Shown in pieces: positions 1 through 64,000 of a stretch of 64,000 nt of DNA. Where the stretch lies: NCBI GenBank assembly GCA_002269645.1, contig NIVC01000176.1, forward strand, positions 310,001 to 374,000, read 5' to 3'. Position numbers and translations under genes: made by a program. Numbering within the stretch: position 1 is the first letter of the stretch; each line of letters starts with the position of its first letter. This stretch comes from Macrostomum lignano. Taxonomy: Eukaryota. Below the pieces are notes generated by a model. The model was not told the origin of the DNA. It searched no databases and saw nothing but the letters and a program-made list of their open reading frames with translations.

Positions 1-385
1 CAATCAATGAGACAGCAACATAAGAGCAAGCAATCAGGTAAACTGTAGGAGAATCAGAGATTAGACAGAAAATAAAAAGACTAGATTGCAACAGATTGGA
101 TTAGACAGTCAGTGTCCGATTTGGGGTCTATATATAGAGAGGGTGCCTGTTAATTGAAAAGGTGCGAATATTATGGTGTCTCGTTTTTATCTGCATTAGC
201 GAGCAGTAAGCGTGGGAAGGGTCAAAGTTGGTTGCCAAGCAGAATTTACGAGAAAAGCTACACAATGATTGAAAAATCATTCTCTTAGTCTCGGTCTGAT
301 CTATCTTGTTTTGCTAATGAAAAGTGCAGATTTCAAATATTCAGAAGATTGGAAAATTCCTTTGGTTTCCGAGAAATCCTGTTGC

Positions 386-551
386 TCAGGTGAGCTCCGT
401 GAAGGTCATGCCGCCTTCCTGTGACGACGACGCGTGACTGCCGGCAGAGGAGCCGGTGGCCATCGGGTAGCTGTCGTAGATGGCGGCGGAGGCGGCTGCC
501 GCAGCGGCCGCTTGCATCATGTGGAAGTTGTCGTAGTGGTGACGCATGTCT
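386..551 (-). CDS. TCF: TCF/LEF exon 5 (terminal; Ala/Ser-rich tail ending ...GGMTFTELT*)
   Basis: Acceptor gccatttgcAG|A GAC ATG (AG at 553-552). It is phase 2, matching the exon 4 donor (GG+A=Gly). The frame is open to TGA at 388-386. Confidence 0.75.
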
Positions 552-647
552 CTGCAAATGGCCGGTGTAAGTTGAAGTTGAAGGTGGAAGCGCGTGGACA
601 CTTTAACAGGCTTAAATTGGATGTATCCTAATTCCTACAGAGCTAAC

Positions 648-1160
648 GGCTACTGCAGGACAGAAGGGTTGCGGCAGTGGCTACTGCAGGACAGAAGGGT
701 TGCGGCAGTGGCTACTGCAGGACAGGCGGGGTTGCTGCGGCAGTGGCTACTGCAGGACAGGCGGGGTTGCTGCGGCAGTGGCTACTGCAGGACAAGAGGG
801 GTAACTGCGGCAGTGGCTACTGCAGGACAGGCGGGGTTGCTGCGGCAGTGGCTACTGCAGGACAAGAGGGGTAACTGCGGCAGTGGCTACTGCAGGACAA
901 GAGGGGTAACTGCGGCAGTGGCTACTGCAGGACAGGCGGGGTTGCTGCGGCAGTGGCTACTGCAGGACAAGAGGGGTAACTGCGGCAGTGGCTACTGCAG
1001 GACAAGAGGGGTAACTGCGGCAGTGGCTACTGCAGGACAGGCGGGGTTGCTGCGGCAGTGGCTACTGCAGGACAAGAGGGGTAACTGCGGCAGTGGCTAC
1101 TGCAGGACAAGAGGGGTAACTGCGGCAGTCGCCACTGCAGGACAGGCGGGGCAGCTGCGG
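648..1160. repeat. 35-bp minisatellite in the last TCF intron
   Basis: Unit TGCGGCAGTGGCTACTGCAGGACA(GGCGGGGTTGC/AGAGGGGTAAC). Two variants recur in an ABB pattern. Confidence 0.95.
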
Positions 1161-1283
1161 TGACTACACAGGAATGCACAATACCACTCCAGTTCTGCAT
1201 CTATTGAGTCGGTAACTCTTTCTCGTCAAAAAAGATTCTTCATAAGCTCAACTTAGTCAATCAAGCACCCGGTTAGTTCTCAC

Positions 1284-1413
1284 CCGGTCATTGCCGGCTT
1301 GTAGTCAATCTTGCCCAGGTAGCTGGCGTGGATGGCCGCCTCGTCCGCCGTGGCGACGCCGTAACCGGAGATTGGCGACGGCTGCTGCATCGGCAGCTGC
1401 AGCTTCTTCAGGT
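1284..1413 (-). CDS. TCF: TCF/LEF exon 4 (DLKKLQLPMQQPSPISGYG...KPAMT)
   Basis: Acceptor tttcattccAG|AC CTG is phase 1 and matches the exon 3 donor. Donor ACC GG|GTGAGA is phase 2. The exon is GC-rich and coding-like within AT-richer introns. Confidence 0.75.
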
Positions 1414-2073
1414 CTGGAATGAAATTTCGGTTTTCAAGTATCGAAGAGATTGCAAAACGCTGAATATCCTTTTCTCGGGGCTTTACAAGAACCACGGGAA
1501 GCTCGGTGTCTTATAAAGCGTCAAATAAAGTCGCTAATTGGATTTGTAGAATGCGTGACAAAGCCTCTGCACCTGCCATCTGGTATTCGATTTATAGACT
1601 TGGCATTGAATCATTACGAGCATTTGTATCGGCAGATTTATTTTGAACAACGATGGACACCAAAATATGAGCAAAACTATCTGACGATAATCCTCGTGTT
1701 ATTTGGGAGCTTCCCCGTTTCCAACGAACATGTCATCAGCTGGCACACTGGGATTTTCTATTCAAAGGAGGCCAATTTGGATCAGGTGCGCTTGTGAACA
1801 AAAAACTGTTTCCAAATTCTACCGTAAAGAAAAGACAGGAAGCAGCTTCTTTGGAGAAAGAAAAAAATTCAAAAGGCTCCTCCATCTGCCTATTCATCAA
1901 CAGCTCGAGTTTGCGCACGAAAGGAACGTTTATGAATTTGTTCGCACACCTGAGCTTCGCGCTGTTGCGCAGCTACCTCTGTCGGGTCTTTAATTTGCGG
2001 ACGAATGGAAATAGAAAATTCTTTCGAGCTACGACGGGAACAGACTGGACTCAAAGAGGAGGGCGATGCGTAC

Positions 2074-2108
2074 CTTGCTGCTGATGGTGCTGCTGGATGT
2101 GCTGCAGA

Positions 2109-2159
<51 letters not shown>

Positions 2160-2332
2160 ATCGTCGACAAGTTGGAGTCACCTCGCCGCTTCTTGGCCTT
2201 CTTCTTGTTGGCCAGCTGCACCGCGTAGTTGTCGCGCGCTGTCCAGCCCGGGTACATCTGCATGTGCAGCTCCTTCTCCTTGCGGGCCAGCTCGTAGTAC
2301 TTGGCCTGCTCCTCGCGTGACAGATTGTGCCA
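2074..2332 (-). CDS. TCF: TCF/LEF exon 3: second half of the HMG box, basic tail, polyQ
   Basis: Translates [50 protein letters not shown], the diagnostic TCF/LEF HMG C-half plus basic tail. Acceptor ctgcAG|TGG; donor CAA G|GTACGC. Confidence 0.95.
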
Positions 2333-3314
2333 CTGCAGTGGAGGGTGGCGCAGTGCGGCATGTAGTTCTCAGGGAGAATGAGCAACGCAAACGCTCACAC
2401 AGGATTTACAGCGGCCTTGACTTTCTAATCATCCGACATGTACAGTCTGTGCCTTTGTGGTTGGCCCTCGTGCAAATGCAATGCACTGAGTTACTTGTGA
2501 ATATCTTCATCTTTATGCAGACTCTAATATAGCTATCAATTATCCGTAGTGGCACTATAAATCTTAGTGATACAATTTTTAGACCGTAAATTTGTTTATT
2601 ACTCCAAAATCACACGCCTAACCCGGTAACTAGACTCGTACATGTATTTAGTGTGTTACCTGTTTGGCCCATTGCTGTGGCTAGCAATTTAGATTAATTA
2701 TGATCCCTACAGTAGCAAACAAGACTCGCATGAGGCCTGTGAGGATCTCGTTAATAGCCTCCCCCCCCCCGGGGGTGGGTGGGTAATTGGGAGTAGGTGG
2801 ATGTGCCAGATCTGATGAGGCTATAGAGCTGCTGGAGACCCTGGGAACTGAACACGCCTGGCCCTGAGTCTCCCCTTTGTCCCGCGGCACGAACGGGACT
2901 GCAGCGTCTCGAGTGCCTCGAGGAATTGCGGCCTTGCCTAGCACTAAATTCTTCTGCTTCTGCATGGGCTTCAACAAAGCAGCAAGTCTTGTACACGGCT
3001 GGGAGTTTATTGTTAGGGAGATGGGCAAAGAAATTTTATTGCTGCAACAGGCAAAAAGTTTTCCCATTCAAATAGCATTGCTGTGAATGGGCAGGCCTCG
3101 GGCAATGCTGATAAATATGCACGCGTGAAGGATGCTGCCTTAGGCTTTGATAGTTAAGTTGCCACTGTAATACCAGCTAGGCTTGCTGTCTTGCTTGTTG
3201 GGCCTTGGGGAATTTTTCTTTGCATTGTTGCTGATGTGCAAATGTGCCAGTGTTTGCCTCAGGTACAGTTAAACATAGACCATGAGGTAAAGATTGAGAT
3301 TTTGAGCGGACATG

Positions 3315-3616
3315 GAGAGAGAGAGAGAGAGAGAGTTAGATGGAAGGGTAGATGGAGAGGTGAAGAGAAGGTACGAGTAGATGGAGAGATGGTAGATTGG
3401 GAGATGGTAGATAGGGAAGTGATATATAGGGAGATTGTAGATGGGGAAATGGTAGATGAGAAGATGGTACATGGGGAAGTGGTAGATGGGGAGATGGTAA
3501 ATGGACAGATGGGTAGATGGAGAGAGGGATAGATACATGTAGAGGGGTAAAGCACATAGATGGATAGAGGGGTATATAGAGAAATAGATGGAGAGAGAGT
3601 AGATGAAGAAAGGGTA

Positions 3617-3674
<58 letters not shown>

Positions 3675-4010
3675 TGGAAGGGTAGATGGAGAGGGGAAGA
3701 GAACGTACGAGTAGAGGGGGAGATGATAGATGGAGAGATGGCAGATGGGGAGATGGTAGATAGGGAGATGGTAGATGGGGTGATAGTAGATGGGGAGATG
3801 GTAGATAGGGAAATGGTAGATGGGGAAGTGGTAGATGGAGAGAGAGAGAGAGATAGAGAGAGGTCGATGGAGAGAGGGATAGATTAGGAGAGGGGTAGGT
3901 GGAGAGAGGGGTAGATGGAGAGAGGGTAGATGGAGAGAGGGTAAATGGAGAGAGGGTAGATGGAGAGAGGGTAGATGGAGAGAGGGTAGATGGAGAGAGG
4001 GATAGATGGA
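3315..4010. repeat. Purine-rich 15-bp minisatellite with (GA)n tracts in the TCF HMG intron
   Basis: GGAGATGGTAGATGG and GGAGAGAGGGTAGAT units. Internal duplication of about 3315-3500 at about 3640-3850. Confidence 0.9.
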
Positions 4011-4048
4011 GAGTGCGTCAGACACAAGTTTGCAATTGCTCTGCTCAC

Positions 4049-4727
4049 CTTGCGCCCAAGAATCTGGTTGATGGCGGCCGACTCCTTGAGTGTGCACTCC
4101 GCCACGACCTTGGCTCGCATCTCCTTCATAAAAAGCATGAAAGCGTTTAGCGGTTTCTTCACGTGCTGCTGCTGTTGCTGCTGCTGCTGGTGATGAGACT
4201 TCCGTGACTTCGGCTCTGAGGAACCTCCGCCGCCACCGCCGCCTCCGCTGCCGCCGCCGCTGTACCCCGTGGTGGTCATCAGACGCTCCATCTGCTGATG
4301 CTGGTGCTGAAGCTGGTGCTGTGGAAGCTGCTGATGCTGATGCTGATGATGCAGCTGATGATGCTGAGCCAGCGAAGAAGGCTCATTCTTGATGCCGATC
4401 AGAGGCTGCTGGCATTCAGCGTGAGCAGCTAGTTGGTCATAGTAGGCATAGGGATTCTGCTGCTGCTGCTGCTGCTGCTGATAGTGATGATGCAGGAGAC
4501 TGGGCGACAGACAGCCAAGACCGGCCGCTGTCTGCTGAGGAGGCGGCGGTGGCGGTGGAGCCAGCATGTGATGCTGCTGATGCGGCTGCTGATGGTAGGC
4601 CATGGCTGACGAGGAGTTGCCGCACCTGCCAATCTGGGCTGAGGTGTAGGCAGGCAGGTGGCCGCCACCGCCACCCCAGCCGGTAAAATCTGGATAGAAA
4701 TGATGGTACTGCTGCTGCTGCTGTTGC

Positions 4728-4759
<32 letters not shown>

Positions 4760-4968
4760 TTGCTGCTGCTGCAGCTGCTGATGCTGCAGATGCTGCGCGT
4801 GAGCGGCAGCTGCGGCGGCGGCCGCCGACGACACGGATACAGAGGCGGATGAAACCGAGTTCGAGCCGTTGCCGCCTCGGCTGCCATCGACGCTGCCGCC
4901 GCTGCCGCTTGGAGACGGGGTGGCAACCGCGGCGCTCAAGTAGGGAACTGACGCCGAGTCGGGATGGC
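4049..4968 (-). CDS. TCF: TCF/LEF exon 2: polyQ/polyG/polyH region and first half of the HMG box
   Basis: Ends [39 protein letters not shown]|GTGAG, with the phase-0 intron between GRK and WH that is conserved in TCF genes. Acceptor ttccgcAAGCAG|GC is phase 1. Confidence 0.93.
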
Positions 4969-5136
4969 CTGCTTGCGGAAGCAAATTGTGAAAGTTTGCA
5001 AAATTGATATCAACTTTAGAAATAGAATACAATTTAATTTAGTTGCTATTAAGTCAGTGCACCGTTTGTGTGCCTGTCCGTTTGCGACTCAACACCCAAA
5101 AGAATGGATAAGAAATCATAATTGATGGGATGCTGG

Positions 5137-5520
5137 CAGAAGCGCGCACTAACAGAAGCGCGCACTAACAGAAGCGCGCACTAACAGAAGCGCGCACTAA
5201 CAGAAGCGCGCACTAACAGAAGCGCGCACTAACAGAAGCGCGCACTAACAGAAGCGCGCACTAACAGAAGCGCGCACTAACAGAAGCGCGCACTAACAGA
5301 AGCGCGCACTAACAGAAGCGCGCACTAACAGAAGCGCGCACTAACAGAAGCGCGCACTAACAGAAGCGCGCACTAACAGAAGCGCGCACTAACAGAAGCG
5401 CGCACTAACAGAAGCGCGCACTAACAGAAGCGCGCACTAACAGAAGCGCGCACTAACAGAAGCGCGCACTAACAGAAGCGCACACTAACAGAAGCGCACA
5501 CTAACAGGAGCGCGCACTGG
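5137..5520. repeat. 16-bp minisatellite (CAGAAGCGCGCACTAA)n
   Basis: About 24 near-perfect units. Confidence 0.97.
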
Positions 5521-7431
5521 CAGAAGCCGCTTGGCATGCAGGGTTCAGCAGAAAAAAGATCAGAGATTGGTTTGAGTCATGACATCCAGAGTCTGCATTA
5601 GATCTCTGATGACCTACCATGAAAGTCAAATAGTCAAGCATTCCCCCATACGCAAGCTGCGCCAGGACTGAGTCACTATAGAGGGAGGCGATGGTCTGAC
5701 GACTATACGAGAATCGGAACTCTATGGAGCATCTGACGCCCCCCCCCCCCGGTCAGGCTAATCTCGTTAGGCCACTCAAGCGGGAGGCCCAGAATTTCGG
5801 TTAAAAAAAGAAAGACCGCGTCTGACTACTATTATATAGGAATTGCTATAAAGCTCGTATAGGAATGCAGCTATAGATAGAGAAGGCAGGCTATAGTCGA
5901 AAACTAAATGACGATTTCGACAATTCAATTCGACTTCGGGGAGGCGGAGGAGGGGATGACGGGGCGGCCGGCCGAGATTGAAGAAAGAAAGGAACTGATG
6001 GCGACCTTATAGACCTGCCTTTCCTCTCTCTAATCAGACGTGAAAGTCTGTTCTAATCCCTCGACATGGGGGGTTGGGGAATTATCAATATGTCGGAATT
6101 AGAGCTGCATGCAGATCTCCGCCGCCCACTCATTTTTAGCTGGGTAGACGGCATTGCGCAGTGCTCAAGCTATAGGATGGGGTTCTCAACTGGACTTCCT
6201 TCCTTGAGCAGCCATCTGCATTGCCATCGCGCTATTCGAACCCGCTATGCTAAAGGAGAGGAAGATTGAATAATATTGACCCCGCGTTTGACTTTCCGCT
6301 CTGAATATACACACCTGTATCAGGCTCGGGAGGGCTAGCGAAATCCGATGAGGTGCAGAGATTGGGCTAATCAAGAGTGTCTGAAGTATCTTATATGCGC
6401 TTGACTTCGTTATACTCGAGTCTGCATGTCTGCATGCGTTTCCAAAATCTCCATTCTTGCTAATTTCTTTTCTTGAGCTCTTGAGGATATGAAAAAAATT
6501 TATGAAGCATGGCTTTAATGCCTTCTGAGTGCTAGGCTCCTTGCTCTAGAGAGGGAGAAGGGGAGAAAGGAGAGATAGAGAAGAACGAGAGAGGGTAGAG
6601 TAGAAAGTGAGGGGGAGAGAGAGGGTAGAGGGTGAGGGGGGGAGAGGGAGGGGAGAGGAGGGGGAGAAGGAGGGGGAGATGGAGACGGAGAGGGAAATGG
6701 AGGCCCTGGGAGGGGAAACAGAGAAGAGGAGTATTGAGTAACAACTCAATTGCTCAAACGGACCGATTTTTCAGGCATAGAAATCAATCATTCAACCCTA
6801 GAAAACGCAGAAACAATTCAAGGCTTGTCTAAGATCTGAAATTCCATGCAATCTCGCTTGCCTTTCTTTGGGTCTAAAGAATAAAGGACTCAGATTTCAA
6901 TTCTGCTTTTTATATTTCGTGTATATGGTATATCTATTCACAATATCGAATCGGTGCCATGCCAATTTGGCATTGAATCATGTGACTGACACGTGTCAAT
7001 CTGGGGAATAGACCCAGACCATTAACCTCCTTCCAGTGTCTATCATAGCTATAAGATGCATGCATCTCAAAACAAAAGAAAAAATCCTATTTGGGATGGG
7101 ATGTGGGAGGGGCAGGGCAGACTCCAGACTTGAAAAAACAACAATTTATAATAGAAATAATCCTATCGAATTTCATAGCATGCAAAATAGCGGAGCGTGG
7201 CGCAGGGATCTTTGTTCAGCTCTTTGTCCAACTCTTCTATACTTACAGTTTGATATTTTTTCCAATTTTTTTTGCTTTAGAATCGATAAGAATGCTCGTT
7301 TAGCATGCTCGACACGTGCGGTCTGTACACAGGTCTCTTTTTAGGGGTTGATTTCGCCATTAATTGATTTTGGTTCAACAATTGTGCTAAAGGCGAATAT
7401 TTATCATGTGTTTAGGGATGCTGCATTATTG

Positions 7432-7792
7432 GGGAGATTCGTCTGCAATTAGATTCGTCTCTGATGAGATTCGTCTCTGATGAGATTCGTCTCTGATGAG
7501 ATTCGTCTCTGATGAGATTCGTCTCTGATGAGATTCGTCTCTGATGAGATTCGTCTCTGATGAGATTCGTCTCTGATGAGATTCGTCTCTGATGAGATTC
7601 GTCTCTGATGAGATTCGTCTCTGATGAGATTCGTCTCTGATGAGATTCGTCTCTGATGAGATTCGTCTCTGATGAGATTCGTCTCTGATGAGATTCGTCT
7701 CTGATGAGATTCGTCTCTGATGAGATTCGTCTCTGATGAGATTCGTCTCTGATGAGATTCGTCAGTTATGAGATTCGTCAGTTATGAGATTC
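7432..7792. repeat. 16-bp minisatellite (GAGATTCGTCTCTGAT)n
   Basis: About 21 units, degenerate at both edges. Confidence 0.97.
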
Positions 7793-7815
7793 GTTTTTAG
7801 AGGGATTCACCCCCC

Positions 7816-8172
7816 AAAGAGGCAGGGGCGCTCACCAAAGAGGCAGGGGCGCCCACCAAAGAGGCAGGGGCGCCCTCCTAAGAGACAGGGGCGCCGACCA
7901 AAGAGACAGGGGCGCTCACCAAAGAGACAGGGGCGCCCACCAAAGAGACAGGGGCGACCACCTAAAAAACAGGGGCGCCCACCTAAGAGACAGGGTCGCT
8001 CACCTAAGAGGCAGGGGCGCCCACCTAAGAGACAGGGACGACCACCTAAGAGACAGGGTCGGTCACCTAAGAGACAGGGGCGCCCACCTAAGAGACAGGG
8101 TCGGTCACCTAAGAGACAGGGGCGACCACCTAAGAGACAGGGGCGCTCACCAAAGAGGTAGGGGGCGCCCAC
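7816..8172. repeat. 21-bp minisatellite (AAGAGACAGGGGCGCCCACCT)n
   Basis: About 17 variable units. It explains the PKRQGRP and GRPCLLG ORFs. Confidence 0.95.
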
Positions 8173-8463
8173 CAATTCAAAACAAGTTTTTTGTGTTGTA
8201 TACTTGCGAGCGCGTTTGTTTATTTCTTGTGAAATTTGGTTAATGACTTGACTTACCAACGCGTTGATCTGCACAATGCACATGGGATCTTGAAGAATGG
8301 GTAATCTATATCTACAGATTTCACTGAGATCTCAAACTCAAATTCTCAAACGATTTGAAGCAGACATTCAGGCAGCTTTTATACCTGCCTGCCTTCTATA
8401 TTCTATTTCTGCCGATAAGAATTCACAGAGCAGGGCTCTGAAGCCCTGAAGAGAGGCACTCAC

Positions 8464-8506
8464 CGTTCGGGTCCTGATACTGCAGCTGACTTTCATACTC
8501 TGCCAT
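8464..8506 (-). CDS. TCF: Putative TCF/LEF first coding exon (MAEYESQLQYQDPN-G)
   Basis: ATG in strong context (aaggATGG), 14 codons plus 1 nt, then a perfect G|GTGAGT donor. The phase matches the exon 2 acceptor. The five exons sum to 1518 nt = 505 aa + stop. It lies just downstream of a CCAAT/GC-rich promoter. Confidence 0.6.
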
Positions 8507-8789
8507 CCTTTAAACGCTTTTTATTTCCTTTTGGTAACTTTCCACAGGGGTCTTTCCGTCTTTTGTGAAATTTGATTACGCCCGTTTGATCTGGCACACA
8601 CACACACACGGGAGGGGCTGGTCTCACACAAACCGCACCTTCCGCCTTCTTTTTAGCTTTGGTTACAAAGGGGAGCAGAATATCGAACCTTTGTCTCAGC
8701 GTGCCCTGCTCTCTCTCTTCTCAAAAGATAAAAGTCAGAGAAAAGGAGAAAAGGAGAAAGAGGCAGAGACAGACACACAGAGGGAAAAT

Positions 8790-9245
8790 TATCTTTTACA
8801 TCAAAGCGGGCTAGCCACCCCATGCCCCCCTTTGCCCCCCTCCCCATCAGCTCACACCGCGAGGCGAGGGGTTGGGGCCGAGGGGAGCTGGGCAAATTGC
8901 GGCGCGCCCCGATCCCCGAATTCCCAATTGGGGCGCGACCGGCAGCTCGCAGCCGCCGCTCCTCATTGGCTGCCGCCCCGGCGGCCGGGTTGCTTTCTTA
9001 GAAATTGGGAATCATTGAGCTTTTTTTGAGCACGTCGAATGGAAATGCAAGGCCGGGATTGAGGGAGGGCGATTTAGGGAGCAAGTGGGAAATCCACTTG
9101 AAGCTCCCCTTTTAAGCTTTGTAGCTTTTTTCTACTACTAAAGAAATCCCCTTTTATCCCCTTGTCAATCAGAGGAGGTCAAAGGAAAAATGGCGAGGGG
9201 CTGCACGGTCGAATTTTACGGTCAATGGCCGATTGGCTTGAAAAA
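8790..9245 (-). promoter_or_regulatory. Probable TCF promoter: GC-rich, several CCAAT boxes, one TCF site
   Basis: ATTGG at 8927, 8965 (AGCCAATGAG on minus), 9004 and 9232 (AGCCAATCGG on minus). CpG-rich segment at 8860-8995. ACATCAAAG at 8798-8806. Confidence 0.5.
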
Positions 9246-9269
9246 TATAACTGATTGAGCTGTGGTCTG

Positions 9270-10070
<801 letters not shown>

Positions 10071-10807
10071 ATCTATTTATTGCATGCATCAGAGATTTTG
10101 TTTGGCTACACGACAGCAAAAACTGAGCGAGCCAAGGATTTAGAGGATTAATTTACCGTTAATCTACTTTTTCTCTATCTGAGCCCGCAACCTGTATGAG
10201 GGCAGCAACGTTTGGGCGCGGTCTCCCCTCTCCTCCCCGCCTGCAGATCTATCGTGGAAATCTAATCTGCACGAAATGCCAAAGCATCTTCTTGCGTTGC
10301 AACCCCCCCCCTGCTTGAGCACCCATGCAGCGCTGCACTCAGCTCAGGCAGAGCGGAGCGGCCGGATGGAGTTACTATGCTCGTATGTACCATGGTATCT
10401 GTTGTGGACAAGTCGCATGTCTCTTAAGTCTTCTACTATATAGCTCTGCTATTGAGTATTAGATGCCAAAAATCGATTTATAAACCTCTGCATACGGCGG
10501 CCCTCTCTTCTCTCACTGATGTCAACTTAGCTTCCAATGCCTATAAATAGTGATGGAGCAATAGAACCCCATTCAGAACTGATTCTGTGGGCATTGGTTG
10601 TCCTTTGCATTGAATCAAGTGAAGGGTATTAGAAATTCTTCGCTAATGGCCGGATAGGATTTTGCTACTTTTGCTTGTCTAAATTCTTTTAAAATCGATG
10701 CCTTTGTTTGTGCGTTTGACTTTGATAGGGCAAATTCTGATTTGCTTGTATAAATGCAGGCAAATCAAGCCTTTTGTAACAGTTCTTTTCCGAAAAAACT
10801 CCCGTTC

Positions 10808-11158
10808 TGAAACCCCACCCAGAATCTCCTGAAACCCCACAAAATCTCTTGAAACTCCAAAAAATCTCCTGAAACCCCATTCAGAATCTCCTGAAACCCC
10901 ATCCAGAATCTCCTGAAACCCCATTCAGAATCTCCTGAAACCCCATCCAGAATCTCCTGAAACTCCATTCAGAATCTCCTGAAACCCCATCCAGAATCTC
11001 CTGAAACTCCATTCAGAATCTCCTGAAACTCCATTCAGAATCTCCTGAAACCCCACAGAATCTCCTGAAACTCCATTCAGAATCTCCTGAAACCCCACAG
11101 AATCTCCTGAAACCCCACAGAATCTCCTGAAACCCCATCCAGAATCTCCTGAAACCCC
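10808..11158. repeat. 20-22-bp minisatellite (CAGAATCTCCTGAAACCCCA)n, copy 1
   Basis: Tandem units; same family as 13383-14298. Confidence 0.95.
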
Positions 11159-11175
11159 TTCGCTCCTTCTCCTTC

Positions 11176-12562
11176 GCTCGCTCTTTCTCGCTATCTACTA
11201 TCTATAGCCAGGACCTGCACCGGAGCGGTTACGAAAATTAGATTTCTCGGTAGTTGCACGTACTCTTTTGCACTACTTGAGTAGTCTGATTTTCGTTCGG
11301 CATGGCTGGTTCCAGCAGGTAGTTCCTCTGGATAAAAGCGCTTACCGCGCCCATTGGCTTTCCAGCTGCCTTAATCGTTTCCGGTGATCTTGTGTGCGTG
11401 CTTTCAGCTTGATTGGCTGCGGCAAGCAAGCTCGAAAGAGCTCGCTTCGCTCGCTCTTTCTCGCTATCTACTATCTATAGCCAGGACCTGCACCGGAGCG
11501 GTTACGAAAATTAGATTTCTCGGTAGTTGCACGTACTCTTTTGCACTACTTGAGTAGTCTGATTTTCGTTCGGCATGGCTGGTTCCAGCAGGTAGTTCCT
11601 CTGGATAAAAGCGCTTACCGCGCCCATTGGCTTTCCAGCTGCCTTAATCGTTTCCGGTGATCTTGTGTGCGTGCTTTCAGCTTGATTGGCTGCGGCAAGC
11701 AAGCTCGAAAGAGCTCGCTTCGCTCGCTCTTTCTCGCTATCTACTATCTATAGCCAGGACCTGCACCGGAGCGGTTACGAAAATTAGATTTCTCGGTAGT
11801 TGCACGTACTCTTTTGCACTACTTGAGTAGTCTGATTTTCGTTCGGCATGGCTGGTTCCAGCAGGTAGTTCCTCTGGATAAAAGCGCTTACCGCGCCCAT
11901 TGGCTTTCCAGCTGCCTTAATCGTTTCCGGTGATCTTGTGTGCGTGCTTTCAGCTTGATTGGCTGCGGCAAGCAAGCTCGAAAGAGCTCGCTTCGCTCGC
12001 TCTTTCTCGCTATCTACTATCTATAGCCAGGACCTGCACCGGAGCGGTTACGAAAATTAGATTTCTCGGTAGTTGCACGTACTCTTTTGCACTACTTGAG
12101 TAGTCTGATTTTCGTTCGGCATGGCTGGTTCCAGCAGGTAGTTCCTCTGGATAAAAGCGCTTACCGCGCCCATTGGCTTTCCAGCTGCCTTAATCGTTTC
12201 CGGTGATCTTGTGTGCGTGCTTTCAGCTTGATTGGCTGCGGCAAGCAAGCTCGAAAGAGCTCGCTTCGCTCGCTCTTTCTCGCTATCTACTATCTATAGC
12301 CAGGACCTGCACCGGAGCGGTTACGAAAATTAGATTTCTCGGTAGTTGCACGTACTCTTTTGCACTACTTGAGTAGTCTGATTTTCGTTCGGCATGGCTG
12401 GTTCCAGCAGGTAGTTCCTCTGGATAAAAGCGCTTACCGCGCCCATTGGCTTTCCAGCTGCCTTAATCGTTTCCGGTGATCTTGTGTGCGTGCTTTCAGC
12501 TTGATTGGCTGCGGCAAGCAAGCTCGAAAGAGCTCGCTTCGCTCGCTCTTTCTCGCTATCTA

Positions 12563-12566
<4 letters not shown>
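11176..12566. repeat. 273-bp tandem repeat, five copies
   Basis: Identical ORFs recur at 11238, 11511, 11784, 12057 and 12330. Each unit ends ...CTCGCTATCTACTATCTAT, and the last runs into (TATC)n. Confidence 0.97.
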
Positions 12567-12645
<79 letters not shown>

Positions 12646-13382
12646 ATCTATTTATTGCATGCATCAGAGATTTTGTTTGGCTACACGACAGCAAAAACTG
12701 AGCGAGCCAAGGATTTAGAGGATTAATTTACCGTTAATCTACTTTTTCTCTATCTGAGCCCGCAACCTGTATGAGGGCAGCAACGTTTGGGCGCGGTCTC
12801 CCCTCTCCTCCCCGCCTGCAGATCTATCGTGGAAATCTAATCTGCACGAAATGCCAAAGCATCTTCTTGCGTTGCAACCCCCCCCCTGCTTGAGCACCCA
12901 TGCAGCGCTGCACTCAGCTCAGGCAGAGCGGAGCGGCCGGATGGAGTTACTATGCTCGTATGTACCATGGTATCTGTTGTGGACAAGTCGCATGTCTCTT
13001 AAGTCTTCTACTATATAGCTCTGCTATTGAGTATTAGATGCCAAAAATCGATTTATAAACCTCTGCATACGGCGGCCCTCTCTTCTCTCACTGATGTCAA
13101 CTTAGCTTCCAATGCCTATAAATAGTGATGGAGCAATAGAACCCCATTCAGAACTGATTCTGTGGGCATTGGTTGTCCTTTGCATTGAATCAAGTGAAGG
13201 GTATTAGAAATTCTTCGCTAATGGCCGGATAGGATTTTGCTACTTTTGCTTGTCTAAATTCTTTTAAAATCGATGCCTTTGTTTGTGCGTTTGACTTTGA
13301 TAGGGCAAATTCTGATTTGCTTGTATAAATGCAGGCAAATCAAGCCTTTTGTAACAGTTCTTTTCCGAAAAAACTCCCGTTC

Positions 13383-14298
13383 TGAAACCCCACCCAGAAT
13401 CTCCTGAAACCCCACAAAATCTCTTGAAACTCCAAAAAATCTCCTGAAACCCCATTCAGAATCTCCTGAAACCCCATCCAGAATCTCCTGAAACCCCATT
13501 CAGAATCTCCTGAAACCCCATCCAGAATCTCCTGAAACTCCATTCAGAATCTCCTGAAACCCCATCCAGAATCTCCTGAAACTCCATTCAGAATCTCCTG
13601 AAACTCCATTCAGAATCTCCTGAAACCCCACAGAATCTCCTGAAACTCCATTCAGAATCTCCTGAAACCCCACAGAATCTCCTGAAACCCCACAGAATCT
13701 CCTGAAACCCCATCCAGAATCTCCTGAAACCCCACAGAATCTCCTGAAACCCCATCCAGAATCTCCTGAAACCCCACAGAATCTCCTGAAACCCCACAGA
13801 ATCTCCTGAAACCCCACAGAATCTCCTGAAACCCCACAGAATCTCCTGAAACCCCACAGAATCTCCTGAAACCCCCCAGAATCTCCTGAAACCCCACAGA
13901 ATCTCCTGAGACCTTGAATAATCTCCTGAAACCCCACAGAATCTCCGGAAACCCCACAGAATCCCCACAGAATCTCCTGAAACCCCACAGAATCTCCTGA
14001 AGCCCCACAGAATCTCCTGAAACCCCACAAAATCTCCTGAAACCCCACAGAATCTCCTGAAACCCCACAGAATCTCCTGAGACCTTGAAGAATCTCCTGA
14101 AACCCCACAGAATCTCCGGAAACCCCACAGAATCCCCACAGAATCTCCTGAAACCCAACAGAATCTCCTGAAACCCCACAGAACCTCCTGAAACCCCACA
14201 AAATCTCCTGAAACTCCACAGAATCTCCTGAAACCCCACAGAATCTCCTGAAACCCCAAAGAATCTCCTGAAACCCCACCCAGAATCTCATGAAACCC
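13383..14298. repeat. 20-22-bp minisatellite (CAGAATCTCCTGAAACCCCA)n, copy 2 (longer)
   Basis: Tandem units. Source of the GFQEILWGFRRF ORFs. Confidence 0.95.
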
Positions 14299-14799
14299 AA
14301 TTAACTACATTGAGCACCATTGCTTCTTCTAATTAGACAATTGTCAATTCAGAGTGGCCGTTTTAGTGAACATGCAGGAGCTTATGTTAAAGAAAACCTG
14401 TGTTTTGATTTTGAAACTAATTGTTTTTTGTAATAGAATCTGCTTTAATTCTCGTCAATAATTTGCTTTTAATCTAATTAAGAAATCAATGTCAAATTAT
14501 TTAACTAATTGACAATCCATTGGCAAACCAACTGGGTGAATAATTGGCACAAATGATCAATAAAAACACAAAATGTTTGCCAACTGTAGTTCAAGGCAGT
14601 GTGTTTTAAGTCTCAATGCTTCAAAAAAGTTTCTATTAATGCGCAGCTTTGTTTTCAAACCAAAGCAATATAGAGTTACATCGGTGCACGTGCAGGCTTT
14701 GACTCAACGATCCAACTGCATCGCAAAGGGGATCAGATCTCTAGCTGGCAATGATTCCTGGAAAGAGACCTTTCTGAGGTCAGGAAGTTCTGGGTTTCA

Positions 14800-15712
14800 G
14801 GGAGGCTTTGAGGGGAGAACTTCTGGCTTCGAAAGGAGAACTTCAGGCTTCGAGGAGAGAACTTCAGGCTTCGAGGGGAGAACTTCAGGCTTCGAGGGGA
14901 GAACTTCAGGCTTCGAAGAGAGAACTTCAGGCTTCGAGGGGAGAACTTCAGGCTTCGAAGGGAGAACTTCAGGCTTCGAGGGGAGAACTTCAGGCTTCGA
15001 GGGGAGAACTTCAGGCTTCGAGGGGAGAACTTCAGGCTTCGAGGGGAGAACTTCAGGCTTCGAGGGGAGAACTTCAGGTTTCGAGGGGAGAACTTCAGGC
15101 TTCGAGGGGAGAACTTCAGGCTTCGAAGGGAGAACTTCAGGCTTCGAGGGGAGAACTTCAGGCTTCGAGGGGAGAACTTCAGGCTTCGAGGGGAGAACTT
15201 CAGGCTTCGAGGGGAGAACTTCAGGCTTCGAGGGGAGAACTTCAGGTTTCGAAGGGAGAACTTCAGGCTTCGACGGGAGAACTTCAGGCTTCGAAGGGAG
15301 AACTTCAGGCTTCGAGGGGAGAACTTCAGGCTTCGAGGGGAGAACTTCAGGTTTCGAAGGGAGAACTTCAGGCTTCGAGGGGAGAACTTCAGGCTTCGAG
15401 GGGAGAACTTCAGGCTTCGAGGGGAGAACTTCAGGCTTCGAGGGGAGAACTTCAGGCTTCGAGGGGAGAACTTCAGGCTTTCAGAGGAAGAAACTTCAGG
15501 GTTGCAGAGGAAGAAACTTCAGGGTTGCAGAGGAAGAAATTCAGGGTTGCAGAGGGAGAAACTTCAGGGTTGCAGAGGGAGAAACTTCAGGGTTGCAGAG
15601 GAAGAAACTTCAGGGTTGCAGAGGGAGAAACTTCAGGGTTGCAGAGGGAGAAACTTCAGGGTTGCAGAGGCAGAAACTTCAGGGTTGCAGAGGGAGAAAC
15701 TTCAGGGTTCTG
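14800..15712. repeat. 21-bp (GAGAACTTCAGGCTTCGAGGG)n changing at about 15481 into a related 23-bp (GAAACTTCAGGGTTGCAGAGGAA)n
   Basis: The two arrays share an AACTTCAGG core. The 455-aa ORF is a repeat artefact. Confidence 0.95.
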
Positions 15713-16474
15713 GCGGAAGGAACTTTAAAGCTTCAAGTCGAGGAAATTCTGGTTTTCAGGCGAGCTAAAAACATTTCCATCAAGGAACCAAACTCGTTCG
15801 TTTTTAAACATCTTTGTCACCTGTTGTTTCTTGCTTGCCATCCCTGGCTGACCAACCCACAACAGATTTTAGCCGCTAAAACCCAGATAAAGTCGCTTGG
15901 GCCCACGCAGCATCCGCTTGCATGCATTGGGCCAATTTGACCCATTCAAGGCCTTTGCATGCGGAATTTCACCGCCCCATGAGCATCACGTGGTATCGAT
16001 TTACCTTCCCCCTCTTCGCTCCAAGCTCAAACCCCCCTCATCCAGTCTTTGATCCCTGCAGTCCGAGTCAGTCCAGGGGAGAGGCGTTAATCCATAATCC
16101 GAAGATTTCACACTTGTCGTGTGCTCCGCTTGAGCAGCCGCTCGGCTGAGCAGCTCTCGGTCGATAATGGATTCGATTCGATTCGAAGGAACAGACGGAG
16201 ATCAAGGATTTTTTGCTGTTTGCGTAATTGTTGTCTCGGCTTACCATGCGTTTGTGTGGTGTGGCGTGTTTGTGCGTGTTGCCAAAGCATCCCTAATTGA
16301 GCATTAATCCCCGGAGTCTGGGGTGTCTTTAATACACGATAGGCCTAAGTTATGTAGTTTTTAGTTTACACAGAGTATGAATGAAAAACTCTCCAGAAGG
16401 CTAGGAGCATTCTACCTGGGATGCCACTGATTGGGATGTAACTTACTGGGAATGTCACAGATTAAGGAATGTTA

Positions 16475-16762
16475 CTGACTGGGACTGTCACTGACTGGGA
16501 CTTTCACTGACAGGGGAATGTCACTGACTGGGGAATGTCACTGACTGGGGAATGTCACTGACTGGGGAATGTCACTAACTGGGGAATGTCACTGACTGGG
16601 GAATGTCACTGACTGGGGAATGTCACTGACTGGGGAATGTCACTGACTGGGGAATGTCACTGACTGGGGAATGTCACTAACTGGGGTATGTCACTGACTG
16701 GGGAATGTCACTGACTGGGAATGTCACTGACTGGGAATGTCACTGACTGAGATGTCACTGAG
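16475..16762. repeat. 17-bp minisatellite (GGGGAATGTCACTGACT)n
   Basis: About 16 units. Confidence 0.95.
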
Positions 16763-17689
16763 ATTCGGTTGACTGATGTGAAGTGTGCATGAACGAACTG
16801 AAAATTCGTCTCTCTCCCATCCACCCCGCCCGCCCCGCCGCGGCCTCGGCTCGGCCAAGCGAAAATAATCAGCTCGGCCGCTGGCCCCATCAAATCTGCA
16901 ACCGCGGCGCCCGAGACCCCCCACCTGCAAAAGAAAAAGGGAGGGAGAAAACGTTGAAACGCCGACTTATAGATGATGGAGCGAGAGAGCGGAGCGAAGA
17001 CGGTTTCCCTTTCTATCCTTTGTGTGTACGCATGTAGTGTCTGTTTTGCCGCCAAATGCATGCGGAGGTATATAAAAGGGTGTGTGAGGGGGGGCTTTAT
17101 CCCATCACACGATTCAGTGAACATGTTTGCGTGCCAATCGATTAGGTAGAGGAAGCTGAGGTTGCAGGTCCCACGCCATGTGATGTCGCTTCCTTTATAG
17201 CAGCTGGCCAACAGTCAACCAGTCAGTGTTATTTGTCTCTACATTTATACAAATGATCGGTCAGTCCACGCGACCGCGAGCGCGCGGCCATAGACTATAT
17301 GAAGGCCACTGGCCATAGACAGTTTCTTTCCTAAGTAATTTGTACCCTGTAATTAAATTATCGCCCCTAGAGTTGCAGTTTATCCCCAATGTCACGCACA
17401 GGCCTATGCCAGGGTGCATGCTGAGTTAGGCTTTACCTTGAGTTGTTGTGGAGTAAAACCGAGCTGGACCCAGAGACTAAATTATTCAGCTGATCTGCTA
17501 AGATAATTGTCTAACTATTTACTTTATAAGGAAATTGCTTTGTTTAACACTAATCAAAGGGGATGGGACATTGTTTATTTCTATCCAAAGTTACTTTTTC
17601 GTGTTCAACGCCATTAGATTTTGGATATTTTGGTGTCAAGAGTGTCAGAAGAAAACTTGGGATAATTGGTGCCTAGGTAAGTCTGTAGT

Positions 17690-19441
17690 GTCAGGAAGAA
17701 GGCTGGAATGTCAGAGAAAGGGATGAAGTGTCAGGAAGAGGTTGGAGTGTCAGGAAGAGGTTGGAGTGTCAGGAAGAGAAGGCTAGAGTGTCAGGAAGAG
17801 AAGGCTAGAATGTCAGGAAGAGAAGGCTAGAGTGTCAGGAAAAGAAGGCTAGAATGTCAGGAAGAGAAGGCTGCAGTGTCAGGAAGAGGTTGGAGTGTCA
17901 GGAAGAGGTTGGAGTGTCAGGAAGAGAAGGCTGGAATGTCAGGAAGAGAAGGCTAGAGTGTCAGGAAGAGAAGGCTGCAGTGTCAGGAAGAGAAGGCTGG
18001 AATGTCAGGAAGAGAAGGCTGCAGTGTCAGGAAGAGAAGGCTGGAATGTCAGGAAGAGAAGGCTGCAGTGTCAGGAAGAGAAGGCTGCAGTGTCAGGAAG
18101 AGAAGGCTGGAATGTCAGGAAGAGAAAGCTGGAGTGTCAGGAAGAGGTTGGAGTGTCAGGAAGAGGTTGGAGTGTCAGGAAGAGGTTGGAGTGTCAGGAA
18201 GAGGTTGGAGTGTCAGGAAGAGGTTGGAGTGTCAGGAAGAGGTTGGAGTGTCAGGAAGAGGTTGGAGTGTCAGGAAGAGAAGGCTAGAATGTCAGGAAGA
18301 GAAGGCTGCAGTGTCAGGAAGAGAAGGCTGCAGTGTCAGGAAGAGAAGGCTGGAATGTCAGGAAGAGAAAGCTGGAGTGTCAGGAAGAGGTTGGAGTGTC
18401 AGGAAGAGAAGGCTGGAATGTCAGGAAGAGAAGGCTGCAGTGTCAGGAAGAGAAGGCTGGAATGTCAGGAAGAGAAGGCTGGAATGTCAGGAAGAGGTTG
18501 GAGTGTCAGGAAGAGAAGGCTGGAATGTCAGGAAGAGAAGGCTGCAGTGTCAGGAAGAGAAGGCTGGAGTGTCAGGAAGAGAAGGCTGGAATGTCAGGAA
18601 GAGAAGGCTGCAGTGTCAGGAAGAGGTTGGAGTGTCAGGAAGAGGTTGGAGTGTCAGGAAGAGAAGGCTAGAATTTCAGGAAGAGAAGGCTGCAGTGTCA
18701 GGAAGAGAAGGCTAGAATGTCAGGAAGAGAAGGCTAGAATGTCAGGAAGAGAAGGCTGGAATGTCAGGAAGAGGTTGGAGTGTCAGGAAGAGAAGGCTGG
18801 AATGTCAGGAAGAGAAGGCTGCAGTGTCAGGAAGAGAAGGCTGGAGTGTCAGGAAGAGAAGGCTGGAATGTCAGGAAGAGAAGGCTGCAGTGTCAGGAAG
18901 AGGTTGGAGTGTCAGGAAGAGGTTGGAGTGTCAGGAAGAGAAGGCTGCAGTGTCAGGAAGAGAAGGCTGGAATGTCAGGAAGAGAAGGCTGGAATGTCAG
19001 GAAGAGAAGGCTAGAATGTCAGGAAGAGAAGGCTGGAATGTCAGGAAGAGAAGGCTGGAATGTCAGGAAGAGAAGGCTGCAGTGTCAGGAAGAGAAGGCT
19101 GGAATGTCAGGCAGAGAAGGCTGGAGTGTCAGGAAGAGAAGGCTGGAATGTCAGGAAGAGAAAGCTAGAATGTCAGGAAGAGAAGGCTGGAATGTCAGGA
19201 AGAGGTTGGTGTGTCAGGAAGAGAAGGCTGCAGTGTCAGGAAGAGAAGGCTGGAATGTCAGGAAGAGAAGGCTAGACTGTCAGGAAGAGAAGGCTGGAAT
19301 GTCAGGAAGAGAAGGCTGGAATGTCAGGCAGAGAAGGCTGGAGTGTCAGGAAGAGAAGGCTGGAATGTCAGGAAGAGAAAGCTAGAATGTCAGGAAGAGA
19401 AGGCTGGAATGTCAGGAAGAGAAGGCTAGAATGTCAGGAAG
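17690..19441. repeat. Mixed 22-bp (GTCAGGAAGAGAAGGCTGGAAT) and 19-bp (GTCAGGAAGAGGTTGGAGT) minisatellite
   Basis: Interleaved unit types over about 1.75 kb. Confidence 0.95.
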
Positions 19442-19892
19442 TATCACCATATGTCAGGTGATCGCTTTTCCTAATCCAAAAATGAATCATTTTCACAGAA
19501 ATTCGGCTGTTGTTAAAGCGAAAAATGATAATAAATCATAAATTAGTTCCGCTACAATTCTGATTTGTTACAATCAGAACCTCCTGGGCTTGGAGATCCA
19601 AATAAGTCACCCTCCCGATAGATCCTGTTACCGGATGAGATTAAGAACTTCCCCTATTATCCCATTTTTTCTCTCTGAAGTCTCGGTTTTTTCACGGTCT
19701 CACTTCTCTCTCTCTGAACTGATTCGTTAGTAGGTATGGTTTATGAAAGAATCTAGTAGCAAATTCAAAACTGTTTTGGCTACAAAGAATTCCCTGTGCG
19801 ATACACGAACTTCTGGGAAATATTGAGGCCAGAAATTGTGTCTGTTTGCAGTTCTGAGCGAAAATATTACTTGAGGTCTTGCATGACCAACG

Positions 19893-20660
19893 TTATATGA
19901 CCAACAAAAGCAGGCTATGACTAATATCATTTGAATATTAGAACATGACCAACATCATATGACCAATATCATATGACCAATAGGAACAGGATATGACCAA
20001 CATCATATGACCAATAGGAACAGGATATGACCAATATCATATGACCAATAGGAATAGGATATGACCAACATCATATGACCAATAGGAACAGGATATGACC
20101 AATATCATATGACCAATAGGAACAGGATGTGACCAATAGGAACAGGATTTGACCAATATCATATGACCAATAGGAACAGGATGTGACCAATAGGAACAGG
20201 ATTTGACCAATATCATATGACCAATAGGAACAGGATGTGACCAATAGGAACAGGATTTGACCAATATCATATGACCAATAGGAATAGGATATGACCAACA
20301 TCATATGACCAATAGGAACAGGATATGACCAATATCATATGACCAATAGGAACAGGATGTGACCAATAGGAACAGGATTTGACCAATATCATATGACCAA
20401 TAGGAACAGGATGTGACCAATAGGAACAGGATTTGACCAATATCATGTGACCAATAGGAACAGGATATGACCAATAGGAACAGGATATGGCCAATAGGAA
20501 CAGGATATGACCAATATCATATGAGCAATAGGAACAGGATATGACCAATATCATATGACCAATAGGAACAGGATATGACCAATATCATATGACCAATAGG
20601 AACAGGATATGACCAATATCATATGACCAATAGGATCAGGATATGACCAACATCATATAA
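19893..20660. repeat. Compound 20-bp (ATATGACCAATAGGAACAGG) and 14-bp (ATATGACCAATATC) minisatellite
   Basis: Units share TGACCAA and recur as 34-bp and 54-bp blocks. Confidence 0.93.
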
Positions 20661-21524
20661 CCATTAACCAACCGATATAACCATCAACAAGACGCCAAAA
20701 GTCATAAATAAAAAACGGACTGAGAACCTTGTCTATTTATGCAATCGCACCTCTCAACGACTGCTCAACTTAATTAAGACCATCCCAAACCTCATTGAAG
20801 ATAACTTGCGTGATCCTTGTATGAAGCTGTAGTGACTACAGAATCCTTATCCCCAGGGGCTGGCTACAGAGCTGTCGTAGGGACTCCTGCAGGTCTAAGC
20901 AAGCCTGTAATTACCAGAACCCGCTATACACTCTTCTTCTGTTGTAGAAGAGCAAAGCTCGATATTTGAGGAAAAAGGTAATTAAATCTCGTAGTCCCCC
21001 CCTACTCGAACCTCGCGGCGAAGCCCCCTAAATATCGGACACGGCAGTTCAGGTCCGCAACCCCAGTTTGTATCGAAAGTATTTCTTGTTGTTGAATAAG
21101 CGTGAGGAGGCCCTGTTCACTTGTTCCCGAAAAGGAGGACCCTATAGCTCCTAGGAGCAGAAAAAAAGCACAGCGTCGGCTCGGAGGTCCCAGCTGCCGC
21201 GTCTTCATCTGGATAATGGGGAATAATGGCCTTGAAAAATAGATGGAGCCGGAGGTTTTTTTCTTGGTGAGGATAACTGGGTACGAAAATGCCGCAGCTT
21301 CTATCTGTCTCCCTTCCTCGGAGATGAGAACACGTGATCGAGGTGGAAATTTTGTGACCGCTCTCTCGCTCTTTGTGCTCTCGCAACAAAATAGCGCAGG
21401 TGGCGCCGGATGCTGAGTGCAGCTGCGCGCCCGATGGAGCTTTGGCTGAGCAGAGGTTTTTATGCACACTTATTTTCATTCTGGTGTCTTGGTACTTAAT
21501 GGCTTTTGGCAGTCTGTTTAGGGA

Positions 21525-22348
21525 GTGGAAGCAGTTTAGTAGATTGGAAGCAGTTTAGTAGAGTGGAAGCAGTTTAGTAGATTGGAAGCAGTTTAGTAGA
21601 TTGGAAGCAGTTTAGTAGAGTGGAAGCAGTTTAGTAGAGTGGAAGCAGTTTAGTAGAGTGGAAGCAGTATAGTAGATTAGAAGCAGTTTAGTAGATCGGA
21701 AGCAGTTTAGTAGATTGGAAGCAGTTTAGTAGATTGGAAGCAGTTTAGTAGATTGGAAGCAGTTTAGTAGATTGGAAGCAGTTTAGTAGATTGGAAGCAG
21801 TTTAGTAGAGTGGAAGCAGTTTAGTAGAGTGGAAGCAGTTTAGTAGAGTGGGAGCAGTTTAGTAGAGTGGAAGCAGTTTAGTAGATCGGAAGAAGTTTAA
21901 TAGATTGGAAGCAGTTTAGTAGATCGGAAGCAGTTTAGTAGATTGGAAGCAGTTTAGTAGATTGGAAGCAGTTTAGTAGAGTGGAAGCAGTTTAGTAGAG
22001 TGGAAGCAGTTTAGTAGAGTGGAAGCAGTTTAGTAGAGTGGAAGCAGTTTAGTAGAGGGGAAGCAGTTTAGTAGATTGGAAGCAGTTTAGTAGATTGGAA
22101 GCAGTTTAGTAGAGTAAAAGCAGTTTAGTAGATCGGAAGCAGTTTGGTAGTTTGGAAGCAGTTTAGTAGATCGGAAGCAGTTTAGTAGAGTGGAAGAGTT
22201 TAGTAGATTGGAAGCAGTTTAGTAGATTGGAAGCAGTTTAGTAGATTGGAAGCAGTTTAGTAGAGTGGAAGCAGTTTAGTAGAGTGGAAGCAGTTTAGTA
22301 GAATGGAAGCAGTTTAGTAGAGTGGAAGCAGTTTAGAGAGTGGAAGCA
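21525..22348. repeat. 19-bp minisatellite (GGAAGCAGTTTAGTAGAGT/ATT)n
   Basis: About 43 units. Confidence 0.95.
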
Positions 22349-22656
22349 GCTTGGTTGAGCAGTTGATTAAGTGGAATCGGAGCTACTGTTGAGAAATGAG
22401 CGGGTGCGCAGTCGAATGCAGCTCACAGCACCTCTCAGATTTCGAAGCCTGCTGCTGCTGCAGATAGGGCGGGGGTCAGAGGAGGCGAGGAGCGAGCTCG
22501 CGAACTTAGCTCTCTTTAGCCATGGTTACAGGAAAGAAAAACAAGAACAAGAAGAAGCAGACGCGCTTGAGAGAAGCGCGCCATCATCCACCCACCCCCC
22601 GCAGAGGCGGGAAAAGGGGTGGGGCGGCATTAAGCTAATGAAGTCTCTAATCCGGC

Positions 22657-23071
22657 CCTTTGATGTCCAGAGGCTGCAGCAGCAGCAGCAGCAGCATCAC
22701 CAGAAGCAGGCAAGAAAGGCAAAAGCAGCAGAACTGTAGAGGATCCGGCAAAGTCCGGACTGTCTCGGGAAAAGGGGAGGCGCTTTGATTAGACGATAGG
22801 GGGGCTTCATCTACGGGGGGAAACGTTTGCTGAGCACTGCTCACCTCTCTCGCATCTTTCCCTTCGTCTCTTTGAAGTGACCAAAAGGGTGCCCAGAGTC
22901 GTCCTCCCCCCTCCTGCGCTTTGGCCAAGAAGACCTGCTCAACTTTCCCTTGAGTCGTGTCGTCGCTGTGCGTTTTCCAATTTCCTTTGAAGTCAAAGAG
23001 ACCACCGGCGAGAGGAGACTCAGGGGGTGGGATGGGAGGAGGCTCCAGGGTTTGGCTTTGATCTGGCGGCT
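22657..23071 (+). promoter_or_regulatory. Cluster of five TCF/LEF sites (candidate Wnt-response element)
   Basis: CCTTTGATG 22657, GCTTTGATT 22782, CTTTGAAG 22870, CCTTTGAAG 22984 and GCTTTGATC 23055. The last is abutted by TGGCGGC (reverse complement GCCGCCA, the Helper motif). Confidence 0.55.
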
Positions 23072-23107
23072 GTCGCTAGGGATGAAGATGACTGGGACCC
23101 GCGGGTA

Positions 23108-25372
23108 CCGGTCGAGTCTCCAGCATGGAGTTCTGTAGACACGGGTGTCTGGAGATGAGAGATCGAGTCTCTAGCATGGAGTTCTGTAGACACGGGTGTC
23201 TGGAGATGAGAGGTCGAGTCTCCAGCATGGAGTTCTGTAGACACGGGTGTCTGGAGATGAGAGGTCGAGTCTCCAGCATGGAGTTCTGTAGACACGGCTG
23301 TCTGGGGATGAGAGATCGAGTCTCTAGCATGGAGTTCTGTAGACACGGCTGTCTAGGGATGAGAGGTCGGGTCTCTAGCATGGAGTTCTGTAGACACGGG
23401 TGTCTGGAGATGAGAGGTCGAGTCTCCAGCATGGAGTTCTGTAGACACGGGTGTCTGGAGATGAGAGGTCGAGTCTCTAGCATGGAGTTCTGTAGACACG
23501 GGTGTCTGGAGATGAGAGGTCGAGTCTCCAGCATGGAGTTCTGTAGACACGGCTGTCTGGGGATGAGAGATCGAGTCTCTAGCATGGAGTTCTGTAGACA
23601 CGGCTGTCTAGGGATGAGAGGTCGGGTCTCTAGCATGGAGTTCTGTAGACACGGGTGTCTGGAGATGAGAGGTCGAGTCTCCAGCATGGAGTTCTGTAGA
23701 CACGGGTGTCTGGAGATGAGAGGTCGAGTCTCTAGCATGGAGTTCTGTAGACACGGGTGTCTGGAGATCAGAGGTCGGGTCTCTAGCATGGAGTTCTGTA
23801 GACACGGCTGTCTGGGGATGAGAGGTCGAGTCTCTAGCATGGAGTTCTGTAGACGCGGTTGTCTGGGGATGAGAGGTCGAGTCTCCAGCATGGAGTTCTG
23901 TAGACACGGGTGTCTGGAGATGAGAGATCGAGTCTCCAGCATGGAGTTCTGTAGACACGGGTGTCTGGAGATGAGAGATCGAGTCTCCAGCATGGAGTTC
24001 TGTAGACACGGGTGTCTGGAGATGAGAGGTCGAGTCTCTAGCATGGAGTTCTGTAGACACGGGTGTCTGGAGATGAGAGGTCGAGTCTCCAGCATGGAGT
24101 TCTGTAGACACGGGTGTCTGGAGATGAGAGGTCGGGTCTCTAGCATGGAGTTCTGTAGACACGGGTGTCTGGAGATCAGAGGTCGGGTCTCCAGCATGGA
24201 GTTCTGTAGACACGGGTGTCTGGAGATGAGAGGTCGGGTCTCTGGCATGGAGTTCTGTAGACACGGGTGTCTGGAGATCAGAGGTCGGGTCTCTAGCATG
24301 GAGTTCTGTAGACACGGGTGTCTGGAAATGAGAGGTCGGGTCTCTAGCATGGAGTTCTGTAGACACGGGTGTCTGGAGATGAGAGGTCGGGTCTCTGGCA
24401 TGGAGTTATGTAGACACGGGTGTCTGGAAATGAAAGATCGGGTCTCTAGCATGGAGTTCTGTAGACACGGGTGTCTGGAAATGAAAGATCGGGTCTCTAG
24501 CATGGAGTTCTGTAGACACGGGTGTCTGGAAATGAAAGATCGGGTCTCTAGCATGGAGTTCTGTAGACACGGGTGTCTGGAAATGAAAGATCGGGTCTCT
24601 AGCATGGAGTTCTGTAGACACGGGTGTCTGGAGATGAGAGGTCGGGTCTCTAGCATGGAGTTCTGTAGACACGGGTGTCTGGAGATGAGAGGTCGGGTCT
24701 CTGGCATGGAGTTCTGTAGACACGGGTGTCTGGAAATGAAAGATCGGGTCTCTAGCATGGAGTTCTGTAGACACGGGGGTCTGGAAATGAAAGATCGGGT
24801 CTCTAGCATGGAGTTCTGTAGACACGGGTGTCTGGAAATGAAAGATCGGGTCTCTAGCATGGAGTTCTGTAGACACGGGTGTCTGGAAATGAAAGATCGG
24901 GTCTCTAGCATGGAGTTCTGTAGACACGGGTGTCTGGAGATGAGAGGTCGGGTCTCTAGCATGGAGTTCTGTAGACACGGGTGTCTGGAGATGAGAGGTC
25001 GGGTCTCTGGCATGGAGTTCTGTAGACACGGGTGTCTGGAGATGAGAGGTCGGGTCTCTAGCATGGAGTTCTGTAGACACGGCTGTCTGGAGATGAGAGG
25101 TCGGGTCTCTAGCATGGAGTTCTGTAGACACGGGTGTCTGGAGATGAGAGGTCGGGTCTCTAGCATGGAGTTCTGTAGACACGGGTGTCTGGAAATGAGA
25201 GATCGGGTCTCTAGCATGGAGTTCTGTAGACACGGGTGTCTGGAGATGAGAGGTCGAGTCTCTGGCATGGAGTTCTGTAGACACGGGTGTCTGGAGATGA
25301 GAGGTCGGGTCTCTGGCATGGAGTTCTGTAGACACGGGTGTCTGGAAATGAGAGGTCGAGTCTCTAGCATAT
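23108..25372. repeat. 51-bp minisatellite, about 44 copies
   Basis: Unit CATGGAGTTCTGTAGACACGGGTGTCTGGAGATGAGAGGTCGRGTCTCTAG. Its length is a multiple of 3, so long ORFs appear on both strands. Confidence 0.97.
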
Positions 25373-25734
25373 GGAGTTCTCTCAAGACTCTCCATTGCTG
25401 CTCTCCACTAATACTTGAAGTATTTTACACAAGCCAAACTTCTTTTCATTCCCTTTAGTATTCTCTTTTCTCTCGATTGTACTTTTCTCTCCAAAGCAGT
25501 TCAGCTTTTTCTCCTAGCAACAAAGACAGGCGGCAGCTTTAATTTCAGACATCAAACGACGCTCTTTAATGCGAAATCCTCTCTAAAAATAACAGGCATA
25601 CTTTTTCTCCCGTCCAAAGGTAATCCCTTTGAAAAGTATCATTGCGGAACAGTGCTTTTGAATGGCTATGGTTGAAATTGGAATTTTACCTCAAAAAGTG
25701 AAAGTGCAGAAACTTTTAGATCATTCGATTTATT

Positions 25735-28700
25735 ACTCAGGAACTGATGGGATTAATGCTCAGGAACTGATGGGATTAATGCTCAGGAACTGATGGGATT
25801 AATGCTCAGGAACTGATGGGGTTAATGCTCGGGAACAGATGGGATTAATGCTCAGGAACTGATGGGATTAATGCTCGGGAACTGATGGGATTAATGCTCA
25901 GGAACTGATAGGATTAATGCTCAGGAACTGATGGGATTAATGCTCGGGAACTGATGGGATTAATGCTCAGGAACTGATAGGATTAATACTCAGGAACTGA
26001 TGGGATTAATGCTCAGGAACTGATAGGGTTAAAGCTCAGGAACTGATGGGATTAATGCTCAGGAACTGATGGGGTTAATGCTCAGGAACTGATAGGATTA
26101 ATGCTCAGGAACTGATGGGATTAATGCTCAGGAACTGATAGGATTAATGCTCAGGAACTGATAGGATTAATGCTCAGGAACTGATGGGATTAATGCTCAG
26201 GAACTGATAGGATTAATTCTCAGGAACTGATGGGATTAATGCTCAGGAACTGATTGGATTAATGCTCAGGAACTGATAGGATTAATGCTCAGGAACTGAT
26301 AGGATTAATGCTCAGGAACTGATAGGATTAATGCTCAGGAACTGATGGGGTTAATGCTCAGGAACTGATGGGATTAATGCTCAGGAACTGATGGGATTAA
26401 TGCTCAGGAACTGATGGGGTTAATGCTCAGGAACTGATGGGATTAATGCTCAGGAACTGATGGGATTAATGCTCAGGAACTGATGGGGTTAATGCTAAGG
26501 AACTGATGGGATTAATGCTCAGAAACTGATGGGGTTAATGCTCAGGAACTGATGGGATTAATGCTCAGGAACTGATAGGATTAATGCTCAGGAACTGATG
26601 TGATTAATGCTCAGGAACTGATGGGATTAATGCTCAGGAACTGATGGGATTAATGCTCAGGAACTGAAGGGATTAATGCTGAGGAACTGATAGGATTAAT
26701 GCTCAGGAACTGATAGGATTAATGCTCGGGAACTGAAGGGATTAATGCTCAGGAACTGATAGGATTAATGCTCGGGAACTGATGGGATTAATGCTCGGGA
26801 ACTGAAGGGATTAATGCTCAGGAACTGATGGGATTAATGCTCAGGAACTGAAGGGATTAATGCTCAGGAACTGATAGGATTAATGCTCAGGAACTGATAG
26901 GATTAATGCTCAGGAACTAATGTGATTAATGCTCAGGAACTAATAGGATTAATGCTCAGGAACTGATTGGATTAATGCTCGGGAACTGAAGGGATTAATG
27001 CTCAGGAACTGATGGGATTAATGCTCAGGAACTGATAGGATTAATGTTCAGGAACTGATAGGATTAATGCTCAGGAACTGATGGGATTAATGCTCAGGAA
27101 CTGATGGGATTAATGCTCAGAAACTGATAGGATTAATGTTTGGGAACTGAAGGCATTAATGCTCAGGAACTGAAGGGATTAATGCTCAGGAACTGATGGG
27201 ATTAATGCTCAGGAACTGAAGGGATTAATGCTCAGGAACTGATAGGATTAATGCTCAGGAACTGATAGGATTAATGCTCAGGAACTAATGTGATTAATGC
27301 TCAGGAACTGATGGGATTAATGCTCAGGAACTGATTGGATTAATGCTCGGGAACAGATGGGATTAATGCTCAGGAACTGATGGGATTAATGCTCAGGAAC
27401 TGATATGATTAATGCTCAGGAACTGATAGGATTAATGCTCAGGAACTGATGGGATTATGCTCAGGAACTGATAGGATTAATGCTCAGGAACTGATAGGAT
27501 TAATGCTCAGGAAATGATAGGATTAATGCTCAGGAACTGATGGGATTAATGCTCGGGAACTGAAGGGATTAATGCTCAGGAACTGATGGGATTAATGCTC
27601 AGGAACTGATAGGATTAATTCTCAGGAACTGATGGGATTAATGCTCAGGAACTGATAGGATTAATGCTCAGGAACTGATGGGATTAATGCTCAGGAACTG
27701 ATGGGATTAATGCTCGGGAACTGAAGGGATTAATGCTCAGGAACTGATAGGATTAATGCTCAGGAACTGATAGGATTAATGCTCGGGAACTGATAGGATT
27801 AATGCTCAGGAACTGATGGGATTAATGCTCGGGAACTGATAGGATTAATGCTCAGGAACTGATGTGATTAATGCTCAGGAACTGATGGGATTAATGCTCA
27901 GGAACTGATAGGATTAATGCTCGGGAACTGAAGGGATTAATGCTCAGGAACTGATGGGATTAATGCTCAGGAACTGATAGGATTAATGCTCAGGAACTGA
28001 TAGGATTAATGCTCAGGAACTGATGGGATTAATGCTCAGGAACTGATAGGATTAATGTTTGGGAACTGAAGGGATTAATGCTCAGGAACTGAAGGGATTA
28101 ATGCTCAGGAACTGATAGGATTAATGCTCGGGAACTGAAGGGATTAATGCTCAGGAACTGAAGGGATTAATGCTCAGGAACTGATGGGATTAATGCTCAG
28201 GAACTGATGGGATTAATGCTCAGGAACTGATGTGATTAATGCTCAGGAACTGATACGATTAATGCTCAGGAACTGATAGGATTAATGCTCAGGAACTGAA
28301 GGGATTAATGCTCAGGAACTGATGGGATTAATGCTCAGGAACTGATAGGATTAATGCTCAGGAACTGAAGGGATTAATGCTCAGGAACTGAAGGGATTAA
28401 TGCTCAGGAACTGATGGGATTAATGCTCAGGAACTGATGGGATTAATGCTCAGGAACTGATAGGATTAATGCTCAGGAACTGATAGGATTAATGCTCAGG
28501 AACTAATGTGATTAATGCTCAGGAACTGATGGGATTAATGCTCAGGAACTGAAGGGATTAATGCTCAGGAACTGATGGGATTAATGCTCAGGAACTGAAG
28601 GGATTAATGCTCAGGAACTGATAGGATTAATGCTCAGGAACTGATAGGATTAATGCTCAGGAACTAATGGATTAATGCTCAGGAACTGAAGGATTAATGC

Positions 28701-31700
28701 TCAGGAACTGATGGATTAATGCTCAGGAACTGAAGGGATTAATGCTCAGGAACTGATGGGATTAATGCTCAGGAACTGATAGGATTAATGCTCAGGAACT
28801 GATAGGATTAATGCTCAGGAACTGATAGGATTAATGCTCAGGAACTGATGGGATTAATGCTCAGGAACTGATAGGATTAATGTTTGGGAACTGAAGGATT
28901 AATGCTCAGGAACTGAAGGATTAATGCTCAGGAACTGATGGGATTAATGCTCAGGAACTGAAGGATTAATGCTCAGGAACTGATGGATTAATGCTCAGGA
29001 ACTGATAGGATTAATGCTCAGGAACTAATGGATTAATGCTCAGGAACTGATGGATTAATGCTCAGGAACTGATTGGATTAATGCTCAGGAACTGATGGAT
29101 TAATGCTCAGGAACTGATGGGATTAATGCTCAGGAACTGATGGATTAATGCTCAGGAACTGATAGGATTAATGCTCAGGAACTGAAGGATTAATGCTCAG
29201 GAACTGAAGGATTAATGCTCAGGAACTGATGGATTAATGCTCAGGAACTGAAGGATTAATGCTCAGGAACTGATGGATTAATGCTCAGGAACTGATAGGA
29301 TTAATGCTCAGGAACTGATGGATTAATGCTCAGGAACTGATGGGATTAATGCTCAGGAACTGATGGATTAATGCTCAGGAACTGATGGGATTAATGCTCA
29401 GGAACTGATGGATTAATGCTCAGGAACTGATGGGATTAATGCTCAGGAACTGATAGGATTAATGCTCAGGAACTGATAGGATTAATGCTCAGGAACTGAT
29501 AGGATTAATGCTCAGGAACTGATAGGATTAATGCTCAGGAACTGATAGGATTAATGCTCAGGAACTGATGGATTAATGCTCAGGAACTGAAGGATTAATG
29601 CTCAGGAACTGATGGATTAATGCTCAGGAACTGATAGGATTAATGCTCAGGAACTGATGGATTAATGCTCAGGAACTGATAGGATTAATGCTCAGGAACT
29701 GATAGGATTAATGCTCAGGAACTGATGGATTAATGCTCAGGAACTGAAGGATTAATGCTCAGGAACTGATAGGATTAATGCTCAGGAACTGATAGGATTA
29801 ATGCTCAGGAACTGATAGGATTAATGCTCAGGAACTGATGGATTAATGCTCAGGAACTGATAGGATTAATGCTCAGGAACTGATGGATTAATGCTCAGGA
29901 ACTGATGGGATTAATGCTCAGGAACTGATAGGATTAATGCTCAGGAACTGAAGGATTAATGCTCAGGAACTGATGGATTAATGCTCAGGAACTGATAGGA
30001 TTAATGCTCAGGAACTGATAGGATTAATGCTCAGGAACTGATAGGATTAATGCTCAGGAACTGATGGATTAATGCTCAGGAACTGATAGGATTAATGCTC
30101 AGGAACTGAAGGATTAATGCTCAGGAACTGAAGGATTAATGCTCAGGAACTGATGGATTAATGCTCAGGAACTGAAGGATTAATGCTCAGGAACTGATAG
30201 GATTAATGCTCAGGAACTGATAGGATTAATGCTCAGGAACTGAATGGATTAATGCTCAGGAACTGATAGGATTAATGCTCAGGAACTGATGGATTAATGC
30301 TCAGGAACTGAAGGGATTAATGCTCAGGAACTGATGGGATTAATGCTCAGGAACTGATAGGATTAATGCTCAGGAACTGATAGGATTAATGCTCAGGAAC
30401 TGATAGGATTAATGCTCAGGAACTGATGGGATTAATGCTCAGGAACTGATAGGATTAATGCTCAGGAACTGAAGGATTAATGCTCAGGAACTGAAGGATT
30501 AATGCTCAGGAACTGATGGATTAATGCTCAGGAACTGAAGGATTAATGCTCAGGAACTGATGGATTAATGCTCAGGAACTGAAGGATTAATGCTCAGGAA
30601 CTGATGGATTAATGCTCAGGAACTGATGGATTAATGCTCAGGAACTGATAGGATTAATGCTCAGGAACTGATAGGATTAATGCTCAGGAACTGATAGGAT
30701 TAATGCTCAGGAACTGATGGGATTAATGCTCAGGAACTGAAGGGATTAATGCTCAGGAACTGATAGGATTAATGCTCAGGAACTGATAGGATTAATGCTC
30801 AGGAACTGATAGGATTAATGCTCAGGAACTGATAGGATTAATGCTCAGGAACTGATGGGATTAATGCTCAGGAACTGATAGGATTAATGCTCAGGAACTG
30901 ATGGATTAATGCTCAGGAACTGAAGGGATTAATGCTCAGGAACTGATGGGATTAATGCTCAGGAACTGATAGGATTAATGCTCAGGAACTGATAGGATTA
31001 ATGCTCAGGAACTGATGGATTAATGCTCAGGAACTGATGGATTAATGCTCAGGAACTGATAGGATTAATGCTCAGGAACTGAAGGATTAATGCTCAGGAA
31101 CTGAAGGATTAATGCTCAGGAACTGATGGATTAATGCTCAGGAACTGAAGGATTAATGCTCAGGAACTGATGGATTAATGCTCAGGAACTGATAGGATTA
31201 ATGCTCAGGAACTGAATGGATTAATGCTCAGGAACTGATGGATTAATGCTCAGGAACTGATAGGATTAATGCTCAGGAACTGATGGATTAATGCTCAGGA
31301 ACTGAAGGGATTAATGCTCAGGAACTGATGGGATTAATGCTCAGGAACTGATAGGATTAATGCTCAGGAACTGATGGATTAATGCTCAGGAACTGATAGG
31401 ATTAATGCTCAGGAACTGATAGGATTAATGCTCAGGAACTGATAGGATTAATGCTCAGGAACTGATGGATTAATGCTCAGGAACTGAAGGATTAATGCTC
31501 AGGAACTGATGGATTAATGCTCAGGAACTGATAGGATTAATGCTCAGGAACTGATGGATTAATGCTCAGGAACTGATAGGATTAATGCTCAGGAACTGAT
31601 AGGATTAATGCTCAGGAACTGATGGGATTAATGCTCAGGAACTGATAGGATTAATGCTCAGGAACTGATAGGATTAATGCTCAGGAACTGATAGGATTAA

Positions 31701-34700
31701 TGCTCAGGAACTGATAGGATTAATGCTCAGGAACTGATGGGATTAATGCTCAGGAACTGATAGGATTAATGCTCAGGAACTGATGGATTAATGCTCAGGA
31801 ACTGATGGATTAATGCTCAGGAACTGATGGATTAATGCTCAGGAACTGAAGGATTAATGCTCAGGAACTGATGGATTAATGCTCAGGAACTGATAGGATT
31901 AATGCTCAGGAACTGATAGGATTAATGCTCAGGAACTGATAGGATTAATGCTCAGGAACTGATGGATTAATGCTCAGGAACTGATAGGATTAATGCTCAG
32001 GAACTGATGGATTAATGCTCAGGAACTGAAGGATTAATGCTCAGGAACTGATGGATTAATGCTCAGGAACTGAAGGATTAATGCTCAGGAACTGATAGGA
32101 TTAATGCTCAGGAACTGATAGGATTAATGCTCAGGAACTGATAGGATTAATGCTCAGGAACTGATGGATTAATGCTCAGGAACTGATAGGATTAATGCTC
32201 AGGAACTGATGGATTAATGCTCAGGAACTGATGGGATTAATGCTCAGGAACTGATGGATTAATGCTCAGGAACTGATGGGATTAATGCTCAGGAACTGAT
32301 AGGATTAATGCTCAGGAACTGATGGATTAATGCTCAGGAACTGATGGATTAATGCTCAGGAACTGATAGGATTAATGCTCAGGAACTGATGGATTAATGC
32401 TCAGGAACTGATGGATTAATGCTCAGGAACTGATGGATTAATGCTCAGGAACTGAAGGATTAATGCTCAGGAACTGATGGATTAATGCTCAGGAACTGAT
32501 GGATTAATGCTCAGGAACTGATGGATTAATGCTCAGGAACTGATAGGATTAATGCTCAGGAACTGATGGATTAATGCTCAGGAACTGATGGATTAATGCT
32601 CAGGAACTGATGGATTAATGCTCAGGAACTGAAGGATTAATGCTCAGGAACTGATGGATTAATGCTCAGGAACTGAAGGATTAATGCTCAGGAACTGATG
32701 GATTAATGCTCAGGAACTGATAGGATTAATGCTCAGGAACTGATGGATTAATGCTCAGGAACTGAAGGATTAATGCTCAGGAACTGATGGATTAATGCTC
32801 AGGAACTGATAGGATTAATGCTCAGGAACTGATGGATTAATGCTCAGGAACTGATGGATTAATGCTCAGGAACTGATGGATTAATGCTCAGGAACTGATG
32901 GATTAATGCTCAGGAACTGATAGGATTAATGCTCAGGAACTGATGGATTAATGCTCAGGAACTGATAGGATTAATGCTCAGGAACTGATGGATTAATGCT
33001 CAGGAACTGATAGGATTAATGCTCAGGAACTGATGGATTAATGCTCAGGAACTGATAGGATTAATGCTCAGGAACTGATGGATTAATGCTCAGGAACTGA
33101 TGGATTAATGCTCAGGAACTGATGGATTAATGCTCAGGAACTGATAGGATTAATGCTCAGGAACTGATGGATTAATGCTCAGGAACTGATAGGATTAATG
33201 CTCAGGAACTGATAGGATTAATGCTCAGGAACTGATAGGATTAATGCTCAGGAACTGATAGGATTAATGCTCAGGAACTGATGGATTAATGCTCAGGAAC
33301 TGATAGGATTAATGCTCAGGAACTGATGGATTAATGCTCAGGAACTGATAGGATTAATGCTCAGGAACTGATGGATTAATGCTCAGGAACTGATAGGATT
33401 AATGCTCAGGAACTGATGGATTAATGCTCAGGAACTGATGGATTAATGCTCAGGAACTGATAGGATTAATGCTCAGGAACTGATAGGATTAATGCTCAGG
33501 AACTGAAGGATTAATGCTCAGGAACTGATGGATTAATGCTCAGGAACTGATAGGATTAATGCTCAGGAACTGATAGGATTAATGCTCAGGAACTGATGGA
33601 TTAATGCTCAGGAACTGATAGGATTAATGCTCAGGAACTGATGGATTAATGCTCAGGAACTGATGGATTAATGCTCAGGAACTGATAGGATTAATGCTCA
33701 GGAACTGATAGGATTAATGCTCAGGAACTGATGGATTAATGCTCAGGAACTGATGGATTAATGCTCAGGAACTGATAGGATTAATGCTCAGGAACTGATG
33801 GATTAATGCTCAGGAACTGATAGGATTAATGCTCAGGAACTGATGGATTAATGCTCAGGAACTGATAGGATTAATGCTCAGGAACTGATGGATTAATGCT
33901 CAGGAACTGATAGGATTAATGCTCAGGAACTGATGGATTAATGCTCAGGAACTGATGGATTAATGCTCAGGAACTGATGGATTAATGCTCAGGAACTGAT
34001 GGATTAATGCTCAGGAACTGATAGGATTAATGCTCAGGAACTGATGGATTAATGCTCAGGAACTGATGGATTAATGCTCAGGAACTGATGGATTAATGCT
34101 CAGGAACTGATGGATTAATGCTCAGGAACTGATGGATTAATGCTCAGGAACTGATGGATTAATGCTCAGGAACTGATGGATTAATGCTCAGGAACTGATA
34201 GGATTAATGCTCAGGAACTGATGGATTAATGCTCAGGAACTGATGGATTAATGCTCAGGAACTGATAGGATTAATGCTCAGGAACTGATGGATTAATGCT
34301 CAGGAACTGATGGATTAATGCTCAGGAACTGATGGATTAATGCTCAGGAACTGATAGGATTAATGCTCAGGAACTGATGGATTAATGCTCAGGAACTGAT
34401 GGATTAATGCTCAGGAACTGATAGGATTAATGCTCAGGAACTGATGGATTAATGCTCAGGAACTGATAGGATTAATGCTCAGGAACTGAAGGATTAATGC
34501 TCAGGAACTGATAGGATTAATGCTCAGGAACTGATAGGATTAATGCTCAGGAACTGATAGGATTAATGCTCAGGAACTGATGGATTAATGCTCAGGAACT
34601 GATAGGATTAATGCTCAGGAACTGATGGATTAATGCTCAGGAACTGATGGATTAATGCTCAGGAACTGATGGATTAATGCTCAGGAACTGATAGGATTAA

Positions 34701-37700
34701 TGCTCAGGAACTGATGGATTAATGCTCAGGAACTGATAGGATTAATGCTCAGGAACTGATAGGATTAATGCTCAGGAACTGATAGGATTAATGCTCAGGA
34801 ACTGATAGGATTAATGCTCAGGAACTGATAGGATTAATGCTCAGGAACTGATAGGATTAATGCTCAGGAACTGATGGATTAATGCTCAGGAACTGATAGG
34901 ATTAATGCTCAGGAACTGATGGATTAATGCTCAGGAACTGATAGGATTAATGCTCAGGAACTGATGGATTAATGCTCAGGAACTGATAGGATTAATGCTC
35001 AGGAACTGATAGGATTAATGCTCAGGAACTGATAGGATTAATGCTCAGGAACTGATAGGATTAATGCTCAGGAACTGATGGATTAATGCTCAGGAACTGA
35101 TAGGATTAATGCTCAGGAACTGATGGATTAATGCTCAGGAACTGATGGATTAATGCTCAGGAACTGATAGGATTAATGCTCAGGAACTGATGGATTAATG
35201 CTCAGGAACTGATGGGATTAATGCTCAGGAACTGATGGATTAATGCTCAGGAACTGATAGGATTAATGCTCAGGAACTGATAGGATTAATGCTCAGGAAC
35301 TGATAGGATTAATGCTCAGGAACTGATAGGATTAATGCTCAGGAACTGATAGGATTAATGCTCAGGAACTGATGGATTAATGCTCAGGAACTGATAGGAT
35401 TAATGCTCAGGAACTGATGGATTAATGCTCAGGAACTGAAGGATTAATGCTCAGGAACTGATAGGATTAATGCTCAGGAACTGAAGGATTAATGCTCAGG
35501 AACTGATAGGATTAATGCTCAGGAACTGATAGGATTAATGCTCAGGAACTGATGGATTAATGCTCAGGAACTGAAGGATTAATGCTCAGGAACTGATGGA
35601 TTAATGCTCAGGAACTGATGGATTAATGCTCAGGAACTGATAGGATTAATGCTCAGGAACTGATGGATTAATGCTCAGGAACTGATGGATTAATGCTCAG
35701 GAACTGATGGATTAATGCTCAGGAACTGATGGATTAATGCTCAGGAACTGATGGATTAATGCTCAGGAACTGATGGGATTAATGCTCAGGAACTGATAGG
35801 ATTAATGCTCAGGAACTGATGGATTAATGCTCAGGAACTGATAGGATTAATGCTCAGGAACTGATGGATTAATGCTCAGGAACTGATAGGATTAATGCTC
35901 AGGAACTGATGGATTAATGCTCAGGAACTGATAGGATTAATGCTCAGGAACTGATGGGATTAATGCTCAGGAACTGATAGGATTAATGCTCAGGAACTGA
36001 TGGATTAATGCTCAGGAACTGATAGGATTAATGCTCAGGAACTGATGGATTAATGCTCAGGAACTGATAGGATTAATGCTCAGGAACTGATAGGATTAAT
36101 GCTCAGGAACTGATAGGATTAATGCTCAGGAACTGATAGGATTAATGCTCAGGAACTGATAGGATTAATGCTCAGGAACTGATGGATTAATGCTCAGGAA
36201 CTGATAGGATTAATGCTCAGGAACTGATGGATTAATGCTCAGGAACTGATAGGATTAATGCTCAGGAACTGATGGATTAATGCTCAGGAACTGATAGGAT
36301 TAATGCTCAGGAACTGATGGATTAATGCTCAGGAACTGATAGGATTAATGCTCAGGAACTGATAGGATTAATGCTCAGGAACTGATAGGATTAATGCTCA
36401 GGAACTGATGGATTAATGCTCAGGAACTGATAGGATTAATGCTCAGGAACTGATGGATTAATGCTCAGGAACTGATAGGATTAATGCTCAGGAACTGATG
36501 GATTAATGCTCAGGAACTGAAGGATTAATGCTCAGGAACTGATAGGATTAATGCTCAGGAACTGAAGGATTAATGCTCAGGAACTGATGGATTAATGCTC
36601 AGGAACTGATAGGATTAATGCTCAGGAACTGATGGATTAATGCTCAGGAACTGATAGGGATTAATGCTCAGGAACTGATGGATTAATGCTCAGGAACTGA
36701 TAGGATTAATGCTCAGGAACTGATAGGATTAATGCTCAGGAACTGATGGATTAATGCTCAGGAACTGATGGATTAATGCTCAGGAACTGATGGATTAATG
36801 CTCAGGAACTGATGGATTAATGCTCAGGAACTGATGGATTAATGCTCAGGAACTGAAGGATTAATGCTCAGGAACTGATGGGATTAATGCTCAGGAACTG
36901 ATGGATTAATGCTCAGGAACTGATGGATTAATGCTCAGGAACTGATAGGATTAATGCTCAGGAACTGATAGGATTAATGCTCAGGAACTGATGGATTAAT
37001 GCTCAGGAACTGATGGATTAATGCTCAGGAACTGGATTAATGCTCAGGAACTGATGGATTAATGCTCAGGAACTGAAGGATTAATGCTCAGGAACTGATG
37101 GATTAATGCTCAGGAACTGATGGATTAATGCTCAGGAACTGATGGATTAATGCTCAGGAACTGATAGGATTAATGCTCAGGAACTGATAGGATTAATGCT
37201 CAGGAACTGATGGATTAATGCTCAGGAACTGATAGGATTAATGCTCAGGAACTGATGGATTAATGCTCAGGAACTGATGGATTAATGCTCAGGAACTGAT
37301 GGATTAATGCTCAGGAACTGATGGATTAATGCTCAGGAACTGATGGATTAATGCTCAGGAACTGATAGGATTAATGCTCAGGAACTGATAGGATTAATGC
37401 TCAGGAACTGAAGGATTAATGCTCAGGAACTGATAGGATTAATGCTCAGGAACTGATAGGATTAATGCTCAGGAACTGATAGGATTAATGCTCAGGAACT
37501 GATGGATTAATGCTCAGGAACTGATAGGATTAATGCTCAGGAACTGATGGATTAATGCTCAGGAACTGATGGATTAATGCTCAGGAACTGATAGGATTAA
37601 TGCTCAGGAACTGATAGGATTAATGCTCAGGAACTGATGGATTAATGCTCAGGAACTGATAGGATTAATGCTCAGGAACTGATAGGATTAATGCTCAGGA

Positions 37701-39788
37701 ACTGATAGGATTAATGCTCAGGAACTGATAGGATTAATGCTCGGGAACTGATAGGATTAATGCTCAGGAACTGATGGATTAATGCTCAGGAACTGATGGA
37801 TTAATGCTCAGGAACTGATGGGATTAATGCTCAGGAACTGATGGATTAATGCTCAGGAACTGATAGGATTAATGCTCAGGAACTGATGGATTAATGCTCA
37901 GGAACTGATAGGATTAATGCTCAGGAACTGATAGGATTAATGCTCAGGAACTGATGGGATTAATGCTCAGGAACTGATAGGATTAATGCTCAGGAACTGA
38001 TAGGATTAATGCTCAGGAACTGATAGGATTAATGCTCAGGAACTGATGGGATTAATGCTCAGGAACTGATAGGATTAATGCTCAGGAACTGATAGGATTA
38101 ATGCTCAGGAACTGATAGGATTAATGCTCAGGAACTGATGGGATTAATGCTCAGGAACTGATAGGATTAATGCTCAGGAACTGATAGGATTAATGCTCAG
38201 GAACTGATAGGATTAATGCTCAGGAACTGATAGGATTAATGCTCAGGAACTGATAGGATTAATGCTCAGGAACTGATAGGATTAATGCTCAGGAACTGAT
38301 AGGATTAATGCTCAGGAACTGATGGGATTAATGCTCAGGAACTGAAGGATTAATGCTCAGGAACTGATAGGATTAATGCTCAGGAACTGATAGGATTAAT
38401 GCTCAGGAACTGATGGATTAATGCTCAGGAACTGATAGGATTAATGCTCAGGAACTGATAGGATTAATGCTCAGGAACTGAAGGATTAATGCTCAGGAAC
38501 TGATAGGATTAATGCTCAGGAACTGATAGGATTAATGCTCAGGAACTGATAGGATTAATGCTCAGGAACTGATGGATTAATGCTCAGGAACTGATAGGAT
38601 TAATGCTCAGGAACTGATAGGATTAATGCTCAGGAACTGATGGATTAATGCTCAGGAACTGATGGATTAATGCTCAGGAACTGATGGATTAATGCTCAGG
38701 AACTGATGGATTAATGCTCAGGAACTGATGGATTAATGCTCAGGAACTGATGGATTAATGCTCAGGAACTGATGGGATTAATGCTCAGGAACTGATGGAT
38801 TAATGCTCAGGAACTGATGGATTAATGCTCAGGAACTGATGGGATTAATGCTCAGGAACTGATAGGATTAATGCTCAGGAACTGATAGGATTAATGCTCA
38901 GGAACTGATAGGATTAATGCTCAGGAACTGATAGGATTAATGCTCAGGAACTGATAGGATTAATGCTCAGGAACTGATGGATTAATGCTCAGGAACTGAT
39001 AGGATTAATGCTCAGGAACTGATAGGATTAATGCTCAGGAACTGATAGGATTAATGCTCAGGAACTGATGGATTAATGCTCAGGAACTGATAGGATTAAT
39101 GCTCAGGAACTGATAGGATTAATGCTCAGGAACTGATAGGATTAATGCTCAGGAACTGATAGGATTAATGCTCAGGAACTGATAGGATTAATGCTCAGGA
39201 ACTGATAGGATTAATGCTCAGGAACTGATAGGATTAATGCTCAGGAACTGATAGGATTAATGCTCAGGAACTGATAGGATTAATGCTCAGGAACTGATAG
39301 GATTAATGCTCAGGAACTGATGGATTAATGCTCAGGAACTGAAGGATTAATGCTCAGGAACTGAAGGATTAATGCTCAGGAACTGAAGGATTAATGCTCA
39401 GGAACTGATGGGATTAATGCTCAGGAACTGGATTAATGCTCAGGAACTGGATTAATGCTCAGGAACTGATGGATTAATGCTCAGGAACTGATGGATTAAT
39501 GCTCAGGAACTGATAGGATTAATGCTCAGGAACTGATAGGATTAATGCTCAGGAACTGATAGGATTAATGCTCAGGAACTGATAGGATTAATGCTCAGGA
39601 ACTGATGGGATTAATGCTCAGGAACTGATGGGATTAATGCTCAGGAACTGATGGGATTAATGCTCAGGAACTGATAGGATTAATGCTCAGGAACTGATGG
39701 GATTAATGCTCAGGAACTGATGGGATTAATGCTCAGGAACTGGTTAGATTAATGCTCAGGAACTGATGGGATTAATGCTCAGGAGCTG
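25735..39788. repeat. 14-kb satellite of 22/23-bp units, core GGATTAATGCTCAGGAACT plus spacer GAT/GATA/GATG/GAA/GAAG
   Basis: Roughly 600+ units by length. More substitutions in the left 3 kb. Confidence 0.99.
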
Positions 39789-40145
39789 AGTTTTTTTCCA
39801 ACGTATCGGAGGTTGCTAAAAGCTTCCTTAAAAAAGCAAATTCGGTGATGAGGAGAGAGGCTGCAGGTGCTTTTAGATATTCCAGCTTCACCTTGATGGG
39901 GCTAATGGCCCGCTCTAGTGAAAGCGCTAAGCCGAAGGTGTGGCTTTGAGTCTATTCATCTAGAGAGATTTAACAGATGCCGTTTGTGGTGGCAGCTGGC
40001 TTGAATGAAGAAAATGCATAATTGAGCTCGCTGTGTTGAGCCCCCCCCCCCCCGGCTCAAATCGCTCTTTGCCTTCGAATGAATTGGCAGAGTTGCTGAG
40101 AATTTCCCATTTCCAATTCAGAAAGATTGAGACAGGGAGTGAGAG

Positions 40146-40630
40146 AGAGAGAGTGAGACTGAGTGAGACTGGGTGGGACTGGGTGAGACTGGGTGAGACT
40201 GGGTGAGACTGGGTGAGACTGGGTGAGACTGGGTGAGACTGGGTGAGACTGGGTGAGACTGGGTGAGACTAGGTGAGACTGGGTGAGACTGGGTGATACT
40301 GGTTGGGATAATGAGCGGGCGGATAGTGAGGGGGCTGAAAGTGAGGGGGCGGATAGTGAGGGAGCGGATAGTGAGGGGCGGATGGTGAGGAGGCGGATAG
40401 TGAGGGGGCGGATGGTGAGGAGGCGGATAGTGGAGGGGCGGATAGTGAGGGGCGGATAGTGAGGGGCGGATAGTGAGGGGCGGATAGTGAGGGCGGATAG
40501 TGAGGGGCGGATAGTGAAGGGCGGATGGTGAGGAGGCGGATGGTGAGGGGGCGGATAGTGATGGGGTGGATAGTAAGGGGGCGGATAGTGAGGGGCGGAT
40601 AGCAAGGGGGTGGATAGCAAGGGGCGGATG
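40146..40630. repeat. 10-bp (GGGTGAGACT)n followed by G-rich 15-bp (GCGGATAGTGAGGGG)n
   Basis: The two arrays abut at about 40300-40312. Confidence 0.93.
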
Positions 40631-41505
40631 AGGTGGAGTTGAGGATTTCTAAGAATCTGCTGAAGCCAGAAGAAATCCCTTACACACAGCACAAAATCCA
40701 TCAATCAGGCCAATTACAGATTGAAGGCACAATAAAAGAATAAAACGGCCTATTTATGCGCCAATGGCACCCCTTGTTATCCTATTATTTCGAGTTCTTA
40801 CATGGAGCGGCATTGAGTGAGCAGGGTTAATAATCAGAGATCACCCGATCGCTCAGTGACGCAACACTTTTACAAGCGGGGCCTCTTATCCGAGGGTCTC
40901 TCAATGCCGTGCCCCATAGATGCTCCCCCAGCCCCGCTCTTGAGCAGGTCTCATGCAGCCACTTGTTTTTATGCCATTCGATCCACCGTTTCGAGGCCCC
41001 GTTGCCATCGAGTACCGCCGCTCATTTAACACGGAGATTCTCTTGCATCATCAATGATCGGAAGCAACAGAAACCGAACCAAGCCAAGGGCTTGCCTAGA
41101 GATGTATCAGATTTATAAATATATCCACTTGAGAAACCAGTCTCTCTGATGGAGAAAACATCGGATCGGTGTGTGTTTGTGTGTGAATGCGGTTTTGGTA
41201 AGACAAAGAGTGGAGCCTTTCTCTGTGGTTTCAGTTTCACATCCAATGAGACGGTCTTTGTTCCTTTTGTCTGCGGTGGATTATTGAATATAAATTATGA
41301 TTTCTTAATGTCTAAATCGCATCAACTGGCTCATATCCCAGCATCTTTAACAATAGCTGCTTTTATTAAACTCGACAAAAATTACTCAGCAGTAGCATGG
41401 TAGAGATTTTAAAAGAAAAATATTGTCAAAAATTAGTCTTCAAATAAATTTCTGTGCGGTTAGACTCTGGGTGCCAGTTCATTTGGAGGGTGCCCTTTTA
41501 TTTAA

Positions 41506-42627
41506 GGGGCTTTAGCACCAGGGGCTTTAGCACCAGGGGCTTTAGCACCAGGGGCTTTAGCACCAGGGGCTTTAGCACCAGGGGCTTTAGCACCAGGGGC
41601 TTTAGCACCAGGGGCTTTAGCACCAGGGGCTTTAGCACCAGGGGCTTTAGCACCAGGGGCTTTAGCACCAGGGGCTTTAGCACCAGGGGCTTTAGCACCA
41701 GGGGCTTTAGCACCAGGGGCTTTAGCACCAGGGGCTTTAGCACCAGGGGCTTTAGCACCAGGGGCTTTAGCACCAGGGGCTTTAGCACCAGGGGCTTTAG
41801 CACCAGGGGCTTTAGCACCAGGGGCTTTAGCACCAGGGGCGCCAGCACCAGGGGCTTTAGCACCAGGGGCTTTAGCACCAGGGGCTTTAGCACCAGGGGC
41901 TTTAGCACCAGGGGCTTTAGCACCAGGGCTTTAGCACCAGGGGCTTTAGCACCAGGGGCTTTAGCACCAGGGGCTTTAGCACCAGGGGCGCCAGCACCAG
42001 GGCTTTAGCACCAGGGCTTTAGCACCAGGGGCTTTAGCACCAGGGGCTTTAGCACCAGGGGCTTTAGCACCAGGGGCTTTAGCACCAGGGGCTTTAGCAC
42101 CAGGGGCTTTAGCACCAGGGGCTTTAGCACCAGGGGCTTTAGCACCAGGGGCTTTAGCACCAGGGGCTTTAGCACCAGGGGCTTTAGCACCAGGGGCTTT
42201 AGCACCAGGGGCTTTAGCACCAGGGGCTTTAGCACCAGGGGCGCCAGCACCAGGGGCTTTAGCACCAGGGGCTTTAGCACCAGGGGCTTTAGCACCAGGG
42301 GCTTTAGCACCAGGGGCTTTAGCACCAGGGGCTTTAGCACCAGGGGCTTTAGCACCAGGGGCTTTAGCACCAGGGGCTTTAGCACCAGGGGCTTTAGCAC
42401 CAGGGGCTTTAGCACCAGGGGCTTTAGCACCAGGGGCTTTAGCACCAGGGGCTTTAGCACCAGGGGCTTTAGCACCAGGGGCTTTAGCACCAGGGGCTTT
42501 AGCACCAGGGGCTTTAGCACCAGGGCGCCAGCACCAGGGGCTTTAGCACCAGGGGCTTTAGCACCAGGGGCTTTAGCACCAGGGGCTTTAGCACCAGGGG
42601 CTTTAGCACCAGGGGCTTTAGCACCAA
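41506..42627. repeat. 15-bp minisatellite (GGGGCTTTAGCACCA)n
   Basis: About 75 near-perfect units, with rare GCGCC variants. Confidence 0.97.
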
Positions 42628-42647
42628 ACTTTTTTGGTGCTTTTTTG

Positions 42648-43110
42648 AACTCAGTCATGAACTCAGTCATGCAGTCAGTATAGCAGTCAGTCATGAACTC
42701 AGTCATGCAGTCAGTCATGAACTCAGTCATGCAGTCAGTCATGAACTCAGTCATGCAGTCAGTCATGCAGTCAGTATAGCAGTCAGTCATGAACTCAGTC
42801 ATGCACTCAGTCATGAACTCAGTCATGCAGTCAGTCATGAACTCAGTCATGCAGTCAGTCATGCAGTCAGTATAGCACTCAGTCATGCGGTCAGTCATGC
42901 ACTCTGTCATGCACTCAGTCATGCACTCAGTCATGCACTCAGTCATGCACTCAGTCATGCACTCAGTCATGCACTCAGTCATGCACTCAGTCATGCACTC
43001 AGTCATGTACTCAGTCATGCACTCAGTCAAGCACTCAGTCATGCACTCAGTCATGCAGTCAGTCATGCACTCTGTCATGTACTCAATCATGCACTCAGTC
43101 ATGCACTCAG
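42648..43110. repeat. 12-bp minisatellite (ACTCAGTCATGC)n
   Basis: About 38 units. Confidence 0.95.
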
Positions 43111-43906
43111 TCGGTTCCACTCAGATGAGTGACATAAAATTATTACTGATGTCATCACAAAAAATCATTTCAAATGCAAAGCCCTCGAGCAACAATTTTA
43201 GCGGTTTTGCTTGCAGACAAAAACTAAACTGAACAAAAGAATTTTTTTGCTATTTCTTTTTTGATAAAACTGAAATGAAAGTTATAGTTTAAAATTTTGA
43301 GTTCGCTTTCTCTGCCCTTCTCCCCCGCATGAAGGACTTAACTATTGTGCTCAAAGTCATGAGTATACATGTATTTAGGTTGCAGGCCCTGTGAGTAAGG
43401 TGAAAAAAAGTGAAAAACGCAAGTCATCCGAAAGATGTTTCAGCTGCAATGGTCCACATGTTGGCCTGTAATTCTTTGCTTGGTACTGACAGTACTATGC
43501 ATAAAACCACTACTGCGAAAAAAAATTCTCACCCAATCCGTGAATTGGGGAGCTGCGGTGTTTTGGTATTGTCGGCCTACATCAAACGAAAAACAGGTTG
43601 AGAAGAAAATGAAAAGTACATTCAAAATTATTTAACAGAAACTACAGTAATATAACTTATTCAGAGCCGTAGTTTAAACCATAAGATGGCTTTTTCAAGG
43701 AAAATATTTGGTGGTCCCATTGTCAGGGTGGAAAAGAAAAGGTTCGTCAGCCTTCATATTGTGCGTCTGGGTGCTAGCTGAGTCCTAAAAACAGGGGGTA
43801 AACAGCAGTAAAACCTACGCATATCGACAGCAGATACGTAGATAGTGAAATAGCAAAAAGCTTCTGCCAAATTCGAGTCTTTGTTAGTAGTACTTTGAGA
43901 CCATTT

Positions 43907-44272
43907 GTGCTCATAACGCCATCCAAATGCTGGTCCGCTCTCTCCTTGTCCGCACCCTTGAGGTAGATGGCCGCATCGCTGAGAAAGAAATGATTCATGA
44001 TGCGACCCCGAGATCGGTCAGGTGTGCCAGGTGTTTGTCTGTCCTGCTCTCGGCTCTTCTCCACACAGTCGAGCAGCATCTGCAGCGACTGTCTCGTGAG
44101 ACTCACGAGGTTCTCCTTCTTCCACTGCTCGACCGGCGTCTCGTCCAGCATTCGGAAGGTGATGGTCTTCACGTGGTAGGACTTCAAGCCTTGCTGATTG
44201 AAGCCATCCTTGTGTCAGATGACCTTCTTGACCAGGTATTTGAGTGTGACTGATTGGGAAATATACAGCTTT
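43907..44272 (-). pseudogene. Truncated paralogous fragment of cGLR exon 3
   Basis: 43907-44250 aligns without gaps and at high identity to 53531-53874. It continues into sequence matching intron 54239-54260. In-frame TGT>TGA stop at 44217-44215. Confidence 0.85.
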
Positions 44273-45154
44273 GAGTCCGTGCAGCTGGGTATAAAGTTGA
44301 ATTTTACGAGAAATCTTTCGACAACATCTTGGCTTCAGAAATGTTCAACAGAAAAAAACAAAATGTAAGGCACCCGAATGAAACAGTTATAACCTAGCGC
44401 TCTAGCTCCCATGCCATGCTCTATTTTATTAATCAAATATTCCTAAGATCCACCTCCACCTCTCGTGAGCAGCTGTTTGTACAGTCATCTAAAAAAATCA
44501 CCGCTGTTTATCACCTGATCGACCCTTAAGTCGTGGACAGTCGAGTTTGTCCGCAGCGACTGCAACTTAATTGAAATCAAGGATGAGCTCAATTGCAAAC
44601 ATCACCATGCAGCAACGTGCAGCAACCCGAGCCCCACTCAACAGGCCTGACAATTAGGCACACATTGCTGATCCAAGCTCGATCAATGTCGTGGACTGAG
44701 CAGTCTGTGACAAGTCGTCACTCCGATCTCCGTCATCCACAGCCACCTGCTAGAAGCAACAGTTGGTTCGAATTCGCAACAGTACAGGGGCTGCAATTCC
44801 CTGCACACAAAACGGCCATGCAAGCAAGTCTTACAAAGTCACAGCTGATTCAGTCAACCTACAGAAGCTGAGCAAACCAGGAGGAGCACAGCACCACCAT
44901 GGGACTTTACAGGTGCGATCGAGTGAAACGCAGCTCAAGCGGACCTGAATAAATAGGGTATATGAAATTCCTAATCCCCAATTAAAAACTGATGCTACTG
45001 TTCCAGAATAAGCTGTAAAATGCAGCATAGGGATTTTACATTTTAGGGATGTAAAATCCCTACAAGTCTGTGCAGTGATGTTTAGCATTGTTGCTCGCAT
45101 TCTACGAATCAACGATATAACGATCGACAATCAACGATACACGAAGTACTAAAT

Positions 45155-45685
45155 AAGACACAATCTACTATATAAGACACAAACTACTATATAAGACACA
45201 AACTACTATACAAGACACAAACTGCTATATAAGACACAAACTACTATACAAGACACAAACTGCTATATAAGACACAAACTACTATACAAGACACAAACTG
45301 CTATATAAGACACAAACTACTATACAAGACACAAACTGCTATATAAGACACAAACTACTATACAAGACACAAACTGCTATATAAGACACAAACTACTATA
45401 CAAGACACAAACTGCTATATAAGACACAAACTGCTATACAAGACACAAACTGCTATATAAGACACAAACTACTATACAAGACACAAACTGCTATATAAGA
45501 CACAAACTGCTATACAATACACAAACTGCTATATAAGACACAAACTGCTATACAAGACACAAACTGCTATATAAGACACAAACTACTATACAAGACACAA
45601 ACTGCTATACAAGACACAAGCTGCTATACAAGACACAAACTGCTATACAATACAAGACACAAACTACTAAATAAGACACAAATTA
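45155..45685. repeat. 19-bp minisatellite (AAGACACAAACT(A/G)CTATA(T/C))n
   Basis: Alternating variants give a 38-bp period in the middle. Confidence 0.95.
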
Positions 45686-45692
45686 CCATACA

Positions 45693-46015
45693 ATCTATAC
45701 AACTAAAGCTATTCAACTATGTTTGTTTGTTTGTCCAGAAAGTTCACGTTTTAAGCCGATTGGCCTGACCATCCATCCATCCACATATACTAATGGTCTA
45801 AGATTTGTTTGTTTGTTTGTTTGTTTGTATGTAACGCTCTAGAGACTGCAATTCTTGACCAATTTTGATCGCGTTTTCGCCAAAAGATTTGTAATTGTCT
45901 GGAAGGAAGACAGTTAAAATTTCTTTAATCTGCTTCAATGCTAAAGGTCCTAAACGGTCGAAAAACTGTATTTTCCCTATCTACCTAGCGAGCTCGTACG
46001 ATCGAGTTATTTATA
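45693..46015 (+). mobile_element. Non-autonomous Helitron/HINE-like remnant(s)
   Basis: Two successive starts of the ATCTATAC..TAAAGCT..(GTTT)n and TATACTAAT..AAGA(TTTG)n type, resembling Lep1/DINE-like elements. Short hairpin gagctcgtacgatcgagtt near 45990. Confidence 0.35.
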
Positions 46016-46639
46016 AAACATGCTTTTTACATGATTGAGAGAAATCAGCCAGTGCATTTTAAAATTATTGAAGTATTGAGCAACTGTGTATTACGCAGCT
46101 TCAGTATATGCTGACCCTGCCTGACTGGGATAACTATCAACAAAGTTTAAGTGCAAGTCTACTAAGAGTATGACTGCAGTCTGTTTGGCGGGATTAGAAG
46201 GGATAGCTACTGAGGGAGGGGTTAACTTCAAACTGCTGAAGTTACGAAACTTCTGGAAAAGTGTAATGCTTTTTGACCAACTGTCAGTAGGCACAATAGC
46301 CAGGCTTAGCCTATGCCTGTTACTGTAGACAAGCAATAACAGGCATAGGCGAAGCAGAAGTTCGACAGTTCGAGTCTGCATTGAAGCAGCATTGCATTGT
46401 GACCTGTGACAAAAATCATTGTCATTCAGATGTTAAATATTTAAATTTAAAGATACTTTTGCTGGGGCTGTGTTAAGCTTCTAGAGCAGTGCTAATCTGC
46501 TGTAAGTTTTGATGTGCAGAGGGTATTAGTAATCTGGGTGAGCAGTGAGCTTGCTTGAAAAACTGTTTGGGACCCACAAAGCCTACTAAATTAGTATTGC
46601 AAGGGAGAGAAAAATGCTCAGTGGCTACGTGCTGTTTGG

Positions 46640-47928
46640 GGGATTGCTTGCGGTCTGGGGGATTGCTTGCTGTCTGAGGAATGCTTGCTGTCTGGGGGAT
46701 TGCTTGCTGTCTGAGGAATGCTTGCTGTCTGGGGGATTGCTTGCTGTCTGAGGAATGCTTGATGTCTGAGGAATGCTTGCTATCTACTAGAGGATGCTTG
46801 CTGTCTGGGCGATTGCTTGCTGTCTGAGGAATGCTTGCTGTCTGGGGGATTGCTTGCTGTCTGAGGAATGCTTGCTGTCTGGGCGATTGCTTGCTGTCTG
46901 AGGAATGCTTGCTGTCTGGGGGATTGCTTGCTGTCTGAGGAATGCTTGATGTCTGGGGGATTGCTTGCTGTCTGAGGAATGCTTGCTGTCTGGGGGATTG
47001 CTTGCTGTCTGGGCGATTGCTTGCTGTCTGGGGGATGCTTGCTGTCTGGGCGATTGCTTGCTATCTACTAGAGGATGCTTGCGGTCTGGGGGATTGCTTG
47101 CTGTCTGAGGAATGCTTGCTGTCTGGGGGATTGCTTGCTGTCTGAGGAATGCTTGATGTCTGGGGGATGCTTGCTGTCTGGGCGATTGCTTGCTATCTAC
47201 TAGAGGATGCTTGCTGTCTGGGCGATTGCTTGCTGTCTGAGGAATGCTTGCTGTCTGGGCGATTGCTTGCTGTCTGAGGAATGCTTGCTGTCTGGGGGAT
47301 TGCTTGCTGTCTGAGGAATGCTTGCTGTCTGGGGGATTGCTTGCTGTCTGAGGAATGCTTGATGTCTGGGGGATTGCTTGCTGTCTGAGGAATGCTTGCT
47401 GTCTGGGCGATTGCTTGCTGTCTGAGGAATGCTTGCTGTCTGGGGGATTGCTTGCTGTCTGAGGAATGCTTGATGTCTGGGGGATTGCTTGCTGTCTGAG
47501 GAATGCTTGCTGTCTGGGCGATTGCTTGCTGTCTGAGGAATGCTTGCTGTCTGGGCGATTGCTTGCTGTCTGAGGAATGCTTGCTGTCTGGGGGATTGCT
47601 TGCTGTCTGAGGAATGCTTGCTGTCTGGGCGATTGCTTGCTGTCTGAGGAATGCTTGCTGTCTGGGCGATTGCTTGCTGTCTGAGGAATGCTTGCTGTCT
47701 GGGGATTGCTTGCTGTCTGAGGAATGCTTGATGTCTGGGGGATTGCTTGCTGTCTGAGGAATGCTTGCTGTCTGGGGGATTGCTTGCTGTCTGGGCGATT
47801 GCTTGCTATCTACTAGAGGATGCTTGCTGTCTGGGCGATTGCTTGCTATCTACTAGAGGATGCTTGCTGTCTGGGCGATTGCTTGCTATCTACTAGAGGA
47901 TGCTTGCTGTCTGGGTGATTGCTTGCTA
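46640..47928. repeat. 18/19-bp alternating minisatellite (TGCTTGCTGTCTGAGGAA / TGCTTGCTGTCTGGGGGAT)
   Basis: 37-bp dimer period, with an occasional third unit TGCTTGCTATCTACTAGAGGA. Confidence 0.95.
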
Positions 47929-48161
47929 CATTACATTATTATTAAAAGTATTACATTCTTTCTTTGCTCTTTGATTGCATTCTTGTTTGATTGATATTTA
48001 TGGACAATATAGTTTATTATTAGTCCGATGAGCATAGGGGTTTTCCAAATGTTGAACAAGTCTAACGGGATGGGAGTTTTGACAAAGTAAACAAAGTCGG
48101 ATACAGTTTTATTTCTAACTGTTTTGAAGTTTCTTTACGAAGTTTCTCTTTACGAAGTATA

Positions 48162-48438
48162 CGAGGGTCACTCAGAAAGTATTTAGCCTGAGTAGGATCC
48201 ACGAGACGTAGAAGCATGAAATTTGTCTATGGTAAAGACCAACTTTTAAAAGTATCGCAGCAAAAATTTCAAACAGAAGCAGCCACTTTTGAGTCCACTG
48301 CAGCGAGTTAAAGTCAGTTCACCCCCCTGCAAGCCTGTATCAATGCCGGTGGAGAGTATTTTGAGCACTTGTAGTCGTTTTTTAGTTCATTTGTTGCTGT
48401 TTTCGTGTTCAAGCTAAGAACTTTCTGAGTGACCCTCG
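48162..48438 (+). mobile_element. Internally deleted mariner (Tc1/mariner) element
   Basis: TIRs CGAGGGTCACTCAGAAAGT...ACTTTCTGAGTGACCCTCG flanked by TA on both sides. The internal remnant translates CINAGGEYFEHL*, the mariner transposase C-terminal CIxxxGxYFE motif. Confidence 0.85.
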
Positions 48439-49090
48439 TAGAAGTCAATGGGTCAAATTGACATAAACTGAAATATACAAATACTCAAATGCGATGCTAT
48501 CAGTTGCTATGAGAGGCCTTTTAGGACAAAATTTTTCACTGACTCCATACGAAGTAATCCCATTGTGATTAATCCTATCTGTATTTTCCCAAAGTAATCG
48601 GAAATGAGTGGTCGACTTAGCTCGAAAATGTTCCAAATGAATACTTTTACTCTCTGCTTGCTTGATTCCCAGTAAATATCTTTTACAGCAACAGCATGGA
48701 GTAATGACTAACGATGACTACTGACAGCGACTGTAACTTTTCTGAAATTAAATGATCTGATGAAGCTTTAAATGTCAAATTTTACAATTTTTTACTGTCT
48801 TTCTGTGCTCTCACACATCCAAACGATGCGCATGACATAACATAGCGCTTATTTACGGCGTTGGCAAACATTTTTAACCTAATGGTCGGCAATGGACTCT
48901 TACGCATGACTGTGAGACAGAGGAGGACAAAGAGAAGAGAAGAGAGAAAGTAGAGAGAGGAAATGAGAGAGGAGAGGGAAGAGAAAATACTTAACAGGAG
49001 AGAGGAGAGAGGAGTGAGATAGCAACAGGAGAGGTAAGATGAGAGGAGGGAGAAGATTGGGGAGAGAGATTGCCGACACTTGCTTGGCGG

Positions 49091-49620
49091 CATGACCTGC
49101 GCTGGACGAAGCACCTTGACGACGTCACTGGTCGGGCGAAGCACCAGCTGCGCAGAGCCATCGGGCCGACTTGGGGCCTCTCACCAAGAACGGTCCGTTA
49201 AATTTATACCGGCATCATCCGGCCCAGAATCACAAATGCGAGATTCATCTGGTCTAATGTTGTTGGAGCAAAAGACCGCCCGTAAGCGTCTCTACCAGCT
49301 CCAGGGTAGCATCTGCTGCGTCATCACAGGGTACGTACCCGTCAACCCCCTTCGAGGGGCTGAACACTATCCTTAATCTGCCTCCCCGCTTCACCTATTT
49401 ATTAGGGCGGATGCTATGAAGTCAGCCTCTCGACTTATCAGAGATAAAACGATAAATACCGCACCCTCTGGCTTTATGCCAATGAAACCTTAATCCCGCA
49501 TATGGACTTTGTTCGCCGCGACGTCACCAACATCCACATGGACCCGGACAACGTGGATAGTCGCCTCCCCGCTCTCAACATTAGGAGGGGCTTCCAGGCC
49601 GCAGATGTTCAAAGTGTGCT
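49091..49620 (+). mobile_element. Decayed non-LTR retrotransposon ORF2 fragment (post-RT region, R1/LOA-like)
   Basis: Translates [14 protein letters not shown]...[23 protein letters not shown]...LYQLQGSICCVITG...TPFEGLNTILNLPP, with stops and frameshifts. This is the typical WG/IY..P/LQ..ITG/LPP pattern after the RT domain. Confidence 0.7.
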
Positions 49621-50947
49621 CATGGCGGCAGGAATCAATAATCTTAAATAATCGATATGTTTTTGCTGTTACAGCATGAGTCGCATTTGAGAAGGTGCTA
49701 CTGTACAGCAGATCTTTTGACTTTGACCTTGACTCCAAGCTGCACGGAATTTCCTTCGCGACCAAAGCAAATTCTCAGCCACTCTAAACCATAGACAAGA
49801 CCTCTTCCCATTTGATTCTATTGACCTTTGCGTGCATCTGAAGCTTATATACCAACTATAGACTGGCTTGCGAGAAGGGAAACAGAAAGAGAAAGACATA
49901 AGCAAGAGACTTCTCACAATAAAAAGAATGGAAACACAGCGACTTTTTTCCGGCTGAGTCAGCTTTATGGCAGCCTCACTTTTTCTTGAGCAGTTTATGG
50001 TCCGGTTTTTTCTCGTGCTGGCAAAATCAAATGCTCAGACGTTGAGAATATTCTGAAAATAGGAGCAGAATTAAGTTTGCAAGGTTTATTGGGGGGCTGC
50101 AACAAGAGTGTGTGGGGAGCTGTGTGTGCAGGCAGAGAGAAGTGAGCACTGCAGCAGCTGCATGAGCCCAGAGCTGCAGATTTTTTCGAGCATGAGTTGG
50201 AGAGCTGCGGGAAAATCAAAGATTTTGTTCCAGATGACTCACTGAATGCGGGGGACAGACCAGCTCAGCTCACGGTAACAGACTTACCTATGCGTTGCCT
50301 GCGCGGGAACTTATGAATTTTTGGCCAAGAAATTCTTTTTTTCTGGATTTTCAATGAGGCCCGTGCCGTTCATAGTGGGAATCTTGTGAAACAGCAGGCA
50401 ATTTTTTATTCTAATTTTTCGTTGTAAATTTGTGTAAAAGTCATTTATTGGGGAATTAAGCAAGCAGCGAGTAAAATTATATTGTTGGAGGATTTTCGAA
50501 CTAAGTGGACGCTTTTTTTCCCAGATTTCTTTGGGAAGAATGCAGATAGAATTGATGGGATTATGGAGGCAGTGGCCAAGTCTGTCCTAAAAGCCCCATC
50601 ACAGTTCGATTTTGGAATATAAAATTGAATGTTTAAAAACTTTGAAAGCTGCTTGTAATTAAAAGTTCTGAAAAATTTCCATTAACAAGATTCGACAAAT
50701 ATATGCGCAATGGAAGTAGAGATAGAATCGGGTACATGAAATTGACCTGCAATTTTCTGTGCTCCACTTTATAATTATGAGTGATGTCTGAGTTCCTGCA
50801 GAATCTGAACGGTTTCCATAGCAACTGGAAAACACTTGGAACTTGGCAGTTTCTGTCGGGAGCGGGGGATTTCCCGCAGAGATTCTCGCGCCATGCAGTT
50901 TTTTTGCCGCCGGGGTTTTTGACGCCCATCTGCAGTTCCAGGAATCC

Positions 50948-51495
50948 ACTGGAGCCCCAGAATGCACGGAGCCCCAGAATCCACGGAGCCCCAGAATGCA
51001 CTGGAGCCCCAGAATCCACTGGAGCCCCAGAATGCACTGGAGCCACAGAATCCACGGAGCCCCAGAATGCATTGGAGCCCCAGATTGGCCAAGAATTCAC
51101 TGGAGCCCCAGAATCCACTGGAGTCCCAGAATGCACGGAGCCCCAGAATCCACTGGAGCCCCAGAATCCACGGAGCCCCAGAATGCACGGAGCCCCAGAA
51201 TGCACTGGAGCCCCAGAATGCACGGAGCCCCAGAATGCACGGAGCCCCAGAATCCACGGAGCCCCAGAATGCATTCGAGCCCCAGAATGCACTGGAGCCC
51301 CAGAATGCATTGGAGCCCCAGAATGCATTGGAGCCCCAGAATCCACGGAGCCCCAGAATGCATTCGAGCCCCAGAATGCACTGGAGCCCCAGAATGCATT
51401 GGAGCCCCAGAATGCATTGGAGCCCCAGAATCCACGGAGCCCCAGAATGCATTGGAGCCCCAGATTGGCCAAGAATGCACTGGAGCCCCAGAATG
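50948..51495. repeat. 17/18-bp minisatellite (GAGCCCCAGAATGCACTG / GAGCCCCAGAATCCACG)
   Basis: Tandem units. Source of six spurious ORFs. Confidence 0.95.
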
Positions 51496-52698
51496 ACTGA
51501 CTGACCGACTGACTGACTATAGCGGATATTTTTGTTGGTTTTGTCCGCTACCTTCTGTCTCTCCGAAAAGCAAGGGATTGAACACGAAAGACTGATTTTA
51601 AGGACTGGGCTACATTTTTCCGTAGCCACTATTCAATATTGATATAACAATTTTGCCTCTTGATGAATATTTCCTCTTCTCTAATACGATGTTCACGGAT
51701 GCCCTTCGCCGCAAATTTCTAACCCCGATAATTTTAGTTTCAGAAAAAAGTCTCAGCGCACACCAGGAGAAGGCAAGATGGAAATCCCTGCTGCTACGCA
51801 AGGATTTCAAAAAGGGGGAAGTGATAACGGCTCAGAAATTTAGAAGTTTCAGCCTACAAAACTAAGGCCTAGGGGCTGTAAAAGAGGAACTTAGAGCAGG
51901 CATGGGAAAACCAGAACAATAGAAAGGGCAAATAGACTGAGCCTACAATAGTGCACGCAGCGCATGGCAAAGCTACAGCAGCTCCCATCAATTTCAGACA
52001 GACATCAAAGGCGAGGCGGCAACTTGACCTGGACGGTTGACAAGCGGAGACAAGATGCTCTAACGCAACCAGAGTAATCCGCTAAGTCTAACCGTCTAGC
52101 CCTCGCCCCGTAGTTACTGATATCTCTGTTTGGATAAGAAATCAAGTCTTCAATTGTGTTCAAGGAGATTACAGCCATAATCTCTTTGGAGCTCACACTT
52201 AAGATCGCCTAAGCTAATCAGAACAAAGGAAACGAGGGTTTACTGACTAAACTCTAATTTTTGAATGAAGCATGGAAAGTAAAATTCAAACAGTGCACTT
52301 CTTCTTTAGATTGAATTTTCATGAATGTGAGTAACAGGACACCAATAACAAATAATTAAATTAAATATTGATGAAAGAAGCTGAAAACGATTATGGGAAC
52401 ATTTCAACAAAGCGAAATAAATATTTAAAAGTCTAGCAATAATTTTGTGCATTATTTAAATATTTTTACTAAAGCAAGGTGAATAGGAATTGGAATGATC
52501 TAAAACACAAAAGGAAAGCAGAATTGGTTAACTTTATTGTTGAGAAATTTATGTACATATTCTGGCTGTTTATGTACATATAAACAGTTCTAGTCAAAGT
52601 TATTAAGGATGAAATTATATAAGGCATATTAATTACCAGCTCATCGTCATCTGGGACACAAAAGTTTTTTATGTTATGTTATAAAGTTGCTACAGTTT

Positions 52699-54170
52699 TT
52701 ACTGCCGAACAGCCCTTAAAAACGGCCATTTTTCCAGCAGTCTCTTCTTCAGCCCATCAGGAAGATCTGCTTCCATCATCTTCAGCTTCTTTATTATTTC
52801 CTTGAGCAGCTCCGGATTCGAAGCATAAAAAGCGGCAACCTGCAGCTCCTGCTCATCCGAGTTCTCTCTCTCCGCCACATCCCGGATCCAGTCCTGAGCG
52901 CTCGCTTCTCCATCAGTCCGCAGCTCCAGCCGCAGAGCCCACAGCAGAGCGTCAAAGTTCATGTAGAAATAGACAGCACTGCCTGACAACCGGAGGGGAA
53001 AGCACTCCCTCAGAGCTCCTGTCAAGAATTCGAGTTTCGGTTGCTGGTCGAAAAAAAAGCAGAACTTCCACGTCGAGTCGCGGCTCCTCAGATGCCGCAT
53101 CACGAACTCCACAGTCGCTTCAGTCGCAGACTTCTCACGAGACCAAGCGATGCCTCTGCTCACCGAGTGACCTGAGCACGAGCTCACGACTCTCTCTGCA
53201 GTTCCTCGGTAGCCGAACTTCAGGCAAGCCAGCGCTCTGAGAGCCTCCCGTGCTGAGAGGGCGCAGTCTGGCAGTCTGGCAATCAGCTCTGTGAGCGACT
53301 CCTGAGATCGCGGGCTGCAGTCACTGCAAGAGAGACGTACCAGACACTCTCTCACCACGTCGTAGATCTGATAGTACTCGAGAGTATTGGACTCCGTGAG
53401 TGGCATCGGACTCAGATCCGGCAGGATTTGGAACGGGTGGAAGTAGAATGTGCCTGAGTCGCTCACAGGTCTGAGACTGCCGATGAACTGCTGCAGCAGT
53501 TGGGGCAGCCGATCGATTACTGTTCTCAGTGTGCTCATGATGCCGTCCAAATGCTGGTCCGCTCTCTCCTTGTCCGCACCCTTGAGGTAGATGGCCGCAT
53601 CGCTGAGAAAGAAATGATTCATGATGCGACCCCGAGATCGGTCAGGTGTGTCAGGTGTTTGTCTGTCCTGCTCTCGGCTCTTCTCCACACAGCCGAGCAA
53701 CATCTGCAGCGACTGTCTCGTGAGACTCACGAGGTTCTCCTTCTTCCACTGCTCGACCGGCGTCTCGTCCACCATTCGAAAGGTGATGGTCTTCACGTGG
53801 TAGGACTTCAAGCCTTGCTGTTTGAAGCCATTCTTGTGACAGATGACCTTCTTGACCAGGTATTTGAGTGTGACGAACAGTTGACCTTGCAGGGTAGAGA
53901 GACTTCGCAGCATTCGGTTCTCCAGGAAGCTGGTGCTCACGCGGAGCTCTTCGCCACCTCGGTCAGGAGAGGCTGCGTGCACCACGTGGCAGGGCGATGA
54001 GGCGGAGGTGAGAACCTTCCAGAGGGCCTCCAGAACCGAATGGGGGATGTTGGAGATGCGGTTTGGCAGCAGCGGCGCGATGGGCGGGTAGCGGCAGAGA
54101 AGACTTGCGAAGACATTGTCCAGTGCTGGCCTCAGTGTGAATCCGGGTGTCGCATGAGCAGGATTGGAGG
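52699..54170 (-). CDS. ANK-cGLR exon 3: Mab-21 core and C-lobe plus about 270-aa helical C-terminal extension
   Basis: Acceptor gtttttacAG|CC is phase 1. Mab-21 motifs: LDNVFA (third catalytic Asp), [35 protein letters not shown]. Stop at 52701-52699; AATAAA on minus at about 52533-52538. Confidence 0.9.
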
Positions 54171-54830
54171 CTGTAAAAACGATTGTGTTCCAGATGAGGC
54201 AAAATACAGCTATGAGTCTGTGCAGTGATGCTTTGTACTGATTGGGCAATATGCAGCTTACCCAAACATACTAAAACTGCTCAACCAAAATGACACAAAA
54301 TTCCCTTGATGCGAACCTTTCTTACCGAAAACTGCAAAAAACTGCTGAATGCGCAATTTTTCACTGAACCCTTCATTGTGTTGCTCCACTTTTACCAATG
54401 CTACTTAAATTTGACACCAAAAATCTTGTCAAGTTTTCTTACATTCTTGCCAGAGTGGACCAACCCCAGCACACGGAACTCAAGGACATGGTTGAACCAT
54501 TTTTTGTGAACCTTCTGAAACAAGAACTTCTACTGTCAATTTGCACTTTCGATACTAAATAATGTTTTATCACTCATCAAATATGTTCCGTGTTTTGTTA
54601 ACTTTCCGGGTTTTCCCCTTTACTTAGTTTTAGACGGCAATTGCCATCGCTTGTCATTTTACACATAATCTACCAATGCTTTACACACAAAAACACAGGA
54701 GAAGCAGAAATTCGAAAAAGCAGAAGACAAAAAGCAAACGTCTGCACTGCCAGAATCTTAAGTCTTAAGCAATCACTAACAGAACTAACAGAACTAACAG
54801 ACAATCTTCACTCCCCGAGAGAGAACTCAC

Positions 54831-55174
54831 CGAATCCTGAGCACTGAATGTGCCCGTTCACCATCTCGTGCTGCTCCGGAGCTCCATCGCACTCGCACAG
54901 GCCTCTCTGGTGGTATTCTCGGCCGGGAATCAAATGCATCACATCAATGTCGGAATGGGCGTCAGTTCTGCCGTCCAGTGTCGTCAGGCTGTTGCCCCAG
55001 CCTTCTGAGTAGCTGCCGACCACAAAAATGTAATTGTAGTTCTTCCGACTTCTCAGAATCTGCTGCAGGGCATCGGCAGCCGCGCTCTGCAATGCGGCTC
55101 GGGATTCGGTGAAGCCTGACTGCTCCAGTGCTGAGTGCAGCTGCTCGCTCAGCTCTGAGTCGCTGGGACTGCAT
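54831..55174 (-). CDS. ANK-cGLR exon 2: spine helix and nucleotidyltransferase signature (VGSYSEG...SDID)
   Basis: Acceptor ctcacatcttAG|A TGC is phase 2. Translation contains FVVGSYSEGWGN...DAHSDIDVM. Donor TTC G|GTGAGT is phase 1. Confidence 0.9.
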
Positions 55175-55688
55175 CTAAGATGTGAGTTGTTGGTGAAAAA
55201 CGTGCACTTCAAGAAGGGTTAACTGACTAATTTGAGTAGCATAGGGCAGCACTCCCGAGCAGTGCATGAATTGATTGAAGGCAGTTGAACCTTTAAGTTT
55301 AGTTTAGCGCAAATGTTTGCATGTTTTGTTCCTGAAAAAATGTCTACTTTTAAATGCCTTCCTATGTCGAGTGTCTGTTGTATGGTTGGCAGGTAGGAAA
55401 TGGACTGATTTAGCGATGAGGATGAGACTTAAGATTTTGGTCCTGGAGGTGAAGTGGGGCAGGCTAAACCAAGTCATGTTAGTTGCAAGCTATGAAAACC
55501 CTTAGGCCCAGACACTGGGTTAACAAGCCGATATATATTGTCGAGAACACCAATATGGTGTGAGCAGTGTACGCTGAAGTACACTAAAGTACGGAGACAA
55601 TAGAATAGCGATAATAGTGCACACAAGCCTCACACATCAGGGTAGGGCAGGCTGGGGGTTGGGTAGGGCATCCGGAGGTGGGGTGGGA

Positions 55689-55789
55689 GTAGTATTGGTA
55701 CGAGTGAGGATAACCATACACACTCCCTTCGGTCGTGACGTTCTCTCATTCACTTGATGTTCATCCTCAATATATACCAATAGTACTAC
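55689..55789. mobile_element. Mini inverted-repeat element, copy A (ANK-cGLR intron 1)
   Basis: Termini GTAGTATTGGTA...TACCAATA(GT)CTAC. The interior is the reverse complement of the interior of copy B. Confidence 0.5.
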
Positions 55790-56776
55790 AAAGTATCTTT
55801 AAAAATTAGGGTTGTGTTAAAAACCTTAAGTTCCCATTAGGTAACATGTGGCACCACCTTTGGGCAGCCCAAAGTGTGTGGCAGATGTGGCAGTGGCAGT
55901 TTCAAACTATTCTGATTTTGTATATAACCCTATTTTCTAGGTAGTGATCTCAGCTATCCTTAAAAACTTTAAATTCCAATCATAAAATAAAAAGTGCTTT
56001 TTGATGTGTCAAACATTTTTAGGGTCAAAAATGGCAGAAAATGTGGGACTTATCAAAACAGCTAGAGTGTAATCGATGAGGTATTTATAAAGTGTCGAGA
56101 CATATATCCTCTAGAAATTGAAGATATTTTAATTTTTCCTCTTAAAAATGAGTTTGGAATAAAATTAAACACGACAAAATTCTAGAAATTATCAAATTTT
56201 ACTAGAAATATCGTCAAAGAGCCGCTATGCAGACATCAACTTCCCCAATAGAAAAAGGGGAACTTACAATCCAAAATGTACAGCATCCATTGTTCTCGGA
56301 AAAAGGGAACTTGCCATGTGTGTACTCTCAAAGAGTCTATTGTACTCGGAAAGGGGAGCTAAGTTGCCTATACGTGGATCCAACAGTACTGAAAATCTCT
56401 TGCCCCATCTAGTTGCTATTGACAACCATTTCATTCTCTCCACAGTGTCTATAATACAACCGAGAAAAGCTATATTTATAGTGACATATCGTGGAGTTCC
56501 CTCACGAATATTAGCGATTGAGTCTTGCTTCAGTATTTTTCTCGCTCATTTTTTATGTCAGAATTTCTTCAAATCATTCATTGCCTTGTCTTGAAGATAC
56601 TTGAGACTGTTATGTTGATCCTAGAAGCGAGCCTTTTCAACAATATCTTGAATAGCCTTGTTTAATTGCGAGGCTATACTGTATCTGCTGCTCTTCTTCC
56701 ATTCTTATCTTCGCATCAAAATGTTCTTTGCTGCTGATGCTGTTTTACCTATTGCATCAGCTCCAATATTTTTTTT

Positions 56777-56866
56777 GTAGTATTGGTATATATCAAGTGA
56801 GTGAATGAGAGAACGTCACAACCGAAGTGAGTGTGTATGGTCATCCTCAATATATACCAATACTAC
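56777..56866. mobile_element. Mini inverted-repeat element, copy B (inverted relative to A)
   Basis: Termini GTAGTATTGGTA...TACCAATACTAC. The interior gagagaacgtcacaaccgaagtgagtgtgtatgg is the reverse complement of the copy A interior. Confidence 0.5.
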
Positions 56867-57032
56867 TTGCGTGCTGTTCCAACTTACAGAACTGCCTCTC
56901 ATTAATACTATTATACAATCTATGCTCGTACTTCGAACCCGTAAAAACTAATTAAACAGTTATTGAGAATCAAAAACGAAAATACATGACAAACGAAAAA
57001 TGAAGAAAACAAATCTAATGACTGAAAATTAC

Positions 57033-59275
57033 CCAAATAGTGACTCTTTCGGTGGCTCTTCCACAGCAGATGTGTTTTCAGCGACTTCTTGATAATGAAT
57101 ATGTTCAACCTTGGCGTCAGCTTGTGCTTTGATGAGTGACCTCACAACTTGGTGGTGACCCTTTGCTGATGCAATGTAGAGAGGTGAGCAGCCATCGACT
57201 TGTTGAAGATTGACGTCAGCTTGTACTTTGATGAGTGAGCTCAAAACTTGGTCGTGACCATTCTGTGATGCAATGTAGAGAGGTGAGCAGCCATCGACTT
57301 GTTGAAGATTGACGTCAGCTTGTGCTTTGATGAGTGAGCTCACAACTTGGTCGTGACCATTCTGTGATGCAATGTAGAGAGGTGAGCAGCCATTTAATTC
57401 TTGAAGATTGACGTCAGCTTGTGCTTTGATAAGTGAGCTCACAACTTTGTGGTGGCCATTCTGTGATGCCATGTAGAGAGGTGAATAGCCATTGATACTT
57501 TGAAGATTGACGTCAGATTGTGCTTTGATGAGTGAGCTCACAACTTGGTGGTGACCATTCTGTGATGCAATGTAGAGAGGTGAGCAGCCATCGACTTCTT
57601 GAAGATTGACGTCAGCTTGTGCTTTGATGAGTGAGCTCACAACTTGGTGGTAACCATTCTGTGATGCAATGTAGAGAGGCGAGCAGCCATCGACTTCTTG
57701 AAGATTGATGTCAGCTTGTGCTTTGATGAGTGAGCTCACAACTTGGTGGTGACCATTCTGTGATGCAATGTAGAGAGGTGAGCAGCCATCGACTTGTTGA
57801 AGATTGACGTCAGCTTGTACTTTGATGAGTGAGCTCACAACTTGGTGGTGACCATTCTGTGATGCAATGTAGAGAGGTGAGCAGCCATTTAATTCTTGAA
57901 GATTGACGTCAGCTTGTGCTTTGATAAGTGAGCTCACAACTTGGTGGTGACCATAATGTGATGCAATGTAGAGAGGTGAGCAGCCATCGACTTCTTGAAG
58001 ATTGACGTCAGCTTGTGCTTTGATGAGTGAGCTCACAACTTGGTCGTGACCATTCTGTGATGCAATGTAGAGAGGTGAGCAGCCATCGACTTGTTGAAGA
58101 TTGACGTCAGCTTGTGCTTTGATGAGTGAGCTCACAACTTGGTCGTGACCAAAGTGTGATGCAGCGTAGAGAGGTGACTCGCCAGTGTTTCGTTGAAGAT
58201 TGACGTCAGCTTGTGCTTTGATGAGTGAGCTCACAACTTGGTCGTGACCAAAGTGTGATGCAGCGTAGAGAGGTGAGCAGCCATCGACTTGTTGAAGATT
58301 GACGTCAGCTTGTACTTTGATGAGTGAGCTCACAACTTGGTGGTGACCATTCTGTGATGCAATGTAGAGAGGTGAGCAGCCATCGACTTGTTGAAGATTG
58401 ACGTCAGCTTGTGCTTTGATGAGTGAGCTCACAACTTGGTCGTGACCATTCTGTGATGCAATGTAGAGAGGTGAACCGCCTTGGATTTGTTGAAGATTGA
58501 CGTCAGCTTGTGCTTTGATGAGTGAGCTCACAACTTGGTCGTGACCATTCTGTGATGCAATGTAGAGAGGTGACGAGCCAGTGTTTCGTTGAAGATTGAC
58601 GTCAGCTTGTGCTTTGATGAGTGAGCTCACAACTTGGTCGTGACCAAAGTGTGATGCAGCGTAGAGAGGTGACTCGCCAGTGTTTCGTTGAAGATTGACG
58701 TCAGCTTGTGCTTTGATGAGTGAGCTCACAACTTTGTCGTGACCATTCTGTGATGCAATGTAGAGAGGTGACGAGCCAGTGTTTCGTTGAAGATTGACGT
58801 CAGCTTGTGCTTTGATGAGTGAGCTCACAACTTTGTCGTGACCATTCTGTGATGCAATGTAGAGAGGTGACGAGCCAGTGTTTCGTTGAAGATTGACGTC
58901 AGCTTGTGCTTTGATGAGTGAGCAAACAACTTGGTGGTGACCCTTCGCTGATGCAATGTACAGAGGTGAGCAGCCATCGCTTCGTTGAAGATTGACGTCA
59001 ACTCTGGCTTGAATGAACATTTCGATAATTTTGACGTTTCCCATTTCACATGCAAAGTGAAGCGGTGTGAATTTTATCCCAGACATGCTGCAGAGCTTAT
59101 CAACGTTAGAAGCCATCTGCAGGTAGAGTGAAATTTTTGTTTCATTTTCGAACACAATGGCTGCCAGGATCTCCCGCTCAGTGCCATCAAGGTCCTCGCT
59201 TCGGCCTGCGGGCCTGCCGAAGGCCTGCATCAGAACTGCTGCAATGGCTGTCAGGATTCTCCAAAGAGCTTCCAT
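57033..59275 (-). CDS. ANK-cGLR exon 1: N-terminal helix, 20 ankyrin repeats (33 aa), linker
   Basis: True ATG at 59275. One divergent repeat (FTPLHFACEMGN) and 19 near-identical xSPLYxASxxGHxQVVSSLIKAQADVNLQxxxG units. The ORF ends TTT GG|GTAATT, a phase-2 donor overlapping its stop codon. Confidence 0.9.
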
Positions 59276-60011
59276 TTCGGCTCGGTATCGGTGCTGTGGA
59301 ATGCGGAGAGCGCCGCATTTTGCTGGTATTTATCTATTTTTGCTCATTCGCGTCACAATTGACTGCCATTGGCAGCGCTGCCAACGTCCAATAGAAGAAA
59401 TGAGAAGTGAAACCAAACCGCCGTTAGCAAGAGGATTGGAGAAATCAGCCGACACGCGCGTGATGCGTGAACAAGCTTCTGCATGCTTAAAAATAGCCCT
59501 GATTATCGGCGAGCGAGAGGCTCAGCCATGCGACCCTTGAGTGATGCATGAATCTCCTCTGGCCGACGGCTTCTATTGGGCCTCCCCATTCCACTTTCTT
59601 CCCCTGTTCCTCCTTGCTTGCGTTCAGTCTGTCAACTTATAAAATATACTGATTGAAGAGGAAAAATCCTCGCCTGAAGTTTGAGAATGTGACTCTAGAG
59701 ATCACACAGAGAAAGTACCATCGAGTCCATTGTTCTTTGTCTTCCTGAACTGTTGGGAGAAGGAAACGTTTATGGGGAAACCCATAATAATAAAGCGTTC
59801 CAGAGGTTTGGGTGCGGTTCGGCTTGGCTACAGAATAATTGCTATTGTAGCTGCTGCTTTGCTACTTAAAGTAGCAGCCTGATGCCAGTTCCCGACTTGT
59901 TTAGGCAAAGGGGTGTTCCTTAAGCAGCTCAAATGCATGGCGGTGGTTGACAGCAGTGGGAATGTAAAATTTTCATTGGTCCGGAAAACGAGTACATCTA
60001 TTTGGAGTTTT

Positions 60012-60495
<484 letters not shown>

Positions 60496-60764
60496 GGCCT
60501 GGGGCAGCAACACAGCCCCAGGAATTGTCGTACTTCTGAACAAATTCAAACAAAGGAATGGAATTGCAGCTTAAAAGCAAAGCAAAGGCATGCGGTTAAA
60601 ATTTCGGTTATTGAAATCGCCTGTCGGATACAAGCGCGCCAATGCTGTACGCAGGCACACGCTCACACAGGGTGTACAGCGGCGGCCCTGACTTTATAAT
60701 CGTCAGGCATGCACACTATCTAGCATTCATGGGTGTTCGATAGCACCAGATCTAGGAAGGAAGA

Positions 60765-63700
60765 TCTAGAAGCTGCAGACAGAGGAGGGTGGAAGGTCTA
60801 GAAGCGGCAGATAGAGGAGGGTGGAAGGTCTAGAAGCGGGAGATAGAGGAGGGTGGAAGGTCTAGAAGCTGCAGACAGAGGAGGGTGGAAGGTCTAGAAG
60901 CGGCAGATAGAGGAGGTGGAAGGTCTAGAAGCGGCAGATAGAGGAGGTGGAAGGTCTAGAAGCGGCAGATAAAGGAGGGAGGAAGGTCTAGAAGCGGCAG
61001 ATAGAGGAGGGTGGAAGGTCTAGAAGCAGCAGAAAAAGGAGGGAGGAAGGTCTAGAAGCGGCAGATAGAGGAGGGTGGAAGGTCTAGAAGCAGCAGATAG
61101 AGGAGGGAGGAAGGTCTAGAAGCGGCAGATAGAGAAGGTGGAAGGTCTAGAAGCGGCAGATAGAGGAGGTGGAAGGTCTAGAAGCGGCAGATAGAGGAGG
61201 TGGAAGGTCTAGAAGCGGCAGATAGAGGAGGTGGAAGGTCTAGAAGCGGCAGATAAAGGAGGGAGGAAGGTCTAGAAGCGGCAGATAGAGGAGGGTGGAA
61301 GGTCTAGAAGCAGCAGATAGAGGAGGGAGGAAGGTCTAGAAGCGGCAGATAGAGGAGGGAGGAAGGTCTAGAAGCGGCAGATAGAGGAGGGAGGAAGGTC
61401 TAGAAGCGGCAGATAGAGGAGGTGGAAGGTCTAGAAGCGGCAGATAGAGGAGAGAGGAAGGTCTAGAAGCGGCAGATAGAGGAGGAGGAAGGTCTAGAAG
61501 CGGCAGATAGAGGAGGGAGGAAGGTCTAGAAGCGGCAGATAGAGGAGGGAGGAAGGTCTAGAAGCGGCAGATAGAGGAGGTGGAAGGTCTAGAAGCGGCA
61601 GATAGAGGAAGAAGGAAGGTCTAGAAGCGGCAGATAGAGGAGGGTGGAAGGTCTAGAAGCGGCAGATAGAGGAGGTGGAAGGTCTAGAAGCGGCAGATAG
61701 AGGAGGGAGGAAGGTCTAGAGGCGGCAGATAGAGGAGGGAGGAAGGTCTAGAAGCGGCAGATAGAGGAGGGAGGAAGGTCTAGAAGCGGCAGATAGAGGA
61801 GGGAGGAAGGTCTAGAGGCGGCAGATAGAGGAGGGAGGAAGGTCTAGAAGCGGCAGATAGAGGAGGGTGGAAGGTCTAGAAGCGGCAGATAGAGGAGGGA
61901 GGAAGGTCTTGAAGCGGCAGATAGAGGAGGGTGGAAGGTCTAGAAGCGGCAGATAGAGGAGGCGGAAGGTCTAGAAGCGGCAGATAGAGGAAGAAGGAAG
62001 GTCTAGAAGCGGCAGATAGAGAAGGGTGGAAGGTCTAGAAGCGGCAGATAGAGGAGGTGGAAGGTCTAGAAGCGGCAGATAGAGGAGGGAGGAAGGTCTA
62101 GAGGCGGCAGATAGAGGAGGGAGGAAGGTCTAGAAGCGGCAGATAGAGGAGGGAGGAAGGTCTAGAAGCGGCAGATAGAGGAGGGAGGAAGGTCTAGAGG
62201 CGGCAGATAGAGGAGGGAGGAAGGTCTAGAAGCGGCAGATAGAGGAGGGTGGAAGGTCTAGAAGCAGCAGATAGAGGAGGGAGGAAGGTCTAGAAGCGGC
62301 AGATAGAGAAGGTGGAAGGTCTAGAAGCGGCTGATAGAGGAGGTGGAAGGTCTAGAAGCGGCAGATAGAGGAGGTGGAAGGTCTAGAAGCGGCAGATAGA
62401 GGAGGTGGAAGGTCTAGAAGCGGCAGATAAAGGAGGGTGGAAGGTCTAGAAGCAGCAGATAGAGGAGGGAGGAAGGTCTAGAAGCGGCAGATAGAGGAGG
62501 GAGGAAGGTCTAGAAGCGGCAGATAGAGGAGGGAGGAAGGTCTAGAAGCGGCAGATAGAGGAGGGAGGAAGGTCTAGAAGCGGCAGATAGAGGAGAGAGG
62601 AAGGTCTAGAAGCGGCAGATAGAGGAGGTGGAAGGTCTAGAAGCGGCAGATAGAGGAAGAAGGAAGGTCTAGAAGCGGCAGATAGAGGAGGGTGGAAGGT
62701 CTAGAAGCGGCAGATAGAGGAGGTGGAAGGTCTAGAAGCGGCAGATAGAGGAGGGAGGAAGGTCTAGAGGCGGCAGATAGAGGAGGGAGGAAGGTCTAGA
62801 AGCGGCAGATAGAGGAGGGAGGAAGGTCTAGAAGCGGCAGATAGAGGAGGGAGGAAGGTCTAGAGGCGGCAGATAGAGGAGGGAGGAAGGTCTAGAAGCG
62901 GCAGATAGAGGAGGGTGGAAGGTCTAGAAGCAGCAGATAGAGGAGGGAGGAAGGTCTAGAAGCGGCAGATAGAGAAGGTGGAAGGTCTAGAAGCGGCAGA
63001 TAGAGGAGGTGGAAGGTCTAGAAGCGGCAGATAGAGGAGGTGGAAGGTCTAGAAGCGGCAGATAGAGGAGGTGGAAGGTCTAGAAGCGGCAGATAAAGGA
63101 GGGAGGAAGGTCTAGAAGCGGCAGATAGAGGAGGGTGGAAGGTCTAGAAGCGGCAGATAGAGGAGGGAGGAAGGTCTAGAAGCGGCAGATAGAGGAGGGA
63201 GGAAGGTCTAGAAGCGGCAGATAAAGGAGGGAGGAAGGTCTAGAAGCGGCAGATAGAGGAGGTGGAAGGTCTAGAAGCGGCAGATAGAGGAGGGAGGAAG
63301 GTCTAGAAGCGGCAGATAGAGGAGGGAGGAAGGTCTAGAAGCGGCAGATAGAGGAGGGGGAAGGTCTAGAAGCGGCAGATAGAGGAGGTGGAAGGTCTAG
63401 AAGCGGCAGATAGAGGAGGTGGAAGGTCTAGAAGCGGCAGATAGAGGAGGTGGAAGGTCTAGAAGCGGCAGAAAAAGGAGGGAGGAAGGTCTAGAAGCGG
63501 CAGATAGAGGAGGGAGGAAGGTCTAGAAGCAGCAGATAGAGGAGGGAGGAAGGTCTAGAAGCGGCAGATAGAGAAGGTGGAAGGTCTAGAAGCGGCAGAT
63601 AGAGGAGGTGGAAGGTCTAGAAGCGGCAGATAGAGGAGGTGGAAGGTCTAGAAGCGGCAGATAGAGGAGGTGGAAGGTCTAGAAGCGGCAGATAAAGGAG

Positions 63701-64000
63701 GGTGGAAGGTCTAGAAGCAGCAGATAGAGGAGGGAGGAAGGTCTAGAAGCGGCAGATAGAGGAGGGAGGAAGGTCTAGAAGCGGCAGATAGAGGAGGGAG
63801 GAAGGTCTAGAAGCGGCAGATAGAGGAGGGAGGAAGGTCTAGAAGCTGCAGATATAGGAGAGAGGAAGGTCTAGAATCGGCAGATAGAGGAGGGAGGAAG
63901 GTCTAGAAGCGGCAGATAGAGGAGGGAGGAAGGTCTAGAAGCGGCAGATAGAGGAGAGAGGAAGGTCTAGAAGCGGCAGATAGAGGAGAGAGGAAGGTCT
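60765..64000. repeat. 31/32-bp purine-rich minisatellite (GGAAGGTCTAGAAGCGGCAGATAGAGGAGG(G)(T/A))n, running off the window end
   Basis: About 100 units, nearly all containing TCTAGA. Confidence 0.98.

Follow-up and report, generated by a model that had tools for sequence, protein, structure and literature searches.

Fusions of ankyrin repeats to cGAS-like receptors (ANK-cGLRs) were listed as a class by Li et al. 2023 (Cell; preprint 10.1101/2023.02.22.529553), including Macrostomum lignano proteins with an Ank_2 domain. Among the listed M. lignano proteins are PAA86972.1 (treated there as a cGLR), PAA45980.1, PAA68676.1, PAA67649.1, PAA58690.1 and PAA68216.1. The cGLR active site is described in the same work by the motif G[S/G] + [E/D]h[E/D] X50-90 [E/D] and in a stricter form by h[QT]GS X8-20 [DE]h[DE]h X50-90 h[DE]h, while Mab21L1/2/3 have no predicted functional active site. 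Five M. lignano enzyme cores were screened by Li et al. 2023, in constructs without the ankyrin arm and with nucleic-acid ligands only, and the Note column, where selected active enzymes are labelled, is blank for all five. Splice structure, an analysis of the ankyrin surface and a description of the C-terminal domain are not given for the M. lignano proteins in that catalogue.

Here, we describe a further predicted gene of this type from M. lignano. It lies in a stretch of 64,000 nucleotides (contig NIVC01000176.1, positions 310,001 to 374,000), called the window in the following, to which all positions refer. Three reading frames on its reverse strand most likely form a single spliced ANK-cGLR gene (Table 1). 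Taken as a whole, one three-exon gene of about 1352 amino acids, with a mode of action that we infer, is the best explanation of the locus and one in which we place considerable confidence. The combination of ankyrin repeats with a Mab-21 enzyme, for which the original prediction had raised the question of novelty, was already catalogued in 2023, and the window gene is a new copy and not a new kind of receptor.

Table 1. Features of the predicted ANK-cGLR gene in the window (a slash marks an exon–intron border).
Feature	Positions	Strand	Size and remarks
Exon 1	57033..59275	-	2243 nt; aa 1-747 + 2 nt of codon 748; from ORF list and sequence
Hydrophobic N-terminal segment	59219..59275	-	aa 1-19; read from sequence
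Ankyrin array	57113..59080	-	one degenerate + 19 near-identical 33-aa repeats (99-nt units, 92% matches)
Linker	57033..57112	-	27 aa, KVEHIHYQEVAENTSAVEEPPKESLFG; ends at phase-2 donor GG/GTAATT
Intron 1	55175..57032	-	1858 nt; phase 2; GT...AG borders
Insert within intron 1	55705..56867		~1.16 kb; flanked by inverted repeats
Exon 2	54831..55174	-	344 nt; N-terminal helices and first part of nucleotidyltransferase core
Intron 2	54171..54830	-	660 nt; phase 1; TTCG/GTGAGT ... tttttacAG/C
Exon 3	52699..54170	-	1472 nt including stop codon 52701-52699
C-terminal domain	52702..53523	-	274 aa; family-specific; mainly helical, a few strands

The ankyrin reading frame opens with an ATG at 59275-59273 (-) and exon 1 ends in ...TTTGG/GTAATT, with 57033 as its final base in phase 2; the TAA of this frame (57031-57029) overlaps the donor. 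Exon 2 is preceded by tcttAG/, opens at 55174 (A TGC AGT...) and ends with TTCG/GTGAGT at 54831 in phase 1. Exon 3 encodes the remaining enzyme core, including its third catalytic Asp, a Mab-21_C-like helical bundle and the C-terminal domain. Joined at GT/AG borders the exons run in frame (2243 + 344 + 1472 = 4059 nt) and give 1352 amino acids and a single terminal stop, a length that depends, like the repeat count, on correct assembly of the 19 near-identical 99-nt units. The whole spliced frame is open, with neither frameshift nor internal stop. Re-reading of the sequence and of the ORF list confirmed the coordinates, phases and lengths of the original prediction, and also its statement that the enzyme frame has no ATG ahead of Gly-Ser and Asp-x-Asp: the listed ORF starts with TTG, the frame has its earliest Met in 'DIDVMHL', and the ATG at 55174 begins another frame of 70 aa (ORF 54962-55174). 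The sites of intron 1 are sub-consensus, its donor reading GTAAT and its acceptor TAG against GT[G/A]AG and CAG in the M. lignano consensus (PMC8629364).

A search for related ANK+Mab-21 proteins, as proposed with the original prediction, returned a large expansion. The enzyme part has 33 homologues, all of them M. lignano proteins and most with N-terminal Ank domains. Of the 78 family members whose enzyme is preceded by more than 100 aa, 74 have ankyrin repeats in that upstream part, and at 50% identity the repertoire falls into at least 92 clusters. Judged from sequence, the window gene is a member of this ANK-cGLR expansion, to date seen in Macrostomum alone. Four paralogue loci have the identical three-exon layout with a phase-2 and a phase-1 intron, the first (same position and phase) measuring 105, 432, 501 and ~586 nt and the second (same position) 80-730 nt. 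Given this recurrence, the predicted exon layout and phases exceed chance, and together with the in-frame splice they place the putative gene in the ANK-cGLR fusion class. A first intron of 105 nt could not accommodate an independent promoter or first exon.

Databases contain no protein identical to the predicted product, the best match being 88% identical. In P0002, the closest of the gene models that bear ankyrin repeats (87% identical), the junction reads '...EKPPKEPEFE-CSLSDSELSEQ', compared with '...EEPPKESLFG-CSPSDSELSEQ' in the window, and the linker is homologous (...SSALEKPPKEPEFE). At the closest relative, locus L002 (88% identical), the same acceptor is found as in the window copy, and no ankyrin ORF is present within 10 kb upstream of the enzyme exons. 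The dN/dS against this locus is 0.48 for the enzyme, 0.83 for the C-terminal domain and 0.64 overall, only mildly below 1. Among database models without ankyrin repeats the majority are fragments lacking an initial Met, and one (P0005) begins in the out-of-frame ATG ORF and is therefore mis-modelled. Another model, P0007, shows non-GT/AG gaps inside its ankyrin array, as expected from collapsed-repeat transcript assembly. The Mlig_3_7 annotation was built as a genome-guided assembly of the transcriptome (PMC8629364), and from both observations the ankyrin–enzyme junction is probably RNA-supported in paralogues.

The catalytic residues of the predicted enzyme are distributed over two exons, with Gly-Ser at 55017-55012 (-) and Asp-Ile-Asp at 54951-54943 (-) in exon 2 and the third Asp (D132, 54120-54118, -) in exon 3, where the Mab-21_C-like bundle follows at ~53997-53617 (-). 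The order V-G53-S54, 20 residues, D75-I-D77-V, 52 residues, L-D132-N agrees with the cGLR active-site motif. It departs from the strict form in two places, with Val instead of Gln/Thr before Gly-Ser and, in the window copy, Asn after D132, and the 20-residue spacing is the upper limit of that form. G53, S54, D75, D77 and D132 are invariant in all 12 aligned family sequences. Such invariance in paralogues down to ~30% identity is hard to explain without catalysis.

An AlphaFold model of the enzyme part (pLDDT 86, pTM 0.88) was compared by Foldseek with the PDB, and the top 29 matches are all cGAS (E 2e-7 to 8e-6, 370-420 aligned columns), with target-normalised TM values of 0.47-0.59, or 0.55-0.59 for the best; MAB21L1, MB21D2, MiD51 and CD-NTases rank behind them. 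Structural homology to the cGAS/CD-NTase fold is thus predicted. A family profile matches mouse cGAS (3.6e-9) and the chain 8gjy, deposited under the name 'cGAS-like receptor 1' (4.9e-5); it also extends, at E 1e-15 to 1e-20, to proteins that carry both Mab-21 and Mab-21_C of Pfam. With hhalign the cGAS/cGLR alignment is matched with 97.4% probability over residues 173-299, i.e., the helical bundle and adjacent strands. The N-terminal core was aligned by neither HMMER nor hhalign and is assigned by motif and fold. The HMMER run suggested in the original prediction recovered the ankyrin repeats, whereas Mab-21_C (PF20266) remained just below the gathering threshold (23.0 against 24.1 bits) and Mab-21 (PF03281) gave no match in the window protein; among seven relatives two pass for PF20266 (P0063 with 28.7 and P0066 with 24.6 bits) and five stay under the cut-off. 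As judged from these profiles and the model, the enzyme part is a divergent branch of the cGAS/Mab-21 fold that is poorly caught by Pfam.

The exons attributed to the cGLR do encode this putative enzyme but also hold a C-terminal domain of ~270 aa that the original prediction did not separate from it. Its AlphaFold model (pLDDT 80, pTM 0.81) has no fold match in the PDB (best E-value 0.45). Pfam gives no match in the window copy and, in one of 10 paralogues, a single hit at chance level (E 0.075). Paralogues retain the domain, with identities falling to 26%.

In the ankyrin array TRF counts 19.1 copies of the 99-nt unit (57111-59000), corresponding to 19 regular tandem units of 33 residues, and the first 196 aa score 103 bits for PF00023 and 98 bits for PF12796. 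Differences between the repeats fall on unit positions 8, 9, 10, 12, 17, 20, 21 and 24, which we take to be the canonical ankyrin target-binding positions 2, 3, 5, 13 and 14. Pooled pN/pS among the repeats is 2.0, a value drawn from non-independent repeat pairs and confounded by gene conversion. The N-terminus of the window protein, MEALWRILTAIAAVLMQAFGR, is homologous to that of the complete paralogue P0007, MGFLQRLFSAVAACCLRVFGR, and the start Met is conserved between them. A similar hydrophobic segment occurs in P0007 and also opens the second of the genes merged in P0034. In the window copy it has a hand-calculated Kyte-Doolittle mean of ~1.7, and this predicted hydrophobic N-terminus may mediate membrane association.

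The insert accounts for most of the surplus length of intron 1 in comparison with the paralogues. Its arms pair 55705-55754 with 56800-56849 (94% complementary) and 55770-55792 with 56771-56793, and it is probably a transposon remnant. At a distance of 8 kb from the gene, 345 bp of exon 3 occur as a stray copy, an indication of local rearrangement. The neighbourhood of the gene is dense in satellite repeats.

Could the locus hold two separate genes, an ankyrin-only gene ending at the TAA 57031-57029 and an enzyme gene served by another exon or a spliced leader? The stop codon of the ankyrin ORF would suit such an arrangement, as would L002 with its enzyme exons alone, the database models without ankyrin repeats and the trans-splicing of ~30% of M. 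lignano genes, in which the spliced leader ends in ...GCATG (PMC8629364). However, any phase-2 GTAA or GTGA donor yields an immediate stop, in the paralogues as well, and most ankyrin-less models are the non-Met fragments and the mis-modelled P0005 described above. The enzyme frame offers no ATG ahead of its active site, and in a paralogue the first intron can measure as little as 105 nt. A spliced leader at 55174 was considered as a source of the enzyme and is unlikely: joined there, its ...CATG would place a TGA in the frame of the enzyme, and its ATG would fall into the junk frame of 70 aa. We therefore consider two genes highly improbable. The single gene of the original prediction, an ankyrin array joined to a cGAS-like (Mab-21/cGLR) enzyme, is supported by homology, paralogue introns, fold and catalytic residues.

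It is also improbable, to a lesser degree, that the family architecture is real and the window copy is decaying or poorly expressed, either as a young pseudogene or through inefficient splicing. The sub-consensus sites of intron 1 and its transposon-like insert, the overall dN/dS, the stray exon 3 copy, the satellite-packed region and the missing identical protein record would all agree with decay, but the 4059 nt are open, every invariant family residue including the catalytic ones is retained, and start Met and N-terminus are conserved; the raised dN/dS is explained equally well by the comparison partner or by fast evolution of immune genes. Possible, if rather doubtful, is a real fusion that is not a ligand-activated second-messenger synthase, namely a nucleotide-binding pseudo-enzyme or scaffold in the manner of Mab21L1 or MiD51, or an enzyme with a non-cyclic product, with ankyrin repeats for localisation or scaffolding. 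MAB21L1 and MiD51 among the fold matches, the lack of an active mark on any M. lignano core in Li et al. and the Val and the spacing of 20 in the active site speak for it. Against it stand the invariant Gly-Ser/Asp-x-Asp/Asp set, the rank of cGAS above its non-catalytic relatives, and screen constructs that had no ankyrin arm and met only nucleic acids.

In the preferred reading as one functional ANK-cGLR gene, the protein would consist of a hydrophobic N-terminus, ~20 ankyrin repeats, the 27-aa linker, a cGAS-like nucleotidyltransferase and the 270-aa helical C-terminal domain. The elongated ankyrin solenoid may bind a ligand or partner protein via its variable concave face, this binding would control the attached enzyme, and the enzyme would produce a nucleotide second messenger that is read by a receptor further downstream. 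By definition a cGLR signals in this way, after ligand recognition, to STING or another receptor; the chain in the original prediction, from ligand binding by the ankyrin repeats to a second messenger and STING, is likewise a hypothesis for the window gene. Going further, Macrostomum might possess an ankyrin-based (not LRR) cytosolic repertoire that senses non-nucleic-acid ligands, such as pathogen proteins, with a binding face under diversifying selection, and passes the signal to the attached cGAS-like enzyme, the C-terminal domain regulating or coupling it. This broader scheme is speculative and in our view unlikely to be right in full; if true, NLR or VLR repertoires would have a functional analogue in the Macrostomum family, one with nucleotide second messengers as its signal.

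Among described systems the M. lignano ANK-cGLRs of Li et al. stand closest, sharing the organism group, the N-terminal ankyrin repeats followed by a cGLR core, the active-site pattern GS[FY][AS]E.WG ... D.D.DV and a C-terminal extension, which the constructs also contain. The window gene is a different paralogue (enzyme part 38% identical to PAA86972.1, E 2e-71) with an ankyrin array of unusual length and uniformity, made up of 19 near-identical repeats. Vertebrate cGAS and insect cGLR1 have in common with it the bilobed nucleotidyltransferase and helical-bundle fold, Gly-Ser, the acidic triad and the motifs 'SYHVKT' and 'LRVSTSF / WRLSFS', at an identity of only ~13-14% in structural alignments. 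In contrast with them the window protein carries the additional ankyrin array and C-terminal domain, and its loop between Gly-Ser and Asp-x-Asp has 20 residues instead of 11 in the compared cGAS sequences. Mab21L1, MB21D2 and MiD49/51 share the fold and have no ankyrin repeats. The family of the window gene keeps all catalytic residues. MiD51, which is not known to be catalytic, has an N-terminal membrane anchor that resembles the hydrophobic N-terminus seen here. The resemblance to NLRs noted in the original prediction extends to the logic and not to the domains: Pfam finds no NACHT or NB-ARC ATPase in the protein, LRRs are absent, and the signalling module is a nucleotidyltransferase placed C-terminal to the repeats. 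By analogy only, both are lineage-expanded families in which a signalling module is coupled to a solenoid of repeats whose surface varies.

The ankyrin array and the cGAS-like (Mab-21/cGLR) enzyme found at this locus of Macrostomum lignano are, as far as can be judged from sequence, very probably encoded by one single gene. Window positions 52600-57200 were re-read and the transcript was rebuilt and translated, which returned exactly the exon borders and lengths of the original prediction: three joined exons (2243 + 344 + 1472 = 4059 nt) encode 1352 amino acids with a sole, terminal stop codon. Also as predicted, the enzyme frame contains no ATG ahead of its Gly-Ser and Asp-x-Asp motifs and the ATG at 55174 opens a separate frame of 70 amino acids. 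Under ORF-based reading the receptor falls into three pieces. Both borders of intron 1 are sub-consensus, with the donor GTAAT (species consensus GT[G/A]AG) and the acceptor TAG (consensus CAG). An alternative in-frame donor located about 80 nt upstream (AAG/GTTGAA) has phase 0 and is incompatible with the phase-2 acceptor.

Features of the gene and its surroundings (window coordinates unless a contig is named; a slash marks a splice border)
Feature	Position	Strand	Remarks
Exon 1	59275-57033	minus	2243 nt; ATG at 59275; ends ...TTTGG/GTAATT
Hydrophobic N-terminus	59219-59275	minus	MEALWRILTAIAAVLMQAF; amino acids 1-19
Insert in intron 1	55705-56867		about 1.16 kb; bounded by inverted repeats (50 nt with 94% complementarity, and 23 nt)
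Exon 2	55174-54831	minus	344 nt; acceptor tcttAG/, donor TTCG/GTGAGT
Exon 3	54170-52699	minus	1472 nt; acceptor tttttacAG/; stop codon 52701-52699
Partial copy of exon 3 (of 53530-53874)	43906-44250	same as gene	345 bp, about 8 kb away; DNA 96.8%, protein 94% identical
Minisatellite	60754-64000		32-nt unit
Satellite	25736-39789		23-nt unit CTCAGGAACTGATAGGATTAATG; 14 kb, about 620 copies, 95% matches
Minisatellite	23110-25380		51-nt unit
Minisatellite	17679-19441		
Minisatellite	11172-12570		273-nt unit, 100% matches
ORF rich in poly-Gln and poly-Gly	3884-5032	minus	ends in first half of an HMG box (Pfam HMG_box, 36 bits)
L002, closest relative of the enzyme exons	NIVC01001460.1 9660-12146		88% identical; same exon 2 acceptor

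Evidence for the splice comes from the relatives. A search with the product of exons 2 and 3 yielded 33 proteins, every one from the free-living flatworm M. lignano and the best 88% identical, most of them with Ank domains N-terminal to the enzyme. Among the gene models with ankyrin repeats the closest is P0002, which continues across the same junction (...EKPPKEPEFE-CSLSDSELSEQ, compared to ...EEPPKESLFG-CSPSDSELSEQ in the window). Four paralogous genomic loci, 37-58% identical and all from GCA_002269645.1, were compared. All of them share the layout of the window copy: the ankyrin exon is followed by a phase-2 intron that interrupts the same residue, then by a middle exon of ~345 nt, a phase-1 intron and the last exon. 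Their first introns measure 105, 432, 501 and ~586 nt, and the shortest one is too small to hold any separate promoter or additional first exon. In contrast, intron 1 of the window copy reaches 1858 nt due to its insert, which resembles a foldback or MITE-type transposon remnant. In every paralogue locus the ankyrin frame meets a stop directly past the donor (G/GTGA or G/GTAA). Phase-2 consensus donors always create such a stop, and the TAA in the window is therefore no evidence for a separate gene. Among all family proteins fetched, ankyrin repeats lie upstream of the enzyme in 74 of the 78 that possess more than 100 residues there, and the family models without them are mostly fragments. The claim of one gene joining an ankyrin array to a cGLR is thus supported by homologues, by the P0002 junction and by all four paralogue loci.

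The gene models of this family also bear on how the junction is transcribed. In P0007, a further family model, the ankyrin array is interrupted by two gaps that lack GT/AG borders; these are marks of transcript assembly with collapsed repeats. Mlig_3_7 was annotated by genome-guided assembly of the transcriptome (PMC8629364), and together both points mean that the ankyrin–enzyme junction was probably seen in RNA for paralogues. Some database models are wrong for this family. P0005 begins in the equivalent of the out-of-frame ORF at 55174 and is thus mis-modelled, and P0015 and P0034 each merge two neighbouring family genes, from which it follows that family members lie in tandem.

A different 5′ end for the enzyme had been named in the original prediction, namely a spliced leader added directly to its exons. 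The leader of M. lignano ends with ...GCATG (PMC8629364). If it is attached at 55174, its final TG together with the following A gives TGA in the enzyme frame, while the ATG of the leader reads a junk frame, and this alternative fails on the sequence. No M. lignano spliced-leader RNA gene was found in the 64-kb window. For L002, the closest relative of the enzyme exons, no ankyrin ORF of at least 100 amino acids was found in the 10 kb upstream of the enzyme exons, and its homology to the window ends ~290 nt upstream of exon 2. This locus has either a very long intron or a copy of the gene from which the ankyrin exon was lost.

In the fusion protein the N-terminal 748 amino acids comprise a short hydrophobic start, one degenerate repeat and then 19 near-identical ankyrin repeats (Pfam Ank, 103 bits; 99-nt units, 19.1 copies, 92% matches). 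An exact look-up of this ankyrin ORF gave no match on record. The 19 repeats differ from each other only at unit positions 8, 9, 10, 12, 17, 20, 21 and 24, and almost every other codon is the same throughout. Positions 9, 10, 12, 20 and 21 correspond to 2, 3, 5, 13 and 14 in standard ankyrin numbering. The latter make up the target-binding face of ankyrin repeats, and designed ankyrin binders are randomised there. Pooled over repeat pairs, pN/pS amounts to 2.0, a value that is only suggestive because such pairs are non-independent and gene conversion is likely. The hydrophobic N-terminus is conserved in P0007 and in the second gene merged into P0034; it could act as an amphipathic helix or membrane anchor, as in MiD51, a protein with the Mab-21 fold.

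The remaining 604 amino acids belong firmly to the cGAS/Mab-21 fold. Of the Pfam domains expected for the spliced protein Ank was found, but Mab-21_C scored just under its cut-off (23.0 versus 24.1 bits) and the Mab-21 enzyme-domain model gave no match in the 604-residue part. An AlphaFold model of the enzyme part, calculated from a family alignment of 12 sequences, has a pLDDT of 86 and a pTM of 0.88. Its best PDB matches are cGAS structures (E 2e-7, TM 0.55–0.59 normalised to target), followed by MAB21L1, MB21D2, MiD51 and bacterial CD-NTases. Significance in sequence searches needed the family profile: with the single sequence the cGAS matches in PDB were marginal only (E 0.18), whereas the profile detected mouse cGAS with 3.6e-9 and 8gjy (deposited as ‘cGAS-like receptor 1’) with 4.9e-5. 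Alignment by hhalign with a small cGAS/cGLR alignment gave 97.4% probability over residues 173-299 and does not reach the N-terminal enzyme core. An exhaustive search with the family profile returned 1630 proteins at E ≤ 1e-3, 307 at ≤ 1e-10 and 92 at ≤ 1e-30. Six of the seven strong matches looked up are named M. lignano, the remaining one being the database protein P0101; weaker matches looked up, including annelid and sea anemone ones, carry Pfam Mab-21 and Mab-21_C.

The active site reads Gly53-Ser54, 20 residues, Asp75-Ile-Asp77-Val, 52 residues, Leu-Asp132 (counted along the product of exons 2 and 3) and matches the cGLR pattern of Li et al. The two motif residues and the three aspartates are invariant in the 12-sequence alignment, and the window copy deviates from the strict motif by a valine instead of Gln/Thr preceding Gly-Ser. 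The cGLR identity proposed at the outset agrees with fold, profile matches, hhalign and these invariant catalytic residues. Additionally H88, C93, H108, C140 and H176, distributed over exons 2 and 3, are invariant or near-invariant across the family and might form a metal site analogous to the zinc thumb of cGAS. Compared to the closest relative dN/dS is 0.48 for the enzyme and 0.83 for the C-terminal domain at dS 0.10, which indicates weak constraint or fast evolution.

This C-terminal domain represents a third module. The enzyme predicted for the cGLR exons is indeed present, but the last ~270 residues had been overlooked as a separate unit. They are conserved in paralogues and give a confident AlphaFold model alone (pLDDT 80). 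Comparison with PDB folds revealed no significant match (best E 0.45; weak TPR-like matches such as the TRIF N-terminal domain and Fis1, all at E ≥ 0.45), and in Pfam there was none for the window copy and one at chance level (E 0.075) among 10 paralogues scanned.

The analysis thus shows a three-exon frame that is conserved across the paralogue loci, a predicted domain order and a predicted fold for the spliced product, and conserved catalytic residues. A plausible mechanism would be that a ligand or partner docks on the variable face of the ankyrin solenoid, that this binding controls the attached enzyme and that the latter produces a nucleotide signal recognised by a receptor further downstream. 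Taken as a whole, with the catalytic sensor role included, this explanation is at best rather likely.

The window is very rich in tandem repeats, and its satellite and many minisatellites, of which the table gives examples, account for most long spurious ORFs. The partial copy of exon 3 is probably a gene fragment from local rearrangement. The truncated HMG box near the start of the window looks like an exon of a TCF/LEF (pangolin)-type transcription factor.

The combination of ankyrin repeats with Mab-21 enzymes, whose novelty was to be established, is already on record. Li et al. 2023 (10.1101/2023.02.22.529553, PMC9980059) described some cGLRs with tetratricopeptide or ankyrin repeat modules, depicted ANK as an architecture class and listed M. 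lignano proteins with Ank_2 in Table S2 (PAA67649.1, PAA58690.1, PAA68676.1, PAA86972.1, PAA45980.1 and PAA68216.1). This means that both the architecture and its presence in the genus were published, and what the window contributes is a locus in detail: another paralogue with its splice structure, the way in which its ankyrin repeats vary and an uncharacterised C-terminal domain. This family, a large expansion of cGAS-like enzymes with ankyrin arms, is known to date solely from one flatworm, an animal amenable to RNAi and transgenesis in the laboratory. The biochemical screen of Li et al. included five enzyme cores of M. lignano (constructs 89-93 in Table S3); none of the five bears the note marking 15 active enzymes. 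As regards STING, Macrostomum is absent from the accessible part of Table S5. Owing to the variable ankyrin surface, the C-terminal domain and these enzyme-only constructs unmarked as active, the family suits asking about non-nucleic-acid sensing by cGLRs. The enzyme part of the window copy is 38% identical to construct 89 of that screen (E 2e-71).
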